NCBI GenBank assembly: GCA_964561605.1
Contig: CAZLQD010000010.1
Span: 173,077-237,076, forward strand
Length of the DNA: 64,000 bases
Direction: 5' to 3'
Origin: an uncultured Planctomycetia bacterium
GTDB taxonomy: Bacteria > Planctomycetota > UBA1135 > JALUZX01
In this document: in pieces, positions 1-64,000 of the stretch
Layout: each line of letters starts with the position of its first letter
How positions within the stretch are numbered: the stretch's first letter is position 1
Program-made: the position numbers and the translations under genes
Notes under the pieces: generated by a model
Database searches by the model: none
What the model was told of the DNA's origin: nothing
What the model saw: only the letters and a program-made list of their open reading frames with translations

Positions 1-1000
1 CCAGGGGAAGAGGAACGGTCCACCGGTTGAGAAGGGGCGTGAAGGCGTTCATGAGGAGCACGGCGAACATGACGCCCTCGGGATACCCGCTGAAGAGCCG
101 GATCAGGACCACGAAGAAGCCGATCCCCCCGCCGAAGAGGACCTTGCCCCGGAAGGTGACCGGGCTCGTCACCGGGTCGGTGGCGATGAAGAAGGCACCG
201 AAGAGAAGGGCCCCGCCGAAGAGATGGTGGAGGAGGGTGATCTCCGGGTGCACCCCGGCCAGCAGTCCCAGTCCCCCGAAGAGGAGGGCCGAGAAGATCA
301 TGGAGGCGGGGATCTCCCAGGAAGCGGTCTTCCTCCAGCAGAGGTAGATCCCTCCCAGGAGACAGGCCAGGGCGCTGGTCTCCCCCAGGGAACCGTTTAC
401 GTTTCCCAGGAAGAGAGGCCAAAGAGCCGGGGAGAGGGCCTGCATCTTCGCCGCCGAGAGGGGAGTGGCCTGGGTGAGGATCTCCGGGCCTGCGCCGGCC
501 ACGTAGGCCCCTGCGCCCATGGCCAGGGAGAAACTGATCATCACGAAGGCCCGCCCCACCATTGCCGGGTTGAAGATGTTCATCCCCAAACCGCCGAAGA
601 TCACCTTCCCGAAACCGATTGCGGCGAAAGAGGCGATCACCGCCACGTGGCAGGGCGCGCTCCAGGGGAGGGACATGGCCAGGATCACCCCCGTCACGAC
701 GGCGGAGAGATCCCCCAGGGACATGGCCTTCTTCCGGAAAACCGTGTGGAACAGGTATTCCGCCGCCAGGCAGGAGAGAACGCAGGTTCCCACCTGCTTG
801 ACGGCGTACCAGCCGAAGACCAGAACCGACGCGGCGAAGGCCGGGGCCAGGGCGACCAGCACGTCGGCCATCATCCTTCTCGTGGTGACGCCCTCCAGGG
901 AGAGGTGGGGAGAGGGGGCCGCCAAGAGTGCCCCCCCTCCCCCGGAGGAAACGATCTTCTCCGAATGCCTCGTTGTCCCTGCTCCGGACCTTCTTTCCAC
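1..1000 (-). CDS. rnfD: Rnf electron-transport complex subunit D (RnfD/NqrB family); C-terminal end cut by the window edge
   Basis: Not in the ORF track because it runs off the window. My reverse-complement translation reads LLAAPSPHLSLEGVTTRRMMADVLVALAPAF...GFGKVIFGGLGMNIFNPAMVGRAF...FFIATDPVTSP, which are typical RnfD/NqrB motifs. It lies directly downstream of rnfC. Start is ambiguous (GTG 1015, GTG 1000 or TTG 925). Confidence 0.85.
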   Translation of the reverse strand, partial: MERRSGAGTTRHSEKIVSSGGGGALLAAPSPHLSLEGVTTRRMMADVLVALAPAFAASVLVFGWYAVKQVGTCVLSCLAAEYLFHTVFRKKAMSLGDLSAVVTGVILAMSLPWSAPCHVAVIASFAAIGFGKVIFGGLGMNIFNPAMVGRAFVMISFSLAMGAGAYVAGAGPEILTQATPLSAAKMQALSPALWPLFLGNVNGSLGETSALACLLGGIYLCWRKTASWEIPASMIFSALLFGGLGLLAGVHPEITLLHHLFGGALLFGAFFIATDPVTSPVTFRGKVLFGGGIGFFVVLIRLFSGYPEGVMFAVLLMNAFTPLLNRWTVPLPL

Positions 1001-1031
1001 CCGATTCTCTTCCACCGGCGTCCCTCCCTGC

Positions 1032-2387
1032 CTACCGGGGCAGCATGGCCTTTCCCATCCGGATGAGTTGCGTCAGGGGTATTGCGGCGGGGCAGACGTA
1101 GGCGCAGGACCCGCACTCGATGCAGGCCTGGATGTGGTAGCGCCTGGCTACGTCCCAGTTCCTGCGGCGGGCCGCCAGGGCGATCCTCGTGGGAACGAGG
1201 CGCAGGGGGCAGACCTCCACGCACCGGCCGCACCGGACGCACTCCGTCCGCCGCCCGCGGCCCGTCTCTTCCGATGTGAGCACCGTGATCCCGCTGGTCC
1301 CCTTCGTGACGGGCGTATCCAGGTCTCCGACGGTGAAGCCCATCATGGGCCCCCCGGAGACGATCCTCTCCGCCTCGGGCAGGAGCCCCCCGCAGGCCTC
1401 GATCAAGTCCCTGTAAGGTGCCCCGACGGGCACGAGGAGGTTCCCCGGCCTGGCGATTCCCCTTCCCGTAACGGTCACCACCCTGTGGGTGAGGGGCTTT
1501 CCCCGGAAGAAGGCCCGGGCCAGGGCGGCGGCGGTGCCCACGTTCAGGACCACCACCCCCACATCCAGGGGCAGCCCGCCTGTGGGAACGATCCTCCCCA
1601 GGGCGGCCTGGATGAGCTGCCGCTCCCCCCCCTGGGGGTAGCGGGTCTTCAAGAGGACGATCTCCGCCTTGGAAGAAGGAAGGTTGTCCGAGAGAGAATG
1701 GAAGGCCTCGGGCTTGTTGTCCTCCAGGCCCAACACCACCCTGTCGGCCCCAACGGCCCGGGCCGCCAGGAGGGCCCCCGCCCATATGGGCCTTGGGTAT
1801 TCCACCATGAGCCTGTGGTCCGAGGTGAGGTAGGGCTCGCACTCGCAACCGTTCACCACGAGGGTGTCGATCCTCTTTCCCTCGGGAGGACTGAGCTTCA
1901 CGTGGGTCGGGAAGGCGGCCCCGCCCATCCCCACGAGTCCCCCCTCCCGGGCGGCCCGGAGGATCTCCTCCTGGGCCGGGCCGTCCGGGCCCTCCACGTA
2001 GGGCCACTCCCCGCCGAAGCAGTCCTCCAGGAGTTCCCCGCCTCGAGGCCCGCCATCCTCCACCTTCACCGGCACGGCCGGAACCCGCCTCCCGTTGGGA
2101 AGAGTCACCCCTGTGAAGCGGGTCACCTTGCCGCCCAGGGGGGCGTGGACCGGGGCGGAGACGAACCCTCCAGCCTCACCCAGAAGGGCTCCCGCCTCCA
2201 CCTGGTCCCGGGCCTTCACCACGGCCTTGCAGGGGGCGCCCAGGTGCTGGAGCAGGGGGATCCTCAGGACCTCCGGGGCCTCCAGGGCCCGAATGGCCGC
2301 CTCCTTCGAGAGCTCCTTACGGTCGGGAGGATGGACCCCGCCGTGGAAGGTCCCCGCGGGCTTTCCCGCCTTCACGGGAGCGCTCAT
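1032..2387 (-). CDS. rnfC: Rnf electron-transport complex subunit C
   Basis: ORF 1032..2645, trimmed to Met at MSAPVKAGKP. Contains GMGGAAFPTHVKL, NGCECEPYLTSD and two 4Fe-4S motifs (CVRCGRCVEVCP, CIECGSCAYVCP). The 86-aa N-terminal extension in the track is P/G/R-rich junk. ATGA overlap with the upstream small gene. Confidence 0.9.
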   Translation of the reverse strand: MSAPVKAGKPAGTFHGGVHPPDRKELSKEAAIRALEAPEVLRIPLLQHLGAPCKAVVKARDQVEAGALLGEAGGFVSAPVHAPLGGKVTRFTGVTLPNGRRVPAVPVKVEDGGPRGGELLEDCFGGEWPYVEGPDGPAQEEILRAAREGGLVGMGGAAFPTHVKLSPPEGKRIDTLVVNGCECEPYLTSDHRLMVEYPRPIWAGALLAARAVGADRVVLGLEDNKPEAFHSLSDNLPSSKAEIVLLKTRYPQGGERQLIQAALGRIVPTGGLPLDVGVVVLNVGTAAALARAFFRGKPLTHRVVTVTGRGIARPGNLLVPVGAPYRDLIEACGGLLPEAERIVSGGPMMGFTVGDLDTPVTKGTSGITVLTSEETGRGRRTECVRCGRCVEVCPLRLVPTRIALAARRRNWDVARRYHIQACIECGSCAYVCPAAIPLTQLIRMGKAMLPR

Positions 2388-2671
2388 CTCCCCAGCCTCC
2401 TCCCCCGGACCAGGAGGACGGCCTTGGCCAGGAAGACGGCGCCGAAGAAACCCGCCAGGGCCCCCAGGAGCCCGCCCGCCCCCTCCTCCTTCCCACGGCC
2501 GGCCCAGGCGGCCCCGGCCAAGGCGCAAAGAAGGGGGAAGAGGAAGAGCCCAAGAGAGGCCAGGACCAGCCGGCCCCCTTCCAGCCCCCCCGCATCGGCC
2601 CGGACTGCCTTTGCGGTGGGACAGGCCCGGCAATCGCCTCCGCAACCTGGATTCCCTGAAATCCGCGTCAC
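2384..2671 (-). CDS. Small membrane protein, RseC/MucC-like (N-terminal Cys cluster plus two TM helices)
   Basis: 95 aa with GCGGDCRACP followed by two hydrophobic helices. Its stop overlaps the rnfC start (ATGA). RseC-like genes are often next to rnf. Confidence 0.5.
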   Translation of the reverse strand: MTRISGNPGCGGDCRACPTAKAVRADAGGLEGGRLVLASLGLFLFPLLCALAGAAWAGRGKEEGAGGLLGALAGFFGAVFLAKAVLLVRGRRLGR

Positions 2672-2913
2672 CCTACCCTCCCAATGCCTTGGATTTCCCG
2701 TCCGAACGGCCCGGGAGGGAGGCTTCTTTCCCTAACTGGAAAATTTTTTCCCTGACGACCGGATCATTCCCGGCCGCCCCATCGCCCGGGCGTTCCCTGA
2801 CAGGCCCGCCCATCTTCCCGGAAAGGTCCCCCTCCAAACCCCGCCTTTGCCTTGCTCCCCTCCTTCACCTAGGATCGTCGCCTCGAAACCAGAACGAAGG
2901 ACGAAACAAGCCC

Positions 2914-3387
2914 ATGGAACGGACACTCATTCTCTTCAAACCCGACGCCCTCCACAGGGGACTGGTAGGCAGGATCCTCTCCCGCTTCGAGGAGAAGGGC
3001 CTCAAGATCTGCGGCCTCAAGATGATGCGGATCAGCAAGGACCTGGCCCACCGGCACTACGCCGCCCACAAGGACAAGCCCTTCTTCGAAGGGCTGGTGC
3101 GCTACATGACGGGCTCCCCCGTGGTGGCGGCCGTCCTGGAAGGAAACGGGGCGATCGGGGTGGTGCGCAAGATGATGGGCGCCACCTTCGGCTTCAACGC
3201 CGAACCGGGCACCATCCGGGGCGACTTCAGTTGTTCCACTTCCTACAACCTGGTCCACGGCTCGGACTCCCCCGAGTCGGCCGAGCGGGAGATCGGCCTC
3301 TTCTTCGCCCCCGAGGAGCTCCAGGATTGGACTCCCGGTTACTTCTCCCTCGGTTATGACCCGGAGGAACTCCAGGGCGGCTCCTGA
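2914..3387 (+). CDS. ndk: Nucleoside diphosphate kinase
   Basis: MERTLILFKPDA...NLVHGSDSPESAEREI, full-length Ndk motifs. ORF 2095..3387 trimmed to the in-frame ATG at 2914; the upstream part is P/R-rich. Confidence 0.95.
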   Translation: MERTLILFKPDALHRGLVGRILSRFEEKGLKICGLKMMRISKDLAHRHYAAHKDKPFFEGLVRYMTGSPVVAAVLEGNGAIGVVRKMMGATFGFNAEPGTIRGDFSCSTSYNLVHGSDSPESAEREIGLFFAPEELQDWTPGYFSLGYDPEELQGGS

Positions 3388-4933
3388 TCCTGATCCCTGC
3401 AAGGTGAAGGACTTCACCTCCCGGATGCTGGCCCTCCTGGTGGAGGAGATCGGCCCCGAACTGGAAGGCTGGATCCTCCGGGAGGTATCGGCCCACAAGG
3501 ATTTCCCCGGGGACCTTCTTCTCTTCTTCCACCCCCCCGGTGATCCCGGGGGAAGGCCCCGTTGCCTGCGGGCCGTCGTGGAGAAGGGAAGGGCCAGGCT
3601 CCACCTGGAATACACCCCCAGGCCCGCCAAGGAGGCCCATCCCAGGATCCGGACCCTCTCGGCCCGCCTGGAAGGGAGGCCCCTGGAAGGGATCGCGGCC
3701 CCTCCGGGGGAGAGGATGTGCCGCCTCCTCTTCGGCCGGGGGGAGGATCCTCCCCGGAGCCTGGAACTCCTCTTCGAGTTCTTTCCCCCGGGGAACTGGG
3801 TCCTCCTGGACCCGGAGGGAAGGATCAAGCTCTGCTCCGCCGAGAGGAAGGGGGCCCGAAAAATCCGGCCGGGGGAAATCTACGTCCCGCCGCCACCCGG
3901 ACCGGCCCGGCCTCCCGCCGGGGAGCTTCCTCCCTGGTTCCCCCGGGAGAAGGGCCGCCGCAACAGGGCCGCCGCCGGAGAGTCCGCCGCCCGGGACGAG
4001 GAGATCCTCCGGGAAAAGGGAAAGGCCCGCCTCAGGGCGGCCCTGGAAAAAGCCCTGGCCAAGGCGAGGGGGAGGGTGAAGGCCCTGGAGTCCCAACTGG
4101 AACGGACGGCCGAGGCCGAGTCCCTCCGCCGCAGGGCGGAGCTCCTCAAGGCCAACCTCCACCAGATTCCCACTGGCGCAAATGAAGTGGAGGTGAGGGA
4201 CTGGTTCGATCCCTCCCTCCCCCTGGTCCGGATCCCCCTCGATCCTTCCCGCCCGCCCAGGGAGGTCATGGAGGACCTCTTCAGGAAGGCCCGCCGCCTG
4301 GAAAAGGGCAGGCCCATGGTGGAGGCCCGCCTCGCCGAAGCCAGGGAACTGGCCGGCACGGCCGAGAAGGCCCTGGAACTGGCATCCCGGGAGGAAGGCC
4401 CCCCCGGAGAGGAGCTGGAGCCCCTCCTGGCCGTCCTGGAGAGGGAGAAGTTCCTCCCCCGCCGGGAACCCTCGAAGAAGGCCCCTCCCCCCAGGGAGGA
4501 GAGGAAGATCGCAAAGGCCTCCGGAGGGGAACGTTTCCGGAGGTTCACATCCAAGGAGGGCCTTCCCATCCTCGTGGGAAGGGACAAGCGCCAGAACGAC
4601 GTCCTCACCCTCCGGGTGGCCCGGGGAAACGATCTCTGGCTTCACGTGGGAGGCGGAGAAGGAGGTTCCCACGTGGTCGTCCGGGTGCCGAAGGGGAAGC
4701 AGGCCGGCGAGGAGACCCTCCTGGACGCGGCCCACCTGGCTGTATACTACTCCAAGTCCAGGGGAAGGCCCTTCGTGGAGGTCGTATGGACACAGCGCAA
4801 ATGGGTCCGGAAGCCCAAGGGGCTCCCTCCCGGGAGGGTCCTGGTGGATCGGTTCAAGACCATGAAGCTCCGTTTCGACGAAGACCGCCTGCGAAGGCTC
4901 CTCGCCACGGCCGCCGGAGGGGAGGGGCCGTGA
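3356..4933 (+). CDS. NFACT-family protein (RqcH / fibronectin-binding protein A-like, with NFACT-R/DUF814 domain)
   Basis: Central coiled coil, then FTSKEGLPILVGRDKRQNDVLTLRVARGNDLWLHVGGGEGGSHVVVR, typical of the DUF814/NFACT-R module. The start may lie further in (MLALL). Confidence 0.8.
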   Translation: MTRRNSRAAPDPDPCKVKDFTSRMLALLVEEIGPELEGWILREVSAHKDFPGDLLLFFHPPGDPGGRPRCLRAVVEKGRARLHLEYTPRPAKEAHPRIRTLSARLEGRPLEGIAAPPGERMCRLLFGRGEDPPRSLELLFEFFPPGNWVLLDPEGRIKLCSAERKGARKIRPGEIYVPPPPGPARPPAGELPPWFPREKGRRNRAAAGESAARDEEILREKGKARLRAALEKALAKARGRVKALESQLERTAEAESLRRRAELLKANLHQIPTGANEVEVRDWFDPSLPLVRIPLDPSRPPREVMEDLFRKARRLEKGRPMVEARLAEARELAGTAEKALELASREEGPPGEELEPLLAVLEREKFLPRREPSKKAPPPREERKIAKASGGERFRRFTSKEGLPILVGRDKRQNDVLTLRVARGNDLWLHVGGGEGGSHVVVRVPKGKQAGEETLLDAAHLAVYYSKSRGRPFVEVVWTQRKWVRKPKGLPPGRVLVDRFKTMKLRFDEDRLRRLLATAAGGEGP

Positions 4934-6660
4934 AGGCCGCCGCCCCGGTCCTCTCCGCCCTCTTTCTCCTCCTGGGGGGGTGTTTCCAGCCGCCCGTACC
5001 CACCGTCGAACCGCCCCGCATCCGGCCCGCCCTGGGCCGTTGGGAAAGGAGCGGGGAAAAGACCTGGCGCCACCGGGGCGGGAACGAAGGAGTCCTCCTC
5101 CTCCCCTGGCGCCCCCCCCTCCGCCTGGAAGTGGAGATCCTCCCCGGACCGGGGTGCCGGGCCGCCGGGATCCTGGCCGGCTACAAAGGCCCCAGGGACA
5201 CCCAGGCCGTCCTCGCCTTTCCCCCCCCCCGTTGCCGGGCCGCCTATATTCGCTGGGAGGATTCCGGAAGGATCGCGCCCCCCACGGCGGTCCTACCCCT
5301 GGAGGAAGCCCGGTGGAAGGAGGGCTTCCGCCTCGCCCTGGAGGTCCGGCGGGACTCTCTGCGGGCCTCCCTCGAAGGGGCCGGACCGGGCATGACCTGG
5401 CTTCCGCCCCTTCCCCTCCTGGGGAAGATCGCCCTCTACGCCGACGGACCGGCCCGGTTCGTCCTCTCCGGAAAAGGTCCCGCCCCCGCCCCACCACCGC
5501 CGCCCGATCCTTCCCGGATCTGGTCCCGCTTCGCCCGCCCATCCCCGGGAGGAGCCGGGAGGGCCGCCGCCCGACTTGTGGAGCGTTCCCTCTCCGTCCT
5601 GAGGAGGTTCAAGCGCCTCTCCCCCAGGGAGGGGGTTCCGGCCTGGTTCTGGACGGGAGAGCCTCTCTTCCGGGAGGCTCTGGCCGCCTGGGCGGCCGAG
5701 AGGCCTCCCCTCTCCTCCACTCCCCGCCAGGAGGCTCTCCGCCTCCTGGACCTCCTCGCCCTGTGGTCCTGCCAGCCCGGGAAACAAGCGGCACGAACCC
5801 GGGAGCGCCTCCAGGAGGTCGCCCTCGGGCTCGCCGGCTCCAGGAAGGCCGGCGGCCTCTGGGAAGGGGCGGACAAGGATCCCCTGGGAAACTGGATCCT
5901 CCCGGGGAGGGCCCTCCTGGCATCCCTCCCCCGGCTCCGGGGCGCCGGGAGGAACCGGGCCTTCCAGGCCTGGCGGACCGCCATGAACCGGATGGTCGAG
6001 GCCTTCCTCCCGGGGAAGGAAGGCCCCCCCCGGGCCCGGGGCTGGTCCACCAGAGTCCTCCTGGAGGCCGGCCTCTTCCTGGCCGAGTCCACCTCCCGGA
6101 GGGCCGCCCTGTCCACCACATTGAATACCCTCGAGCGCCTTCTCGAGGAAAGGAGGCTCGTCGAGGAGAAGGACGGCCTGTCCCTGGTGGAGAGGGACGG
6201 AAAGACCGATCCCTTCCTGGACCTCCTGTGGGCCAGGCTCCTCCCAAGCCTTGGAAGGGGAGCCGTGAAGGAAGGATACAGGGAAGCGGCCCGCCGTGTG
6301 GCCGCCCGGGCGGCGGGAAGAATGGAAGGAAGGCCCCTTCCCTTCTCGCTTCTGCGGGACCTCTTCCGCCGGGTCCCGGAACTCGCCCCGCCGGGCACCC
6401 TGGCCATCCTGGACTCCACGGGCCGTGTTCTCTCCATCCTCAAGGACGGGACGACCCTCTCCTGGACCACAGCGGGCCCTTCCACCGAGACCGTCCTGAC
6501 CGCCTTCCCCCGCCTCGTCTCGAAGGAAGAAGGAGAGGTACGGACCTTCCGGGGCCCCCTCTTGGAAATCCTCCACGAGAAAACCCGGGTGGTCCTTCAC
6601 ACCGCCCCCGACCCTGGTTCCCGGAAACCCCCTTCATCCCCGAGAGGTAGTATGCGATGA
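4930..6660 (+). CDS. Hypothetical lipoprotein
   Basis: GTG start overlaps the previous stop (GTGA). Signal peptide plus lipobox VKAAAPVLSALFLLLGGC. C-terminal half is helical-repeat-like. No family recognised. Confidence 0.6.
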   Translation: MKAAAPVLSALFLLLGGCFQPPVPTVEPPRIRPALGRWERSGEKTWRHRGGNEGVLLLPWRPPLRLEVEILPGPGCRAAGILAGYKGPRDTQAVLAFPPPRCRAAYIRWEDSGRIAPPTAVLPLEEARWKEGFRLALEVRRDSLRASLEGAGPGMTWLPPLPLLGKIALYADGPARFVLSGKGPAPAPPPPPDPSRIWSRFARPSPGGAGRAAARLVERSLSVLRRFKRLSPREGVPAWFWTGEPLFREALAAWAAERPPLSSTPRQEALRLLDLLALWSCQPGKQAARTRERLQEVALGLAGSRKAGGLWEGADKDPLGNWILPGRALLASLPRLRGAGRNRAFQAWRTAMNRMVEAFLPGKEGPPRARGWSTRVLLEAGLFLAESTSRRAALSTTLNTLERLLEERRLVEEKDGLSLVERDGKTDPFLDLLWARLLPSLGRGAVKEGYREAARRVAARAAGRMEGRPLPFSLLRDLFRRVPELAPPGTLAILDSTGRVLSILKDGTTLSWTTAGPSTETVLTAFPRLVSKEEGEVRTFRGPLLEILHEKTRVVLHTAPDPGSRKPPSSPRGSMR

Positions 6661-8513
6661 AACCCACCAAAAGAAGCCTTTCCCTCGTCCTGGCCCTTCT
6701 CACCGCCACAGGAGTCCTTCGGGCCGAGTCCCGGACCTGGCAGGTCCCTCCCATCGAGGAGGGTCCCGGGATCGTGGTACGCCTGGACGAATTGGGATCC
6801 CTCTACTGGAAGGTCCTCCTCCGGGGAAGGACCATCCTGGCCGAATCCCCCCTGGGCCTCCGACTCTGGGGAAAGGAGGGGAATTTCCTCCGGGGACTGG
6901 CCTTCCAGAAGGCGGACAGGCGCCCCGTCCTCGAGCGTTTCACCCTCACCACGGGAAAGCGCCTGGTCAACGAATACCGGTTCAACGAACTGAGGCTGAC
7001 CTTCAAGAACGAAGGGGGAAGGGAACTTGTCCTCGTCTTCCGGACCGCCCGGGACGGAGCGGCCTTCCGCTACATCCTCCCCGGGAAAGGTGTGATCCTG
7101 GTGGAGCGGGAGAGGACCTTCTTCCGTTTCCCCCGGGGAACCCGGGCCTGGATCCTCCCCTGGAAGCGGAACTACGAGCAACTCTTCCAGGAAGGGGAAC
7201 TGGGCAAGGATTTCCAGGCCGGTCGATACGGCCTCCCCTTGCTCGTGAAGGCCCCGGGTGAGGGGAACACATGGGCCCTCATCCACGAAGCCGACCTGGG
7301 CGGGGAATACGCCGCAGCCAACCTCTCCATCCTGGATCCCTCGAAACCCGAGCTGGAGATCTTCCTCCCCGTTCCGCCCATCCGGGACGAGGCCCCCCTT
7401 GCCGCACCGTGGCGGGTGATCCTGGCGGGCGGCCTGGGGGACATCGTGGAATCCACCCTGATCGAGGCCCTGAGCAGGCCTTCCGAGGCGAAGGACACAT
7501 CCTGGATCCGGCCGGGCAAGTGCGCCTGGTCCTGGTGGTCCGAGTCCAGGAGCCCCCACAGCCTGGAGAAGCAGAAGGCCTTCGTGGATTTCGCCGCCTC
7601 GCTGGGCTGGCCCTACTGCCTGGTGGACGAGGGCTGGAGGGACCACGACTGGGTGCCCGAGCTGATCCGTTACGCCCGGGCGAAAGGAGTGTCCATCCTC
7701 CTCTGGACCCGTTGGACCGACCTGGACACCCCGGAAAAGCGCAAGAAGGAACTCTCCCTCTGGAAGAAGTGGGGCGTCGCCGGGATCAAGGTGGACTTCA
7801 TGGACCGGGACGACCAGGAGATGACAGCCTTCTACGACGCCGTCACCAAGGCGGCCCTGGCCGAGAAGCTCCTCATCAACTTCCACGGCGCCATCCCGCC
7901 CAGGGGCGAGAGGAGGCGCTTCCCCAACCTGATGACCCGGGAGGGCGTCCTGGGGGCCGAGCACTACAAGTGGAGCAAGCGCCCCACGCCGGAGCACAAC
8001 TGCCTCCTCCCCTTCACTCGCAACGCCGTCGGCCCCATGGACTACACGCCCGTCACCTTCTCGGCCAAGACCAGGCGTACCACCGCCGGCCACGAGCTGG
8101 CCCTCGCCGTCGTCTTCGAATCCGGCATCCAACATTTCGCCGATTCCCCCCGGGTCTACGACTCGGCCCCCTACAAGGCGGGCCTGGACCTGCTCCGCCA
8201 GGTGCCCGTCGCATGGGACGAGACCCGCTTCCTGGCAGGCTATCCCGGGAAATTCGTGGCCCTGGCACGCCGCAAGGGGAAGACCTGGTACGTGGGAATC
8301 ATCGCGGCCGGGAACCCCGTGCAGCGGGGCAAGAGGATGGGCGTATCCCTCTCCCGTTTCCTCTCCAGAGGATCCTGGAAGGTGGAGGCCTACGGCGACG
8401 CGCCCGGGAGGGAAGGCATCGAAAAGGAGACCTTCACCACCGACGCCGCCCGCCGGTTCTTCCCGAAACTGAAGAAGAACGGCGGCCTGGTCATGGTCTT
8501 CAAGCCCCTGTAG
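6657..8513 (+). CDS. Glycoside hydrolase family 97 (alpha-glucosidase/galactosidase-like), secreted
   Basis: Signal peptide. WGVAGIKVDFMDRDDQEM, INFHGAIPPRGERRRFPNLMTREGVLGAEHY and NAVGPMDYTPV match GH97 core motifs as I remember them. ATGA overlap with the upstream gene. Confidence 0.85.
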   Translation: MKPTKRSLSLVLALLTATGVLRAESRTWQVPPIEEGPGIVVRLDELGSLYWKVLLRGRTILAESPLGLRLWGKEGNFLRGLAFQKADRRPVLERFTLTTGKRLVNEYRFNELRLTFKNEGGRELVLVFRTARDGAAFRYILPGKGVILVERERTFFRFPRGTRAWILPWKRNYEQLFQEGELGKDFQAGRYGLPLLVKAPGEGNTWALIHEADLGGEYAAANLSILDPSKPELEIFLPVPPIRDEAPLAAPWRVILAGGLGDIVESTLIEALSRPSEAKDTSWIRPGKCAWSWWSESRSPHSLEKQKAFVDFAASLGWPYCLVDEGWRDHDWVPELIRYARAKGVSILLWTRWTDLDTPEKRKKELSLWKKWGVAGIKVDFMDRDDQEMTAFYDAVTKAALAEKLLINFHGAIPPRGERRRFPNLMTREGVLGAEHYKWSKRPTPEHNCLLPFTRNAVGPMDYTPVTFSAKTRRTTAGHELALAVVFESGIQHFADSPRVYDSAPYKAGLDLLRQVPVAWDETRFLAGYPGKFVALARRKGKTWYVGIIAAGNPVQRGKRMGVSLSRFLSRGSWKVEAYGDAPGREGIEKETFTTDAARRFFPKLKKNGGLVMVFKPL

Positions 8514-8556
8514 GCCCGTGGGAAAGAGCGGGAGGGGGAAGTCCCGCGTATACGAA

Positions 8557-8597
8557 GGGGAGGCCGGCGGACCCGGGGCCCGCCGCCTCCCCTTTTC
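8557..8597 (+). terminator. Probable intrinsic terminator between convergent GH97 and acnA
   Basis: ggggaggccggcgg / loop acccggggc / ccgccgcctcccc (13 bp stem with one bulged C), followed by tttt. Confidence 0.55.
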
Positions 8598-8622
8598 GTG
8601 CCCCCCCCTCTCCCGGCGGCTC

Positions 8623-11337
8623 TCAGTCCTTCAGGAACCGCCTCTGGACGGTCTGCAGGATCCCGCCGTTCCTGTAGTATTCCACCTCGATGGGGGAATC
8701 GAGGCGGCACCTCAGGGTGATCGTCCTGGTCTTTCCATCCTCGCCGGCCACATCCACCTTCACGTCCTGGGCGGGCCGGAGGGAGTCGTCCACGTGGATC
8801 GTGTAGACCTCCTTGCCCGTGAGCCCCAGGGTCTCGGCGTCCTCCCCCTCCTTGAACTGCAGGGGAAGGACCCCCATTCCCACCAGGTTGCTCCTGTGGA
8901 TCCTCTCGAAGGACTCGGCGATCACCGCCTTGATCCCCAGGAGTGCCGTGCCCTTGGCGGCCCAGTCCCTGCTGGAACCCATGCCGTAGTCCTTGCCGGC
9001 GAGGACGATCGTCGGGATTCCCGCGGCCTTGTACTCCTCCGCCGCATCGAAGATGAACTTCACCTTCCCGTCCAGGAAGGATGTGGTCCAGCCGCCTTCC
9101 GTGCCCGGCGCGAGCTGGTTGCGGAGCCGGATGTTCCCGAAGGTGCCCCGGGTCATGACCCGGTCGTTGCCCCGGCGGCTGCCGTAGGTGTTGAACTCTT
9201 CGGGCTTCACCCCCTTCTCCATGAGGTATCGCGCCGCCGGGCTCTCCAGGGGGATGGGACCGGCGGGGCTGATATGGTCGGTGGTGACGCTGTCCCCCAC
9301 CTTCACCAGGACCCGGGCCTTCTCGATGGGGACGATCGGCGGCGGTTCCAGGGGCATGTCCTTGAACAGGGGGATCTCCTGGATGTAGGTGCTGTCGGCC
9401 GGCCAATGGTAGAGTTCCCCCGACCCGGCGGGGATGGCGTTCCAGAGCTCGTTCTTCTCGAGGATCCCGTCGTAGTTCTCCTTGAACATCTCGGGGGTGA
9501 CGGCCTGGGAGAGGGCTTCCTGGATCTCCGCCGAGGTGGGCCAGACATCCTTCATGTAGACCGGTTTTCCGTCCTTGCCCGTCCCAAGAGGTTCCTTGAA
9601 GGGATCGAAGTCCACCGTCCCGGCCAGGGCGTAGGCCACCACCAGGGGCGGCGAGGCGAGGAAGTTCGCCTTGACGAAGGGGTTGACCCTTCCTTCGAAG
9701 TTCCGGTTCCCCGAAAGCACACCGGCGGCGACCAGGTCCCCCTCCTGAATGGCCTTCCGGACGGGGTCCGGAAGGGGCCCGCTGTTGCCGATGCAGGTGG
9801 TGCACCCGTATCCCACGACGGAGAAACCGAGCTTCTCCAGGTAGGGAAGGAGGCCCGCCTTGCGGAGATACTCCGTCACCACCCTGGAACCCGGGGCGAG
9901 ACTGGTCTTCACCCAGGGTTTGCGGGCCAGGCCGGCCTCGACGGCCTTCTTGGCCACGAGGCCCGCCCCCACGAGGACGAAGGGGTCGCTCGTGTTGGTG
10001 CAACTGGTGATGGCGGCGATGACCACCGCTCCGTGGCCGAGTTCCGCCTCCCCAGAGGGAAGGGCGGCCCGGGCCGTCCGCTTCGCCGCCTCTTCGTCCA
10101 GGGCGAAGCCCCTTTCCTCCACGGGGGCGGCGAGCATCTTCTTCCAGGCGGACTTCATCTCCTTGAGGAGGATCCTGTCCTGGGGCCTCTTGGGGCCGGC
10201 CATGCAGGGCTCCACCAGGGAGAGATCGAACTCCACCACCTCCTGGAACTCGGGATCTGGGGTTTCGCTCGTCCGGAACATGCCCTGGGCCTTGCAGTAG
10301 GCCTCCACCAGCTCCACCTGCTCCTCGGAACGGCCCGTCTGCCTGAGGAAATCCAAGGTGTTTCCGTCCACGGGGAAGAAGCCCATGGTGGCGCCGTACT
10401 CGGGGGCCATGTTGGCCAGCATGGCCCGGTCGGCCACGGTCATGCTCTCCAGGCCAGGGCCGAAGAACTCCACGAACTTGCCCACCACGCCCTTGGCCCG
10501 AAGCACCTGGGTGAGCTTGAGGACCGCATCGGTGGGGGTGGTGCCTTCCGGGAGGCTCCCGGTGATCCTCACCCCCACCACGGGGGGAGGAAGCATGAAG
10601 ATGGGCTGGTCCAGCATGACCGCCTCGGCCTCGATGCCCCCCACACCCCAACCGACGATCCCGAGTCCGTCGATCATTGTGGTATGGGAATCGGTCCCCA
10701 CGAGGGAGTCGAAGAAGGCCGTGGGGACCCCGCCGATCTCCCGGGTCCGGACCACCTGGCCGAGCCACTCCAGGTTGACCTGGTGGATGATGCCGCTTCC
10801 CGGAGGGATGACCCGGAAGTCCTGGAAGGCGTTCTGCCCCCACTTGAGGAACTCGTAGCGCTCCCGGTTGCGCTCGAACTCCTTCTCCATGTTCTTCCGG
10901 ACAGCCTGGGGGTCGTCGAAGTAGTCCACCTGGACGCTGTGGTCGATCACCAGGTCGGCCGGCACCTGGGGATTGATGCGCTTGGGATCCTTACCGAAAC
11001 GGGCCATGGCGCTACGCATGGCCGCCAGGTCCACCACGGCGGGCACGCCGGTGAAGTCCTGGAGGATCACCCGGGCCGGCTTGAAGGGGATCTCCTTGGG
11101 CTCGGGGGCCTTGGGGTCGTAGGCGGCCAGGGCCCGGACATTCTCCTGGGTCACCACCTTGCCGTCCTCGTTCCGCAGGAGGGACTCCAGGAGGACCCGA
11201 ATGGAGAAAGGAAGGCGGGAGATCTTCCCCAACCCATCTTCTTCGAGTTTCCCCAGCCTGTAGTAGACGAAGGTCCCCGCCGAAGTCTCGAGTTCGCTGC
11301 GGGCGCCGAAGGAATCCAGGTTTCGCGTGTCGTTCAT
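8623..11337 (-). CDS. acnA: Aconitate hydratase A
   Basis: 904 aa, colinear with AcnA/IRP-type aconitases: [53 protein letters not shown]. Confidence 0.97.
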
Positions 11338-11477
11338 GGCAGAATCCCCCTGGGGGTTCGGTCGTTTTCGGGTGAATTCCCGGCTATTGGGCGCCCCCGG
11401 CCCCTCCCTGTCAAGGAAGGAGCTCCCGGCCCGGCCCGGGACCGCCCCAACAGGGGCTCCCGGCCCTTACGGCAGGA

Positions 11478-13046
11478 TCAGGGTTTTCCCACCAGGGCGG
11501 CCCCGCCGGGGGAGACGATCAGGCCCAGGGGATTGGCCTTCGGATCACCCACCAGCCACTGCTGGTAGAAACGGGCTCCCACGAGGACGGGGAGCTTGGG
11601 AATCACGAACCGGACATAGGCCCCTCCGAAGGGACCGATGGTCCTGGCCGACAGGAGTTCGGGCCCCACCAGGAGGGAACACCCCTTGGCCCCGTAGAAG
11701 GAGAGGTCCAGGGGAAGTTTCGCCCTTCCCCACCGGGCCATGGAAGACCCAGTGAGGAGGAAGGCCGGCGTCTTGGGGGCCAGGTAGAAGAGGTCCACCC
11801 GGAACGTCCTGCCCAGGACGGGCACCCCGCCCGGAACGAGGAGGGGAACCCCGGCCGGGCCTTTGCACCCCTGCCCGAAGACCTTGTACGCCCCCGCCCT
11901 GGAGGTCCCTGTGAACTTCTTCACCGCCGCCGCGAAGGGACCGTAGGTGAAGAAGGTCCCCGTGTTGTATCCGCCCGACCAGGTGCATCCGCCGTGGGTG
12001 TGGATCCCGACGGCCATACCCGTGGCGGCCATGATGACGGGGGAACCGGAATTTCCGCCCATGGTGTCCACCCTGTAACGGATCGCGGACCCCGAGATCC
12101 CGGCGAGCGGACCCGTGCCGGTCTGCTGGACCAGGTTGTAGGACCTGGGAGTGGAATCCGTCCCGTACCCGGTGACCCTGAGCTTCGCTCCGGCCCCTGG
12201 ATACCCTCCAATCCGGAAATAGTCTCCCTGCACTTCGCCAGGGTATTTCCCCGTATACACGTTCTTCAGCGTGAGGAAGACCCCCCAATCCATGCCGGGG
12301 CCGCCGACCTGGAACGCCCTCTGGGTGAATCCCGCCCAAGTATACTGGTCCTTGGGGGAGGGGAAACGCATCCCTCCGCTCGAGCTCGAGAGGGGAACGT
12401 TGAACTGGACGTTGAGCGTGGTGAGGGACTTGGCTCCCAGGACGTGGCCGGCCGTGACGAAACAATTCTTCTTGTTGATGAGCCAGGCCGTTCCCACGGA
12501 GTAGTAGTTGGACATCCGGAGGAGGGCCCGGGCCACCCGCCTGTCCCGGGAAAGAACCCGGTTGTCCGGCCCGCAGAGAGTGGCGGGAACGGGAGTGGCC
12601 GTCCCCCCGGGAAGCCCCCATCCCAGGGTCTTCACCCCGAAGCGGTTCCCCTTGGTGTGAGGCCCGGCGAAGAGGCGGACCTTCACGGCGTCCCCGTTGA
12701 AAAAGGAACTATAGGGCCCGTAGGTCTCCAGAATCCGGGCGTCGAGCCTCTCGGACGCCCCGTCCTGGAGGGAAGAGACCTCCAGGAAGCTCCCCCTTCC
12801 CAGGACCACCTCCCGGAATTCCAACTGAAGGAAGGATGCACCGGCCTTTCGAAAGACCTTCTCCAGGACCGGGAGAGTCTTGCCCGTGGGGTTGTCCAAG
12901 GCTGGGCTGGAATAGGACCAGGGCTGGATCCTACCCACGATGGGAAGGAGCACGTCCCCCCCCTGGGCGGCGGCCCCGGCGGCCGCCGGAACGAGGAGGG
13001 AGAGAAACAACCCACCTTTTCGAAACCACGGGAAAACCTTTTTCAT
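11478..13046 (-). CDS. Secreted trypsin-like (S1/V8-type) serine protease with an extra Cys-containing C-terminal domain
   Basis: Signal peptide. His motif FVTAGHVL. Ser motif MGGNSGSPVI. The C-terminal ~130 aa (GQGCKG...AKGCSLL...VGDPKANPLG) is not part of the protease fold. Confidence 0.8.
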   Translation of the reverse strand: MKKVFPWFRKGGLFLSLLVPAAAGAAAQGGDVLLPIVGRIQPWSYSSPALDNPTGKTLPVLEKVFRKAGASFLQLEFREVVLGRGSFLEVSSLQDGASERLDARILETYGPYSSFFNGDAVKVRLFAGPHTKGNRFGVKTLGWGLPGGTATPVPATLCGPDNRVLSRDRRVARALLRMSNYYSVGTAWLINKKNCFVTAGHVLGAKSLTTLNVQFNVPLSSSSGGMRFPSPKDQYTWAGFTQRAFQVGGPGMDWGVFLTLKNVYTGKYPGEVQGDYFRIGGYPGAGAKLRVTGYGTDSTPRSYNLVQQTGTGPLAGISGSAIRYRVDTMGGNSGSPVIMAATGMAVGIHTHGGCTWSGGYNTGTFFTYGPFAAAVKKFTGTSRAGAYKVFGQGCKGPAGVPLLVPGGVPVLGRTFRVDLFYLAPKTPAFLLTGSSMARWGRAKLPLDLSFYGAKGCSLLVGPELLSARTIGPFGGAYVRFVIPKLPVLVGARFYQQWLVGDPKANPLGLIVSPGGAALVGKP

Positions 13047-13084
13047 CCTTCACACTCCCTGCATGCCAGGGACTCATTGGTTCA

Positions 13085-13125
13085 AGGTCGAAACCAGGAT
13101 TTGAGGTCGAAAGCAGGATTTGAGG
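13085..13125. repeat. 19-bp tandem direct repeat, two copies plus a partial third
   Basis: aggtcgaaaccaggatttg / aggtcgaaagcaggatttg / agg. 18 of 19 identical, head to tail, about 40 bp upstream of the protease start codon in a locally AT-richer spacer. Confidence 0.8.
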
Positions 13126-13248
13126 AATGCTGTCCCGCCCCGATACACACGGGCCCAGTTGGACAACTCCCTTGTAGAGAATACTGTCCAGCCGGTCCCT
13201 GGGTTCCCTGGAATCCCAGGCAAAAGAAAAGGGCCCAGGCGGAACTCC

Positions 13249-14583
13249 TCAATTCGGCCCAGCCGGGCCCCACTCCTCCTGGAAGCGGATCCCCACTTCC
13301 TCGAGCTCTTTCAGGACGGGTTCGTAGAGAAGGGGCTCAACGGGAAGGACCAGGCCTTTCAACGCCACCTCCCCCGAAAGAAGGAGCTTCACCGCCACGG
13401 CCAAAGGAAGGGCCACGGTCCTGGCCATGGCCGTATCCCCGCCAGGCTCGCCGAAGGCCACAAGGCGGGAGGAGCAAAGGCCCTCCTTCCCGCCGGGCCG
13501 GGAAACCCGGAACTCGTGCTGGAGGACCACCATGTCCCGCTCTCCTTGCTGGAAACGGCACAACTCTCCCATCCTTCGGGCCAGGAGCTCCCTGGCCGAG
13601 GCCCTCTCCACGGGGAGGGGGTCCTCGCGGAAGAACCCCAGCCACTCCAGGTTCCGCAGGGCGGGGTGGTCTTCCTCCACCCCGGCCTTGCCGGCAAGTG
13701 CCTTCCGGGGATCCTCCCCGGGATGGCCCTCGCCCAGGGCACGGCTGAAGCCGGCCCAGGTGAGCCCGGAAAGGTCGAAGATCCTCTCCCCGTCCAGAAG
13801 GCCCATGCGCACCCAGGCCGACCAGGCCTCGCAGTGCCCCGGGTTCCTGAGGGTTCCCCGGAGGAGGTCCCCGGCTTCGCCGATCCCGTAGGCATCCCTG
13901 TAAGGAAGGGAGTCGCCGTTGGGATAGCCTTCGAAAGTCCCCAGGCCGGGCACGGTCACGGGCCGGCAATGGAGGAAGAGATCCCTTCCTTCGACCTCCC
14001 GGACCTTGCCGCCCTCGAGGAAACGGGCGGGCCGGACCGCCGCGGCCAGGACTCCCTCGGGGGACCAGGAAAGTTTGTATCCGATCGGGTTGGTATTCGC
14101 CTCCGGTGCGGGAAGGCCCCCGCAGAAGGAACGAAAGGCCAGGACCCTCCCCCCCTCCCCGTGGATCCGGCGGATCATGCGGACCGCCGACATGTGGTCC
14201 AGGCCGGGGTCCAGGCCGCATTCGTTCAGGAGGACCAGGCCCTTCCTGCGCGCCTCTCCGTCGAGGGCCCGCATCTCCTTCCCGGCGTAGGACGCCGTGG
14301 CCAGGTGGCGTCCCTTCTCCAGGCAGACCCGGGCCACCCGGGGGTGTTCCGAGGCGGGAAGGAGGGAGACCACCAGGTCGGCCCCTTCCACGGCCCGGGC
14401 CAGGGCGGCCTCGTCCCTCGCGTCCAGGACGAAGGAAGACCCGCGCCCCAGGCCCTCCAGGAGGCGTTTCCCCTCCTCGGGATAGAGACTCCCGACCCGC
14501 AGCTCCACCCAGGAGAGCCCAGTCAGGTATTCCGCAAGAGGGCGGGCCACCCTCCCCGCGCCCAGGAGAAGGACCTTCTTCAC
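13249..14583 (-). CDS. Saccharopine dehydrogenase (AASS C-terminal-domain type, L-glutamate-forming)
   Basis: KKVLLLGAGRVARP, ECGLDPGLDHM, FCGGLPAPEANTNPIGYKLSWSPEGVL, EGYPNGDS, RGTLR. Colinear with the SDH half of eukaryotic AASS. Confidence 0.85.
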   Translation of the reverse strand: MKKVLLLGAGRVARPLAEYLTGLSWVELRVGSLYPEEGKRLLEGLGRGSSFVLDARDEAALARAVEGADLVVSLLPASEHPRVARVCLEKGRHLATASYAGKEMRALDGEARRKGLVLLNECGLDPGLDHMSAVRMIRRIHGEGGRVLAFRSFCGGLPAPEANTNPIGYKLSWSPEGVLAAAVRPARFLEGGKVREVEGRDLFLHCRPVTVPGLGTFEGYPNGDSLPYRDAYGIGEAGDLLRGTLRNPGHCEAWSAWVRMGLLDGERIFDLSGLTWAGFSRALGEGHPGEDPRKALAGKAGVEEDHPALRNLEWLGFFREDPLPVERASARELLARRMGELCRFQQGERDMVVLQHEFRVSRPGGKEGLCSSRLVAFGEPGGDTAMARTVALPLAVAVKLLLSGEVALKGLVLPVEPLLYEPVLKELEEVGIRFQEEWGPAGPN

Positions 14584-15911
14584 TCTTCCCCCTTCCGGCT
14601 GCCGTCGAGGAAGCCCTCCATGTAACGGAAGGCCGGGGTGAACTCCCCCTTCCAGAGGATCACCGCCCGGGCGAGTTCGGGGGGAAATCCCGCCGCCGGA
14701 AGAGGGCCCGAGAGGTCCGCCGAGGCGAGGAAGGGAACCAGGGGGGCCAAGGCCGAACTGAACCCCTGGGAAGAATCCCTGGGGATTTCGGCCGGGAGGT
14801 TTCCCACGGCGAGGACGGCGATTCCCTTCCCCTCGAAGCCCGACGGGGCCTCTCCCGTGGTAGGATCGTATACGAAGACAGGATCCCCCGAATCGGTCTC
14901 TCTCACGGTGCAGGCCAGGGGCCCGTCGATGTCGCAGGAGATGTCCGCCACGAGCCGGAGCTTGGGGACCTCCCCGGACCGGAAGAGGCCGGCCAGGTCC
15001 TCCCTCGCGGCGAGCCTGGGATACTTGGGCGTCCAGAAGATGGCGTTCACCAAGAGGGTGAGGTAGGGAAGATAGGAGGGGAAGATGGGCCTGTAACGTT
15101 CGGGATGGTCGTAGTACTCCCTAAGGTCGAAGGAGGCCCCCTCCTCCCTGGGAACGACCAGGTCCTCCTCCTTGAAGACCACCTTCACCACCTTGTCCCC
15201 AAGTCCAGGATTCTCCCGGACGAACCGGGGGAGTTCCGATGGGGTCACCTCCACCAGGGGAAGGAGGTTCAGGATCTCCTGGGCACCCTGGGACACGTGG
15301 CCGTAGCCGGTGATTCCCACCACCAGGGGAGCGATCCCGCCGGGGATCCCCTCCCGGGCGATCCTCTCGCCAAGCCCTTGGATCTCCTCTTTCAGGGCCC
15401 GTAGATCTCCCGCCTGGTGGGCCGGCTTCAGCTCCAGGAAGGAGGTTTTCATCCCCTGTGCTTCCAGGCGCCTCCCCAGGGCCCAGAGGGCGTCGGCCAT
15501 GCCGGCCAGGCCGGCGTAACGGCCGAAGAAGATGAGCCTCCGGTCCTCCTCGTCCCGGATCATCTCGTAGTCCAGCAAGGTGGCCCCCTTCTCCACCAGG
15601 GTGCGGAGCATCCCCATGTTGTGGGGCTGGCCCTTGATGGTGTGGGAGAAGAAGGCGTATCCCCCGCCGGGCCGGAAGAAGGAATCGGGCATCTCCTTCA
15701 CCCCCAGGACGAACTCGCAGGGTCCCACGTCGGAAACCACCTTGGCCCCGGCCCGGGCGAATTCTTCGTCCGAGAAGGCCCGCCGCTTGGAGGACTGGAC
15801 CCAGACCTCCACCCCTTCCCCCACCAGGTGGGCCACGTCGGAGGGCACCAAGGGGGACCGCCTCTCCCAGGGATTCTTGTCTTCTTCGCGGATTCCGATC
15901 CTGTTGCCCAA
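14580..15911 (-). CDS. Lysine-ketoglutarate reductase (AASS N-terminal-domain type, AlaDH/PNT fold)
   Basis: IGIREEDKNPWERRSPL, YAFFSHTIKGQPHNMGML, FFGRYAGLAGM, YGHVSQGAQEI, YDHPERY, VADISCDIDG, VGNLPAEIP. Colinear with the LKR half of AASS. Its stop overlaps the SDH start (ATGA). Confidence 0.8.
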   Translation of the reverse strand: MGNRIGIREEDKNPWERRSPLVPSDVAHLVGEGVEVWVQSSKRRAFSDEEFARAGAKVVSDVGPCEFVLGVKEMPDSFFRPGGGYAFFSHTIKGQPHNMGMLRTLVEKGATLLDYEMIRDEEDRRLIFFGRYAGLAGMADALWALGRRLEAQGMKTSFLELKPAHQAGDLRALKEEIQGLGERIAREGIPGGIAPLVVGITGYGHVSQGAQEILNLLPLVEVTPSELPRFVRENPGLGDKVVKVVFKEEDLVVPREEGASFDLREYYDHPERYRPIFPSYLPYLTLLVNAIFWTPKYPRLAAREDLAGLFRSGEVPKLRLVADISCDIDGPLACTVRETDSGDPVFVYDPTTGEAPSGFEGKGIAVLAVGNLPAEIPRDSSQGFSSALAPLVPFLASADLSGPLPAAGFPPELARAVILWKGEFTPAFRYMEGFLDGSRKGEE

Positions 15912-16203
15912 AGGAGCCTCCCCCTTCGTTCCGGCCTCCCTCCTCCTCTTCCCGGGGAGTCGAGGTTAGGGAGAAGGGGAGCGGGAAACAACCCGCCTGG
16001 GAGAACAAGCTGGAAGGTCTGGAGAAAGACTTCCCAGGGCCCTCCCGGAGGGAGCCCTCCCGGGCGGCCGGGCCCGGCCTTTCGGGCCGGTCCGAAGAAC
16101 CAGGCCGGGCAGGGCCCCTGCCGGGGCCCGGGCCGGGAGGAGGGGCGGAAGGGGCCCGCCCCACCTTGCCTCCCTGCTGGAGGCCGGAGGGAAAGGCCCC
16201 TCC

Positions 16204-17289
16204 TCAAGTCTTGAGACGAAAAACCGGCCCCTCCCCTTCGAAGAGGAAGCCCCACTTGGTCCGGGCCTGGAAGTTGACTCCCTGGATCACGTACATCGCC
16301 GGTCTCCGGCCTCCCATGCGGGACCCCAAGCGGATGTCCAGCCCCTCCGAGGCGGTCAGGGGAAGGGCCGGGTTCACCCGGGGATCCTGGAGGACCAGGA
16401 ACTGGGCCCGGAGCCTTCCGCCCAGGAGCTCGGGTGAGCCCGGAACGGGGAGGAAGGTCTCCCCCATGCCGGAGAGCCCCACCTTGACGGGGAGCATGGT
16501 CACGATTTCGGTATAGAGGAAACACCCGGGAAGCCCGACTCCGGACAGGGAGAAGGGGAGGAGAAGGCCTCCCCATGTCGAGGCGGTCGTGCCGAGACAT
16601 GCCAGGGCGGTCCCCCCTGGCGGCGCACCGTGGAGGAACAGGGCCAGGCTTCCCCCTCCCGGGGCCGGTGCGTATCCCGTGGCCCGGTTCGCCCCGGAAG
16701 GACAGCCTGCTCCGAAGGGAACCACCTTTCCCCCGGTCCCCGGGGAGGAGACCTCCCAGTCGCAGGCGTAGGTGTAGATCCTTCCCGTTTTCAGGTCGTA
16801 AGAGTAGTGGTCCACCACCAGGCTACCCCCCTTGTAGGAGAAGGGGACGTCCAGGGGGAAACGAACGTTCCAGGGGGCCGGGGGAACGGCGGGCGCCGCC
16901 AGGGCCGGCCAGTTCACCGTCCTGGGCTTGAAGACCGTCGTGAGACCCGTCGTATCGGGAAAGCGGGGCGTCGGATGAAGAGGGAAGACCGCCAGGTTGG
17001 CCATCCGGACCGTCCAGGAGACCGAGGCCGGCCGGCTCATGGTGCCGGCGATCTTTCCGTCCCCCCTGTAGTCGATCTCCTTCACCAGGGCGGAACCGCC
17101 CAGGCCCTTGAGCATGGTCCTGGAGACCACTTGGGTGAGGCGGACCCTGTTGTATCCGAAGGGCAGGATCCCTGCGCCGCTTCCCTCCGAGGTGGCCCTC
17201 CAGGGAGGAACGGTCAGGGTCGTCTGGGCCGGGGCCTGCGGGGCGAGGGCGGCGGCGGAAAGGAAGATCCATGTTCCGAGGCGTCTCAT
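16204..17289 (-). CDS. Secreted hypothetical protein whose C-terminal domain resembles that of the S1 protease
   Basis: Tail of the artefactual 1401-aa ORF. ATG at 17289 gives signal peptide MRRLGTWIFLSAAALAPQAPAQT. C-terminus contains GAGCPSG...LPGCFLY...LQDPRVNPALP. Confidence 0.6.
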   Translation of the reverse strand: MRRLGTWIFLSAAALAPQAPAQTTLTVPPWRATSEGSGAGILPFGYNRVRLTQVVSRTMLKGLGGSALVKEIDYRGDGKIAGTMSRPASVSWTVRMANLAVFPLHPTPRFPDTTGLTTVFKPRTVNWPALAAPAVPPAPWNVRFPLDVPFSYKGGSLVVDHYSYDLKTGRIYTYACDWEVSSPGTGGKVVPFGAGCPSGANRATGYAPAPGGGSLALFLHGAPPGGTALACLGTTASTWGGLLLPFSLSGVGLPGCFLYTEIVTMLPVKVGLSGMGETFLPVPGSPELLGGRLRAQFLVLQDPRVNPALPLTASEGLDIRLGSRMGGRRPAMYVIQGVNFQARTKWGFLFEGEGPVFRLKT

Positions 17290-17303
17290 CGTCGTCGCTC
17301 CTT

Positions 17304-18545
17304 TCAAGGCAGGAATCCCAGGTGCTTGGTGGGGCTCCCCGGGGGAAGGACCTTTGCGCTGGAGCCCTCGAGCCACTTGTCCACGATCTCCGCCAGGACC
17401 CGGCGGAAATCGGTGGTGTAGACCAGGTTGGCCTTGTTGTAGGGAGGGGAGGCCTTGGAGAGGTCCGGGTAGGTTCCGTAGAGCCCGCCCTTCACGGAAG
17501 GGCCGAAAACGAAGTTGCAGGTGGCCGCTCCGTGGTCCGTCCCGGCGTTTCCGTTCTCCCCGATCCTCCTGGAGAATTCGCTCCACTGGAAGAGGATCGT
17601 CTTCTTGGCGGCCGCCGGGTTCTGGGCCTTCAGGTCGTCGAAGAAGGCCTTGATCACTGGACCCACCCGGGAAAGGAGGACCTCCAGCCGGGTTGCCTCG
17701 GCCGAATGCGTGTCGAACCCGCCCAGGAAGAGGTAGTAGACGTGGGTCTTCAGGCCGTGGATGATGTAGCGCGCCAGGAGCTGGAAAGTCCGGTTGAGAG
17801 GATTTCCGGCCGGGTAGGTCACGGCGGGCTTGTAGTTCTTCCCCGTCTTCTGAAGGGTGTCCGCCGCGTCGAAGGCGGCAGCCTGTGCCGCCGCCGTGAA
17901 GGAGAGGAGGGGGTGCGCCCCGGGCCTGGCCAGGGAGGCGTGGGCCCTGAGCTTCTTCTCCTCCAGGCCCCGGTCGATCCTGGTGTAGGGATCGGTCCGG
18001 AACCGGAAGTTGGCGATGTTCCCCACCACCGGAACGGGATGGCCCGTGAAGACGGGGCTCATCCCGCGCTGGAAATCCAGGGCGGGCAGGGCCGAGCCGC
18101 CGGCGTAGAGGTCCAGGTAGCGGGCGAGCCAGCCCCGGGCGACGTTCAGGATGGTCGGATCCGCCGCGTACCAGTACTTCATCGCCTGGAAGTGGGAGAA
18201 GTTGGGCTTGGGATACCCCACACCTTGGATCACGGCCATCTCTCCCGCGTCCCAGAGGGCCTTGAAATCCTTCAAGGCCGGATGGAGATAGAGATCCGAT
18301 CCGGAAGCCAGCTTGATCGCCTTCGATGTGGGAATCGCCAGGGTGGGACGGGCGGCCTTGTAGACCGAGTGCCCCATGGGGCCCAGGGTGTTCAGGATGT
18401 CCACCCCGCCCATCCACTGGAAGACCACCAGGATCTTGTCCCCCGGTTTGTCCAGCCCCCCGCCCGAAAGGATCCGGGCGCCGAGAGGGAGGGCCAGGCC
18501 CGCCGAGAGGCTCTTCGAGAGAAAGTCGCGCCGCGTCGTCTTCAT
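17304..18545 (-). CDS. DUF1501 domain protein (sulfatase/phosphatase-like fold) with Tat signal
   Basis: MKTTRRDFLSKSL twin-arginine signal. GGFDTH and GTDHG motifs typical of DUF1501. Directly downstream of a DUF1800 gene, the usual pairing. Confidence 0.85.
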   Translation of the reverse strand: MKTTRRDFLSKSLSAGLALPLGARILSGGGLDKPGDKILVVFQWMGGVDILNTLGPMGHSVYKAARPTLAIPTSKAIKLASGSDLYLHPALKDFKALWDAGEMAVIQGVGYPKPNFSHFQAMKYWYAADPTILNVARGWLARYLDLYAGGSALPALDFQRGMSPVFTGHPVPVVGNIANFRFRTDPYTRIDRGLEEKKLRAHASLARPGAHPLLSFTAAAQAAAFDAADTLQKTGKNYKPAVTYPAGNPLNRTFQLLARYIIHGLKTHVYYLFLGGFDTHSAEATRLEVLLSRVGPVIKAFFDDLKAQNPAAAKKTILFQWSEFSRRIGENGNAGTDHGAATCNFVFGPSVKGGLYGTYPDLSKASPPYNKANLVYTTDFRRVLAEIVDKWLEGSSAKVLPPGSPTKHLGFLP

Positions 18546-18554
18546 GCTCTCCTC

Positions 18555-20042
18555 CTATTTCATCTGGAATTCCGGCAGGGCCGCGATCAGGTGGACCAGG
18601 CCGCTCACCTTCTGCCTGACGTGGGCGGCGTTCCGGACGTCGAACTTCCTGGGGCCGCTGTCGATGCGGTTCATGTAGTCCACCAGGCTGGACCTCACCG
18701 CCGGCGGCACCTTTCCGTCCACCATGTAAAGGAGGTAGTGGTCCACCACCCCGGCGGCGGAGGCGAGCCCCTTCCGCTTGATCTCCCGGAAGGGGTCGAA
18801 AGTGGCCTTCAGGTTGGTCCGCCCCCCCTGCTGGATCAGGGCCTCGGCGTAGTTGGCCCGCTCGATCAGGGTCTGGGAATTGATCCAGGCCGCCCCGTCG
18901 GGAAGGCCCGAGGGGTTCTCGAAATTGAGGAGGGGATACCCCTGGAGGACCACCCGGGCGCCCATGCCCGTATAGGAGACCCCCGCGTGGAGGAAACGGG
19001 CCAGGCCCACGCAGTAGTCCAGGGGGTCCTTCACCAGGGCCCTGTAGGCCGCGGCGGAGTAGAATGCCTTGGAACGGAGGACGATGCTCATGAAGGACCG
19101 GATATTGTATCCGTCCTTCCGCAAGAGATAGGCCAGGTAGTCCACGAGGGCGGTCCCGGGATCGAGGTAGACGAAGTATTCCCAGATCTTCCGGGCCAGG
19201 AACTTCGCCGTGGCCGGGTGGTCCAGGACGATGTCCAGCAGGTCGTCCAGGTCCTTGGCGCCGTTGGGATAGGGGTTGTAGATCCTCTTCCCCAGGACGG
19301 TCTTCACTCCGTAGTCGTGATACCAGGTCGAGGGGTTGAAGTAGTACTGGTTCCTCGGCCGCAGGGTGTGTCCCGTGAGGGCCCGGGACGCCTCCTTGAC
19401 GTCCTGTTCCGTGTAGCCGCTTCCCACGCCCATGGTGTAGAGCTCCAGGAGCTCCCTCCCGTAGTTCTCGTTGGGCTTCCGGGCCCTGCTGAGCCAGTTG
19501 TCCAGCCAGACCAGCATGGCCGGGTCCTTGGTTACGGCCAGAAGGATCTCCTTGAAGGAAGAGAGCGCCAGGGTCCTGAGGGTCGCCGCGTGGACGCCCA
19601 TGGGCTCGGGAAAGGCGGAGGACTTGAGACCTACGGAGAAGTGGTCCAGCCAGAAGGCGGCCATCTTCTCCTGGAAGGGATAGGGCGTGTGGGACTGGGT
19701 GTAGAGGAGCATGGCCCTCTGGCCGGCCAGGGTCCCCAGGTTGAGGATCTCCCCCGAGGGGAGGACGTGGGTGCCGTGGGTCGGAACCGGGTGGGGAGCC
19801 GTCGTGAGCAGGGCGTCCACCGCCCGGTCGGGCCCGAGGGCCAGGACGAACTCCACCTCTTCGGGAGTGGGACCGAAGCCGGTCCTCCGGAGCAGGTGGG
19901 CCGCCTTCTCCAGGTTCCAGGGATCCTGGGAGGTGGGCCGCCAGGGGGCGAGTTCTTCGGGCGGACCTGCGGGAAGGGGCGGCCCGCCGGGGGAAAGGGA
20001 ACGAACCGGGACGACCCGGGAGGAAGGACCGGAATCGGGCAT
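18555..20042 (-). CDS. DUF1800 domain protein
   Basis: HLLRRTGFGPTPEE, FWLDHF, NENYGRELLELYTMG, LTG motifs, and pairing with DUF1501. Confidence 0.85.
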   Translation of the reverse strand: MPDSGPSSRVVPVRSLSPGGPPLPAGPPEELAPWRPTSQDPWNLEKAAHLLRRTGFGPTPEEVEFVLALGPDRAVDALLTTAPHPVPTHGTHVLPSGEILNLGTLAGQRAMLLYTQSHTPYPFQEKMAAFWLDHFSVGLKSSAFPEPMGVHAATLRTLALSSFKEILLAVTKDPAMLVWLDNWLSRARKPNENYGRELLELYTMGVGSGYTEQDVKEASRALTGHTLRPRNQYYFNPSTWYHDYGVKTVLGKRIYNPYPNGAKDLDDLLDIVLDHPATAKFLARKIWEYFVYLDPGTALVDYLAYLLRKDGYNIRSFMSIVLRSKAFYSAAAYRALVKDPLDYCVGLARFLHAGVSYTGMGARVVLQGYPLLNFENPSGLPDGAAWINSQTLIERANYAEALIQQGGRTNLKATFDPFREIKRKGLASAAGVVDHYLLYMVDGKVPPAVRSSLVDYMNRIDSGPRKFDVRNAAHVRQKVSGLVHLIAALPEFQMK

Positions 20043-20442
20043 GGGAGACCTCCTTCGTGGAAAAGGAAGTGGAATGAGAAATGGACGAACCCCAGCCTAC
20101 CGGAAGACGCCCGCAGGCGCGCCCCCCCCCTGCATCGGGCCTGTAACAATTACGGTTACCCCCCCGCCGTTCCGGGCGGACCTCCGGCCCCCTCCCTCCG
20201 GTGCGGATGGGGGCGCGAAACAGGTTGGGGGAGACACGATGGAGCCCCCCCGGGGTGATTTCCCCGGGTTCCTCGGTATCGTGGTCCTCCCCGCCGGCGA
20301 CACTGTTTCCTGCCTTCCGTAATCCAGGATCCCGGGAATGAAGGGACCCACCCGGGGCGCCACGATCCACCACTCGCTGGTCGGGATGACCGCCCTCCGC
20401 CCGGGGCACCGGAAGCCCATCCCCGGCAGAGATCCCGGGGGA

Positions 20443-20481
20443 CTCCCCCGGCCCGGGAGGATCCGACCCGGGCCGGGGGAG
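20443..20481. repeat. Perfect 15-bp GC-rich inverted repeat with a 9-nt loop
   Basis: ctcccccggcccggg-aggatccga-cccgggccgggggag. The loop itself contains the palindrome ggatcc. No flanking T-tract on either strand. Confidence 0.8.
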
Positions 20482-20675
20482 CCAAGGGGGAGATCTGTGC
20501 CGGGAGGGCCGACCTCCGGGAACGGAGGGGACTCCACATGGAGGGGCCCGGCATCGTGTGGAAGCTCACGGCCGTCCGGGAGGAGAGGAAGAGGCCCGGG
20601 TGGAGGGTCTTTCCCCCAGGGAAGGGGAGGAAAAGGCCTTCCCTGGGGGCTACCGAAAGCCCCCGGCGGCCCGGA

Positions 20676-20713
20676 TCGACACGAAAACGCCTCCTGTCGA
20701 GACAAGGTGTCGA
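20676..20713 (+). promoter_or_regulatory. Candidate operator: three copies of hexamer TGTCGA (one inverted, two direct)
   Basis: tcgaca at 20676-20681, tgtcga at 20695-20700, tgtcga at 20708-20713, followed by an A7 run. Lies 90-125 bp upstream of the ATG at 20801. Confidence 0.3.
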
Positions 20714-20800
20714 AAAAAACGGCGCTTCCGCCGGCCTGGAAGGAAAACCCGGGCTAGACTTCCCCGCCCGAGAACGGGGAAAAGGAAAGGGGAGGATGTC

Positions 20801-22006
20801 ATGAGGAGAATCCGGGGGAAGATCCACGCCGCCCTCCTGGGGCTCTCGGCCCCCCTCTGGGCCCAGTCGGCGCCCCTCTACAACCAGAACGGCCTGACCG
20901 CCCACAACACCACGATCCAGCCCCTCCCGGTGGAGTTCCCCGGGTTCCGGTCCCGGAGGGGGAACGCCCCGGGCGACTGCCTCTGGAAGGTCTTCGAAGG
21001 GGATTCCCTCCTGGTCCCCAAGGGGAAGCTCCTCCTCTCGGGGTTCGAAACCTGCGTGGAGGACATGGACGCCCGCACCCCCCTGGACCACCCGGACGTC
21101 CACGTCTACGCCGCCTCCCGGGACTCCCGGGGGAGGCTCGTGCCCGACTTCCGCCGGCTCCTGGTGAAATACCAGTTCGGGAAGATCGCCCTTCCCAAGT
21201 CCTCCTCGGGGAATTCCTCGGGCTTCTGGCGGATCAACTGGACCCTGGGCGCCCCTGCGGCGGTTCCCGTCTCGGACGCCCTCCACGACCGGCCTTTCGC
21301 CGTCTGCCTCATGGCCACGGCCGGCGAGACCCACGCTTCCGGCGACGGCGCCCGCCTCTGCCTGACCGCCTCGGAAAACTACTCCAAGGCCCCCCAGGGC
21401 TCCTTCAGCGGTTTTCACCTGGCCGTATCTGGAAGGACGGGGCTCTTCGACGGAACGGAGAAGACCGCCGACCCCAGGAGCCCCTATCCGGCGGGAGAGA
21501 TCTGGATCGAACCCGCCTTCGTGGAGCCCATCCTCCAGCCCTGGTGCACGTCGGCCGTGAAGGGTTCCTCCTACGTCCAGGACCTGGGTGTAGGGTCCAT
21601 CTGGACGGACCTGGCATCCAAAGGCGGCTCCCTGGGCTGGCGCCTGGAATCCTGGCAGGACGCAGGGGCGGGGAGGCACTGGGCCTTCCTCCTCCTGAAC
21701 CTCCAGGGCCGGCCCGGCACCTTCTTCGCCCTCTCGGGCACCCAGGAAGGACTCCTGATGAACCCGGCCGACCCCAGCCTCACCCTCCTGGTCTCCCTGC
21801 TCCACTGCTTCGGCCCCTTCCGGCAGGACAAACCCGCCGGCTTCCCCCCGGATTTCTGGGACGGCGTCTACGACACGGGCCCCATCGCCATGGCGGCCGA
21901 CCCCTACCTTACGGGCCTGGACTTCTGGGTCGGAGCGGTTGTGGTGGACATGGACAAGGGAACCTTCACGGGTGCCTCCAACACCTGCGTCTTGAGGATG
22001 CGCTAG
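20801..22006 (+). CDS. Secreted hypothetical protein
   Basis: ATG at 20801 preceded by aaaggaaaggggagg (RBS). Signal peptide MRRIRGKIHAALLGLSAPLWAQS. No family recognised. Confidence 0.55.
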   Translation: MRRIRGKIHAALLGLSAPLWAQSAPLYNQNGLTAHNTTIQPLPVEFPGFRSRRGNAPGDCLWKVFEGDSLLVPKGKLLLSGFETCVEDMDARTPLDHPDVHVYAASRDSRGRLVPDFRRLLVKYQFGKIALPKSSSGNSSGFWRINWTLGAPAAVPVSDALHDRPFAVCLMATAGETHASGDGARLCLTASENYSKAPQGSFSGFHLAVSGRTGLFDGTEKTADPRSPYPAGEIWIEPAFVEPILQPWCTSAVKGSSYVQDLGVGSIWTDLASKGGSLGWRLESWQDAGAGRHWAFLLLNLQGRPGTFFALSGTQEGLLMNPADPSLTLLVSLLHCFGPFRQDKPAGFPPDFWDGVYDTGPIAMAADPYLTGLDFWVGAVVVDMDKGTFTGASNTCVLRMR

Positions 22007-22126
22007 CCTCCCGGCCGCCCGGGGAGGGCATCCCCCGGGCGGCCCCGCCTTGACAGCCTTTCCGCCGGGGTTAGGGTGGCTGGACCAGCGGTCTTCCGAT
22101 TCGGTCTTCCCCAGCAGAGAGGTTCC

Positions 22127-23131
22127 ATGCGCTGTCCATCCCTCGTCCTGGTCCCCCTGATCCTCCTCCAAGGATGTGGAATCTTCGGCGGATCCAGTGC
22201 GGAAAGAGAGCGGCTGGCGGGCTTCTTCACCCGGGCCAAGGGCTACTACGAGCACGATCGCCTCACCCAGGCCCTGGACCAGGTGGACCGGGGGCTGGAA
22301 CTCTCCCCGGAAGACCCCAAGTTCCTCACCCTGAAGGGCTTCATCTTCCTGAAGTACGCCAAGCGGGACCCCTCCTTCTTCGAAGACGCCCTGGCCCTGT
22401 TCCGGAAGGCCGCCCAGGGCGGCCTCTTCAGCTCGGGCCTCGCCCGGGCCAAGCTGGGCCTGGGCCTTGCCCTCCAGGGCCGGGCCATCAAGGAGAGGGA
22501 CTACACGGTGAACCTGGAGAAGGCCCTTCGGGAGGGGACGATCCCCGCGGCCCGCAGGGAGGAGGCCAAGAGGAAGCTCGCCCAGATGAAGGCCCAGGCC
22601 CGGAAGGACTTCCTGGAGGCCGAGAAGGCCTTCAAGGAGGTCCTGGCCCAGGAACCCCGGAACATCCTGGCCCTCTACTCCCTCGCCCTGGTGGAAGTGG
22701 CCCTGGGAAAGAAGGAGGAGGGCCTGAAACTCATAGAGCGCTACATCCGCGTCGCCGCGGCGAGGCGCAAGCAGATCCTGGAAAGGGACCTGAAGATGGC
22801 CCTCTCCAAGGACAGGGAGGACAAGCTCTGGGCCGAACTGAGGACCATCGAGGAGAGGGAGAAGGGTTGCCGCGGACTGGCGGCCAACATCCTCTACAAG
22901 CTCGGTCGCTTTGATGAGGCCTTGAAGGAGCTGAACACCCTGCTCAAACTGGATCCCAACCTGGTGAACGAATACTTCAACAGGGCCCGGGTCGAGGCCA
23001 AGCTCGGACATATCCAAGCTGCCGCAAACGATTACAAGACCTTCGTGGGAAGGAGCCTCCTTCCCAGGGAGGATCCCAGGATCAAGGAGGCCATGGACTT
23101 CCTTACCAGACACGACATGGGGGGACTTTGA
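22127..23131 (+). CDS. TPR-repeat lipoprotein
   Basis: MRCPSLVLVPLILLQGC lipobox, followed by TPR-like helical repeats (e.g. YKLGRFDEALKELNTLLKLDPN). Confidence 0.7.
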   Translation: MRCPSLVLVPLILLQGCGIFGGSSAERERLAGFFTRAKGYYEHDRLTQALDQVDRGLELSPEDPKFLTLKGFIFLKYAKRDPSFFEDALALFRKAAQGGLFSSGLARAKLGLGLALQGRAIKERDYTVNLEKALREGTIPAARREEAKRKLAQMKAQARKDFLEAEKAFKEVLAQEPRNILALYSLALVEVALGKKEEGLKLIERYIRVAAARRKQILERDLKMALSKDREDKLWAELRTIEEREKGCRGLAANILYKLGRFDEALKELNTLLKLDPNLVNEYFNRARVEAKLGHIQAAANDYKTFVGRSLLPREDPRIKEAMDFLTRHDMGGL

Positions 23132-23565
23132 AGCTCGGCAAGGCCTTTCTCTCGGCGGCCCTCCTCCTGGCTCCCCTGCCGGCCTGCCAGATCCTCTACC
23201 TCCCCTTCCAGATCCTCAACACCGCCCTCAAGGGGGTGAAGTGGGGCTTCCAGAACGCCGGCGGACTCATCCCCCTGGCGGGCTACCTGGTCCTGGAGGA
23301 CGGTCCCGGCCAAGGCCCCCCCTCCCCCGCCCCTTCACCGGCCCGCCTCCTGGAATCCCCTCCCCGGGGAGCCCTGGCCCTGGTGGTCGTGCCGCCCGAA
23401 GCCTTGGGCGACCGGGGCCTGGAAGGAGCCATCCGGGAGAGGTTCCCCCTGGCCCGGAGGATCGTTCCCCTGCGCTTTCCTCCGGAAGGAGGGGCCCTCC
23501 CTCCGCCGGGAGCCCGCCGGATCCCCCTCCTCTCGGCCCGGCCCCCCTCCAGGGAGGAGACCTAG
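23128..23565 (+). CDS. Small hypothetical lipoprotein
   Basis: TTG start overlaps the previous stop (TTGA). LLLAPLPAC lipobox. P-rich tail. Weak support. Confidence 0.45.
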   Translation: MKLGKAFLSAALLLAPLPACQILYLPFQILNTALKGVKWGFQNAGGLIPLAGYLVLEDGPGQGPPSPAPSPARLLESPPRGALALVVVPPEALGDRGLEGAIRERFPLARRIVPLRFPPEGGALPPPGARRIPLLSARPPSREET

Positions 23566-23660
23566 AAAACGCCTCAAGGTGGGTCAAGAAATCTCCGATA
23601 AAGCCGGAACCAGGGGCCTTTTCAAATTTTTCCGCCCCTGCAGAAAGGACGGAGATTTCC

Positions 23661-24239
23661 ATGTGGAACATGACCCGCCAGGCCATCTTCCTGGAACGTG
23701 ACGGCATCCTCATCGAACCCGACGGTTACATAAAGAGTATCGAGCAGGTGCGGTTCGTCCCCGGCGCCGTGGAGGCCCTCAGGGCGGTGGACCCGGAGAA
23801 GTTCGACATCTTCATCGCCACCGACCAGCCCGGGATCGCCTTCGGGAAGATCGGGGAAAGGGCCTACGAGAAGCTCACCGAGTGGATCGTCGAGGAACTC
23901 CGCAAGAAGGAGGTCCACATCACCAAGGTCTACACCTGTCCCTTCCATCCCAAGGGAAGAGGCAAGTGGAAGAAGGAATCGGTATTCCGCAAGCCGAACA
24001 TCGGCATCTTCAAGATGGCCCAGCAGGAATACAACCTGAACCTCCGGCGCTGCTGGATGGTGGGCCACTCCACCAGGGACATCCTGGCGGCCCAGAGGGC
24101 CGGCGTGGCGGACATCCTCGTCACCGGTTACGGCGGCGGAACGGACCAGGAATTCCAGGTGGAGCCCACCTTCCGGGAGAGGGACCTGCGGCACGCCGTC
24201 CGGCGGATCCTCTACCAGGAAGCGGCCCTGCTCAGGTGA
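23661..24239 (+). CDS. HAD-IIIA hydrolase, GmhB (D,D-heptose-1,7-bisphosphate phosphatase)-like, with substituted catalytic motifs
   Basis: AIFLERDGILIEPDGY, ATDQPGIAFG, FRKPNIGIF and MVGHSTRDILAAQRAG are colinear with GmhB motifs I-IV. Motif I is ERD instead of DRD, and motif IV is GHS instead of GDS. Confidence 0.7.
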   Translation: MWNMTRQAIFLERDGILIEPDGYIKSIEQVRFVPGAVEALRAVDPEKFDIFIATDQPGIAFGKIGERAYEKLTEWIVEELRKKEVHITKVYTCPFHPKGRGKWKKESVFRKPNIGIFKMAQQEYNLNLRRCWMVGHSTRDILAAQRAGVADILVTGYGGGTDQEFQVEPTFRERDLRHAVRRILYQEAALLR

Positions 24240-24830
24240 TCACTCCCCTTCTTCCCTCCCCCGGGCCTCCACCCGGGTGAGGAATTCCAGGATCACCCGG
24301 GGAAGATCCTCCTCCTCTTCCTTTCCTTCTTTTTTCTTCTCTTTCTTCTTCTCCCGGACCACCCGGACCTCCACGGGGCCCATCAGGTTGGCCAGGAAAC
24401 GGGGAGGAAGGGAGGGGACGGCCTTCTTCCTGGACTTTCCCTCCACTTTCTGCACCAGGAGCTTGGGCACGTCGGGCCGGCCCGGGTGGCTGGGCTCCTG
24501 GTCGGGGAGCTGAGGGTCCAGGAGGACCAGGGAAGCCACCTCTCCGGAGTCGCACAGGGCGAGGAAGGTGTCCTGGGCGCAGGCACCCAGGCCGACCCAG
24601 TGGACCTTCTCGGCCTTGAGCCTCCCGGGAAGGCGCTCCCTGGCGGAGACCTTCCTTCCGGCCAGGTGTTCGCAAAGGGGCCTGTGGGCCACCAGGACTT
24701 CCCGGCCCGCCGCCTTGAGGCGCTCCACGAGGGCCTTCACCTCCTCCTGGCCCTCCTTGCCGGAGACACAAAGGACCACCGGGTAGGCCGGCGGCCGGGG
24801 AATGATCTTCTCCCTGGAATCCTCGCCCAT
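24240..24830 (-). CDS. Hypothetical protein with a K/E-rich insert
   Basis: 196-aa ORF with plausible composition (VVLCVSGKEGQEEVKALVERLKAAGREVLVAH) and a REKKKEKKKEGKEEEED segment. No family recognised. Confidence 0.4.
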   Translation of the reverse strand: MGEDSREKIIPRPPAYPVVLCVSGKEGQEEVKALVERLKAAGREVLVAHRPLCEHLAGRKVSARERLPGRLKAEKVHWVGLGACAQDTFLALCDSGEVASLVLLDPQLPDQEPSHPGRPDVPKLLVQKVEGKSRKKAVPSLPPRFLANLMGPVEVRVVREKKKEKKKEGKEEEEDLPRVILEFLTRVEARGREEGE

Positions 24831-25045
24831 GCTCGAAACTCCGCCTCAGGAGGAGGCCTGCATCCTTCTTCTCCGGGTTTCCCTGCCTTTCCATGTTACT
24901 TCTTTCCCGCCCCGGGCGTAGGGGGCTTTCCTCCATTCCCTCTCCTTTCCGGCGATCCTTTCCGGAGTGGAACGGCTCGGCCGTGATTTCTCCCCCGCCC
25001 AGGGTAGACTCGTCCCCGAACGACACAGGCACCAACCAGGGACGA

Positions 25046-26089
25046 ATGGCCCCGATCCAGAACAACCCCCAAGAACGGCGGACCCGGAGGATCGTCCTCC
25101 TCATCGCCCTCTTCCTGGCCCTGGCGGTCTCCGCCGGGGTGAGCCTCCATTTCACCGAGGGATGGACGGCCCTGGAGTCGGCCTATACCGTGGTGATCAC
25201 CCTCTCCACCGTGGGATTCGGAACTCCGACCAAGCTCTCCCCGGCTGGAATGGGAATCATGATCGCCCTGATCGTGGTGGGCGTCACCCTGGCCATCTAC
25301 CTCTCGGGGTTGGCCGTCCAAGGGCTTCTGGAGGGAGAGCTGGGAAGGATCCTGGGGAGGATCAGGATGGAAAGACAAGTGCAAAGCATGAAGGACCACT
25401 ACGTGGTCTGCGGAGCGGGCAGGATCGGCCTCTTGGTCTGCCAGGAACTCGCCGCCGCGGGAGTCCCCTTCGTCGTAGTGGACCGGGACGAGGGAGCCCT
25501 CCAGAAGGCCGCGGCCCAGGGGTATACCTGTGTCGTGGGAGACGCCACGGAAGAGGAGACCTTGAAGGCCGCCGGGATCCAGCGGGCCAAGGGTCTCCTG
25601 GCCGTCCTGGGCTCGGATGCGGAGAACGTCTTCCTCACCATGACGGCTCGCTTCCTCAACCGGGGGCTCTCCATCGTGGCCCGGGCGTCTGCCGAGAAGG
25701 CCCAGAAGAAGCTCTACCGGGCCGGCGCCAACCGTTGCATCACCCCCGAGAGCCTGGGGGGTCGCCACATGGCCCGGGCCATCCTCAAGCCCACGGTCCT
25801 GGAGTTCCTGGATCTGGCCATGGGCGGAGGCGACATGAACCTGGCCCTGGACGAGATCCCCGTCCCGGCCGAATCCCTCCTTGCGGGCAAGAGCCTGTTG
25901 GACTCACCGGTGCGCAAGAGCTACGGTCTCATCGTGGTGGCCATCCTCAAGAAGGACGGGACCATGCAGTTCAATCCTTCGGGGGAGACGGTGATCCAGG
26001 AGGGGGACGTCCTCCTGGCCCTGGGCGAGACCCAACGGATCCGCGCCCTCAGGGAAGCCCTCCAGGAAGCCGGGGAGAAAGCGGTTTGA
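25046..26089 (+). CDS. 2-TM potassium channel with RCK (TrkA-N/TrkA-C) domains, MthK/Kch-like
   Basis: TM1, pore helix with filter TLSTVGFG, TM2, then YVVCGAGRIGLLVCQELAAAGVPFVVVDRD (Rossmann RCK) and a TrkA-C-like tail. Confidence 0.85.
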   Translation: MAPIQNNPQERRTRRIVLLIALFLALAVSAGVSLHFTEGWTALESAYTVVITLSTVGFGTPTKLSPAGMGIMIALIVVGVTLAIYLSGLAVQGLLEGELGRILGRIRMERQVQSMKDHYVVCGAGRIGLLVCQELAAAGVPFVVVDRDEGALQKAAAQGYTCVVGDATEEETLKAAGIQRAKGLLAVLGSDAENVFLTMTARFLNRGLSIVARASAEKAQKKLYRAGANRCITPESLGGRHMARAILKPTVLEFLDLAMGGGDMNLALDEIPVPAESLLAGKSLLDSPVRKSYGLIVVAILKKDGTMQFNPSGETVIQEGDVLLALGETQRIRALREALQEAGEKAV

Positions 26090-26093
26090 GCCC

Positions 26094-26504
26094 ATGGGGG
26101 AAAAGACCTTCGCCTTCCCGGCGGCCTTCCGCCTGAAGACGACCCGGGAATTCCGGGCCTGTTACGCCCAGGGGGTCCGGGTCCGGGGAAGGAGACTCCT
26201 TCTCGTGGTCCGCAGGAACGGCCTGCCCTTCACAAGGCTCGGCCTTTCCATCTCCCGCAAATTCGGCTCCTCGGTGGAGCGGAATCGGTTCAAGCGCATC
26301 TGCCGGGAGGCCTTCCGCCTGGCCAGGCCCGGCCTTCCCCCCGGCCTGGACGTGGTGGTCATCGGATCCCGCCCCATGGAAGGTTCTTCGCCCTCCATGG
26401 AGGAAGTGAAGGAGGAGATGGAGTTCCTCCTTCCCAAGGCGGTCCGACTCCTCGAGAAGAAACCCGGGCCGCGCCGGGGGGGGAGGAACAGGAGGCGGAG
26501 GTGA
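26094..26504 (+). CDS. rnpA: Ribonuclease P protein component
   Basis: FRLKTTREFRACYAQG...GLSISRKFGSSVERNRFKRICREAFR, typical RnpA RNR motif. Followed by yidD. Confidence 0.85.
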   Translation: MGEKTFAFPAAFRLKTTREFRACYAQGVRVRGRRLLLVVRRNGLPFTRLGLSISRKFGSSVERNRFKRICREAFRLARPGLPPGLDVVVIGSRPMEGSSPSMEEVKEEMEFLLPKAVRLLEKKPGPRRGGRNRRRR

Positions 26505-26848
26505 AAGTCCCTCTCCGGAAGCTTCCGGGCCGGCTCCTCGGGGAGATCCTTTGCCTCCCCGTCCGGGCCTACCGGATCTTCATCAGCCCCTGGAAGCCCA
26601 GGACCTGCCGGTTCGTTCCCTCCTGCTCGGAATACTTCCTCCAGGCCGTCAGGATCCGCGGCCCTCTGGTGGGCCCTCTCCTGGGAATCCTGAGGATCCT
26701 CAGGTGCCACCCCTTCGGCGGATGCGGCTTCGATCCGGTTCCCCGCAAGGGATGGCGCTACCGGGAGGAAGAGGAGGAGGTCTCCCCTCCCCCCGGGGAG
26801 GAACCACCGCTCCCCCCTCTTTCGGAAGGAAGGCGCTCGAACACGTAG
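26501..26848 (+). CDS. yidD: Membrane protein insertion efficiency factor YidD, with a ~30-aa acidic/Pro-rich tail
   Basis: YRIFISPWKPRTCRFVPSCSEYFLQAV...LRCHPFGGCGFDPVP. GTGA overlap with rnpA. Confidence 0.85.
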   Translation: MKVPLRKLPGRLLGEILCLPVRAYRIFISPWKPRTCRFVPSCSEYFLQAVRIRGPLVGPLLGILRILRCHPFGGCGFDPVPRKGWRYREEEEEVSPPPGEEPPLPPLSEGRRSNT

Positions 26849-28323
26849 AGGCCCAGGTCCCTGGGCCCGGCGAAGGCCGGATAGAGGGCGGCCAGCCGGT
26901 AGTTCGCCAGGATCCGGTCCAGTTGCCTTCCCGAAGGATCCTTCTCCAGGAAGAAGGGAAGGTTCACCACGATCCAGGACTTCTTTCCGCTCTCCAGGAG
27001 GGCCTCCACCTTCCTGGAGATGTTCCACGATTCCAGGTCCTCCACGAAGCGGGGCATATCCCCCGTGAAGGAAGGGTAGGGGTTGAGGTAGTACTCCAGG
27101 GGAGTGGAGTTCGCCGCAGCGACCTTCTCGCCCTCTCCCAGGCGGTCCCGCACGAAACGGGCCGCCTCCCGCCAGCGGGGCCTCCAGCCGTATTCGTGGA
27201 AGGAATAGAGATAGAGCTGGCAGAGAAGGGGGACGACGAGAAGCCCGGCGGCCAGCAGGGAGGGAAGTGTCCGCCCCCCTTCGGCCCCCTTCCGCCCCTT
27301 CTCCCACAAGGCCCAGGCCCCCCAGGCCGAGAGCAGGCAGAAGAAGGGAAGGGTGTAGAAGAGGTACTGGGCCGTCACCCGAACCCAGAAACCTAGAACC
27401 GTAACCCCTACGGAGGGAACGGCGATGAGCAGGAGGAGGAGATCCGCCGCGTCGGGAGCCCGCCTTCGCAAGGGCCACCACGAGAGTAGGCTTCCCGCCA
27501 GGAGAGGGACCCCCACGTAGAAGGCCAGGGTGTGGGGAAGGTGGAGGAAGGGATTGGGCGCCTTGGCGGAACCGTAGAGTTCCAGGGAGGTCTTGAGGCC
27601 CTTCATCAGGGCCGCTCCCGCCAGGAGGGAGAAGACCAGGAAGAGGATCGCCCTCCTCCTGGCCCTCCTCCCCCCGGGGCCCCGCTTCACCAGGAGTTCC
27701 CTCACCATGTAGGCCGCAAGGCCGAGAAGGACGAAGGCAGCCGAAGGGTGGGAGAAGACGGCCAGGACCGCCGGGGGAAGGGCAAGGAAGACCCCCAGGT
27801 CCCCACGCTTCTTCTGGATGCCCCACCAGAAGACCCAGGCCGTGAGAAGCACCAGGAGGGCCACGAGGGTGTAGTAGCGGCAACTCTGGGACCAGAAGAC
27901 GTGCCAGGGTGAGACCAGGAGGAGGAAAGCGGCGAAGAGCCCAGGCCCCTTTCCCAGGAGGGCCCTCCCCGAGACGGCGAGCAAGGGGACGGAGAGGACG
28001 CCGAAGAGGGCCGCCAGGAGCCTGTAGGACCCTTCCCCCGAGCCGGGAAGGAAAGGAAGGAAGAGCTTCTCCAGCAAAGGAAAGAGGGGATAGTGGTTCT
28101 GCCGGAAGGAGAGCAGGTCTCCCCAGGACCGGCTGATCTCCCTCAAGGTGAAGACCTCGTCCTCCCAGAAGCTCCAGAGCTCGATCCGGAAAAGGCGGAT
28201 CCAAAGAGCCAGGAGGGCCAAACCCAGGAGCCACCACAGGAGTTTCCCCTTCTCCCCGGCCGCGGGGAGGCCCCGGAAGACCACTTGCTCCGGCTTGGAC
28301 TTGGATGCTTGCCGGCCCGTCAC
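26758..28323 (-). CDS. GT-C fold membrane glycosyltransferase, PMT_2/ArnT (GT39/83)-like
   Basis: At least 10 predicted TM helices by eye. First-loop motif SFWEDEVFTL (the DE motif of the PMT/ArnT type). Soluble C-terminal domain. GTG at 28323 overlaps the upstream stop (GTGA). Confidence 0.7.
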   Translation of the reverse strand: MTGRQASKSKPEQVVFRGLPAAGEKGKLLWWLLGLALLALWIRLFRIELWSFWEDEVFTLREISRSWGDLLSFRQNHYPLFPLLEKLFLPFLPGSGEGSYRLLAALFGVLSVPLLAVSGRALLGKGPGLFAAFLLLVSPWHVFWSQSCRYYTLVALLVLLTAWVFWWGIQKKRGDLGVFLALPPAVLAVFSHPSAAFVLLGLAAYMVRELLVKRGPGGRRARRRAILFLVFSLLAGAALMKGLKTSLELYGSAKAPNPFLHLPHTLAFYVGVPLLAGSLLSWWPLRRRAPDAADLLLLLIAVPSVGVTVLGFWVRVTAQYLFYTLPFFCLLSAWGAWALWEKGRKGAEGGRTLPSLLAAGLLVVPLLCQLYLYSFHEYGWRPRWREAARFVRDRLGEGEKVAAANSTPLEYYLNPYPSFTGDMPRFVEDLESWNISRKVEALLESGKKSWIVVNLPFFLEKDPSGRQLDRILANYRLAALYPAFAGPRDLGLYVFERLPSERGGSGGSSPGGGETSSSSSR

Positions 28324-30656
28324 TTCCTGGTTTTCTCCTGGTCGTTCCTGGTGCCCCGGGGAAGACGCCCCCCTTGTCTCCCCCCCTTTCCGCCGGGGTG
28401 GGAAGTTCCGCCAGAGGAAGAGTAACCTCTTCCGGCGCCCCCCGTCGAAGGAGAACCGAGCTCGGCCCAGGCGGGAAGGCTCCGGGCCAGGACACCCCTG
28501 GGATCGGAAAGACGGGCGAGACGCTCGAAATAGAAGAAGATCCGCCCTCCTCTGAGGGCTCTCCAGAGGAAGCCCAGGAGGGCCCCACCCTCCCGGTCCA
28601 GGGAGAGGGCCTTCTCCCCTGTGGCCCGGAAGACCCGGGTCAGGATCCGGGACGGGGTGAGGATCACCAGCCTGGAAGGCCCCTCCAACCCGGGGGGAAG
28701 GGGAAAGACCGGCCTGGAGGGATCCAGGACGAGACGGGCCGGCGGATCCCAGGAGAGCCTGGGCAGGGTGCCGAGCCAGGAAAGGGAGGTGACCAGGACA
28801 TCCCCTTTCACGGCCAGGACCAGGGGCACGGCCTCGCCCCACCGGTCCAGGCCGTAGAACCCCACCCTGTCCCCGCAGGCCCCGATCCAGACCTTCCGGC
28901 CCTCATCGGCCGGGTAGAGGGGACAGGTGAAGAGGGGCCCCCTTTCCGCCGGATCTCCCTCTTCCAGGAGGTCCCCCCGGCCGGGAGGGGCCCAGGCCAG
29001 GACCAGCCTGGTTCCCGGCCCGGCCCCTTCCAGGCGGACCCGGATGCCCGCCACGGCACGGAAGGGCCCGGGCGGGAGGGGAAGGCCGAGCCGGGTCCAC
29101 CCATCCTTTCCGGCCCTCACCTGGAGCCCCCCCTCCCGGACCGTCCCCAGGCCCTTGGGGATTCGGAGCCCTGCCAGGGGAATCGGGCCGCCTCCCGGGC
29201 CCCGGGTCTTCTGGTCGGTGAAGGCCCCAAGCCCGGGATCCCAGGCGAGCAACCCCAGGCAGAAACGTCCCGCCCCGTGGAGAGGTCCGGCGTCCAGGAG
29301 TGGAGGGAGGAGGGCGTCCTCCAGGACGAGCACCTCCCGGGCCTTCTCCGTGAAGGGCGGCCGGAAGGCAAGGAAGGCGCAGTCGTAACGGAAGGGGTGG
29401 ACTCCGCCGGGTCTCAGGGGGAGGTGGACCAGCCCCAGGGGACCGCCGCCGGGCCGGGCCGGGAAGGCCTCCACCGACCGGATGGCCCGCTCCGCCGTGG
29501 CCCAGGCCCCTTTCCAGTCCTGGAGCCGGAAGAGGAGCCCCGCCAGGGCGAGAGCGCACATCCCTCCCCCCGCAATCCAACGAAGGCTCCCCAAGGGCCA
29601 GAGATCGGCCTTCTTCCCGGGACGGCCCAGGAGGAGGGCCGTAAGGACCGCCGCTGGAAGAGCGGGAAAGAGGAGCACCCTGGAACCCGACCAGTCCGGG
29701 TAGACCGGGACCGGTGCTGCAGGGACCAGGGAGAGGAGCCACCAGAACAGGACCGCCGCGGCCGGAAGGACCCTTCGTCCCCGGGTGAGTCCCGCCAGGA
29801 GAGGAAGGACGACCCAGAAGAGGAGAGAGGCCCACCCCGGGATCCTCCCCGGCCCGGGGGGAAGGAAGGCGGCCCGGGCCTTTCCGGGAAGGGTGGAGAG
29901 GAATTCCGCAGGAAGGGAACCGGCCGCCATTCCCCCCGTGAGCCCTCCCAGGACCCGGGTCCGCCAGGACAGGACTCCGGCGAAGAGAAGGAGGTGCAGG
30001 ATCCAACCCGCCGGATGGAAGCCCCTTTCCCGGCGGGGCCGGAGGATCTCCACGAAGAACAGGCCCGCCGGGAGGGCCAGGGCCATCTCCTTTCCTGCGT
30101 AGGCCAGGGATGCGCAAAGGAGGGAGAGAGCCGTCCAGGCCGCCCGCTTCCTCCCTCCCGATTCGGCGGCCCGCAAGAAAGAGAAGAGGGCCAGGACGGC
30201 GGGAAGGGCGGGGGTGACGTCCACTCTCCCGGCGATCCAGGCCACTGCTTCCGCCCGGGCCGGATGTACCAGGTAGAGGAAGGCCCCCACCCAGGCGGCC
30301 CAAAGTCCCTCCTTCGGTAGGAGGCGTCTCAGGAGGGCGAAGAGGATGAGCCCCGCCGCCAGGTGGACCAGAAGGTTCGCCAGGTGGAGGGGGGGAGCGG
30401 AGATTCCGAAGAGGGAGAGATCCAGGCCGTAGTGGAGGGTCACCAGGGGCCTCCAGGCCGCCCCCCCCCGGATTCCCATCCAGGGATGGGTCCACTCCGA
30501 GAGGATCCGCCCCCAATCCACACTCCCCCGGGCGTCCAGGAGAAGGGGCAGGAGGAAGGAGTCGCTGAGGAAACCCAGGCCGATCACGGGAACCCAGGCC
30601 AGGAAGGCCGCCCCTCCGAGGAGGGCCAGGGCGGGAGCCGGCACGGCGCGCTTCAC
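28320..30656 (-). CDS. GT-C-like polytopic membrane protein (TMTC/PMT_2-like N-terminus) with a ~400-aa extracytoplasmic C-terminal domain
   Basis: N-terminal half is multi-TM, with PLHLANLLVHLAAGLILFALL and VHPARAEAVAWIAGR, motifs I associate with PMT_2/TMTC-type transferases. GTG at 30656 overlaps the upstream stop (GTGA); the track start at 30680 is the alternative. Confidence 0.6.
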   Translation of the reverse strand: MKRAVPAPALALLGGAAFLAWVPVIGLGFLSDSFLLPLLLDARGSVDWGRILSEWTHPWMGIRGGAAWRPLVTLHYGLDLSLFGISAPPLHLANLLVHLAAGLILFALLRRLLPKEGLWAAWVGAFLYLVHPARAEAVAWIAGRVDVTPALPAVLALFSFLRAAESGGRKRAAWTALSLLCASLAYAGKEMALALPAGLFFVEILRPRRERGFHPAGWILHLLLFAGVLSWRTRVLGGLTGGMAAGSLPAEFLSTLPGKARAAFLPPGPGRIPGWASLLFWVVLPLLAGLTRGRRVLPAAAVLFWWLLSLVPAAPVPVYPDWSGSRVLLFPALPAAVLTALLLGRPGKKADLWPLGSLRWIAGGGMCALALAGLLFRLQDWKGAWATAERAIRSVEAFPARPGGGPLGLVHLPLRPGGVHPFRYDCAFLAFRPPFTEKAREVLVLEDALLPPLLDAGPLHGAGRFCLGLLAWDPGLGAFTDQKTRGPGGGPIPLAGLRIPKGLGTVREGGLQVRAGKDGWTRLGLPLPPGPFRAVAGIRVRLEGAGPGTRLVLAWAPPGRGDLLEEGDPAERGPLFTCPLYPADEGRKVWIGACGDRVGFYGLDRWGEAVPLVLAVKGDVLVTSLSWLGTLPRLSWDPPARLVLDPSRPVFPLPPGLEGPSRLVILTPSRILTRVFRATGEKALSLDREGGALLGFLWRALRGGRIFFYFERLARLSDPRGVLARSLPAWAELGSPSTGGAGRGYSSSGGTSHPGGKGGRQGGRLPRGTRNDQEKTRK

Positions 30657-32203
30657 CGGTCCTCCTTCCTGGGGATCCATACGGCAGGCCGGAAGATCAC
30701 CCCCACCCTGGGATATCCCAGGTAGGGTGAGGGCCAGGGAATCCTCCTCCCCCGGGGGAGGTCATAGCCCTTCCGGATCCATGAGACCACCCTCCGGAAC
30801 CGGGGGTCGGCCTGGAGGAGGTCCCAGGAGGTCCGCCCCCGGAAGGCCGGGTCCAGTGTATTTTCGGAAAAGAGTATTCCCTGGAAGGCCCGCCCCTTCA
30901 AGGCTTCCTCCAGGGGCCCCGGCAGGCGGTCCCCTTCCATGAGTTCCCCCACCAGGTGGAGCAGGGGCAGGATCTCCCCGTCCGCCTTGAAGGTGATCCA
31001 CACGTTGTCGGGACACCAGGTCCGCTTTCCCTGCCTGCGGATCCAGGCGACGGCCTCCTCCTGGGCCTTCCGGTCCCCCGGAAGGGGGATCTCCCGGCCG
31101 TTCCGGAACCACCCGAAGGGCAGGAGGGGAACGAGCAGGAGGAGGACCGAAAGGGTCCCTGCCGGGAGGGAGAGGAAGGCCCCCCACCCTCCCGGAGCGG
31201 CCGCGGCCAGGGGAAGGGCCGTGGCGAAAAGGGGGATCCAGGCGTTGGTGAACCCTCCATGCTTGAGAAAGGCATAGGCGGCGAAAGGGAAACCCCAGAG
31301 GGTGAGAAAGGCCAGGGCCCTCCTCGCGGCGGCGCCGGGTCCCGAGACCCAACCGGCCTGGCCGGCGGCCAGGAGGGGAAGGAGGGGGAGGAGGGAGGCC
31401 CCCAGGGAGGCCCACTTGGCCTGGGACTCCACCGAGGGATGTCTTCCCAGGACGGAGAATGCGTAATACCAGAACCAGCCACCGCTCCAGGCCTGGAGGA
31501 GCAGGATCGATCCCGCCAGGGCGCCTCCCGCCCAGAGTCCCCACCGGAAGGCCCGGCGGAACCCCAAGGCGGCCCAGAGTACCAGGAAGAAGGCCGGCCC
31601 GTAGGCCAGGGCCGTCTGCTTGGCCAGGAAGGCCCCCACGAGGAGGAGGGCCGAGGCCGGGAGGGCCCGGCGCCCGCCCTTTCCGGAGAGGGCGGCCAGG
31701 AGGGCCCAGAGGGAGGCGCCGAAAAGGGCGGCGAAGAGCATGTCCACCCGCACCAGGTCGAACCAGTAGTCCACCGCCGGGGCAAGGCCAAGGAGAAGGA
31801 GCGGCGCCGCCCAGGACCTTCCCCGGGAGGCTCCCGCCGCCCGGGCGGTTCGCTCCAGGAAGAAGAGGAAGACCGCCGTGGCCGCCAGGGAGAAGGCCCG
31901 GCCCAGGGCCAACCCGGGAGGGAACACCTCGAGGAGGCACCCCAGGAGGACCGGGTGCAAAGGGGTGTAGAGGTGGGGAATGAAGAGGGATTTCCAGGGA
32001 TCGCTGTAGACCACCCCCTCCCGGGCGAAGCGGAGAGCCTCGAGAAAGGTGGAACCCTCGGACCACTCCAGCTGGAAGGGGTGGCTCCACCGGGCCAGGA
32101 AGGTCGCCCCCGCGTGGAGGGCCGCCCAGGAGAGCCCCCCCCAGACCAGGAGCCGGAGAAAGATCCTGCAGGCTCTCTTCCAGGGGAAACCTCGCTCGGA
32201 CAT
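30653..32203 (-). CDS. GT-C-like polytopic membrane protein (ArnT/PMT_2-like)
   Basis: ATG at 32203 preceded by gagagagggg. About 12 hydrophobic helices. Short soluble C-terminus. The family call rests on architecture and context only. Confidence 0.55.
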   Translation of the reverse strand: MSERGFPWKRACRIFLRLLVWGGLSWAALHAGATFLARWSHPFQLEWSEGSTFLEALRFAREGVVYSDPWKSLFIPHLYTPLHPVLLGCLLEVFPPGLALGRAFSLAATAVFLFFLERTARAAGASRGRSWAAPLLLLGLAPAVDYWFDLVRVDMLFAALFGASLWALLAALSGKGGRRALPASALLLVGAFLAKQTALAYGPAFFLVLWAALGFRRAFRWGLWAGGALAGSILLLQAWSGGWFWYYAFSVLGRHPSVESQAKWASLGASLLPLLPLLAAGQAGWVSGPGAAARRALAFLTLWGFPFAAYAFLKHGGFTNAWIPLFATALPLAAAAPGGWGAFLSLPAGTLSVLLLLVPLLPFGWFRNGREIPLPGDRKAQEEAVAWIRRQGKRTWCPDNVWITFKADGEILPLLHLVGELMEGDRLPGPLEEALKGRAFQGILFSENTLDPAFRGRTSWDLLQADPRFRRVVSWIRKGYDLPRGRRIPWPSPYLGYPRVGVIFRPAVWIPRKEDR

Positions 32204-32357
32204 CCGCACCCCTCTCTCGCCTCCCTCCCCGGGCCAAGGATAGGGCAGGGGCTCCCCCGTTCCAGGGCCCTTCCCGGCCTGCTCCCTACGGCCCCGTCCC
32301 CTCTCCTGGTATCCTCCTTCCCGCCGAGACCCTTGGAACCCGGAGGGAACCCTTCCA

Positions 32358-34979
32358 GTGTTCGACTCACTTCGAAGCGGGGCGGGCGGCCCCCGAAGCT
32401 GGATTCCCGGAGGATGGAAGGCCGCTTCAGTCTTCCTCTTCCTGGGTCTTCTGGCCATGGGGCCCGCCCTCTTTCCGGGAAAGGCCCTCCTTCCCTACGA
32501 CCCCAGGCTTCAACGGCCCTTCTCGGAGCTCCTGTCTCCCCGGGAGAGAAGGGCCCTCCTGGACGAAGCGGCCCCCACCTTCGGGGACCACCTCCTCCAG
32601 TTCCTTCCCTTCGACCGGTTCTCCGCTTCCCAGTTGAAGGCCGGAAGGCTCCCCCTGTGGAACCCCGAGCCCCTCTGCGGCGTGCCCCACGTGGCCGAAG
32701 GGACCAGCCAGGTCCTCTATCCCCCGCTCTGGCTCCAGGCCCTGGGTTCGCCCCTGAGGATCTCGGTCTTCCTGTTCCTGGCCCACCTCCTGGCCGGGTC
32801 CCTGGCCCTCTACGGCTGGCTCCTCCTCCTGGGCCTGGACCGCCGGGCGGCCCTGGCGGGTGGCGCTCTCTGGATGCTCTCGGGTTGGGCCTGGACCAAC
32901 GTCCACCACCAGATGGTCTTCTTCGCCGGCTCCTGGGTCTTCCTGGGGCTCTGGTCCCTGGAAGCCCGCTTCCTGGGGAGAGCCCCCATCCTCTCCCTGG
33001 CCGGACTGGCCGCCTCGGCGGCCCTGACCCTCCTGGCAGGGTTCCCCCAGGTCAGCCTCCTCGCCACGGGGGTCCTCTGGATCTACGCCCTCCTCCTGGC
33101 GGTCCTCCTGGGAAGGAGAGAAGGCTGGAAGAGATCGGCCGCCCGGTTCCTCCCTGCCCTGGGAGCCCTCCTTTCCGGACTCCTCCTGGCGGCGCCCCAT
33201 CTCCTGCCCACGGCCGAGCAGGCCCGCCTCTCCGCCCGGCCCGAAATCTCTCTCCAGGCCATGCGGGCCTACTCCCTGGCTCCCGCCCACCTCCTGGGCT
33301 TCCTCTTCCCCGAGCTCCTCGCCCCCTTGCGGGGCGTCCCCTACCCGAGCCTCTCGGAGATGCACCCCACTTATGCCCTCCTGGCCCTGGTCCACAGGCC
33401 GGCCCAGGTCCTGGGCTCCTTCAACGCCAAGGAGACCTGGCTCTACCTGGGGATCTTTCCCCTCCTTCTCGCCTTCGCCGCCCTGCCTCGCTGGCGGGAA
33501 CCCAGGGTTCTCCTCTTCCTTGCCATCCCCCTTCTTTCCCTGGCCACCCTCCTGGGGATCCCGGGCTTCCTGGAGGTCTTCTCCCGTCTTCCCGGGGCGG
33601 GCACGGGGGACCCCAAGCGCCTCCTCTACCTCTTGGCCGTATCGGGCGTGGTGGGGGCGGCCTTTGGGGCGGACCGGATCCTCAAGAGGGGGAGACCGGG
33701 GAAAGTCCTCCTCGCCGCGGCCTTCCTGGTCGGCGCCGCCGGAACGGCGGCCCTCCTCCTGGGCGTCCTCGCTCCGGCGGATGCGGTCCTCCGGTTCTGG
33801 CTGGAGAGGGTGGCCCCCCTCTTCGCGGATCAGCTCAGGCAGGTCGCCGGAAACCGTCCCTGGTGGGAGGTGATCGCCCAGCACAGAAGCGGCCTGGAGA
33901 AGGATTTCAACGTCTGGCTCACCCGCCTCTCCCTGGTTCGGTTCGGAATCGCCGCAATCCTGGCCTGCATCGCCCTCTGTTGGGCCCGCCTGGGCCGCAG
34001 GAGGGGCGGCCTCCTCCTGGGGCTTGCCCTGGGCCTGGCGGGAGGGCTCTGCGACCTCGGATACACGGCCAGACGGATTTCCAAGCCCGTCCCGGCCTCG
34101 AGCCTGGACCTGGCCTCTTCCTGGAAGGCCCTCTTCCCGGGAGTTCCCCTTCCCCCGCCCCAGGAGCCCCCTCCCCGGGTGCTCCGCCTGGAGGCATCTT
34201 CGAAGAGGACGAACAAGCCCTCCCTCCTGACGCCCAACCTCCCGGCCCTCCTGGGCCTGGCGGACGTCCAGGGTTACGTGCCCCTCATGTCCCGCCGGAC
34301 CCGGGACCTCTTCGCCGCCCTGGATCCCTCCCTGGACCTGGCGGGAGCGGGGGTCCACTCCCTCTCCAGGCCCGACCAGCTCCGGGCGCCCTTCCTGGTC
34401 GCCGCCCGGCCGGGGATCCTCCTTTCCGACGTCTCCCTGGAGGACCCGGGAAAGGCCGGTTGGATCCCTGCGGGAGTCTCTCCCGGGGGAACGCGGATCT
34501 ACCTGGCCGATTCCCCCCTTCCCTACGCCCTCACCCTCCCCCGCTGGAAGGTCGTTCCCGACCTCGAGCGCCGCCTGGAGCTCCTGGCCGGATCCGGCGG
34601 GCTGGACGCCCGGGAAGAGGCCCTGGTGGAGACCCAGCCCCCGCCGGGACAACGGGAGGGGAAGGCTCCCCGTCCGGCCCGGATCCTCCGCCGCCTCCCC
34701 GGCCGGGTCGAGCTCTCCGCCCAAGGTCCAGGCCTCCTCCTTGTATCCGAGACCTGGCATCCGGGCTGGCGGGCCCGGGTGGACGGGAAAGAGACCCGGC
34801 CCGTCCCGGCGGACCATGCCTTCCTCGGCATCTGGCTTCCCCCGGGAAGTCACAGGGTGAGCCTCCTCTTCCGCCCCGACAGCCTGAGAGTCGGCCTCTA
34901 CGGCGCCGGGGCCGGGGCCCTCCTCCTCCTGCTCCTCCTGGCCGGGGCCTGGTTGCGCCGGAGGAATTCGGCCCCATGA
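32358..34979 (+). CDS. YfhO-family membrane glycosyltransferase (GT-C), paralogue 1
   Basis: GDHLLQFLPF...GRLPLWNP in the first loop. Many TM helices. C-terminal ETWHPGWRARVDGKE...FLGIWLPPGSHRVSLLF plus a terminal TM, the YfhO hallmarks. GTG start preceded by ggaggg. Confidence 0.75.
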   Translation: MFDSLRSGAGGPRSWIPGGWKAASVFLFLGLLAMGPALFPGKALLPYDPRLQRPFSELLSPRERRALLDEAAPTFGDHLLQFLPFDRFSASQLKAGRLPLWNPEPLCGVPHVAEGTSQVLYPPLWLQALGSPLRISVFLFLAHLLAGSLALYGWLLLLGLDRRAALAGGALWMLSGWAWTNVHHQMVFFAGSWVFLGLWSLEARFLGRAPILSLAGLAASAALTLLAGFPQVSLLATGVLWIYALLLAVLLGRREGWKRSAARFLPALGALLSGLLLAAPHLLPTAEQARLSARPEISLQAMRAYSLAPAHLLGFLFPELLAPLRGVPYPSLSEMHPTYALLALVHRPAQVLGSFNAKETWLYLGIFPLLLAFAALPRWREPRVLLFLAIPLLSLATLLGIPGFLEVFSRLPGAGTGDPKRLLYLLAVSGVVGAAFGADRILKRGRPGKVLLAAAFLVGAAGTAALLLGVLAPADAVLRFWLERVAPLFADQLRQVAGNRPWWEVIAQHRSGLEKDFNVWLTRLSLVRFGIAAILACIALCWARLGRRRGGLLLGLALGLAGGLCDLGYTARRISKPVPASSLDLASSWKALFPGVPLPPPQEPPPRVLRLEASSKRTNKPSLLTPNLPALLGLADVQGYVPLMSRRTRDLFAALDPSLDLAGAGVHSLSRPDQLRAPFLVAARPGILLSDVSLEDPGKAGWIPAGVSPGGTRIYLADSPLPYALTLPRWKVVPDLERRLELLAGSGGLDAREEALVETQPPPGQREGKAPRPARILRRLPGRVELSAQGPGLLLVSETWHPGWRARVDGKETRPVPADHAFLGIWLPPGSHRVSLLFRPDSLRVGLYGAGAGALLLLLLLAGAWLRRRNSAP

Positions 34980-37570
34980 AACGGATCCTCCTGCACCCCC
35001 TCGGCGTCGTGCTCCTGGCGGCCCTGGTCCTCACCGGGCCGGCCATCTTCACGAACCGGGACTTCCAGCCTGTATACCTGGGCGCCTGGGCGCCCTGGAT
35101 CACCGAGGGGGATCCCGCCCCGGCACGGCTCGAGAACGAAAGGGCCGACCTGGACGCCCCGGAGAAGACCTTCCTGGCCCTGCCGGAGATCGTCTCGGCC
35201 CAAAAGGAGATCGCCCGGGGCCGGGTGCCCCTCTGGAATCCCTTCAACCGCACGGGAGGCCCCCTCCTCTCCCACTCCCTGGAAGGCCTCCTCTATCCGC
35301 CCCACTGGATCCTCTTCCTCCTTCCGCCGGGGAAGGCCTTCGCCCTCCTGGCCCTCTTCTCCTTCTTCCTGGCGGCCCTCTTCACCTGGCTCCTTCTCCG
35401 CCTCTGGAGTCTTCCGAAGACGGCCGCCCTGGGAGGAGCCCTCTTCTTCGCCTTCTCCTGCCAGGTGGCGGCCAACGCCCACTTCTTCATGCGCCAGGAC
35501 ACCCTTGTCCTCCTTCCGGGCCTGCTCTGGGCCTTCGAGGCCTGGAGGCTCGGCGGAAAGAAGCGCCACCTGGCCGCCCTGGCCCTCTTCCTGGCTGGAA
35601 CCTGGACGGCCGGATTTCCCCCCTTCGCCTACACCTCCACCCTCCTCCTCTCCGCCTGGGCCCTCCTGGCGGGGGTGAGGACCTGGAGAGAGTCGGGATC
35701 CCCCGCAGCCTTCCGCCTCCTTGGCTGGGCCGGCCTGGCGGGCCTGGCGGGCCTCCTCCTGGCGGCGCCCCAGCTCGTCCCGCTGGCCCACTATCTGCCC
35801 TGGTCCCAGCGGACCCTGGAGGCGGCCGGCGGGGATCCCCGCTCCTGGTGCGCCGACCCGGCGACGGCCCTCACCTGGATCGTGCCGGACCTCTTCGGCG
35901 CACCCTGGACGGTCCGGGACGTGCCCTACATCCAATCCCCCGCCACATGGCTCCTCTTCCTCTGGTCCAAGGAGGGCGTGGGCCTGGTCACGAAATACAA
36001 CTTCACCGAAAACGTTCTCTACATCGGCGCGGCGCCCTTCTTCCTCGCCCTCTGGGGACTCTCCCGTCCCTGGAAAGGAAAGAGGGGCCCTCTCCTGGCC
36101 CTCCTCCTGGGAATCCTCGTCCTGGCCTTCGGCCTGGACGGAGGCCTCCTCTCGGGGATCCTCCCGGGCCTGCGCCGGGCCTGCCCGGACAGGCTCATCC
36201 CGGGAGCGGTCCTCCTCCTCGCCCTCTTCGCCGCCCGGGGACTGGCCCTCCTCCTGGAAAGGGAATTTCCCCCGCGAAGGCTCATCCTCTCCGCCTGGGT
36301 CCTGGTCCTGGTCCTAGGAGGACTCCGGCTCCTCCTGGGAACCCTGGGAGAGGAAACCTGGTCCCGCTGGGTCCTGGACGTCCTGGCAGGCCGTTTCCGG
36401 GGACCCGGCGGGAGGATCTACACCCCGGCGGAGATCGAGTCCCTCTTCCTCCACAAACACATCCTGGAGGCTTCCCTCCGGAACCTGCGGAGCGCCCTGG
36501 GACACGGAGTGCTCGCCTGGGCGGCATTCCTCCTCCCTCTCTCCGTCATGGGGCTGTTGCTCCGCAGAGGAAAGACCCTGCCCCTCTTCTTCGCCCCCCT
36601 TCTCCTTCTCTCCATGGGCCTTCTCGACCTCCTTCAGCCCGCCCTCCGACTCTGTCCCTCTTTCCCCTCCCTGGACCCTTTCTCGGGAACGCCCCTCCAC
36701 AAGGTCCTCCGGTCCGAGAGGGCCAGGCTGGAAACCTCGGGAGGAGTGACCCTGGCCAGGGTGGGACCTGCCGGAACGGAACCGGACCTCTTCCCGGCGG
36801 ACCTGCCCACGGCCATGGGAATCCGGGACCTCCAGGTATACGCCTTCGTGGACAGGCGGACCCACCTGCCCATGGAGCGGGCCTGGAAGGCCCTCTCACC
36901 CGGAGGACCTTCCATCCTCTTCCGAAACGGGCCCTGGATCGGGAATCTTCCCGACTCCCCCCTCCTGGAACACCCCGTCCTGGACCTCTACGGCGTGACC
37001 CACCTCCTGGCCCGCAGGAAGCCCTCCCACGGGCACTTCCGGGAGATCCTGGAGAGGACGGGCCCCGGGGGATCCTACATCCTCCTGGAGAGGACCCCCC
37101 GTCCCCCCCGGGCCAGGGTGGTCTCCCGGGCGGTCCCCCTGGACGACGAGCTTGCCCTGAAACGTATCTCTTCGCCGACCTTCGATCCTTCGAAGGAGGC
37201 CTTTCTCCCCCCCGGCTCGAGGCCCCTGGAGGGAGGGGGGGGAGGAAAGATCCTCTTCCTGTCGGATCGGCCCGACAGGGTGCTCCTGGAGATCCGCCGC
37301 TCCGGGGGAGGGCTCCTCCTCCTGGCCGACACCTGGGCTCCGGGCTGGTCGGCCCGGGTGGACGGGAAGGAGGCGCCTCTCCTCAGGGCCGACACCTGTT
37401 TCCGGGGGGTGGCCCTCCCTCCGGGAGACCACCAGGTGGAATTCCTCCTCTCCAAGGCCCCTTTCAGGACGGGTCTCCTCCTCTTTGCGGCGGGAGGGTT
37501 CCTGCTGCTCCTCCTCCTGGCGGGGCCCTTCCTCCCGGGGGCGGCGGGGAAGAAGGGAGGAATGCCATGA
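34976..37570 (+). CDS. YfhO-family membrane glycosyltransferase (GT-C), paralogue 2
   Basis: Tail of the artefactual 2204-aa ORF. The ATG at 34976 overlaps the previous stop (ATGA). GRVPLWNPFNRTGGPL; C-terminal DTWAPGWSARVDGKEAPL...GVALPPGDHQVEF plus a terminal TM. Confidence 0.75.
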   Translation: MKRILLHPLGVVLLAALVLTGPAIFTNRDFQPVYLGAWAPWITEGDPAPARLENERADLDAPEKTFLALPEIVSAQKEIARGRVPLWNPFNRTGGPLLSHSLEGLLYPPHWILFLLPPGKAFALLALFSFFLAALFTWLLLRLWSLPKTAALGGALFFAFSCQVAANAHFFMRQDTLVLLPGLLWAFEAWRLGGKKRHLAALALFLAGTWTAGFPPFAYTSTLLLSAWALLAGVRTWRESGSPAAFRLLGWAGLAGLAGLLLAAPQLVPLAHYLPWSQRTLEAAGGDPRSWCADPATALTWIVPDLFGAPWTVRDVPYIQSPATWLLFLWSKEGVGLVTKYNFTENVLYIGAAPFFLALWGLSRPWKGKRGPLLALLLGILVLAFGLDGGLLSGILPGLRRACPDRLIPGAVLLLALFAARGLALLLEREFPPRRLILSAWVLVLVLGGLRLLLGTLGEETWSRWVLDVLAGRFRGPGGRIYTPAEIESLFLHKHILEASLRNLRSALGHGVLAWAAFLLPLSVMGLLLRRGKTLPLFFAPLLLLSMGLLDLLQPALRLCPSFPSLDPFSGTPLHKVLRSERARLETSGGVTLARVGPAGTEPDLFPADLPTAMGIRDLQVYAFVDRRTHLPMERAWKALSPGGPSILFRNGPWIGNLPDSPLLEHPVLDLYGVTHLLARRKPSHGHFREILERTGPGGSYILLERTPRPPRARVVSRAVPLDDELALKRISSPTFDPSKEAFLPPGSRPLEGGGGGKILFLSDRPDRVLLEIRRSGGGLLLLADTWAPGWSARVDGKEAPLLRADTCFRGVALPPGDHQVEFLLSKAPFRTGLLLFAAGGFLLLLLLAGPFLPGAAGKKGGMP

Positions 37571-40065
37571 AGCGAGCCCTCCTCTCGGGGATTCTCCTCC
37601 TTGCCTGCGTCCTGGTCCTCCATGGGGAGGTCCTCTTCGGAGGGGGAGTCCGCCTGGCCCTGGACCAGCGCATGTATCCCCCATGGGCCGCGGCCGCCGG
37701 GAGAAAGGGAGAAAGGCTTCCCGATCCGGTCCAGGGGGTCTTCAACCGCCTCTCCACGGATTCCAACTTCTGGTACGAAGGACAGATCCTCCTTGCCAGG
37801 AAGATGGTCCGGAGAGGCCTCCCCCCCTCATGGGACCCCTGGACCCAGGGAGGCACCCCCCTGGCGGCCCAGCTCGGAGTCCCCCTCTGGTATCCTCCCT
37901 TCTGGATTCTCTTCCTCGGCCCCCCTCTCGCCGCCGTGGGCTGGCTCGCCGCCTTCCACATGCTCCTGGCCGGAATCCTCGCCTGGCGACTGGTCCGTTT
38001 CCTGGGCGGCAGCCCCTGGGCGGCCTGTCTCTCGGGGGTCGCCTTCGGGATCGGCCCGTGGATGGCCTTCCGGGAGAACAACATGACCCTCCTGGCCGCC
38101 GCCGCATGGGCCCCCCTCGCCTTCGAAGCCGCAGGCAGGACGGCCTCCGGAGGGAAGCCGGTCCGCTGGGCCCTGGTCCTGGCCTTCGCCCTGGCCCTGG
38201 GCCTCTGGGCGGGCATGCCCCAGCTCGGCTTCGTCACACTCTGGGGCTCCCTCGCCTTCGGCCTCCTGGGGCTCCGCCGGGCCTCTTCCCGGCGAAGGAG
38301 GGTCTTCCTCCTCGGCGGGGCCTTCCTTGCGGGGCTCCTCCTGGCCGCCCCGGCCCTCCTTCCCACATACCGCCTATACCGGAACTCCATCCGGTCCGGG
38401 GAGGAGGCGCCCCGAACCCAGCGGCTCGGCCTTCCCCCGGGGGCCCTCCTGGGCCTCCTCTCCCCGGAAATCCTCGGGAGCGCCTCGGACCTGGCCGGGT
38501 GGGAACGTTTCGAGGATTTTCCGCCGGCCCGGAAATTCCTCACGGGAGATCCCCAGGACAACCCCCTGGAAGACTGCCTCTACCCGGGAGCGGCGGTCCT
38601 TCTCCTGGTCTTCCTCCTCCTCGCCGCAGGAAGGAAGGACCGGGGCGAGGGGAGGCGCCTCCCCAAGGGGGCGGGCTTCTTCCTGGTCACGGCCGCCTCG
38701 GCCCTCCTTCTCTCCCTGCGCCTCCCCCCGCTGGATCCCCTCTTCCGGATCCCGGGACTCGGACCCGAAGACCCCCGGCGGGTCCTGCTCCTCTTCCACC
38801 TCGGCCTGGCCGTTGCCGGCGGCCTGGCCCTGGACCGCCTCTCCCTGTCCCGCCCGCCCTTCCGGCTCCTCCTTCCCCTCCTTCTCGCCCCGGCCCTCCT
38901 CTTCCTGGGCGGCTGGGTCTTCCCCGCCGCCGGAGAAGGAGCCCTGGGCCTTCTCTTCGGCCCCCTGGAGCCCGGCGAGGCCCGCCCCCTCCTCCTCTTC
39001 GAGCGGGCCGCCCTCCTGGGCCCCGCCCTTGCGGCGGCCTGGTCGGCCCTTTCCCTTCTCCTCATGCCCCGCCTCGGGAAAGCAGGCAAGGCGGCCATCC
39101 TGGGAGGCCTCGTCCTGGAATGCCTCCTCTTCGCCCTGAGGACCAACCCGGCCCCTCCCATGGCCCAAGTGGAGGCCCTGGGGACGACCCGGACCGAGAA
39201 GGCCCTCCTGGAGCTGGCCCGCAAGGCAGGTCCCCAGGGCCCCCCCAGGCTCCTCCACGTCCGTTGTTTCCACGCCCTCCAGGGGAACCTGGTCACCCCC
39301 CAGGGGATCCCGGCCGTCTCCACGACCCACCCCCTTCCCTTGCGCCGTTTCGCCCGGAGGATGGAGCTCGTGGAGAAGACCCTGGTGGACCCCTCCCTTC
39401 CCAGGGGGATCGCCTGGCTCAGGAACCCCCGCTCCTGCCTCCATCCTCTCCTGGCCTCGGCCCGTATCGGCCTGTTTTGTTGCGACGACCCGGAAACAGC
39501 GTCGGAGTTGGAGGCCCTCGGCCTGGAACGGGTCTTCCCTCCTCCGGGAAAGGAGGCCCTCAACGAGGGGGTCGCCCTCTTCGCCTCTCCCCGGACCGGC
39601 CCCCGGGCCAGGATGGTCTTCTCCTGGAAGGAAGTCTCTTCGGTCGGGGAGGCCGCCCGGGTCCTTGCCGCGGGAAAGGGCCTTCTCCCCGTGGAACCGG
39701 CACGCCCCCTCCCCGAGCCGGTCCCTCCCGGGAGACCGCCCCGGATCCGGTGGATCCTCTCCAACCCGGGGACCATCTACCTCGAGGTGGACACGGGAGG
39801 GGGAAGGGGGATCCTGGTGATCGCCGATTGCTGGTACCCGGGCTGGATGGCCCGGGTGGACGGAAGGCGGGTCCCGGTCTTTCCCGCCGACCTGGCCTTC
39901 ATGGGGATCTACCTGGAACCCGGCCGGCACAGGATCGAACTCTCCTTCCGGGACCCGGACCGGATCCCGAGAATCCTCCTCCTCGGGGCGGCGGCGGGAG
40001 TCCTGGCCCTCCTCGCCCTTTTCGGGTCGGGGAAGCCCCCTGGAGCAAGAGGCTGGAGGTCCTGA
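37567..40065 (+). CDS. YfhO-family membrane glycosyltransferase (GT-C), paralogue 3
   Basis: Tail of the artefactual 1405-aa ORF. ATGA overlap at 37567. C-terminal DCWYPGWMARVDGRRVPV...GIYLEPGRHRIELSF plus a terminal TM. Confidence 0.75.
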   Translation: MKRALLSGILLLACVLVLHGEVLFGGGVRLALDQRMYPPWAAAAGRKGERLPDPVQGVFNRLSTDSNFWYEGQILLARKMVRRGLPPSWDPWTQGGTPLAAQLGVPLWYPPFWILFLGPPLAAVGWLAAFHMLLAGILAWRLVRFLGGSPWAACLSGVAFGIGPWMAFRENNMTLLAAAAWAPLAFEAAGRTASGGKPVRWALVLAFALALGLWAGMPQLGFVTLWGSLAFGLLGLRRASSRRRRVFLLGGAFLAGLLLAAPALLPTYRLYRNSIRSGEEAPRTQRLGLPPGALLGLLSPEILGSASDLAGWERFEDFPPARKFLTGDPQDNPLEDCLYPGAAVLLLVFLLLAAGRKDRGEGRRLPKGAGFFLVTAASALLLSLRLPPLDPLFRIPGLGPEDPRRVLLLFHLGLAVAGGLALDRLSLSRPPFRLLLPLLLAPALLFLGGWVFPAAGEGALGLLFGPLEPGEARPLLLFERAALLGPALAAAWSALSLLLMPRLGKAGKAAILGGLVLECLLFALRTNPAPPMAQVEALGTTRTEKALLELARKAGPQGPPRLLHVRCFHALQGNLVTPQGIPAVSTTHPLPLRRFARRMELVEKTLVDPSLPRGIAWLRNPRSCLHPLLASARIGLFCCDDPETASELEALGLERVFPPPGKEALNEGVALFASPRTGPRARMVFSWKEVSSVGEAARVLAAGKGLLPVEPARPLPEPVPPGRPPRIRWILSNPGTIYLEVDTGGGRGILVIADCWYPGWMARVDGRRVPVFPADLAFMGIYLEPGRHRIELSFRDPDRIPRILLLGAAAGVLALLALFGSGKPPGARGWRS

Positions 40066-40067
40066 GG

Positions 40068-40844
40068 GTGGCGCGGGATTTTCCTTTCAGGGTATACCAA
40101 CTGGGCTCCGGGTCCTCGGGCAACCTGACCGCCCTGGAGGGTCCGGAGGGGGTGCTCCTGGTGGACGCGGGCTTCCCCGCCAGGGAGGTGATCCGGCGCC
40201 TCGAGAGGGCGGGCCTGGACCGGCGGGCCGTCCGGGCCCTCCTGCTCACCCACGCCCACCTGGACCACGCCAGGGGGGCGGGAGTGCTGGCGCGGCGCCT
40301 GAAGATCCCCATCCTGGCCGCCCCCTGGACCCTGGAGAACCTGGGCGGACTCCGGGGGAGGGAGGAACTCCTCCCCGTTCCCGAAAGGGGCACCTTCCGG
40401 GCGGCGGGCTTCCTGGTGGAAACCCTTCCCGCCCCCCACGACATCCCTGGAACCTTGATGGTCAAGGTGGAGGGAAAAGTGGGCCTTGCCACGGACCTGG
40501 GCCATGCCGGGGAAGAGGTCCGGAACTTCCTCTCCGGCCTGGAAGGACTCCTCCTGGAATTCAACCACGACGTGGAGATGCTTCGGAACGGTCCCTATCC
40601 CTCATGGCTCAAGAAGAGAATCCTCTCGCCCAGGGGCCACCTGGCCAACGACCAGGCGGCGGAACTCCTGGCAGGCCCGGGATTCACCCCTCCCAGGCGC
40701 GTCCTTTGGCTCTGCCACCTGAGCGAGAAGAACAACCGTCCCGAATTGGCTCTCCAGGCGGCCCGGCGGGTGATCCGGAACGGAGGGGTCTCCATCCTGG
40801 TGGCCACCCCGTCGGGAGACCCCCGGCCCCGCACATTTCCCTGA
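40068..40844 (+). CDS. MBL-fold metallo-hydrolase (YycJ/PhnP-like)
   Basis: GTG 2 nt after the YfhO-3 stop. LGSGSSGN, LLTHAHLDHARG, NHD, GHL motifs. Confidence 0.8.
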   Translation: MARDFPFRVYQLGSGSSGNLTALEGPEGVLLVDAGFPAREVIRRLERAGLDRRAVRALLLTHAHLDHARGAGVLARRLKIPILAAPWTLENLGGLRGREELLPVPERGTFRAAGFLVETLPAPHDIPGTLMVKVEGKVGLATDLGHAGEEVRNFLSGLEGLLLEFNHDVEMLRNGPYPSWLKKRILSPRGHLANDQAAELLAGPGFTPPRRVLWLCHLSEKNNRPELALQAARRVIRNGGVSILVATPSGDPRPRTFP

Positions 40845-40951
40845 ACATCCCCCCGGGCCCGTAAAGCTTTCCGGAAGGAGAGGACGATCTTCCTTTTGGC
40901 GGAGGGGCCCGGGCCCTCCGGGGAATCCGTGGAAAGGGGGAAAGGAAGACC

Positions 40952-43900
40952 ATGGGGAAGCACTACGCCCGTGCTTGGTGGGGATGCATGCCGGCGGCCC
41001 TTCTTCTTCTTTGGGGATGCGGCGGCGGAGGAGGCGGGGGAAGCGCGGGGGACAGCCTGGGAGCGGGAAACAACCCCCTGGCGGGAAACATCCAGATCAC
41101 GGGCCATACCCCGGCCGACCGGGCGGTGCAGGTTCCCTTGGACGGGAAAGTCACCATCTCCTTCGACTCCCCCATCGTGGCGGGGAGCTTTTCCAGCGGC
41201 CAGGTTACGGTCCAGCCCGAGGGAGGGGTTCCCGTCCTGGGCGACTTCACCCTGGATTCTTCCCACAAGGTCCTTACCTTCACCCCCCTGGAGCCCTTCG
41301 AAGAGGCCACGGACTACCTGGTCACCGTCAAGACCCTGGTCTACGACACCCACTACCGGACCCTTGCCAGGGATTTCACCTTCACCTTCCGGACCCTGGA
41401 CCAGGATCCGCCCACCCTGGTCTCTCTCACCCCCTCGGCCGAATCCACGGGCGTATCCCCCAAGGTGGTGCTTGTCGCACGCTTCTCCGAGGACCTGGGG
41501 AGTGACTCCGTCGACGGAGACAGCGTCTTCCTGAGGGACCCCACGGGAGCATCCGTTCCCGGAAGGGTCACCCTGGAAGGGAGCGTGGTCTATTTCACGC
41601 CCCTGGCCGACCTCGTGGGTGGAACGCGCTATACCTTCTTCATCCGCGGAAAGGAACGGGGGATCCGGGACCGCTCGGGAAACGCCCTGGAACAGGATCT
41701 GCGTTTTTCCTTCACCACCGGTTACGACACGACGCCGCCCAAGATCCTGGCCACTTATCCCCCCCAGGGGGCCACGGGCGTCTCCCCGGAAGCGGCCTTC
41801 CGGGTGACCTTCGACGACTCGATCGCCCCGGATTCCGTCTCCCAGGAGGCCCTGGTCCTGGTGGGGCCCGAAGGGATGTCCATTCCGGTGAACGTGGAGA
41901 ATTCTCCCGACCTGCGGACCCTCCTGGTGGTGCCCATGACGGACTTGGACGAGGATACCGACTACGCCCTCCTCCTGGCGGCCGGGGCCGAGGGGCTCCG
42001 CAACAGGAGCGGAGTGGCCATGGAAGGATCCTTCCACGTCTCTTTCAAGACCGGCAACCGGGAGGCTCCGCCCTCGGTGGAGAGCCACGTTCCCTCTTCG
42101 GGGGAAAAGAAGGCGGCGGTGAACCTGGCCGCCCGGGTGGTCTTCTCCTCCCCCATGTTCTCTCCCACCTTCACCTCCTCGACGGTCCGGCTCCTCCGGG
42201 AGAACACCCCTGTGGACGCCTCGGTCTCCCTCTCCGGGGACGGCACGACCCTCACGGTCAGGCCCGTGAAGAGGCTCTCCCCGAAAACCACCTACACCCT
42301 GACCGTCGAGGGTGGGCCCTACGGAGTCCTCTCCCGGGCCTACCTCCCCATGAGCCGTACCTTCACTCTGACCTTCACCACCACCGGGGACACCCAGGTG
42401 CCGGAGGTGAAGGTCTTTCCCTCGGACGGAACCGCCATGGTTCCCACGAGTTCCTCCTTCGTGGCGGTCTTCTCCGAGCCCGTCGAGGCCTCGACCGTGA
42501 CCTCCTCCACGGTTCGTTTGCTCGACCCCGCAACCGGAGCCCCCGTGGAAGGGAGTCTCACCCTCGAGCAGGAGGGCAGGGCCGCCCGCTTCAAGCCGGC
42601 CCTGCCCCTGGCCTCGAACAAGAGCTACACCTTCCAGGTGGCCGGCGGTGCGGACGGGGTGAAGGACCTGGACGGGAACTGGCTGGATCAGACGGTCCAG
42701 GCGTCGGTCCGGACGGGTTTCCAGGGGGACAACACGCCCCCCGTGGTCACGATCACGGTGAACGAGATTCCATCGGACATGAACCAGGGCCTCCAGCTGG
42801 CTCCCTTCGGCTTCACCATCGACGTCTCCGGGTTCGACCCGGCCGACGCCGCCGTGGACCCGGCCTCCCTGGAACTCATCGTCTCGGGAACGGGCGCCTT
42901 CTATCCGGCGGGGTTCAAGCTCTTCCGCTGGGCAAGCGTGCCCTCCCAGGACCAGGTGATCCTGACCGTCCCACCGAGCCTCCCCTTCGCCCCGGGAACG
43001 GTGACCGTCCAGGCCACGCTGGCAGACCTCTCGGGCAACCGGAGCAGGCCGGCGACGATCGAGTTCACCGTGGGAAGCCTCACGCCCGAGGCCAGGCCCC
43101 TGGAGAGGAACCAGGTGGTCTTCGTGGACTTCCGGACCGACCGGGAGGGGAACGGCCACGGGGACGGCACGGCCGACTGGATCCAGGACCTCCAGGACTA
43201 CGGCCTCATCGCCGCCGGCGACCCCATCGGGAAGAACGCCTGGATGACGGACCTGATGGAGGCTGCGATCCTGGCGAAGGCCAACGAACTCTACGGAAGG
43301 AATCCCGACGGGACTCCCAAGACGGAAGGGTCCGTGTCGATCCGCTTCGTCCGGGAGAGACCCCCGGCCGGGATACCCTTCCTCCACATGGCCTTCGGAG
43401 GCCAGGATCCGGAAGGGGGGAAACGAACCCTGGGGCAGGACTCCACGGGGGTTCTCGGCCGGGCCTGGTACGACCTGAAGAACAGCAACTTCTCCGACAA
43501 CGACGCCGGCACCAGCCCGGGTCTCGGGATCTTCCCCGGGGAACTCTTCCTCTACCAGGCCAATCTCTACAACCAGCTCTATCCAGGCTATATCACCACC
43601 TTCGGCAAGAGGTTCGCCCTGCTCTCCCCCCTCCTGGGAGGAACACCCGTTGGGAAGGACCCCCTGGATCCGGTGGTCCTGGACGAGAACTTCGACTTCG
43701 ACAACGCCACGGCCGCCCAGAGGAGCAGGTACCTCGCCATCTTCCAGGCGGCCGACGACCTGGCCGTGGCCCTGGCGACCATCCTGGCCCACGAAGTGGG
43801 TCATTCCCTCGGCCTGGTCACCCCCGGTCCGCCTCCGGCGGGCTTGTGGGGGGACGCGAGTCTGCACGTGGACAAGGCCAGGCCCGAGGACATCATGAAC

Positions 43901-43993
43901 GCCGTCGTGGGCTACGACGCCCTGGTGGAAGAGATCTACCGCTTCCGGCCCTTGAACATGGCCTACCTGAGGGAGCGGATTCTCCTGAAGTGA
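40952..43993 (+). CDS. Large lipoprotein: about 5 SbsA-type bacterial Ig-like repeats plus a C-terminal HExxH zinc-protease-like domain
   Basis: Lipobox LLLLWGCGGGG. Repeats of the form PPxxxxxxPxxGxxGVSPxxxxxxxFSExxxxxSV...FTPxxxLxxxTxYT. C-terminus has ILAHEVGHSLGL and a downstream EDIMN. Confidence 0.7.
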   Translation: MGKHYARAWWGCMPAALLLLWGCGGGGGGGSAGDSLGAGNNPLAGNIQITGHTPADRAVQVPLDGKVTISFDSPIVAGSFSSGQVTVQPEGGVPVLGDFTLDSSHKVLTFTPLEPFEEATDYLVTVKTLVYDTHYRTLARDFTFTFRTLDQDPPTLVSLTPSAESTGVSPKVVLVARFSEDLGSDSVDGDSVFLRDPTGASVPGRVTLEGSVVYFTPLADLVGGTRYTFFIRGKERGIRDRSGNALEQDLRFSFTTGYDTTPPKILATYPPQGATGVSPEAAFRVTFDDSIAPDSVSQEALVLVGPEGMSIPVNVENSPDLRTLLVVPMTDLDEDTDYALLLAAGAEGLRNRSGVAMEGSFHVSFKTGNREAPPSVESHVPSSGEKKAAVNLAARVVFSSPMFSPTFTSSTVRLLRENTPVDASVSLSGDGTTLTVRPVKRLSPKTTYTLTVEGGPYGVLSRAYLPMSRTFTLTFTTTGDTQVPEVKVFPSDGTAMVPTSSSFVAVFSEPVEASTVTSSTVRLLDPATGAPVEGSLTLEQEGRAARFKPALPLASNKSYTFQVAGGADGVKDLDGNWLDQTVQASVRTGFQGDNTPPVVTITVNEIPSDMNQGLQLAPFGFTIDVSGFDPADAAVDPASLELIVSGTGAFYPAGFKLFRWASVPSQDQVILTVPPSLPFAPGTVTVQATLADLSGNRSRPATIEFTVGSLTPEARPLERNQVVFVDFRTDREGNGHGDGTADWIQDLQDYGLIAAGDPIGKNAWMTDLMEAAILAKANELYGRNPDGTPKTEGSVSIRFVRERPPAGIPFLHMAFGGQDPEGGKRTLGQDSTGVLGRAWYDLKNSNFSDNDAGTSPGLGIFPGELFLYQANLYNQLYPGYITTFGKRFALLSPLLGGTPVGKDPLDPVVLDENFDFDNATAAQRSRYLAIFQAADDLAVALATILAHEVGHSLGLVTPGPPPAGLWGDASLHVDKARPEDIMNAVVGYDALVEEIYRFRPLNMAYLRERILLK

Positions 43994-44011
43994 GGGGGAA
44001 AGGATAGAACC

Positions 44012-45028
44012 ATGAAATCGAGTGGAAGACTCCTCGCCCGGATCCCGCTTCTTTCGGCCCTCCTTCTCGCATCGGGGGTCCTGCCGGCCCAGAGGGAGGC
44101 CTTCACCCTCTCCAGGCTGGTGAAGCTCGCCGACAAGGCCGCCCTCTTCCGCGTGGAAAGGCTCCTTCCTCTGGGGAAGGGGGAGACAGCCCTGGTTCTC
44201 ACCGCCCTGGACCCGGTCAAGGGGATCCAAAGGTTCGAGGCCCTCCGTGTCCTCTCCAGGGGAGATCTCTGTTTCGAGGCGGACCTGAGAAGACTTCCCG
44301 GGGGAAGCAAGATCCTCCTCTTCGCCAAGGCCCTCCCCGGAAGGCCCGGTCTCTTCGCCCAGCTTCCGGGAGGCCTCCTGCCGGGAGACCCCAGGGCGGC
44401 CGAGGCGGCCCGGGCCCTCGAGAAGGCGGGAAGGAAGGGGGACCTGGTCAGGGTATTGGCCCTTCAGCTCGAGAACCCCTGTCCCAGGGTCTGGCAGGAC
44501 GCCCTCCTCTCCCTCTTCCGTTCCCGGACTGCCGACCTCTCGGCCCAGGCCAGGCTCCTGGAGCCCGCCCTCGTCAGGCTGGTCCATAGGGAGAGTCTCG
44601 ATCCCGACGCCTTCGCCACCTGGGCGGTCAGACTTGCCCTTCGGCTGGGAATGAAGGAGGTCGTCCCCTACCTCTCCTCCCTCTACATCCGGTCTGGCGG
44701 AAACTCAGGCTTCGACCCCTTCCTCCTGAAGGCCATGAAGCGCCTGGATCCCGAAGGGGCCGTCCGGAGCGCCGCCCTCGCCCGGACCGGGGGGAACCCC
44801 CGGGCTGCCCTGGCAAAGGCCCGCCTCCTTGCCGCCATGGGGAGCCCGGGAGCCCTGGAGCACTTGAAGGCCCTTGCCTCCCGTTCGCCCTTCCCGGAGG
44901 TCCGCTCCGTCGCCAAGGCGGGCCTCGCCGCAGCGGAGGCGGTACCGGGAAAAGGGAAAGGCACGGGGAAGGCCCCGGCGAAACCGCTCTTCCGGGCCAT
45001 TTTCAAGGGAAGGCGAAAGATCAAGTAA
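44012..45028 (+). CDS. Secreted helical-repeat (HEAT/ARM-like) hypothetical protein
   Basis: Signal peptide MKSSGRLLARIPLLSALLLASGVLPAQ. C-terminal half has HEAT-like repeats (VVPYLSSLY..., AAMGSPGALEHLKAL..., PEVRSVAKAGL). Confidence 0.5.
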   Translation: MKSSGRLLARIPLLSALLLASGVLPAQREAFTLSRLVKLADKAALFRVERLLPLGKGETALVLTALDPVKGIQRFEALRVLSRGDLCFEADLRRLPGGSKILLFAKALPGRPGLFAQLPGGLLPGDPRAAEAARALEKAGRKGDLVRVLALQLENPCPRVWQDALLSLFRSRTADLSAQARLLEPALVRLVHRESLDPDAFATWAVRLALRLGMKEVVPYLSSLYIRSGGNSGFDPFLLKAMKRLDPEGAVRSAALARTGGNPRAALAKARLLAAMGSPGALEHLKALASRSPFPEVRSVAKAGLAAAEAVPGKGKGTGKAPAKPLFRAIFKGRRKIK

Positions 45029-45121
45029 CCCTTTTCACCGCCCGGCCGGGCCCCGGGCCTTCGCCGCGAAAGAGGCCTGCAAGCGGGAAAACCGCCTCTC
45101 CGGGTTCCCTGGCGGGAGGCC

Positions 45122-45970
45122 TCACCGGGCCTTGCGGAGAACCCAGTAGAGCCGCCAGCCCTTTCCCTGGTCCTTCAGCAGGAGGAAGAAGGCCGGGCCT
45201 CGCGTTCCGGAACCGAAGGAATAGAGGCTCACGCTTCCCTCTCCGGCGCTCCACCACTGGAACTGGTCCGCCTCGAGGAGATCCTCCGCCTTTCCCGGGT
45301 CCGCCAGGAGGGCCGCCTTGTCCAGGGTCCGCTCCACCATCCCGCCGGGCCCCATCTCCTCGATCCGGAAGAGAGGGTGGAGAAGGCCGGCCAGGGCCTT
45401 TTTCCCACCTTTCCCGGAGATCAGGGCTTCCCGGACCTTCCGGAGGACCTCCAGGGCCTGGAACTTGACCTTTCCCGGAACGGGGGTCCTCCTCTCCAGG
45501 GCGACCTGGACCAGGGCGTCGTTGAGACGGCGCTGGCTCTTGAGCAGTTCCGCCGTCTCCTCCATGACCTTGGGAGCCGGCGTCCCTTCCCCTCCCGAGA
45601 GGGAAGCCCTCCCCCCCATCCGGCTCAGGACCAGGATGGCCCCCAGGCTCACCGCCAGGAGGACGAAAGTGGACTTTCTGCCCCCCCCGCGAAGAAAAGG
45701 AAGGGTGAAAGGAAGCCCCGTGGGCCTGCCCCCCTTCCGCCCCGGGGCGCCGCCGCCCTTCTCTTCGAGGCTCGCCTTCCATTCCAGGCCGAAGATGGAG
45801 GCGCACTCCCGGCACTCCGCCAGGTGGGCGGCCAGCTCGCGCCTGGCCTGGGCGTCGATGGTCCCCTCGATGTAGGGGCCGAAGAGGGCCCGGTAGTAGG
45901 CGCAGGTCCTGGGCAGGATCTCGGCCATCTTCTTCTTTTCTTCGAACGAGGCACGACCCCGCCTTGACAC
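45122..45970 (-). CDS. zf-HC2 anti-sigma-factor-like single-pass membrane protein
   Basis: CAYYRALFGPYIEGTIDAQARRELAAHLAECRECAS (putative zinc finger), one TM (STFVLLAVSLGAILVL), and an extracytoplasmic domain. The start may be the Met at 45928. Confidence 0.6.
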   Translation of the reverse strand: MSRRGRASFEEKKKMAEILPRTCAYYRALFGPYIEGTIDAQARRELAAHLAECRECASIFGLEWKASLEEKGGGAPGRKGGRPTGLPFTLPFLRGGGRKSTFVLLAVSLGAILVLSRMGGRASLSGGEGTPAPKVMEETAELLKSQRRLNDALVQVALERRTPVPGKVKFQALEVLRKVREALISGKGGKKALAGLLHPLFRIEEMGPGGMVERTLDKAALLADPGKAEDLLEADQFQWWSAGEGSVSLYSFGSGTRGPAFFLLLKDQGKGWRLYWVLRKAR

Positions 45971-46064
45971 CCATTTTGCCCCTCAAGTTGAGGCCCCCCC
46001 GGGCCGATGCCTTGTCCATAGGCTTTTTCAAAAAAAACACCGTCGCAGGAGAGACGCTGGAACC

Positions 46065-48692
46065 ATGCACCGGATCCGCGAGAAAAAGGGGAGACTCCCC
46101 CTGGAGGAGCTGCCGCTCCTTCCCGGCCAGGCGGAGTCGTTGAGAAAAGCCGGCCTGGCCGGGGTGGAAGACCTCTTCAGGCATCCCGCCGTCCAGGCAG
46201 CCATCGGAAAGATCCTGGCCGAGCCCAAGGGGGAGTGGGACCGGGAGGTCCTGGACCTTCCCCTGGAAAGCTTCCTCTCCGGTCCGGGCCTGGAGAACCT
46301 CCACGCCAAGGGGTGCCGCACCCTGGGACACCTCCTCTCCCTGCCGGTGGAATCCTACAAGGAACTGGCCCACCTGGACTGGAATCCCCAGGGGCTCCTG
46401 GAATCCCTGGGGCTTCCAAAAAACGACGGGCCGGATCTGGACAGACCCATAGAGGAATTCGCCCAGACTCCCCGGGCGAGGAAGGCCTGCCGGGCCCTGG
46501 GCGTCCGCACGGTCCGTGACTTCCTCGCCAAGGACAAGTCCGAGTTCCTCGCCGTCCCCGGAGTGGGGCCGAAGACTTGGAAGGGTATACAGAAAGGAGT
46601 CAGGGAGTACCTCTCCCGGTCCAAGGAGCAGAACTCCCAGGAACATCCCGGCCTGGAGACCCCCCTCAGCCGGCTCGTGGAGAACAAGCGGGCCGTCAAA
46701 GCCTTCGAGGAGCTCGGCCTCGTCACGGTGAAGGACTTCCTCCGCACGCCGAAGGACAAGTTCCTCTCTCTCAGGAATTTCGGGGAAAGGACCTGGTGGG
46801 AGATCCAGGCCCGGATCCAGGCTCTCTTCGGAACGGCCCATCCCGTTCCCCCCGCCTGTCCCCCTTCCCTCCTGGAGCTAAGGGTGGAACTCCTTCCCCT
46901 CCCGGGCAGGGCCGCCGCCGTCCTGAAGGAAATGGAAGTCCACACCGTGGGGGACCTCTTCGCCCTTCCCAAGGGGTACCTTCTCTCCCACCGGAACTTC
47001 GGCGAGGAAAGCTGGAAGGCCCTGGTGACGGCCCTCGACGAGGCGGTCCGCCAGGGACTGGCCCAGGTGGCCGGCCCTCCCCCTGCGGAGGTCTCGGGTC
47101 TGGAAGAACTCAGGAAGATCCTGGAAGAAAGACTCCCCGACGACAGGAGTCGTTTCGTCCTCGAGGCCAGGACGGGCCTCGAAGGGGGCGAAGTGCTGAC
47201 CTTGCAGAGGCTCGGAAACCGCCTGGGAATCTCCCGGGAGCGGGCCCGCCAGCTCTCCAACAAAGTCCGGGACGTCCTGGCCGGCCGGGCCAGGCCCTAC
47301 CTGGAACGCCTCAAGGGCGAGGCCGAGGAGTTCATCCTCTCCCGGGGCGGAATCGCCTCGGGAAAGGACCTCTCCACCCTTCCCCTGGCCCAGGGGAAGG
47401 GTGGCCCCGGGAAGAGGGCCCGGATCGTGGAGGAGATCCTCCTCTTCTTCTTCCCGGAAGACTTCCACCGCCTCTCCACGGGAGCCCTGACCACGGCCTC
47501 CCCGGAGAAGGTACGGCTCCTCCAGAAGGCCCTGGGGGAACTCTTCGCCGGAGGGGTCCGTTCCCGCCCCAAGGAGGCCCTGGCCAAGGCCCTGGAGGAG
47601 GCGGACCTGGAACCGGAGCTCTACACGGGTCTGGCCCTCCACCTGGCCCGGTTCCGTTTCGGTGCGGCCCTGGTGCAGGAGAGAAAGAGGGAGACCCTCC
47701 AGACCCCCGGCGCCGGAGCGGCCGAAAGGGTCGCCCGGATCCTGGCGGGCAGGAAGGCCCCGGTGAGCCTCTCGGACCTCCAGGTGGTCTTCTCCAGCAG
47801 GTTCTCCGCCATCTCCCGTAGGAGGCTCAGGCGGATCCTGGCCTCGGACAGGCGTTTCGTCCGGCTGGGACCGGATCTCTACGGCCTGGCCAGGGATTTC
47901 CCCCTGGACGGAGAGAAGGCCCGGAGGTGGAGGGAAAAAGCCCGGAAGATCCTGGAGAGGGAAGAAAGGCCCCTTTCGGTGGCCGAGATCCTTCCCGGCG
48001 AGGATCCCTACCAGGTGGACCGGGCTCTAAGAGGGGCCAAGGGTTTCCGGCCCCTGGGAAAACTTCTCTATACTCTCGACCGGGCAGGAAGGGAGAGGCC
48101 CTCCTGGATGGAGAGGCTCGTTCTCGGGCTCATGGAGGAGACGGGCGGAGAGCTTCCCCTGGAGGACCTGGTCCGCGCCCTCTCCCAGGGCGACGGCCCC
48201 TCGCCCGGGGCCCTGAGGGAGCTGATCCTCTCTTCCCGCCTCTTCGCCCTCTATCCCGGCGGTGGTTACGGACCGGCGTCCGCACACCCGGTGGATCCGG
48301 AGAGGAGGATCAGGGCACTGGATACGGCCCTGGAGATCCTGAGATCCCGAGGAGGTTACGACCGGGTCCCCCGGCTGCGGCTGGAACTCACCGGCAAGGA
48401 CATCCTCCCCCGCCGGGTGGACGAGAAGATCCTGAGGGACTTCATGGCCCGGGACGGGAGGTTCGAGTTCTTCGGCGAGGACTTCGTGACCCTCGCCGGA
48501 GGAGGGACCCTCCCCTGGATCCAGGAGACGGTCCTCTCCGCCCTCAGAGAGGCGGGGGTTCCCCTCTCCCTTCCGAGGATCCTGGCCGAGCGGCCCGAGC
48601 TGGCCGAGTTCGAGGAGGCCCTGGAGGAAATCCTCAGGAAGTCCCCCTTCGTGGTCACCCTGGAGGACGGGACCTTCGGACTCCTCTCCTGA
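46065..48692 (+). CDS. Multi-domain transcription-associated protein: 5 RNAP alpha-CTD-like HhH repeats, a sigma-70 region-4-like HTH, and about 5 HARE-HTH-like winged-helix repeats
   Basis: Repeats such as TPRARKACRALGVRTVRDFLAKDKSEFLAVPGVGPKTWKGI and ENKRAVKAFEELGLVTVKDFLRTPKDKFLSLRNFGERTWWEI (aa ~10-330). EARTGLEGGEVLTLQRLGNRLGISRERARQLSNKVRDVL (aa ~346-406). C-terminal repeats end in RFVRLGPDLYGLARDF, RFEFFGEDFVTLAGG, VVTLEDGTFGLLS. Confidence 0.65.
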   Translation: MHRIREKKGRLPLEELPLLPGQAESLRKAGLAGVEDLFRHPAVQAAIGKILAEPKGEWDREVLDLPLESFLSGPGLENLHAKGCRTLGHLLSLPVESYKELAHLDWNPQGLLESLGLPKNDGPDLDRPIEEFAQTPRARKACRALGVRTVRDFLAKDKSEFLAVPGVGPKTWKGIQKGVREYLSRSKEQNSQEHPGLETPLSRLVENKRAVKAFEELGLVTVKDFLRTPKDKFLSLRNFGERTWWEIQARIQALFGTAHPVPPACPPSLLELRVELLPLPGRAAAVLKEMEVHTVGDLFALPKGYLLSHRNFGEESWKALVTALDEAVRQGLAQVAGPPPAEVSGLEELRKILEERLPDDRSRFVLEARTGLEGGEVLTLQRLGNRLGISRERARQLSNKVRDVLAGRARPYLERLKGEAEEFILSRGGIASGKDLSTLPLAQGKGGPGKRARIVEEILLFFFPEDFHRLSTGALTTASPEKVRLLQKALGELFAGGVRSRPKEALAKALEEADLEPELYTGLALHLARFRFGAALVQERKRETLQTPGAGAAERVARILAGRKAPVSLSDLQVVFSSRFSAISRRRLRRILASDRRFVRLGPDLYGLARDFPLDGEKARRWREKARKILEREERPLSVAEILPGEDPYQVDRALRGAKGFRPLGKLLYTLDRAGRERPSWMERLVLGLMEETGGELPLEDLVRALSQGDGPSPGALRELILSSRLFALYPGGGYGPASAHPVDPERRIRALDTALEILRSRGGYDRVPRLRLELTGKDILPRRVDEKILRDFMARDGRFEFFGEDFVTLAGGGTLPWIQETVLSALREAGVPLSLPRILAERPELAEFEEALEEILRKSPFVVTLEDGTFGLLS

Positions 48693-48696
48693 GGGG

Positions 48697-48724
48697 AAAA
48701 AAGGGGCCCCGAAGAGGGGCCCCC
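48697..48724 (-). terminator. Intrinsic terminator after the PAP2 gene (minus strand)
   Basis: On the minus strand: ggggcccc-tcttc-ggggcccc (8-bp GC stem) followed by tttttt. Confidence 0.6.
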
Positions 48725-48785
48725 GGAAGTTTCCGGAAAGGGGATGGGCGGAAAGCCTTCGCCCTCCCGCCTCCCACCCTCCCCG

Positions 48786-49658
48786 TCAGGGCCGGCCCGG
48801 CCGGGAGAGAGCCCAGGCACCGCCCCTCCTGTCCATCCAGAGGGCGGCCCGCATGGAGGGGTAGTAGAGGAGCGCCCCGGCCAGGACGTCCAGGAGGTAG
48901 TGGAACCTCAGGGTGACCGTCGCCAGGATCAACCCGGCCCCCACGGGCAGGAGGAGGAGAAAAAGCCTCCTGTGGCGCCGCCACGCAAGGTGCAGCACCG
49001 TGAGGGTCAGCCAGGTGTGGCCCGAGGGAAAACAATCCCGCTTGTTCAGCTCCAGGCCGTCCAGGAGCCCGTAGATCCAGTGGAAGAGCCCTCCCCCTTC
49101 CAGGGGCTCCCGGAAGTGGAGGACCTTCACGGGGGCCAAGACGGGAAAGGCGAGGTAGAGGAGGTAGCTGAAACAGAAACCGAAGGTTACGGCCAGGAGG
49201 GTTTCCTTCGTTCCTTCCAGGTCTCCCTTCCTGATGAGGGCGAAACCCAGGGCGAGGGGAAGGAAGTAGAAGGAGGAGTAACAAAGGATCAGCAGGTCCG
49301 GGACGATCCCCCGCCGGAGGAAGGCCGTCACCTGGTCCACGTCCCTCCCCCCCAAGAGGAGCCGGTCTCCCAGGACGACGTACCACTCCAGGGGGTCCGG
49401 ATTGACCCAGGGGAGGAGAAGGCCCGTCTCGGTGAAGACCAGGGGGAGGAACAGGGCGGCCATCCCCCCCCGAACCAGCAGGGAGCGGAGGTGGAACCCC
49501 TTCCCGCCGGCCCATCCGGCCAGGAGGGGAAGGAGGAAGAAGGCCGCCAGGTGTACCAGGAGGAGGATCCACCGCCCCGGCACCCCCCGTCCCACCAGGA
49601 GCAGGAGGGCGGCCGCAACGGCGTTGTACCACCTGAGGATGTCGTCGAAGGTTCCCAT
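48786..49658 (-). CDS. PAP2-superfamily membrane phosphatase/phosphotransferase
   Basis: Multi-TM. FPSGHTWLT and RFHYLLDVLAG (PAP2 motifs C2/C3). Trimmed to Met at MGTFDD. Confidence 0.7.
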   Translation of the reverse strand: MGTFDDILRWYNAVAAALLLLVGRGVPGRWILLLVHLAAFFLLPLLAGWAGGKGFHLRSLLVRGGMAALFLPLVFTETGLLLPWVNPDPLEWYVVLGDRLLLGGRDVDQVTAFLRRGIVPDLLILCYSSFYFLPLALGFALIRKGDLEGTKETLLAVTFGFCFSYLLYLAFPVLAPVKVLHFREPLEGGGLFHWIYGLLDGLELNKRDCFPSGHTWLTLTVLHLAWRRHRRLFLLLLPVGAGLILATVTLRFHYLLDVLAGALLYYPSMRAALWMDRRGGAWALSRPGRP

Positions 49659-49737
49659 GGAGAAGGGAAGCCTAGACCAAGGCCCGCACCGATCCAAGGC
49701 CGGGCATCCCGGCAAATGCCCCCTCTCCGCCCCCGGC

Positions 49738-50328
49738 CTATCCCTTTCCGGCCTTGGCCCCGGCGGTTACGGCGAACCGCAGGGCCTCCTCGGTGGACAT
49801 GTCCAGGGGTGTCAGGGCCTCTTTCGGGAGGAAGACCGTGATCCCCCCGATCTGGTAGCTCATGGGAAGGTAGACCCCCACCAACCCGCTCCCTCCGAGC
49901 CCTTCGGGAAGGTCCGAGAGATCCTCCCGGGTGACGAACCCCAGGAGCCGAACCTTGGGCTCGCCGAGCTCCACCACCACGACCTGGCCGATCTTCTTCT
50001 CCCCGCTCCCTCCGAAGAAGGAGAGCATGTCCTTGATGGAGCTGTAGAGGCTCTTCACCAGGGGGACACGCTCCAGGAGCCCTTCGGCCCAGGAGAAGAG
50101 GAGACCGAAGACCCAGGCCTGGAGGAGGAACCCCACCAGGACGATGACCGCAACGCCGGCGGCGATCCCCATTCCCGGCACATAGGAATCGGGAGGGACG
50201 ACCAGCCTGATGGCCGAGCCCAACACCCCCTCGGCCGTCGTGGCGGTCCAGTAGACCACGTAGATCGTGAGAAGGACCGGGGCCAGGGTGAGAAGTCCCC
50301 GGAAGAACGCGCGACCGATCACCTTCAT
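49738..50328 (-). CDS. DUF502 family membrane protein
   Basis: FFRGLLTLAPVLLTIYVVYW, RVPLVKSLYSSIKD, GFVT..., VYLPMS. Confidence 0.8.
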   Translation of the reverse strand: MKVIGRAFFRGLLTLAPVLLTIYVVYWTATTAEGVLGSAIRLVVPPDSYVPGMGIAAGVAVIVLVGFLLQAWVFGLLFSWAEGLLERVPLVKSLYSSIKDMLSFFGGSGEKKIGQVVVVELGEPKVRLLGFVTREDLSDLPEGLGGSGLVGVYLPMSYQIGGITVFLPKEALTPLDMSTEEALRFAVTAGAKAGKG

Positions 50329-50469
50329 GTCTCCTCCTGTCCCGCCTCCCCGGCGGGGCCTGGAAAGGAACGAGGACCGACCCGGCTCCCCCTCTTCCCC
50401 CCGGCCCCCAGGATACCCTCCTTTCCCGCCGGGTTCCCGGGGGAGGGCCTCCGGCCCGGAGCGCAGGAC

Positions 50470-51225
50470 TTATTTTCCCTTTTTCTTCCTGGAATCGATA
50501 TGGACGCCCTGCTTCTTCTTCCAAAGAAAGGGCCCGATGAGGAGCATCCCGCAAAGGAAGCCCCCCACGTGGGCGAAGTAGGCGATCCCCTGCCACCCTT
50601 CCAGGGCGAGGAGGGTGTGCTGGGCGTTCAGGAGCTGGAAGAGGAACCAGGCCAGGAGGAAGACGAAGGCCGGCACGTCGGCCACGAAGAGGAAGAAGAG
50701 CCAGAGCACCACACGGATCCGGGCCTTCGGAAAGGCCAGCATGTATCCTCCCAGGACTCCCGCGATGGCCCCCGAGGCCCCCACCATGGGGATGCTCTTC
50801 ATCGGGTCCATGGCCACGTGGACGACCATGGCCGCAAGGCCGCAAAGGAAGTAGAAGGCCAGGAAGCGGAAGGTCCCGAGCCTGCTCTCCAGGCCCCACC
50901 CGAAGACCCAGAGGAAGAGCATGTTCCCGAGGAGGTGGATCTCGTGGGCGTGGAGAAACATGTGCCCGAAGGCCGGAAGGATCCCCAGGGTGAAGAACTC
51001 CCGGGGAGCGCTCAGGACGAGGCCCGGATCGTGAATTACGTCCCGCCAGGTTTCCAGGAAGAGTGAAGGCTTCAGGGCCCCGTAGCGGTCGAACCAGACG
51101 GCGGCGGCGCTGTCGAAGTAGCGGGCCATGGCGAAGAGGATCGTGCAGGTCGAGACGAGGAGGAACACCCCCCAGGGAAAGCGCTTGCCGGCGAGGTTGT
51201 CCGAGAAAGGAAGGGGGACGACCAT
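50470..51225 (-). CDS. Rhomboid-family intramembrane serine protease
   Basis: HMFLHAHEIHLLGNMLFLWVFG, GASGAIAGVLG (catalytic Ser), AHVGGFLCG (catalytic His). The start lies 1 nt after the spoVR stop. Confidence 0.85.
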   Translation of the reverse strand: MVVPLPFSDNLAGKRFPWGVFLLVSTCTILFAMARYFDSAAAVWFDRYGALKPSLFLETWRDVIHDPGLVLSAPREFFTLGILPAFGHMFLHAHEIHLLGNMLFLWVFGWGLESRLGTFRFLAFYFLCGLAAMVVHVAMDPMKSIPMVGASGAIAGVLGGYMLAFPKARIRVVLWLFFLFVADVPAFVFLLAWFLFQLLNAQHTLLALEGWQGIAYFAHVGGFLCGMLLIGPFLWKKKQGVHIDSRKKKGK

Positions 51226-51226
51226 G

Positions 51227-52726
51227 TCACTTTTCCGAGGGGGTCATGTCCCGGCTCTTGGCCTCCGTTCCGTCGAAGGAGAGGATCTTGCCCTTTCCCC
51301 CGAGCCGGGTCTCGATGTGGACGGGACGTTTCCACATCCTGTGGAGGTTCTTCAGGGTCTCCAGGGCCTCGTCGAGCTGGAGCTCCACGCCGTCCCACCG
51401 GTGCACGAGATAGAGCTCGCCCCGGTTCCCGTAGTTGCCGTCCACCACGGTGATCCAGGGCTGGCCGAAGTTGGTGAGCTGGCGGATGAGCTGCTCCTTC
51501 ACCTTCCGGTAGTCCCTGTCCACGATCTCCATCCGGCCCGTCTGGGGATTGAAGCCGTAGACGAAGAGCTTGAGCCTCTCGGCGAATTCCTCCGTCAGGA
51601 ATTCATCTATGAAGGAGACGTCGTTGTAGATCCGCCGGACCTCGAAGATCTTCTCGCGCCCCAGGCCCAGGTGGAGGTCCCAGTCCCGGAGCTTCTCGGC
51701 GTCGTCGCACTCCTCGTACTCCTTGCCGAACCTTCCCTTGTTCCAGCGGTCCTCGATGTCCCGGAAGAGCTCCACGCCGATCTTGTAGGGGTTGATCCGC
51801 CCGGGCATCATGGCGAGGGTGCCGGCCGTGTGGTCGGCGTAGTCCACGACCTCCTCGTCGGTGAGGATCCTGGAAGTCATGATCTTGGAGTGCCAGTACA
51901 CGGCCCACCCTTCGTTCATGATCTTCGTCTGGCCCTGGGGAGCGAAGTAGTAGGCCTCCTCCCGCAGCATGGCCAGGATGTCCTGCTCCCAGGGCTCCAG
52001 AGGGGCGTATTCGAGCAGGAACTTGAGGACGTCCTTGCGGGGCTCCGGAGGGAAGCTCCGCTCCCTCGCCCTTTCCTCCAGGATGCGCTTCTTCTCGGCC
52101 TCGAGGAACTCCGGGGGATTGATGTACCGGTCCATGTAGTCCCGGTCCGTCTTGATCTTGGAGACCACCACCCTGTCGGGGTCCATGTCCTCCGGGGAAG
52201 GCGGCGGGGACTCCCTCCTGATGAAGGGGGAGTGGATGTCGATCAGGTTGTCCAGGGAGAGGCAGGCGTCGATGAACTCCTCCACTCTCTCCACGCCGAG
52301 CCTGTCCATGTAGGACCGGATCCTGGAGCCGTGGTTGGCCATCCGGTCCATCATCTTCCTGTCGGTCTTGCTGAACCAGAGGTTGTTCTTGAAGAAGTCA
52401 CAGTGGCCGTACACGTGGGCCATCACGAGTTTCTGGTCCACCATGCTGTTGGACCGCATGAGATAGGCGTAGCAGGGATCGTTGTTGATCACCAGTTCGT
52501 AGATCTTGGAGAGCCCGTAGGAGTAGCTCTTGGAGAGCTCCTCGTATTCCATCCCGAACCGCCAGTGCGGATAACGGGTGGGGAATCCCCCGTAGGCGGC
52601 CACCATGTTGAGCTCGTCGTAGTCCACCAGCTCGAAGATGGTCTCGTAGAAGTCCAGGCCGAACTCCAGGGCCACGTCCCGGATCCGGTCCCTGGCGGCG
52701 GCGAGTTCGGGTGTAAGGTTTCCCAC
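51227..52726 (-). CDS. spoVR: SpoVR/YcgB family protein
   Basis: GTG at 52726 preceded by gggagg. GLDFYETIFELVDYDELN, HWRFGMEYE, AHVYGHCDFFKNN, IMNEGWAVYWH. Confidence 0.9.
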   Translation of the reverse strand: MGNLTPELAAARDRIRDVALEFGLDFYETIFELVDYDELNMVAAYGGFPTRYPHWRFGMEYEELSKSYSYGLSKIYELVINNDPCYAYLMRSNSMVDQKLVMAHVYGHCDFFKNNLWFSKTDRKMMDRMANHGSRIRSYMDRLGVERVEEFIDACLSLDNLIDIHSPFIRRESPPPSPEDMDPDRVVVSKIKTDRDYMDRYINPPEFLEAEKKRILEERARERSFPPEPRKDVLKFLLEYAPLEPWEQDILAMLREEAYYFAPQGQTKIMNEGWAVYWHSKIMTSRILTDEEVVDYADHTAGTLAMMPGRINPYKIGVELFRDIEDRWNKGRFGKEYEECDDAEKLRDWDLHLGLGREKIFEVRRIYNDVSFIDEFLTEEFAERLKLFVYGFNPQTGRMEIVDRDYRKVKEQLIRQLTNFGQPWITVVDGNYGNRGELYLVHRWDGVELQLDEALETLKNLHRMWKRPVHIETRLGGKGKILSFDGTEAKSRDMTPSEK

Positions 52727-52731
52727 GGCCC

Positions 52732-53829
52732 CTACCTCCCCTTCCCCAGGAAGTCCTTGATGGATTGGAGGATCCCCTCCCGGTCGGGGATGTCCGAGGT
52801 GATCAGGGCCTCCTCGTCGGGGAAGGCCTTGTCCAGGTCCTTCTTGAACTGGCCCGAGCCGTAAGCGGAGCGGACCTGGCCGTAGCAGAAGGCGTTGACC
52901 GAGGGCAAGAGATCCTCCTGGAGGATCTGGATACACCTCTCCGTGTCCCGGGAGGACCAGTTGTCTCCGTCGGAGAAGTGGAAGGGGTATATGTTCCACT
53001 CCTCCGGGGGAAACTGGGCCCGGATCAACCTGTCGCACAGCTCGTAGGCCGAGGAGATCTTCGTCCCCCCAGCCTCCCTCAAGTGGTAGAAGGTGTTCTC
53101 GTCCACAAGGTGGGCTTCCACGTCGTGGACGATGTAGCGCACCTCGAGATTCCTGTACTGGTGGCGGAGCCAGGTGTCGATCCAGAAGGCCTCGATCCTC
53201 ACCAGCTCCTTCTGTTCCTTCCCCATGGAGCCCGAGACGTCCATCATGTAGATCACCACGGCGCTGGCCTGGGGTGTGGGCTTCTTCTTCCAGGAGCGGT
53301 AACGCCTGTCCTCCTTGTAGGGGATGATCACCGGGTGATCGGGGTCGTAGAGCCCCATGGCGATCTGGCGTTTCAGGGCCTCCTTGAAGGTCCGCTTGAA
53401 GTGCCGGAGCGTCTCGGGGCCGGCCTTGGCGATCCCCGTGTAGGCTCCCTTCTCGGCCGCCGTGAGCCGGGCTCCCTTGGGCTGGATGTTGGGAAGCTCC
53501 AGCTCCTCCCCCAGGATCTTGGCGAGCTCCTCGAGCTCCACGTCCACCTCGAGGATGTGCTGGCCGGGCTTGTCGCCGGCCTGCTTCTGCCCCTCGCCGG
53601 TGTCCACGGGGGTGCCTTCCTCCCCCTCGCCCTGGCCTACCCCCTGGCCCTTGTTGTCGCCGAAGCGGAACCTGGGAAGCCTGACCTGGGGAAGGGGGAT
53701 GGAGACGGTATGCTTCCCCTTCCGCCCGATCAGTTCGCCCTGGGAGACGTACTTCTTCAGGTTCTTCTTTATGATCCCCCGGACGATCTGGCGGAACCGG
53801 GTATGGTCCTTTTCGATTCTCTTTACCAT
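52732..53829 (-). CDS. yhbH: YeaH/YhbH family protein (DUF444, vWA-like)
   Basis: [34 protein letters not shown]. Sits between prkA and spoVR. Confidence 0.9.
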
Positions 53830-53839
53830 GGGTCGGCGC

Positions 53840-55858
<2,019 letters not shown>

Positions 55859-56093
55859 GGCTCCGTCCTTTCCTGGGCCCTGAGCCCCGCTTCCCGCCGG
55901 GGCCCGGAAGGGCCCATGCCATCGGGATTATCGGCGCCTCGCGGGAGGGCCCTGTAGCCTCCCCTCCCGCGGGGCCTTCACTCTTTCATAGCGGTCCTGG
56001 CGCTGCCGGTTGTCTCATGGTTGGACAGGTTTCCCCCTTTTTCCCGCAGGTGTTAGTCTTTTTTCTTTCCCGCTCCCATGGAGGAACGACGGA

Positions 56094-57071
56094 TTGCGAA
56101 GAAACAAGCGATTTCCCAAGGCCCTGGCCCTGCTGGGCATCCTGGTCCTCTCCACCGGTTGCTCCGACCAGGGGAGGAGGAACCCCGATACCGGACCGGT
56201 CCGGCCCATCCCCAGGCCGGGCGTGGACGGCCGCCGGGCCCTGGCCCTACTGAAGAAGATCGTGGCCTTCGGGCCCCGGGTCCCGGGCTCCCAGGCCGCC
56301 GCCAGGACCCGGGCTCTCCTGGTGAAGGAACTGGAGAGCCTGGGCGTCCAGGTGGAGCAACAGGTCTTCCCCGCCCGCATCCGGGGGGAGACCCTCCCCC
56401 TGGTCAACCTCTGGGCCAGGATCCCCGGCAAAGAGAAGGACAAGGTCATCCTCCTGGGGACCCACTACGACACGAAGATCACCTCGGGCCACCCCGACCC
56501 GGCCCACAACTTCCCCTTCCAGGGTGCCAACGACGGTGGGTCCGGAACGGTGGTCCTCCTGGAGATCGCCAGGAAACTGGTGAAGACGCCCCACCGGGCC
56601 ACCTACTGGCTGGTCTGGTTCGACGGCGAGGAATCGGTCCCCTTCGAGTGGGAGGACTCCCAGGCCCTCTTCGGATCCCGCCACTTCGTGAAAGCCCTGG
56701 AGGAGAAAGGCCTCCTGGGAAGGCTCAAGGCCATGATCCTCCTGGACATCGTGGGAACGCCGGACCTCCTCCTGGACGACGAGGGATACTCCGACTCCCG
56801 GCTGAAGGAGATCTTCCGCAGGACGGCCCGCCGCCTGGGCCGGAAGACCCCCCTCTTCTCTTCCTACGGCTTCCCGATCGAGGACGACCACTACCCCTTC
56901 CACCAGAAAGGCATCCCCGTCCTGGACTTGATCGGCCTGACCCAACTCACGGACCTTGGAATCTGGCACACCTCCAAGGACACCGTGGACCGGGTCTCAC
57001 CGGAGAGCCTCTCCTGGATCGGCGACCTGACCCTGGCGGCCCTTCCGGAAGTGGAGAAGGCCTTTCTCTAG
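56094..57071 (+). CDS. M28-family metallopeptidase / glutaminyl-cyclase-like lipoprotein
   Basis: TTG at 56094 preceded by ggagga (the track start at 56010 is less likely). Lipobox LVLSTGC. GTHYDT, GANDGGSGTVVLLEIAR, WFDGEE, EDDHYPF. Confidence 0.8.
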   Translation: MRRNKRFPKALALLGILVLSTGCSDQGRRNPDTGPVRPIPRPGVDGRRALALLKKIVAFGPRVPGSQAAARTRALLVKELESLGVQVEQQVFPARIRGETLPLVNLWARIPGKEKDKVILLGTHYDTKITSGHPDPAHNFPFQGANDGGSGTVVLLEIARKLVKTPHRATYWLVWFDGEESVPFEWEDSQALFGSRHFVKALEEKGLLGRLKAMILLDIVGTPDLLLDDEGYSDSRLKEIFRRTARRLGRKTPLFSSYGFPIEDDHYPFHQKGIPVLDLIGLTQLTDLGIWHTSKDTVDRVSPESLSWIGDLTLAALPEVEKAFL

Positions 57072-58798
57072 TCCGACCCCCCGGAGCCCCGGGGCCTCTC
57101 TCCACCGGGAGCAGGCACCTGGCGGACCTTGGAAGGGCCCCGCTTACGGGCCAGGATCCAGGCCGACACCGGCACCCCCTCCTCCCGGATCCGGTCCAGG
57201 TGGACGGCCCACTGCTCCAGGGGAACCTGGGAGAGGAACCCTCCCTTCACGGCCAGAAGAGCCTCGGCTGTGGGAGCTTCGGTCCGCACCTCCACCTGGA
57301 GGGGATGGAAACCCGCCTGCTGGACCAGGCATCTCAAGGCTCCCCAGGAAAGGTGGACCGTCTCCCCGGGGCTCCAGGGCAAGGGCATACCCGCCGGGAG
57401 GTCCTGCTCTCCGAAAAACAGGGGGCTGGGCGCCGAGAGGAGCAGGAGACCTCCCGGCTCGAGGAGGTATTCCACACGCTCCAGCACCTCCAGGGGATGG
57501 ACCTCCCACTGGAGGAGGTCGAGGAGGAGGGCAACCCGGAAGGACCGGGCTCCACCCGGGTCCCCGGCGAGGCGGTCCAGGCTTTCCTCCAGGCCATCCT
57601 TGCCCTGAGGGACACGGAGCACTTCCCCCTTCTCCCGAAGCGACCTTTCCAATTCCTCCCTCTCCCCGGGGTAGGCCAGGAGGAAAGGGCCCCCCTCATC
57701 CCCGGGGAGGGCCGCCAGGAATTCCACGGCCTTCCGGGCGTCCTCGACCTTCAAGGGAGAGGGCCGGGGCCGAAGAGGAGAAAGGACCTTCTGGTATCCG
57801 GAAAGACAATTCCGGCAAGCCACCCAGCCGGGAGTCTCCCCTCCCCACTCGACTTCGTCGTTCCATCCGCAAACAGGGCAGGCCGTCCGGGTCCACCTTC
57901 CGTCCCGGGCCCTCCCGAGTGGGAAGAGAGGGGAGAAATCGGGACTTCCCCTCCTCCCCTCGAGCCGGGCGGCCACGGACCTCAAGGCCGCCCGGAACCT
58001 CTCCCGGTTGCAACACACGTAGAGGTTCCGGTGCCGGCCCAGGCTCCCGGCCCCCCAGGGCCATCCCCGCACCAACTCCAGGTGGAGAACGTCCCTCCTG
58101 CAGGACTCGCAAAGAGTCAGGGCCGAGATTCCCGAGGAGACGCCGACGAAGAGGTCGCAACGGTTGTAGAACTCCAGGTTGAGCCGGAAGGGTTCCCGGC
58201 ACCAGTAGGCCTTGGGATGGAGTTCTTCGAACCTGTCCAGGAAGAAGGGCCTGTTCCCGGAAGTGAACAGGAAGACCGGATCCAGGTGCTTCAGGGCCTC
58301 CAGGAGGTCGAAGGCGAAATCCTCCCTCCAGAAGGACTGGTCCGAGAAGAACTCGGTCTCCACCAGGATCTTGGGACCTTCGGGGAGGGCCCGCCAGTAA
58401 CGCTCGGCCTGTTCGACCTCCCTCGGGGAGAGGCGGAGGACGAATTCCAAGGGTTCCCCCCCGGGAATTCCACAGGCGGCCCGGGCCGCCTCGAATACGG
58501 AACGCCCCCGCAGGAGATCGGGGTTCATGTACGCCGCCGGCGTGAAGAACCCCGACCAGTTCCTTTCCAGGCGGAGCTCGTCGATCCTTCCGTCCAGCTC
58601 CAGGGGGTCCCCCTCCAGGGCCACCACTTCGTCCACGAAGGGGTTCTCCGCCAGGATGGGGGCGCAGGAACGGGAGGTGAACCAGACCACCCTGCAGGAG
58701 GGATCCTCCCTCTTCAGGCGCCTTGCCAGGGGCGTGGCGGCCAGGACGTCTCCCCTGTTGTGGAAGACGGCGATTCCGTAGGTCCCCCTTCCCTTCAC
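57068..58798 (-). CDS. Fusion protein: GT9 (heptosyltransferase)-like domain, Cys4 zinc ribbon, and SAM-methyltransferase-like domain
   Basis: GTG at 58798 overlaps the upstream stop (GTGA). IAVFHNRGDVLAATPLARRLKREDPSCRVVWFT resembles a GT9 N-terminus. CPVCGW...CRNC. LLLDLLQWEVHPLEVLERVEYLLEPGGLLLLS resembles Methyltransf_11/23. Confidence 0.65.
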   Translation of the reverse strand: MKGRGTYGIAVFHNRGDVLAATPLARRLKREDPSCRVVWFTSRSCAPILAENPFVDEVVALEGDPLELDGRIDELRLERNWSGFFTPAAYMNPDLLRGRSVFEAARAACGIPGGEPLEFVLRLSPREVEQAERYWRALPEGPKILVETEFFSDQSFWREDFAFDLLEALKHLDPVFLFTSGNRPFFLDRFEELHPKAYWCREPFRLNLEFYNRCDLFVGVSSGISALTLCESCRRDVLHLELVRGWPWGAGSLGRHRNLYVCCNRERFRAALRSVAARLEGRRGSPDFSPLFPLGRARDGRWTRTACPVCGWNDEVEWGGETPGWVACRNCLSGYQKVLSPLRPRPSPLKVEDARKAVEFLAALPGDEGGPFLLAYPGEREELERSLREKGEVLRVPQGKDGLEESLDRLAGDPGGARSFRVALLLDLLQWEVHPLEVLERVEYLLEPGGLLLLSAPSPLFFGEQDLPAGMPLPWSPGETVHLSWGALRCLVQQAGFHPLQVEVRTEAPTAEALLAVKGGFLSQVPLEQWAVHLDRIREEGVPVSAWILARKRGPSKVRQVPAPGGERPRGSGGSD

Positions 58799-59670
58799 GA
58801 CTCGGCCTCCATCATCATGGAACAGAGTTCCTCGAAACCCACCTCGGGTTTCCACCCCATACTCCGCAACCTGGCCGGGTCGGAGACGAGCCTCCGGTAT
58901 TCCGGAACGAATCCGGGCCTCTCCCTCACCCTCCCGCGCCAATCCAGGCCGGCCCGCTCGAAGCAGGACTTCACCCAATCCCCGAGGGTCCTGGTCTCTC
59001 CCGAGCCGATCACGGCCTCGAAGAAGTCGTCCTGCCCGGTCAGGACCAGGATCCCCCGGGCCGCATCGCCTGCGAAGGTCCACTCCCGGGCCACGTCCAG
59101 GCAACCCACTTCCAGCACATCCTGCTCTCCCCTGGCGATCCTGCGGACCGCCCGGACCACTTCCACGCTGCTGTGTCCAGGCCCCCTGAAGGGGCTCTCG
59201 AAGTGGAAGAAGTATCCCACGTAGGCCGCAAGCCCCAGGGACCTGTAGTAACGGGCCGCCTCCACGGCCTGGATCCGGGCGAGGGCGTAGGTCGAGGTGG
59301 CGGCGAAGGGGGTTTCCTCGCCGATGGGTTCTCCCCTGTTCTCGAACTGGAGGCCGCTCCCGGCCAGGAAGACCTTGGCCCCAGGCCGGTGCCGCCTGAC
59401 CGCCTCCAGGACGTTCAGGGTCCCCCTGGCGATGGAGTCGTGGTGGAGGAAGAGGTCTTCCATCCTGGTCGTGGACCGGGCCGCCAGGTTCACCACCAGG
59501 TCCGGAGCGGTCTCCTTCACCGCCCTCTCCACGGCGTCGAAATCAGCCACGTCCAGGGGGCGGGGCCTCGATGAGAGGGAGAGGCCCGTCACATCCGCAC
59601 CCTCCCGGCGGAGGAGAGCGGAGAGGTAACGTCCCGCCTGGCCCGTCGACCCCAGGATGAGGACCTTCAT
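58795..59670 (-). CDS. Short-chain dehydrogenase of the GDP-mannose 4,6-dehydratase / Rmd family (divergent active site)
   Basis: MKVLILGSTGQAG (Rossmann), and STYALARIQAVEAARYYRSLGLAAYVGYFFHFESPFRG aligned to the Gmd motif SPYAxAKxxxxW...FNHESPxRG. At 291 aa it is Rmd-sized. Confidence 0.75.
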   Translation of the reverse strand: MKVLILGSTGQAGRYLSALLRREGADVTGLSLSSRPRPLDVADFDAVERAVKETAPDLVVNLAARSTTRMEDLFLHHDSIARGTLNVLEAVRRHRPGAKVFLAGSGLQFENRGEPIGEETPFAATSTYALARIQAVEAARYYRSLGLAAYVGYFFHFESPFRGPGHSSVEVVRAVRRIARGEQDVLEVGCLDVAREWTFAGDAARGILVLTGQDDFFEAVIGSGETRTLGDWVKSCFERAGLDWRGRVRERPGFVPEYRRLVSDPARLRSMGWKPEVGFEELCSMMMEAES

Positions 59671-62477
59671 GGGAACTTCTTCCGAAGCGTCAAAGTCGCG
59701 AAGGTATAGTCCACGCCGCCGTAGTGGAAATCCGGCTCAGGACAATCCCACCGGGGCTCGTCGAGAAGTTCCAGTTCGGGGACCAGGGGAAGGAGGTGCT
59801 CCAGGATGTCCTCCTTGGTGTAGAGCCTGTAGTCCTCCCGGGGCATTGGGTCTCCCGGCCGGAACCCCTCCTTGAAATCCACCGTGAAGACGGCGAAACC
59901 TCCCGGAGCGAGGAGATCCGAGACCCTCATGAGGAAGAGCCCGTCGTGGCGGACGTGCTCCAGGACCGAGGTGGCGAAGACGACGTGGAACCGACCTTCG
60001 AGGCCGGGTTCGTCCCGGTAGAAGGTTTCCAGATCCCGGTTCAGGACCGGGTCGATTCCGGTAACCTCGTAACCAAGCTTCACCAGGGCCTCGTAGGCCG
60101 TATCTTCGTAGCACCCGGCGCAAAGGATTCGGGGGTCCGGGAACCGGGAGGCCAGGTGTTCCACCACGTCCAGGACGAAGGCCTGTTGCACATTGGCCCT
60201 GGGTATCTTCCGGGCCATCGTCTCCGGGGCGAGTTCGAAGAGCCTCTCCACAAGGGGAGCCAGTTCGCGCCGGGCCCGGTCGTCCAGGATGCGGTTGAAG
60301 CCCGAGGTCAGGCAGACCGGGGCGGGTGCGACGGCCGTCGCCGCCGGGGAAGGAGACGCCCCCTCCCCGCGGGTGAAGACCCCTTCCCCTCCCGGTGAGC
60401 AGGAATGGGAGGGCTCCCCAAGGGGGAAGACCGGGGCCGCCTCCTTTCCGGGCCGTGCCGCCCAGCCTCTCCGGTCCTCCGCGATCCTGTCGAAGATCTC
60501 GTCGTACTCGGCGGCCGTCCTCTCGGGGGTCCAGGCCCGCTTGAATGGTTCCAGGGGGGCCGTTCCGGCCTCCAGGATCTCCCTCAAGGACCGGTGGTCC
60601 ACGCTGACCAGGGGCAAGGTCTTCCCCAAGTGCCGGAACATGGGGCAATCGGTAAGGGCCACGGGCCGGTCCACGCCAAGGGCGTAGTCCAGGACGCTCG
60701 AGATTCCCCGCTTCTTGTTCCGGTCGTAGAGGAAGGCGTTCAAGGAGTTTCCGGCCAGGAAGGTCAAAAGGCCCTCCTTGTCCAGGAACTGGTGGCTCAC
60801 TTCCAGGCGGATCCCGCTCCCGTCGAGGATCTTCCTGCACTCTTCCACCCTCTTCCGTGCCTCTTTCCCCTCCGGGTCCACGAACTCGGAAAATGGGATA
60901 TGTAGGCGGAGTACCCCGGAAGGGAACTCCTCCTTCACCCGTGCGGCGAGTTCGGCGAAGCCCTTGTCTCCGAATCCGAAGCCGAAACTCCCGATCGTGG
61001 GCCGGACCGACTCCTCGATCCTGCCCCGGAAGAACTGGATCACCCGGGAGGTCTTGAAGACCAGGGGGTTCTCGGTCTCCAGGGAGGGGTCGGGAGCCAC
61101 GTAGTAGTCGAAGACGTCCCGGCAGGCGTGGTCCGCCACCGCCTGGGTCACTTCGTGGACGATCCCGACGTGGGGAACGGGAATCTCGTGCAGGAGGGCC
61201 CCGGAGACCCAAGGCATGGTGAGGGGATAGTAGTTGTAGAGGATCGCTTCCGGCTCGTACCTCTCAACCGCCTGCAGGAGTTCCGCCGGCCCGGAGCATT
61301 CCACGTAGACGTATTCCCTCTTTTTCGAGAGCCCCAGGGCCTCGGCGAGGTTCTTCCCGAACTGGTGGATCCCGCAGGACTCCTGTCGGTGTGAGACCAG
61401 GAGGACCCGTCCTCTCCCCCCGGGTCCCCCCTCTCCGGCCGGGGACGCCGAAGGAATCTCCACGGGATACCCCGAGACGGGTCTTTCTCCAGGACTTTCC
61501 CCGGCGGGAAGAACGACCCTTGGCCCCGAAGCGAGCAACCCCGCGTCGGCCAGGACCCTTTTGAAGCGTTCCTGGAACCGGGAAGGATGCCAGTCGCGGC
61601 GCATCTGGAGAACCTTCTCCCTCGTCTCCAGGACGGCATCCCTGATGGAGAGCCCCGGGTAGGGGCGAATGTAGGGATGGATGTGGCGGAAGGTGTCGCA
61701 GGGTGAGACCAGCAAGGGTCTTCCCGCCGTGACGGCCTGGTCAGTGGTGGCGGCCAGGCCCGGTTGTTTCCTGTCGTAGAGGAAAACGTTGATGGTATTG
61801 GTGGCGCACCACCGGATGAGTTCCTCCTTGGAGAGGTAATCGTGGGATACCAGGACCTCGACCCCCGGCTTGGCCATGGCCTTGCAGAGGGCTGCCATCC
61901 TCGCGGCCTCCCTCCCGTCGGCGTCGGCGAAGGTCGCCGGCGGGATGTTGAGGCGGATCACCGCTTTTTCGTATTCCTTGTTCACCGCCCAGACGACCGT
62001 CTCGAACCCCTTCCCCTGCGTGGCGAATCCGAAACTCCCGATCACGGGTATACCCGGATCGACGAACCCGGGAAGGTCCTCCACCACCTCCAAAGGCCTG
62101 GGAAAGGCGTAGACCCTGGGGTCGGGTGACTTCATGGTCGGGTCCGGCACGCAGTATGCGTCGAAGACGTCCGGACAATAGACGAAGGGGTCGCCGGGAA
62201 GCATCTCCAGGACGAAGGTGGCCCTGAAACCGGGCAGGTCTCCGATCCTGTCCGTGTCCAGCCAGGACATGGTCACGTGGTGATAGTTGAAGAGGTAGAA
62301 ATCGTAGCCTCCGGGGATATCCTCGAACCTGCGGATGGTCTTGTATTCCAGGAGGTATCCCTCGTCCCCCGCCAGGGCCTTGTAGAACATCACCCCCGAC
62401 TCGTAGATGCTGCAATTCGCCGGGGGGCAATTCAGGAAGACGCCCTTCGCCTGCATCCTCCCTTCTCCTTCCCTCAT
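59667..62477 (-). CDS. Trimodular protein: two tandem GT-B (GT4-like) glycosyltransferase modules plus a C-terminal SAM-methyltransferase-like module
   Basis: Internal duplication is visible: IGSFGFATQGKGFE...VEVLVSHDYLSKEELIRWCATNTINVFLYDRKQPG versus IGSFGFGFGDKGFA...RLEVSHQFLDKEGLLTFLAGNSLNAFLYDRNKKRG. C-terminus has FHVVFATSVLEHVRHD...LAPGGFAVFTVDF. ATG at 62477 overlaps the upstream stop (ATGA). Confidence 0.65.
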   Translation of the reverse strand: MREGEGRMQAKGVFLNCPPANCSIYESGVMFYKALAGDEGYLLEYKTIRRFEDIPGGYDFYLFNYHHVTMSWLDTDRIGDLPGFRATFVLEMLPGDPFVYCPDVFDAYCVPDPTMKSPDPRVYAFPRPLEVVEDLPGFVDPGIPVIGSFGFATQGKGFETVVWAVNKEYEKAVIRLNIPPATFADADGREAARMAALCKAMAKPGVEVLVSHDYLSKEELIRWCATNTINVFLYDRKQPGLAATTDQAVTAGRPLLVSPCDTFRHIHPYIRPYPGLSIRDAVLETREKVLQMRRDWHPSRFQERFKRVLADAGLLASGPRVVLPAGESPGERPVSGYPVEIPSASPAGEGGPGGRGRVLLVSHRQESCGIHQFGKNLAEALGLSKKREYVYVECSGPAELLQAVERYEPEAILYNYYPLTMPWVSGALLHEIPVPHVGIVHEVTQAVADHACRDVFDYYVAPDPSLETENPLVFKTSRVIQFFRGRIEESVRPTIGSFGFGFGDKGFAELAARVKEEFPSGVLRLHIPFSEFVDPEGKEARKRVEECRKILDGSGIRLEVSHQFLDKEGLLTFLAGNSLNAFLYDRNKKRGISSVLDYALGVDRPVALTDCPMFRHLGKTLPLVSVDHRSLREILEAGTAPLEPFKRAWTPERTAAEYDEIFDRIAEDRRGWAARPGKEAAPVFPLGEPSHSCSPGGEGVFTRGEGASPSPAATAVAPAPVCLTSGFNRILDDRARRELAPLVERLFELAPETMARKIPRANVQQAFVLDVVEHLASRFPDPRILCAGCYEDTAYEALVKLGYEVTGIDPVLNRDLETFYRDEPGLEGRFHVVFATSVLEHVRHDGLFLMRVSDLLAPGGFAVFTVDFKEGFRPGDPMPREDYRLYTKEDILEHLLPLVPELELLDEPRWDCPEPDFHYGGVDYTFATLTLRKKFP

Positions 62478-63754
62478 GCCCACGCGGCTTCGAGGCTGTG
62501 GATCTTGAACTCCGGGAGGGGAACCACCATCTTTCCTCCCCCTTCGAGGTAGGCCTTCTCCCTGTCCAGGAACTCCGGGAGGAAGTGCCAGGGTAGGACG
62601 AGCAGGTAGTCCGGGCGGGCCTTCCGCATCTCCTCCTCTGAGCAGATGGGGATTTCCGTGCCGGGAGTGAGAAGTCCGACCTTGTCGGGGTTCCGCTCCG
62701 CGATCGCCCGGACCTGGCTCGACGTGACTTCACAATACTGGAGGGTCACCATCCCCTTCGTGGAGGCGCCGTAACCGTAGACGGTCTTCCCCCGGGCCCG
62801 GGCTCCTTCCAGGAATTCCATCAGGGCCTCCCTGGAGAGGGCGACCTTCTCCCGGAAAGCCTCGTAGGGGGCCGGTCCCCCATACCCTCCCGCCCGCTCT
62901 TCCTCCCGGGCCGCCTGCAGGCGCCCTGTCGGACGGGCCGTCCCGCGGGGCACAACGAAGAGGCGGAAGGACCCCCCGTTGCAACCGTTGAATTCCACGT
63001 CCACCAATTCCATGTCCGTCCCTTCCAGGACCCGCTCGAAGGTCTCAAGCCTGTAGTAGCCCACGTGCTCGTGACAGATGGTGTCGTAGGAGACCTGGGC
63101 AAGCATGAGGGGCAGATAACTCAACTCCAACACCCACAGCCCGTCGTCTTTCAGGACCCTCCTCACGTCCTCCACGAAGGAGCGGGGATCGTCCAGGTCG
63201 TAGAACATGGCGATGGAGGTGACGACGGCGGCCTTTTCCCCGCCCAAGGCGGCCTCCACGGCACTGTAGGAGAAGTAGTCGTTCACGAAGATGTCGCACC
63301 GGGCGGGCCGGATATTGGAGGGGTCCACCCCAACGGTCCGAAGTCCCCTGGGATACTGGGCGAGAAGAGTCCCGTCGTTGCACCCAATGTCCAAGACCAG
63401 GTCACCCTCACGGGGCCGGGCGAAATCCAGGACGGCGTCCACGAGGCCTGTCAAGTGGTTTCTCATGGACCGGTTGATACCGGAGCGATACCAATACCTC
63501 GAATAGAGGAAATCCTTGTCCACCGAGTGGGCGAGCTGGACCATTCCGCAGGAGGGGCAGACGGCCAGGACGAGGGGGGCCTTGGGAGGGGGCGGGGCTC
63601 CCGGCGGATGGAAGGCGTTTCCCACGCACTGCTCGCCCAGGTCCAGGAGGGTTTCCAGGCCTTTCCCGCCGCAAACCCGGCAGGAATGAGTCTCCTCGTA
63701 GAGGGGAGTCCCGGCGGACCGGGCCGGCCCAGGGTCGATTCTCTTTTCGGTCAT
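62474..63754 (-). CDS. NDP-hexose C-methyltransferase family protein (TylCIII-like: Zn-ribbon, SAM domain, C-methyltransferase C-terminal domain)
   Basis: CRVCGG...CPSCGMVQL, LVLDIGCNDGTLL, ICHEHVGYY, YGYGASTKG, LLVLPWHF. ATG at 63754 overlaps the upstream stop (ATGA). Confidence 0.8.
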   Translation of the reverse strand: MTEKRIDPGPARSAGTPLYEETHSCRVCGGKGLETLLDLGEQCVGNAFHPPGAPPPPKAPLVLAVCPSCGMVQLAHSVDKDFLYSRYWYRSGINRSMRNHLTGLVDAVLDFARPREGDLVLDIGCNDGTLLAQYPRGLRTVGVDPSNIRPARCDIFVNDYFSYSAVEAALGGEKAAVVTSIAMFYDLDDPRSFVEDVRRVLKDDGLWVLELSYLPLMLAQVSYDTICHEHVGYYRLETFERVLEGTDMELVDVEFNGCNGGSFRLFVVPRGTARPTGRLQAAREEERAGGYGGPAPYEAFREKVALSREALMEFLEGARARGKTVYGYGASTKGMVTLQYCEVTSSQVRAIAERNPDKVGLLTPGTEIPICSEEEMRKARPDYLLVLPWHFLPEFLDREKAYLEGGGKMVVPLPEFKIHSLEAAWA

Positions 63755-64000
63755 GGGATCTTCACCCCTCCTTTCCCCGCGATCCGGGCAAGCTCCCGGT
63801 CGATCGCGTCGATGCACTCGTTCCTCTCCAGGTTCAACCGTGCCAGGCGTTTCACCACCCGGTCCTTCTCGCCGGGAGGGACCTTCTCGAACTCGTAGAC
63901 CTTTTCCTGCTCGTGCCACAAGGCGCAATTGGTGCGGGCCAGGCGGTCCACCAATGCTCCGAGATCCCCTTCCACCGGTCCCACCCGGTTCCCCTCGCCC
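63751..64000 (-). CDS. Small hypothetical protein, N-terminus possibly beyond the window (faint resemblance to DUF4254)
   Basis: The frame stays open to the window edge. ...LVDRLARTNCALWHEQEKVYEF...RLARLNLERNECIDAIDRELARI. The family guess is from memory only. Confidence 0.35.
   Translation of the reverse strand, partial: GEGNRVGPVEGDLGALVDRLARTNCALWHEQEKVYEFEKVPPGEKDRVVKRLARLNLERNECIDAIDRELARIAGKGGVKIP

Follow-up and report, generated by a model that had tools for sequence, protein, structure and literature searches.

Two divergent triads of genes, which together encode six intact polytopic membrane proteins, form a locus of putative GT-C glycosyltransferases in this planctomycete genome. 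One triad consists of YfhO-family paralogues and the other of representatives of the ArnT/PMT_2 superfamily. Arguing from analogy, we find it somewhat probable that the six proteins carry out a multi-step glycosylation of one envelope glycoconjugate outside the cytoplasm. The features discussed below lie in a 64-kb window, the whole stretch of DNA that was analysed.

26758-28323, minus strand: M3, 521-aa polytopic GT-C protein of PMT_2 type (Pfam PMT_2)
28320-30656, minus strand: M2, 778-aa predicted GT-C enzyme, TMTC-like core and beta-rich C-terminal domain
30653-32203, minus strand: M1, 516-aa predicted GT-C enzyme of a large unnamed PMT_2-related family
32204-32357, no strand: divergent intergenic region of 154 bp, shared by both operons
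32358-34979, plus strand: P1, 873-aa YfhO-family protein, predicted GT-C (Pfam YfhO)
34976-37570, plus strand: P2, 864-aa YfhO-family protein, predicted GT-C (Pfam YfhO)
37567-40065, plus strand: P3, 832-aa YfhO-family protein, predicted GT-C (Pfam YfhO)
40068-40844, plus strand: MBL-fold metallo-hydrolase, 258 aa (Pfam Lactamase_B, 3.7e-15)
40952-43993, plus strand: surface lipoprotein, 1013 aa (five Pfam Big_5 domains, 1.5e-82)

Organization of the locus

The leftward operon M1-M2-M3 and the rightward operon P1-P2-P3-MBL are divergently transcribed. A sequence-only reading of this DNA had proposed the six open reading frames and the 154-bp spacer between them, and we found all of them exactly at these coordinates. 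GC content at third codon positions (0.82-0.87, versus 0.48-0.57 at second positions) provides a coding signature in all six genes, and a public protein collection lists a gene call with exactly the same product for five of them. The exception is P1, which starts at a GTG (32358) preceded by GGAGGG, while an alternative ATG at 32457 has no Shine-Dalgarno sequence; two orthologues share the N-terminus that results from the GTG, MFDS(L/F)R.

The same reading described every internal junction as a 4-nt overlap, and all four are indeed present: ATGA at 34976-34979 (P1/P2) and 37567-37570 (P2/P3), and GTGA on the minus strand at 30653-30656 (M1/M2) and 28320-28323 (M2/M3). The stoichiometric co-expression it deduced from them does not follow, however. 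Such overlaps occur in 13 of the 32 same-strand neighbour pairs of the window, nine of them outside the six genes; being common in this genome, they show operon membership, not a special stoichiometry. Nor is the overlap between M2 and M3 conserved: in related metagenome genomes this junction is a 36-nt gap (L002), a 127-nt gap (L004) or an 11-nt overlap (L009).

Coupling in the rightward operon extends to a fourth gene, beyond the six initially recognized. This MBL-fold gene starts 2 nt past the P3 stop codon, with a GGAGG upstream, and overlaps P3 by 4 nt in L002 and L004. Its product has generic MBL matches only in NCBIfam, and no TM helix was predicted in it by a hydropathy scan.

Alignment of the spacer with its counterparts in L002 and L004 revealed two conserved blocks, CCAAGGATAGGG at 32234-32245 and CTCCTGGTATCCTCC at 32303-32317. 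Each contains a TATCCT hexamer and each hexamer faces one operon; these blocks are possible promoter elements. A scan of the 154-bp spacer for the sigma-70 consensus gave no match.

The plus-strand triad: three YfhO paralogues

All three plus-strand proteins exceed the cut-off of the Pfam YfhO model (PF09586; 36.7 bits for P1, 30.0 for P2 and 35.1 for P3, against 28.5). These matches span the last ~40-60 residues only (profile positions ~775-835); however, P1-P3 retain the columns that are conserved in the family throughout the protein, between residues ~30 and ~860, which upholds the earlier assignment to this family. Our YfhO set comprised 118 homologues, most of them carrying PF09586. P1, P2 and P3 are ~30% identical to each other (BLASTP E 1e-13 to 4e-17), compared with 47-76% between orthologues (70%, 70% and 50% for P2; 70% for P3), and by these sequence criteria they are true YfhO-family paralogues. 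In P1, hydropathy indicates a polytopic core, then a ~270-aa soluble domain and a final TM helix.

YfhO proteins are described as GT-C enzymes that act extracellularly and transfer sugars from undecaprenyl phosphate to teichoic acids, and a GT-C fold has been predicted for the family (PMC8035078). Streptococcal members glycosylate Ser/Thr-rich disordered regions of proteins (bioRxiv 10.1101/2024.05.05.592596). Through family membership, P1-P3 are predicted to share the GT-C fold. A profile search of the PDB returned no solved YfhO structure, and the hhalign comparison of the YfhO set with the M1 family was weak (28%).

The minus-strand triad: three ArnT/PMT_2 lineages

M1, M2 and M3 are, on sequence comparison, three different lineages of the ArnT/PMT_2 superfamily. 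BLASTP detected no similarity among them, and their families are related at the profile level only (hhalign 81-90%; for M3 against the M1 family, 90% probability, E 1.7e-6, 306 columns). The six proteins had been called paralogues, a term that suits P1-P3 but not this trio. Likewise, the description of the trio as PMT_2/ArnT-like is directly supported by Pfam for M3, whereas M1 and M2 have no direct Pfam match (E<=0.01) and were assigned through structure prediction and transitive homology.

M3 is the sole direct match to PMT_2 in the triad (PF13231; 1.3e-7, 32.4 bits against a cut-off of 26.1). It also has a weak Agl23 match, a C-terminal soluble domain and a conserved Ser/Gly-rich tail; its orthologues are 76%, 76% and 50% identical.

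A profile search collected 4206 relatives of M1; among 60 that were sampled, 38 match PMT_2 and 12 match GT87. Foldseek comparison of the AF2 model of M1 (pLDDT 92.3, pTM 0.93), a protein whose C-terminus is an alpha/beta domain, with the PDB yielded GT-C enzymes as all of the top 43 matches, including ArnT, STT3, AglB, PglB, AftD, Pmt4, ALG12, AftB and PimE.

M2 combines a TMTC-like membrane core (residues ~1-396) with a C-terminal domain (~470-735) that is beta-rich in the AF2 model (pLDDT 79.6, pTM 0.78) and predicted to be periplasmic, in place of the TPR repeats of TMTC proteins; it also has a conserved Ser/Gly-rich C-terminal tail. Its lack of Pfam matches extends to TPR and DUF1736 (PF08409). 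Distant sequence matches are TPR/TMTC proteins, including vertebrate TMTC2, with homology confined to the first ~130-220 residues. The first nine PDB matches of the model are all GT-C, among them EmbC (the best, 2e-5), ArnT (7e-5), EmbB, Pmt4 and STT3.

By predicted structure and transitive homology, then, M1 and M2 are GT-C enzymes, and with the PMT_2 score of M3 the whole trio falls within GT-C families, as first proposed. Both the M1 family, which comprises over 4000 cluster representatives, and M2, TMTC-like but devoid of TPR repeats, would be divergent GT-C subfamilies not captured by the present Pfam models.

Distinct first-loop motifs

All six proteins keep one or more acidic residues in the first loop, conserved in their orthologues. 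M1 has the motif LEWSEG, with E46 invariant and E49 nearly invariant in 60 sequences, and further carries the motifs D149..R152.D154 and K195-Q196. The first loop of M2 contains an invariant S31-D32, and that of M3 the motif FWEDEVF (residues 52-58, with acidic E54-D55-E56), invariant in four orthologues. In the predicted models, D32 of M2 and the acidic residues of M1 directly follow helix 1. The corresponding motifs of the YfhO triad are G-D77-HLLQFLPFDRF in P1, EKTFLALPE with Glu63 in P2, and ST-D65-SNFWYEGQ in P3, the latter invariant in orthologues; D77, E63 and D65 all occupy the first-loop Asp column of the YfhO family. The motifs differ among the six, as noted previously, and each protein keeps its own across its orthologue set. 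Since all six proteins also have a soluble domain beyond the membrane core, we propose that they perform different transfer steps.

Proposed function and comparison with known systems

If the six proteins behave like characterised GT-C enzymes, each would take a sugar from a polyprenyl-phosphate-linked donor and, via its first-loop acidic residue, pass it to an acceptor at the periplasmic side of the cytoplasmic membrane. The different steps (in donor, linkage or acceptor position) would build or decorate one envelope glycoconjugate, with a logic like that of the mycobacterial Emb/Aft or ER-lumen ALG enzymes, and the genes for the flippase and for the cytoplasmic GT2 synthase(s) that charge the lipid carrier would lie in other parts of the genome. 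In agreement with the sequence-only reading, Pfam scans of the ~38 other called genes of the 64-kb window (~44 in total) found no GT2, GtrA, Wzx/Wzy or ABC exporter; the missing GT2 and flippase genes count against our main reading.

The locus was first thought to resemble no textbook pathway. No characterised pathway matches it, but precedents exist that had been overlooked: embCAB/Aft, the Streptococcus mutans pgf operon and the ER ALG enzymes. Tandem GT-C arrays are already known (embCAB, pgfM1/M2), and this locus is a variant of such arrays. In three-component systems (CsbB/GtcA/YfhO, GtlA/GtcA/GtlB, GacI/GacL, ArnC/ArnT), the enzyme that acts last is likewise a YfhO or PMT_2 protein, and the GT-A gene usually adjoins the GT-C gene. 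Here, in contrast, there are six GT-C genes, no GT-A or flippase gene in the cluster or the window, and a host, a member of the Planctomycetota, without teichoic acids. The pgf operon (PgfS, PgfM1, PgfE, PgfM2) likewise contains more than one YfhO GT-C gene, adjoined by surface-protein genes; however, it includes a GT-A enzyme (PgfS) and an epimerase, has two YfhO genes instead of three and no ArnT/PMT_2-type partners, and the similarity of P1-P3 to PgfM1/PgfM2 is marginal.

The mycobacterial embCAB/Aft genes also form tandem GT-C arrays in one operon. Their products act stepwise outside the cytoplasm on a polyprenyl-phosphate-monosaccharide donor, EmbA and EmbB as heteromers, and combine a GT-C core with beta-sandwich periplasmic modules, EmbC being the best fold match of M2. 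This likeness is at the fold level only, with low TM-scores (0.2-0.3) and no arabinosyltransferase matches in Pfam or NCBIfam; moreover, the proteins described here are much smaller, mix two GT-C families and come from another phylum with another envelope. With TMTC1-4 and bacterial TPR-GT-C proteins, the M2 core shares the first-loop Asp, HL.N..(V/F)H, HPAR.EAV.WI.GR and KE, and ArnT is the nearest solved structure for both, but M2 has neither TPR repeats nor DUF1736, and a ~270-aa beta-rich domain stands in the TPR place. Finally, the ER-lumen enzymes ALG3/9/12/6/8/10 extend a single glycan sugar by sugar, in a set order, from polyprenyl-phosphate donors on the side away from the cytoplasm. 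The resemblance would be one of logic only: that pathway is eukaryotic, its genes are unclustered, and its GT-C_B-type enzymes are more distant fold matches than ArnT or STT3.

Possible protein acceptors

Could the acceptors be proteins? The six enzymes may attach sugars to Ser/Thr residues of proteins that are secreted or anchored in the membrane, and extend them there, in the manner of PMT/TMTC, PgtC2 and PgfM1, an alternative that we regard as possible, though not probable. In sequence, the M2 core comes nearest to protein O-mannosyltransferases of the TMTC type (PMC7801869), although M2 lacks the TPR domain that defines these and has beta-sandwich-like modules instead. P1-P3 have C-terminal NCBIfam matches to PgfM2 and PgfM1, but these are weak and far under the cut-offs (11-28 bits against 1400-1500). 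YfhO enzymes act on Ser/Thr-rich regions, and pgf encodes its acceptors next door (bioRxiv 10.1101/2024.05.05.592596).

The substrates could be the Ser/Gly-rich tails conserved on M2 and M3, or the Big_5 lipoprotein encoded after the rightward operon. The latter carries a lipobox (LLWGC), five Ig-like Big_5 domains and, at the C-terminus, the zinc-protease motif HEVGH; its gene is syntenic in L002, and the counterpart in L004 is cut by the contig end and unannotated. Its synteny and its Ser+Thr content of 16% make it a possible acceptor. However, no long Ser/Thr-rich disordered region was found among the window proteins (maximum 38% in 40 aa), and six different GT-Cs exceed any known bacterial protein O-glycosylation system.

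Are the two triads functionally linked?

In four to five metagenome genomes of relatives the six-gene block recurs, gene for gene, at 47-76% identity, which speaks against the accidental juxtaposition considered in the earlier reading. L002, L004, L006 and L012 have this divergent block, and L009 has its M side. All relatives with a contig that runs across the divergent junction retain it, down to ~55% identity, and the flanks change while it stays, L009 having lost the TrkA gene. On a more distant contig, L011, we found only a divergent M2-like/P1-like pair, in which the M2-like protein is 31-33% identical. Linkage of the triads is backed by the conserved divergent block, by the L011 pair and by the blocks in the shared spacer.

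Nevertheless, the flanking genes (rnpA-yidD, TrkA, HAD, TPR, Big_5) are also syntenic in the closest relatives, so that conservation of the block within a narrow clade is weak evidence of functional coupling; the adjacency could simply be inherited. Outside the clade the families are unlinked: M1-family genes were found at 28 loci, mostly in Myxococcota, with some in Acidobacteria, without YfhO genes beside them, and the more divergent P2-like genes occur singly. Bacteria such as Bacillus subtilis carry several independent GT-A/GT-C pairs (PMC8035078). The triads may thus be independent operons that merely share a spacer and modify different envelope molecules, for example lipid A/LPS in one case and a polysaccharide or protein in the other. 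We hold this to be rather unlikely in view of the junction kept in four relatives despite changing flanks, the L011 pair and the conserved spacer blocks.

Doubtful, finally, is the idea that each triad forms a putative hetero-oligomeric GT-C complex with at least one regulatory or acceptor-binding, non-catalytic subunit and fewer than six reactions overall: fold matches do include the heteromers EmbA-EmbB-AcpM2 (7bvc) and Pmt1-Pmt2 (6p25), the genes within each triad are translationally coupled, P2 has a Glu where its family typically has Asp, and it has been speculated in a review that interaction of several proteins is required in some GT-C systems (PMC8035078), but all six proteins keep the acidic first-loop residue and other family-conserved positions, the 4-nt overlaps are the default operon style of this genome, and that of M2/M3 varies among relatives.

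For the multi-step glycosylation of one glycoconjugate, the GT-C and YfhO assignments and the conserved block agree with the machine proposed initially, while its central element, a single machine joining both triads, is something we infer; outside the clade, the one support for cooperation on a common product is the L011 pair.

Significance

To our knowledge, YfhO enzymes have been studied experimentally in Firmicutes only, and there they modify teichoic acids or Ser/Thr-rich protein tails; we know of little work on envelope glycobiology in the Planctomycetota. A conserved cluster of six different glycosyltransferases that face outwards, three of them YfhO proteins, in a diderm lineage without teichoic acids would point to an undescribed envelope glycoconjugate. 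The practical weight of this locus is limited, as the lineage is uncultured and the components belong to known superfamilies; still, the cluster gives concrete gene targets and putative catalytic residues. In its most specific and quite speculative form, the proposal is that of an assembly line particular to this lineage of Planctomycetota, in which two hetero-oligomeric GT-C complexes, one a trimer of YfhO proteins and the other a mixed trimer of ArnT/TMTC/PMT_2 type, would assemble an undescribed envelope glycan or glycoprotein coat from polyprenyl-phosphate-monosaccharides, entirely outside the cytoplasm. If true, a multi-step GT-C pathway would for the first time be known from an organism that is neither an actinobacterium nor a eukaryote, and YfhO enzymes of a diderm bacterium would for the first time have a functional context.

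Organization of the cluster

The six genes form two triads that diverge from a common spacer. Each protein has its own motif in the first loop:

30653-32203, minus strand: M1, GT-C gene, motif LEWSEG
28320-30656, minus strand: M2, GT-C gene, motif SD(S/T)F
26758-28323, minus strand: M3, GT-C gene, motif FWEDE(V/I)F
32358-34979, plus strand: P1, YfhO family, motif GD(H/R)..Q.LPFDRF
34976-37570, plus strand: P2, YfhO family, motif EKTFL..PE
37567-40065, plus strand: P3, YfhO family, motif STDSNFWYEGQ
40068-40844, plus strand: MBL-fold metallo-hydrolase, fourth gene of the rightward operon
32234-32245 and 32303-32317: conserved blocks of the divergent spacer, shared with the related loci L002 and L004

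The window is GC-rich (0.61-0.72 in a composition scan) and long spurious ORFs are therefore plentiful. The six frames display a clear coding signature, with a GC content of 0.82-0.87 at third and 0.48-0.57 at second codon positions; this and the intact one-to-one orthologues rule out pseudogenes or non-coding ORFs. Five of the six products match public gene calls end to end, all identical, on a 239,664-bp contig. The exception is P1, whose probable translation from the GTG codon at 32358 is supported by sequence features: a GGAGGG box lies immediately 5' of this codon, the N-terminus MFDS(L/F)R is kept in two orthologues, and no Shine-Dalgarno sequence precedes the alternative ATG at 32457. 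Nothing points to a mobile or viral origin, as GC content shows no sharp boundary (0.67-0.72 over the six genes versus 0.61-0.71 elsewhere in the window) and the flanks are housekeeping genes.

The gene junctions are as the sequence-only reading described them, namely ATGA at 34976-34979 and 37567-37570 on the plus strand and GTGA at 30653-30656 and 28320-28323 on the minus strand; the spacer, given as about 154 bp, measures exactly 154 bp, and hydropathy predicts all six proteins to be polytopic. That reading also took the 4-nt overlaps to imply stoichiometric co-expression, but among the window's 32 pairs of same-strand neighbours, 13 overlap in the same way: this overlap is an operon marker here and implies no special stoichiometry. 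The YfhO triad runs on into the coupled MBL gene, which starts 2 nt after the P3 stop here and overlaps P3 by 4 nt in L002 and L004, hence a rightward operon of four genes. Both spacer blocks hold TATCCT, one facing each operon, and these are possibly -10-like elements. A scan for sigma-70 consensus promoters gave no match, and there was no excess of terminator-like sites over shuffled sequences.

The leftward proteins

In a direct Pfam scan, the proposed family assignments stood for M3 (PMT_2, 32.4 bits, cut-off 26.1) and P1-P3, but M1 and M2 had no match and the scores were much weaker than assumed. NCBIfam gave sub-threshold matches only (Agl23, PgfM1/M2 and a 'cell surface glycopolymer formation' family). 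Single-sequence searches of PDB sequences with M1, M3 and P2 returned no match, profiles of the YfhO-like set, the M2 C-terminal domain and the M1 family nothing significant, and the M2 family profile was uninformative, being dominated by TPR regions of distant homologues.

M1 has just six close relatives. A profile built from these retrieved 4206 proteins from 1.84 billion cluster representatives; in a sample of 60, 38 matched PMT_2 and 12 matched GT87. The AlphaFold model predicted from this alignment is confident (pLDDT 92.3, pTM 0.93), and its 43 best PDB matches consist entirely of GT-C enzymes, including ArnT, STT3, AglB, PglB, AftD, Pmt4, ALG12, AftB, PimE and Emb. A small protein at 24240-24830 (g19) was rejected as an M1 relative, since its weak M1-HMM match spans 36 residues only.

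The distant sequence relatives of M2 are TPR-bearing GT-C proteins, vertebrate TMTC2 among them, which share with it a first-loop Asp and the motifs HL.N..(V/F)H, HPAR.EAV.WI.GR and KE. M2 itself has no TPR. Its model (pLDDT 79.6) matches the folds of EmbC, ArnT, EmbB, Pmt4 and STT3, and residues ~470-735 are predicted to be beta-rich, with weak FN3/Ig-like fold matches; a helix count of about 11 would place this domain in the periplasm. Both M2 (28320-28480, ...GSPSTGGAGRGYSSSGGTS...) and M3 (26758-26830, ...GGSGGSSPGGGETSSSSSR) end in Ser/Gly-rich, low-confidence tails, kept in most orthologues and absent from the M2 of L004.

The six had been described as paralogues, three of each type. This holds for P1-P3 (BLASTP among the six, E 1e-13 to 4e-17, about 30% identity). 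Among M1, M2 and M3 the same comparison detects no similarity, and the label does not suit them: kinship appears at the profile level only (M3 family versus M1 family, 90% probability; M2 family versus M1 family, 81%), so that their families are distant members of one superfamily.

The YfhO proteins

P1, P2 and P3 score 36.7, 30.0 and 35.1 bits, respectively, against Pfam YfhO (cut-off 28.5), with matches confined to the final ~40-60 residues; most of the 118 homologues of P2 carry PF09586. In an alignment of 65 sequences, family-conserved positions, including PLWNP, are present along the full length of all three proteins, and the first-loop Asp column holds D77 in P1, E63 in P2 and D65 in P3. 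A profile search of PDB sequences found no solved YfhO structure, and the GT-C nature of P1-P3 therefore rests on the literature, where the family is described as GT-C enzymes (PMC8035078).

Five distant YfhO homologues of ~1360-1410 amino acids, some labelled Chloroflexi (P0040, P0049, P0081, P0087 and P0131), are fusions with a Wzx-like polysaccharide flippase domain (PF01943/PF13440/PF03023). Such fusions hint that some YfhO enzymes may work directly with flipped lipid-linked glycans.

Conservation and distribution

The divergent 3+3 block is present in related genomes. Two NCBI assemblies (L002 and L004) hold all of it along with the MBL gene, at 63-76% orthologue identity; parts occur on JGI contigs L006-L008 (about 50-55%) and on L012, a short GTDB-representative contig labelled Planctomycetia, and L009 retains M1-M2-M3-yidD-rnpA up to the contig edge (47-50%). 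Orthology is one-to-one, which dates the YfhO triplication to before these genomes. All six first-loop motifs are retained in their orthologue sets; the initial observation that they differ was thus right, and the motifs are under selection. The flanks are likewise syntenic in the closest relatives, which makes conservation of the block alone a weak proof of function.

Further away, a P1-like YfhO gene divergently adjoins an M2-like gene in L011 (31-33% identity). A scan of the genome collection with the M1 profile yielded one close relative and 29 distant matches, the latter with no YfhO neighbours; M1-family genes at 28 loci outside the clade, in Myxococcota, Acidobacteria and others, lack such neighbours, and 2 of these loci have a TMTC-like neighbour. 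A metagenome scan with the M2 profile returned L011 again and otherwise only generic TMTC-like genes, and the distant P2-like and M1-like proteins looked up in context are solitary genes. Four TMTC-like GT-C ORFs lie within 15 kb on metagenome contig L050 (3042-15552), hence GT-C paralogue arrays exist elsewhere too; as such, they are not rare.

Neighbouring genes

Three features lie around the cluster:

40952-43993, plus strand: lipoprotein of 1013 aa with an LLWGC lipobox and five Big_5 Ig-like domains
26501-26848, plus strand: yidD, which overlaps rnpA by GTGA and is coupled to it
57068-63999, minus strand: NDP-sugar modification operon of tightly overlapping genes, 17 kb from the cluster

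The N-terminus of the lipoprotein weakly resembles CopC, its C-terminus carries an HEVGH zinc-protease motif, and in relatives its gene shares synteny with the cluster; the protein is a conceivable glycosylation target. Beyond M3 lie yidD and rnpA, yidD being convergent with M3 and overlapping its 3' end by 91 nt, likewise in the L002, L004 and L009 gene calls. Among the remaining window genes scanned we found, as first reported, no GT2, GtrA, Wzx/Wzy or ABC exporter. The NDP-sugar operon encodes a GDP-mannose-4,6-dehydratase-like enzyme, a TylC3-type sugar C-methyltransferase, a 576-aa protein with a faint GT9-like N-terminus and a 929-aa protein that ends in a methyltransferase and shows no family match across its N-terminal ~700 aa, with DUF4254 further upstream. 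This operon could be the source of an unusual methylated deoxy-sugar.

Elsewhere in the window, an 875-aa protein (46065-48692, plus strand) has an unusual combination of HHH_5, RNA polymerase alpha C-terminal and sigma-70 region 4 domains, and its gene adjoins a zf-HC2 anti-sigma-like gene (45122-45970, minus strand). A PrkA/DUF444/SpoVR stress operon of the yeaG-yeaH-ycgB type occupies 51227-55858 (minus strand). DUF1800/DUF1501 pairs at 17304-19856, a pairing common in Planctomycetota, fit the relatives' labelling as Planctomycetota.

Possible roles and novelty

To our knowledge, all characterised GT-C enzymes transfer a polyprenyl-(di)phosphate-carried sugar to an acceptor on the non-cytoplasmic side. 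For YfhO and PMT_2 enzymes, the donor is an undecaprenyl-phosphate monosaccharide, which a GT2 enzyme synthesises and a GtrA-type protein flips (PMC8035078). The best-supported reading of our analysis is that the six enzymes would carry out different extracytoplasmic transfers onto an envelope glycoconjugate, with donor synthases and flippase encoded outside the window. Most likely they would act stepwise on one product, given that the catalytic-loop motifs are paralogue-specific, the periplasmic domains individual and the two operons persistently paired.

Is the acceptor a protein, or a glycan or lipid as in Emb/Aft? The TMTC affinity of M2, the surface lipoprotein next door and the streptococcal YfhO protein O-glycosyltransferases (bioRxiv 10.1101/2024.05.05.592596) favour the former, while the beta-sandwich-like domain in M2 and the enzyme count would suit the latter. 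Alternatively, each triad may form a heteromeric complex with non-catalytic members, or the two operons may be independent neighbours.

The components of the cluster belong to known superfamilies, and clustered GT-C paralogues are known from embCAB and pgfM1/pgfM2. Sequential GT-C action is textbook knowledge for arabinan synthesis and the ALG steps of the ER lumen. Our literature search found no experimental YfhO studies beyond Firmicutes and no studies of Planctomycetota GT-C systems. What is new here is a divergent operon pair joining three YfhO paralogues to three different ArnT/PMT_2-type lineages, a GT-C cluster with no GT-A gene nearby, the TMTC-like architecture of M2 without TPR, and the host, an uncultured diderm clade of Planctomycetota.

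Follow-up and report, generated by a model that had tools for sequence, protein, structure and literature searches.

The C-terminal domain of the RNA polymerase alpha subunit (alpha-CTD) and region 4 of sigma factors normally belong to the RNA polymerase (RNAP) holoenzyme; every sigma-70 factor binds the beta flap through its region 4. Domains of the zf-HC2 kind normally clamp ECF sigmas at regions 2 and 4. Bacterial HARE-HTH proteins combining features of the RNAP alpha subunit and of sigma factors were reportedly noted by Aravind and Iyer in 2012 (Cell Cycle 11:119). Papers that cite this work bear out delta-subunit, restriction-enzyme and glycosylase contexts for HARE-HTH, but not the alpha/sigma statement. 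The domain has been proposed to read modified DNA (PMC4738411, PMC3417536), and the N-terminal domain (NTD) of the delta subunit binds RNAP, between the beta-prime shelf and jaw, not DNA (PMC7749165). A related arrangement occurs in PglW, the kinase of type 2 BREX, in which an alpha-CTD-like domain is followed by three wHTH modules (PMC12839542).

The protein considered here is encoded at 46065..48692, on the plus strand of a window of 64,000 nucleotides, the whole stretch of DNA that was analysed. Its open reading frame starts with ATG and specifies 875 amino acids (97 kDa, pI 9.3). It is a genuine gene, with a third-position GC of 0.85, typical of coding sequence, in a genome of 66% GC, and the product is conserved from end to end among relatives of 42-75% identity. 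A gene fusion or an assembly artefact was ruled out because independent assemblies keep the full-length protein. The order along the chain is five alpha-CTD-like units (N1-N5), sigma region 4 (S4), a helical linker (H0) and six winged-helix units (C1-C6), all of them given below in plus-strand coordinates.

Profile searches upheld the homology to alpha-CTD and to sigma region 4 that a preliminary description of this DNA had proposed. Against the Pfam model RNA_pol_A_CTD (PF03118, gathering cutoff 23.8 bits), the entire protein scores 72.3 bits. Taken as separate segments, the basic N3 (residues ~123-185, 46431..46619) reaches 24.8 bits, with 31.5 bits for HHH_5; the basic N4 (residues ~200-254, 46662..46826) reaches 23.8 bits, which is exactly the cutoff; and the slightly acidic N5 (residues ~267-335, 46863..47069), which adjoins sigma-4 and matches M. 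tuberculosis RpoA in the PDB, scores highest at 36.6 bits. These three are mutually homologous in hhalign comparisons (probability 97-98%). N1 (residues ~12-51, 46098..46217) and the acidic N2 (residues ~60-114, 46242..46406) match no Pfam model as separate segments. They resemble N3 or N5 over the first helix-hairpin-helix only, at probabilities of 58% for N2 with N3 and 68% for N1 with N5, the latter over 32 residues, and N1 is in effect half a domain. The '265 determinant' through which the E. coli alpha-CTD contacts DNA comprises R265, N268, G296, K298 and S299. In an alignment with the E. coli domain, apparent equivalents of R265 and G296 are present in N3-N5 and missing from N1 and N2; the K298 equivalent is K in N3, R in N4 and E in N5, and the N268 equivalent is replaced in all three. 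Alpha-CTD HMMs built from the family itself find both N1 and N2 in the window protein (E<0.01), and four units, not five, in other members of its clade. The five repeats counted earlier are therefore three genuine alpha-CTD domains (N3-N5) and two degenerate units (N1, N2).

The next domain, at residues ~346-408 (47100..47288), is a sigma-70 region 4 of the primary-sigma type. Sigma70_r4 (PF04545, cutoff 24.1 bits) matches residues 359-403 with 28.6 bits in the whole protein and 33.1 bits in the isolated segment. Its top matches among solved structures in the PDB are region 4 of primary SigA, and Foldseek aligns the AF2 model with SigA region 4 chains, including SigA-r4/beta-flap chimeras. The recognition helix reads GISRERARQLSN; in alignment, its motif RERxRQ falls on the equivalent helix of Taq/Thermus SigA region 4. 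The earlier observation that this domain stands without regions 2 and 3 holds: Sigma70_r2 and Sigma70_r3 give no Pfam match at E<=10, NCBIfam and PDB searches likewise reveal neither region, and all NCBIfam sigma models match the protein only through their region-4 end. Because both regions are missing, the protein is not a sigma factor, and a true one was rejected with no region 2 detected. RERxRQ is retained in the window's clade only. Since the helix has diverged in most of the wider family, recognition of the -35 type cannot be a family-wide mechanism.

Downstream of S4 lies H0 (residues ~410-478, 47292..47498), a helical module modelled by AF2 at pLDDT 82-93, conserved in all family members and matched by no Pfam model. 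It is followed over residues 480-873 by units of three helices and a hairpin, of which AF2 shows six where about five HARE-HTH-like repeats had been counted. C1 (residues ~480-546, 47502..47702) is winged-helix-like by its AF2 secondary structure and only weakly similar to the others (hhalign 33-37% to C4 and C5). C2 (residues ~548-608, 47706..47888), C3 (residues ~616-668, 47910..48068), C4 (residues ~681-737, 48105..48275), C5 (residues ~745-810, 48297..48494) and C6 (residues ~815-873, 48507..48683) are linked by hhalign probabilities of 79-94% (C2-C3 88%, C2-C4 94%, C3-C5 84%, C3-C6 79%, C4-C6 91%), so the mutual relatedness of the repeats is borne out for these five. C6 carries PELAEF, the most conserved motif of the family. 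H0 and the six winged helices together are covered by no curated model in Pfam or NCBIfam.

The assignment of these repeats to HARE-HTH depends on the family and not on the window protein itself, whose scores for PF05066 remain below the cutoff of 25.9 bits (19.7 for the whole protein, 14.0 for C2, and 14.6 for C3, with a partial match at residues 622-643). PF05066 is matched in C2 by 22 of the 43 family members (best E 9e-6), and RNAP delta subunits take the first six places among the PDB matches of the C2 family profile (E 2.5e-4 to 8e-3), in an alignment that spans helix 1 and the 'D.RF....g..WgLr' hairpin motif. Judged at the level of the family profile, C2 is homologous to the HARE-HTH domain of RNAP delta. 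The C2 domain model (pLDDT 87) consists of three helices and a hairpin; in Foldseek, delta subunits rank 3, 8 and 15 (E 0.03-0.1), and winged helices of Z-alpha, DsrD and Fur stand between them. By fold alone, C2 is indistinguishable from such other winged helices.

Net charge varies strongly from unit to unit: N1 0, N2 -4, N3 +5, N4 +3, N5 -2 and S4 +4 in the N-terminal half, and C2 +9, C3 +5, C4 -4 and C6 -6 in the C-terminal half, with the first two of the six winged-helix units strongly basic. The AF2 model of the whole protein has flexible linkers with pLDDT <50, and its Foldseek matches are mostly generic tandem winged-helix arrays (UFL1, SelB, ESCRT-II) together with SigA region 4. These matches inform on fold class only, because the pTM of the model is 0.37.

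A word-indexed homologue search did not go beyond seven close relatives, also when run with a profile of 43 sequences; an exhaustive search of database representatives reached further. The complete layout is shared by about 50 of the 150 best representatives, and about 60 more have one or several alpha-CTDs followed by sigma region 4, with or without a HARE-HTH-like unit. One such protein is named 'sigma factor-like helix-turn-helix DNA-binding protein' by NCBI, and many such relatives come from Planctomycetota metagenome bins, as judged from three source labels. The number of alpha-CTDs ranges from 1 to 5 across the family. In three relatives (P0041, P0058, P0062) alpha-CTD, sigma-4 and HARE-HTH are all above Pfam thresholds and stand in the same order, and P0058 lies in a restriction-modification island, between a ResIII restriction enzyme and DNA methylases. 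A genome scan with a narrow alignment returned a single locus, in a Planctomycetota metagenome bin. The combination is thus widespread in databases rather than unique to the window protein, and it is of a computationally known kind; the view that it had not been described does not stand. PglW, too, holds a matching module of alpha-CTD and HTH.

The gene is part of a conserved operon, encoded on one strand in the order Big_5 lipoprotein, signal-peptide protein of about 340 amino acids, and 875-aa protein. The genes often overlap by 4 nt, and the arrangement is kept down to about 25% identity. In the window the first gene (40952..43993, plus strand) encodes a lipoprotein of 1013 amino acids that has five Ig-like Big_5 domains and, C-terminally, an HEVGH motif like that of zinc peptidases. 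Its counterpart in locus L007 shares 38% identity with it over 963 residues. The middle gene (44012..45028, plus strand) encodes a 338-aa signal-peptide protein with weak HEAT-like similarity. The wider neighbourhood, comprising the Big_5 operon, PAP2, rhomboid and SpoVR-DUF444-PrkA, shows stable chromosomal synteny to the same level of identity.

Between the middle gene and the 875-aa gene, a membrane anti-sigma-like protein is encoded divergently (45122..45928, minus strand). Its longest reading frame reaches 45970, and the ATG at 45928 agrees with the orthologues. It comprises an N-terminal zf-HC2 (ZAS) domain, which is RsrA-like and scores 27 bits for PF13490, one transmembrane helix and an outer domain of about 150 residues. 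Four orthologues keep the zinc motif C...HxxxCxxC (H-LAE-C-RE-C with a further Cys ahead of it). The gene stands beside the 875-aa gene in five of five independent loci of the window's clade (L003, L004, L005, L010, L002) and in none of five distant loci examined, and this clade is also the only one with the canonical RERxRQ helix. The link between the two proteins suggested in the preliminary description gains support, because the gene accompanies every examined locus of the window's clade and no distant relative. No sigma gene was found in 32-57 kb of the window; the candidate partner, divergently transcribed, offers a primary-type region 4 alone in place of ECF regions 2 and 4.

The divergent intergenic region (45929..46064) contains elements conserved among orthologues: a TTGACA/TTGAAA block (TTGACA at 45964-45969), CCCTCAAG at 45980-45987, GCCGATG at 46003-46009, and T5CA8, with its A8 tract, at 46024-46037. 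The conserved TTGACA may be no more than the usual -35 box of the promoter that serves the 875-aa gene. No sigma-70 consensus promoter emerged from a promoter scan of 44.9-49 kb, CCCTCAAG shows no enrichment, with 5 matches where 7.8 are expected, and no motif common to the regions upstream of the 875-aa gene and of the Big_5 gene was found.

The reading that we favour, and only tentatively, is that the protein would act as a cytoplasmic, multi-headed, promoter-DNA-binding regulator that is not a sigma factor and that, in the window's clade, is possibly gated by the membrane zf-HC2 anti-sigma-like protein. Its modules would be those that RNA polymerase uses on the upstream half of a promoter. 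N3 and N4, the sigma-4 HTH and C1-C3 are predicted to bind promoter-like DNA, namely a -35-like hexamer and the flanking A/T-rich minor groove, and the acidic or degenerate units (N1, N2, N5, C4-C6) would make protein contacts. Occupancy of such sites could occlude promoters or pre-mark them, with the protein's own Big_5 operon and the divergent promoter region 45929-46064 as the most likely targets. In the window's clade, the zf-HC2 protein would probably tether the sigma-4 domain to the membrane and release it on an envelope signal. This is consistent with the apparent equivalents of the minor-groove residues R265, G296 and K298 (K or R) in basic N3 and N4, the intact RERxRQ, the basic charge of N3, N4, S4, C2 and C3 as against acidic N2, N5, C4 and C6, the conserved operon linkage, the restriction of the anti-sigma-like neighbour to the canonical-RERxRQ clade, the lack of sigma region 2, and the conserved intergenic block and A8 tract. 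Several points weigh on the other side. Most of the wider family has a diverged sigma-4 recognition helix; TTGACA may only serve the gene itself, and the two upstream regions lack a common motif; zf-HC2 domains usually clamp ECF regions 2 and 4, not a lone primary-type region 4; and the delta NTD, the sole HARE-HTH with a known role in transcription, contacts RNAP and not DNA (PMC7749165). The preliminary proposal of a promoter scaffold, which would mimic alpha-CTD and sigma region 4 or compete with them, is plausible, with RERxRQ intact and the R265, G296 and K298 equivalents apparently retained in two alpha-CTDs. It appears unlikely that the protein would be a stand-alone head reading DNA of the UP-element/-35 type without polymerase and restrained by a zf-HC2 anti-sigma factor in the membrane.

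The polymerase itself may instead be the partner. Sigma-4 would then sit on the beta-flap tip and one or more HARE-HTH units on beta-prime, and the extra alpha-CTDs would add contacts to upstream DNA or activators or block region 4 of sigma-A. Such an RNAP accessory factor, possible though not probable, is suggested by the Foldseek alignment to SigA-r4/beta-flap chimeras and by the closeness of the C2 profile to the delta subunit, whose NTD docks at the beta-prime shelf/jaw (PMC7749165). However, an acidic delta-like tail is lacking, basic N3, N4, S4, C2 and C3 suit nucleic-acid binding better, and the operon partners are secreted proteins and not genes of the transcription machinery. A sigma factor of an unusual kind, directing RNAP to promoters, has next to no probability: region 4 clears the Pfam threshold with its -35-reading residues retained, but region 2, needed for core binding, -10 recognition and DNA melting, is undetected in Pfam, NCBIfam and the PDB, as is region 3, and the space ahead of region 4 is occupied by alpha-CTD domains.

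Two further readings dispense with polymerase. A chain of pI 9.3 that has as many as about ten modules with the potential to bind nucleic acid, joined by flexible linkers and resembling tandem winged-helix arrays in Foldseek, could coat or bridge DNA through many weak heads of low specificity, as a nucleoid-associated architectural protein would. This is quite unlikely, given that the retained base-specific residues of RERxRQ argue for sequence-specific binding, that linkage to the operon, like the anti-sigma-like neighbour, points to dedicated regulation, and that half of the units are acidic. A sensor of phage or of DNA modification, comparable to the alpha-CTD and wHTH module of PglW or to HARE-HTH proteins of restriction-modification islands, is decidedly improbable. 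PglW models do align to residues 274-438, P0058 lies between ResIII and DNA methylases, and HARE-HTH is a proposed reader of modified DNA (PMC4738411, PMC3417536), but the neighbouring genes match no PADLOC model, the protein has no kinase, nuclease, methylase or ATPase domain, and the synteny is stable to about 25% identity, unlike that of a mobile defence island. A defence-island gene as such was rejected because the surrounding synteny is stable and of housekeeping character.

If the stand-alone, zf-HC2-restrained head is real, it would be a non-sigma regulator under anti-sigma control, competing with the housekeeping holoenzyme at promoters in response to a signal from the envelope. On the upstream half of promoters, a free protein with several alpha-CTDs and a sigma-4 domain could compete with polymerase, pre-mark the site or recruit the enzyme. 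In the window's clade alone the protein is paired with an orphan membrane anti-sigma-like protein, a hint that anti-sigma domains might also act on proteins that are not sigma factors. Because PglW and the island relatives have the alpha-CTD and HTH module, its binding target could also inform DNA sensing in BREX and restriction-modification systems. Novelty is bounded in that all the domains are familiar ones, their combination occurs commonly in databases, and the mechanism is inferred throughout.

Compared with the described systems, the protein resembles each in part. Positions ~807-982 of the PglW profile align with residues 274-438, a stretch that takes in N5, the sigma-4-like HTH and the first part of H0 (E 5e-18 in PADLOC, 6e-15 in NCBIfam). 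However, the match is not full-length, being confined to profile positions ~795-982, the score is 54 bits against a family cutoff of 990, kinase, nuclease and STAND-like domains are missing, and no BREX genes lie nearby. With RpoA it shares three units that pass PF03118, with apparent equivalents of R265 and G296 in all of them and of K298, as K or R, in two. It differs from RpoA in lacking the alpha N-terminal dimerisation/assembly domain, in the tandem array of its CTD units and in the replacement of N268 in every unit, and the rpoA equivalog models match through their C-terminal ~60 positions only, at 48-57 bits where the cutoffs are 228-277.

In sequence and structure, S4 is matched best by region 4 of primary (group 1) sigma factors, whose 'GLxxG..TL' spacing it shares and whose R-E-R-x-R-Q is identical; unlike in these factors, it stands alone, without regions 1.2-3, and its helix is not conserved in distant family members. 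The delta subunit of Firmicutes (RpoE) provides the six best PDB matches of the C2 profile and is among the fold matches, whereas the window protein lacks the polyanionic C-terminal tail, repeats the HARE-HTH-type domain five to six times, and itself scores below the Pfam cutoff. The bacterial proteins that join alpha-CTD, sigma-HTH and HARE-HTH have all three domain types of the 875-aa protein, likewise on a single chain and in identical order. The window family differs from other proteins of this composition in its fixed, longer C-terminal module of H0 and six winged helices, and from relatives of the P0058 type in its place in a conserved Big_5 lipoprotein operon rather than a restriction-modification island. 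To this the window's own clade adds two degenerate N-terminal units and the anti-sigma-like neighbour.

The gene at 46065-48692 (+ strand, start codon ATG) encodes a protein of 875 residues in which units resembling the C-terminal domain of the RNA polymerase alpha subunit (alpha-CTD), a sigma-70 region 4 (S4) and a series of winged helices follow one another. Its GC content by codon position (0.70/0.46/0.85, in a genome of about 66% GC) has the pattern of a genuine gene. An origin as a fusion or assembly artefact was ruled out, because an identical protein is on record in independent assemblies and six relatives align with it over the full length at 42-75% identity.

The N-terminal part was previously read as five copies of the alpha-CTD, of which three are genuine. 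The whole protein scores 72 bits against Pfam RNA_pol_A_CTD in three stretches, and units N3 (residues ~123-185; 24.8 bits, also above the HHH_5 cutoff), N4 (~200-254; 23.8 bits) and N5 (~267-335; 36.6 bits) each reach the cutoff of 23.8 bits as segments. The remaining two, the half domain N1 (~12-51) and N2 (~60-114), are regarded as decayed because they have no Pfam match as segments and lack equivalents of R265 and G296, both of which are found in N3-N5. At the K298 position, N3 carries K, N4 carries R and N5 carries E. These tentative residue assignments come from alignment to the E. coli alpha-CTD. Comparison of unit profiles, built from seven close homologues, shows mutual recognition of N3, N4 and N5 at 97-98% hhalign probability; N1 and N2 reach N3 and N5 at 58-68%, over the first helix-hairpin-helix only. 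Moreover, of the five units only N3 (+5) and N4 (+3) are basic, the others being neutral or acidic. The extra N1/N2 units occur only in the window's clade.

Sigma-70 region 4, proposed to be present without regions 2 and 3, was confirmed on both points and spans residues 346-408. Sigma70_r4 exceeds the Pfam cutoff in the whole protein (28.6 bits; 33.1 bits as a segment), and the best matches among solved structures are region 4 of primary sigma factors, in an alignment that pairs GISRERARQL with GVTRERIRQI. The aligned residues are those which read the -35 hexamer in complexes of sigma-A with -35 DNA. This canonical RERxRQ helix is kept in the window's clade only. SigA region 4 chains are also among the Foldseek matches of the full AF2 model. 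Neither region 2 nor region 3 was found with Pfam or NCBIfam.

The full AF2 model (mean pLDDT 74.8, pTM 0.37) is unreliable for domain packing. Behind S4, it places a helical module, H0 (residues 410-478), and six three-helix-plus-hairpin units, namely C1 (480-546), C2 (548-608), C3 (616-668), C4 (681-737), C5 (745-810) and C6 (815-873). Unit profiles drawn from a 43-member family alignment link C2-C4 (94%), C4-C6 (91%), C2-C3 (88%), C3-C5 (84%) and C3-C6 (79%), with C1 weakly related to the others. The preliminary description had about five HARE-HTH-like repeats here. The kinship stands for the linked units C2-C6, but there are six units in all, and the sequence itself scores only 14-20 bits against HARE-HTH, below the cutoff of 25.9. 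The family profile of C2 nevertheless has RNA polymerase delta subunits as its top six PDB matches (E 2.5e-4 to 8e-3), aligned across helix 1 as well as the D.RF...g..WgLR hairpin, and PF05066 is matched by 22 of the 43 orthologous C2 units. When C2 was modelled separately with AF2, a canonical winged helix was obtained (pLDDT 87), whose Foldseek matches include delta structures at ranks 3, 8 and 15, among Z-alpha, DsrD and Fur domains, all with weak E-values. The HARE-HTH assignment is thus supported by sequence profiles; the predicted fold is compatible with it but is no proof alone. C2 (+9) and C3 (+5) are basic, and C4 and C6 acidic.

The gene sits in a stable chromosomal neighbourhood. 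Upstream on the same strand lie a lipoprotein of about 1000 residues (40952-43993), which has five Ig-like Big_5 domains and, C-terminally, a zinc-peptidase-like HEVGH motif, and a signal-peptide protein of 338 residues (44012-45028). The one-strand order of Big_5 gene, ~340-residue gene and target homologue is kept in five of five distant loci (~25% identity; L006-L009 and L011). In three of them (L007, L008, L011) the target homologue and the ~340-residue gene before it share 4 nt, and this overlap, judging from the gene layout, couples the two translationally in these distant relatives. The Big_5 protein retains 38% identity across 963 residues, and the middle protein is fast-evolving. On the 3' side, PAP2, DUF502, rhomboid and SpoVR-DUF444-PrkA genes lie on the opposite strand. 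The SpoVR-DUF444 (YeaH-like)-PrkA operon (51227-55858, - strand), preceded by rhomboid and DUF502, keeps its synteny with the target locus throughout the lineage, and the rhomboid/SpoVR/PrkA block stays near it as well. With stable synteny and no match of PADLOC models to the neighbouring genes, a defence island was ruled out for this locus.

Further features of the surroundings were recorded. Between the convergent target and PAP2 genes (ending at 48692 and 48786), a GC-rich hairpin with a 9-bp stem (48702-48724), preceded by an A-run on the plus strand and accompanied by a T-run on the minus strand, is probably their shared terminator. Two adjacent very large ORFs (32358-40065, + strand; 873 and ~1400 residues in the longest reading), with only a weak C-terminal YfhO-like match, are followed by a metallo-beta-lactamase-fold gene (~40068-40844). 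The genes rnpA (RNase P protein) and yidD, a pair commonly located close to the region of the replication origin, stand side by side at 26094-26848 (+ strand).

Divergent to the target lies a gene for a zf-HC2 anti-sigma-like membrane protein, ZAS (45122-45928, - strand), which keeps the N-terminal C...HxxxCxxC zinc motif, followed by one transmembrane helix and a conserved outer domain. Its cytoplasmic domain comprises the first ~60 residues. It is an orphan, without an adjacent ECF sigma gene. This divergent gene is present at all examined loci of the window's clade (window/L001, L002, L003/L004, L005, L010) and absent next to the target homologue in five of five distant loci. Its longest ORF (to 45970) opens at a GTG overlapping a conserved TTGACA; the start in orthologues corresponds to the ATG at 45928. 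The intergenic region (45929-46064, 136 bp) contains blocks conserved across loci with 42-72% protein identity. TTGACA/TTGAAA, CCCTCAAG and GCCGATG are kept down to the 42%-identity orthologue, TTCTTCGAnCGAG is a further block conserved between orthologous loci, and a T5CA8 tract is common to the window and the 72% orthologue. In the window, TTGACA lies at 45964-45969, the A8 run occupies 46030-46037 and CCTCAAGTTGAGG makes up a 13-nt palindrome, which is not kept in L003.

A function may be predicted from several observations: the inventory of domains, the distribution of charge, the DNA-contact residues retained in N3, N4 and S4, the linkage within an operon, and an anti-sigma-like neighbour confined to this clade. 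An alpha NTD and sigma region 2 are absent. We tentatively favour, at somewhat less than even confidence, a regulator that contacts promoter-like DNA through several heads. The helix-turn-helix of S4 would sit on a -35-like hexamer and N3 and N4 on the flanking minor groove, C1-C3 would provide additional contacts, and the acidic or degenerate units would serve as protein-interaction surfaces. In the window's clade, ZAS would sequester the protein via its sigma-4 domain. At E. coli promoters, the alpha-CTD contacts sigma-4 at UP-proximal sites, and the position of N5 adjoining S4 recalls this contact. The idea that the protein mimics or competes with alpha-CTD and sigma region 4 at promoters remains viable as a predicted function.

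The main alternative, an accessory factor bound to RNA polymerase, is a credible minority reading in which, by analogy, S4 would dock on the beta flap and the HARE-HTH part on beta-prime, where the delta NTD docks (PMC7749165). A nucleoid-type architectural protein appears rather improbable, and a defence component or sensor of modified DNA more improbable still. The protein cannot be a sigma factor, because regions 2 and 3 are missing and all sigma models align solely via their last ~55 positions; a true sigma factor is accordingly given a negligible chance.

The promoter-binding regulator proposed here belongs to a wider family. When 1.84 billion representatives were searched exhaustively, 573 proteins were obtained at E<=1e-3, including 25 at E<=1e-30, and the best 150 of the 573 were scanned with HMMs of the target's own units. 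The complete layout alpha-CTD(1-5)-S4-H0-C1-C2-C3-C4-C5-C6 was found in about 50 of these 150. About 60 others, of 500-1200 residues, share alpha-CTD(n)-S4, and some of them also have a C2-like unit. In P0041, P0058 and P0062, alpha-CTD, Sigma70_r4 and HARE-HTH all exceed the Pfam threshold. The few source labels point to Planctomycetota metagenome bins, and one relative is labelled 'sigma factor-like helix-turn-helix DNA-binding protein'. Neither Pfam nor NCBIfam holds a model spanning the full-length family. While the domain calls of the preliminary description were right by profile searches, with the caveats on N1/N2 and on the target's own HARE-HTH score, its view that the combination is not a described class did not survive, the combination being neither unique nor undescribed.

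Individual relatives vary this theme. P0041 (L013, 7001-10444; 1147 residues) alternates alpha-CTD and S4 three times before HARE-HTH, which suggests that alpha-CTD plus S4 is a duplicating unit. P0060 (1031 residues, from the representative library) has about 10-11 tandem alpha-CTDs (452 bits to PF03118) without sigma region 4. The more distant P0058 (L012, 5644-8316) is flanked by a ResIII restriction enzyme and DNA methylases, in a restriction-modification/toxin-antitoxin island with an N6/N4 methylase, an MNT-HepT pair and a C5 methylase; the wider class therefore occurs in defence contexts as well.

Bacterial HARE-HTH proteins with alpha-subunit and sigma features were reportedly mentioned by Aravind & Iyer in 2012. 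Papers citing Aravind & Iyer 2012 confirm delta-subunit, restriction-enzyme and glycosylase contexts only. The protein is best described as a variant of an architecture class known computationally, with a function predicted from its domains. Among known systems, it resembles PglW of BREX type 2, models of which align to residues 274-438, that is, to an alpha-CTD and the sigma-4-like HTH; a 2026 analysis describes three wHTH modules in PglW itself, behind an alpha-CTD-like domain (PMC12839542).
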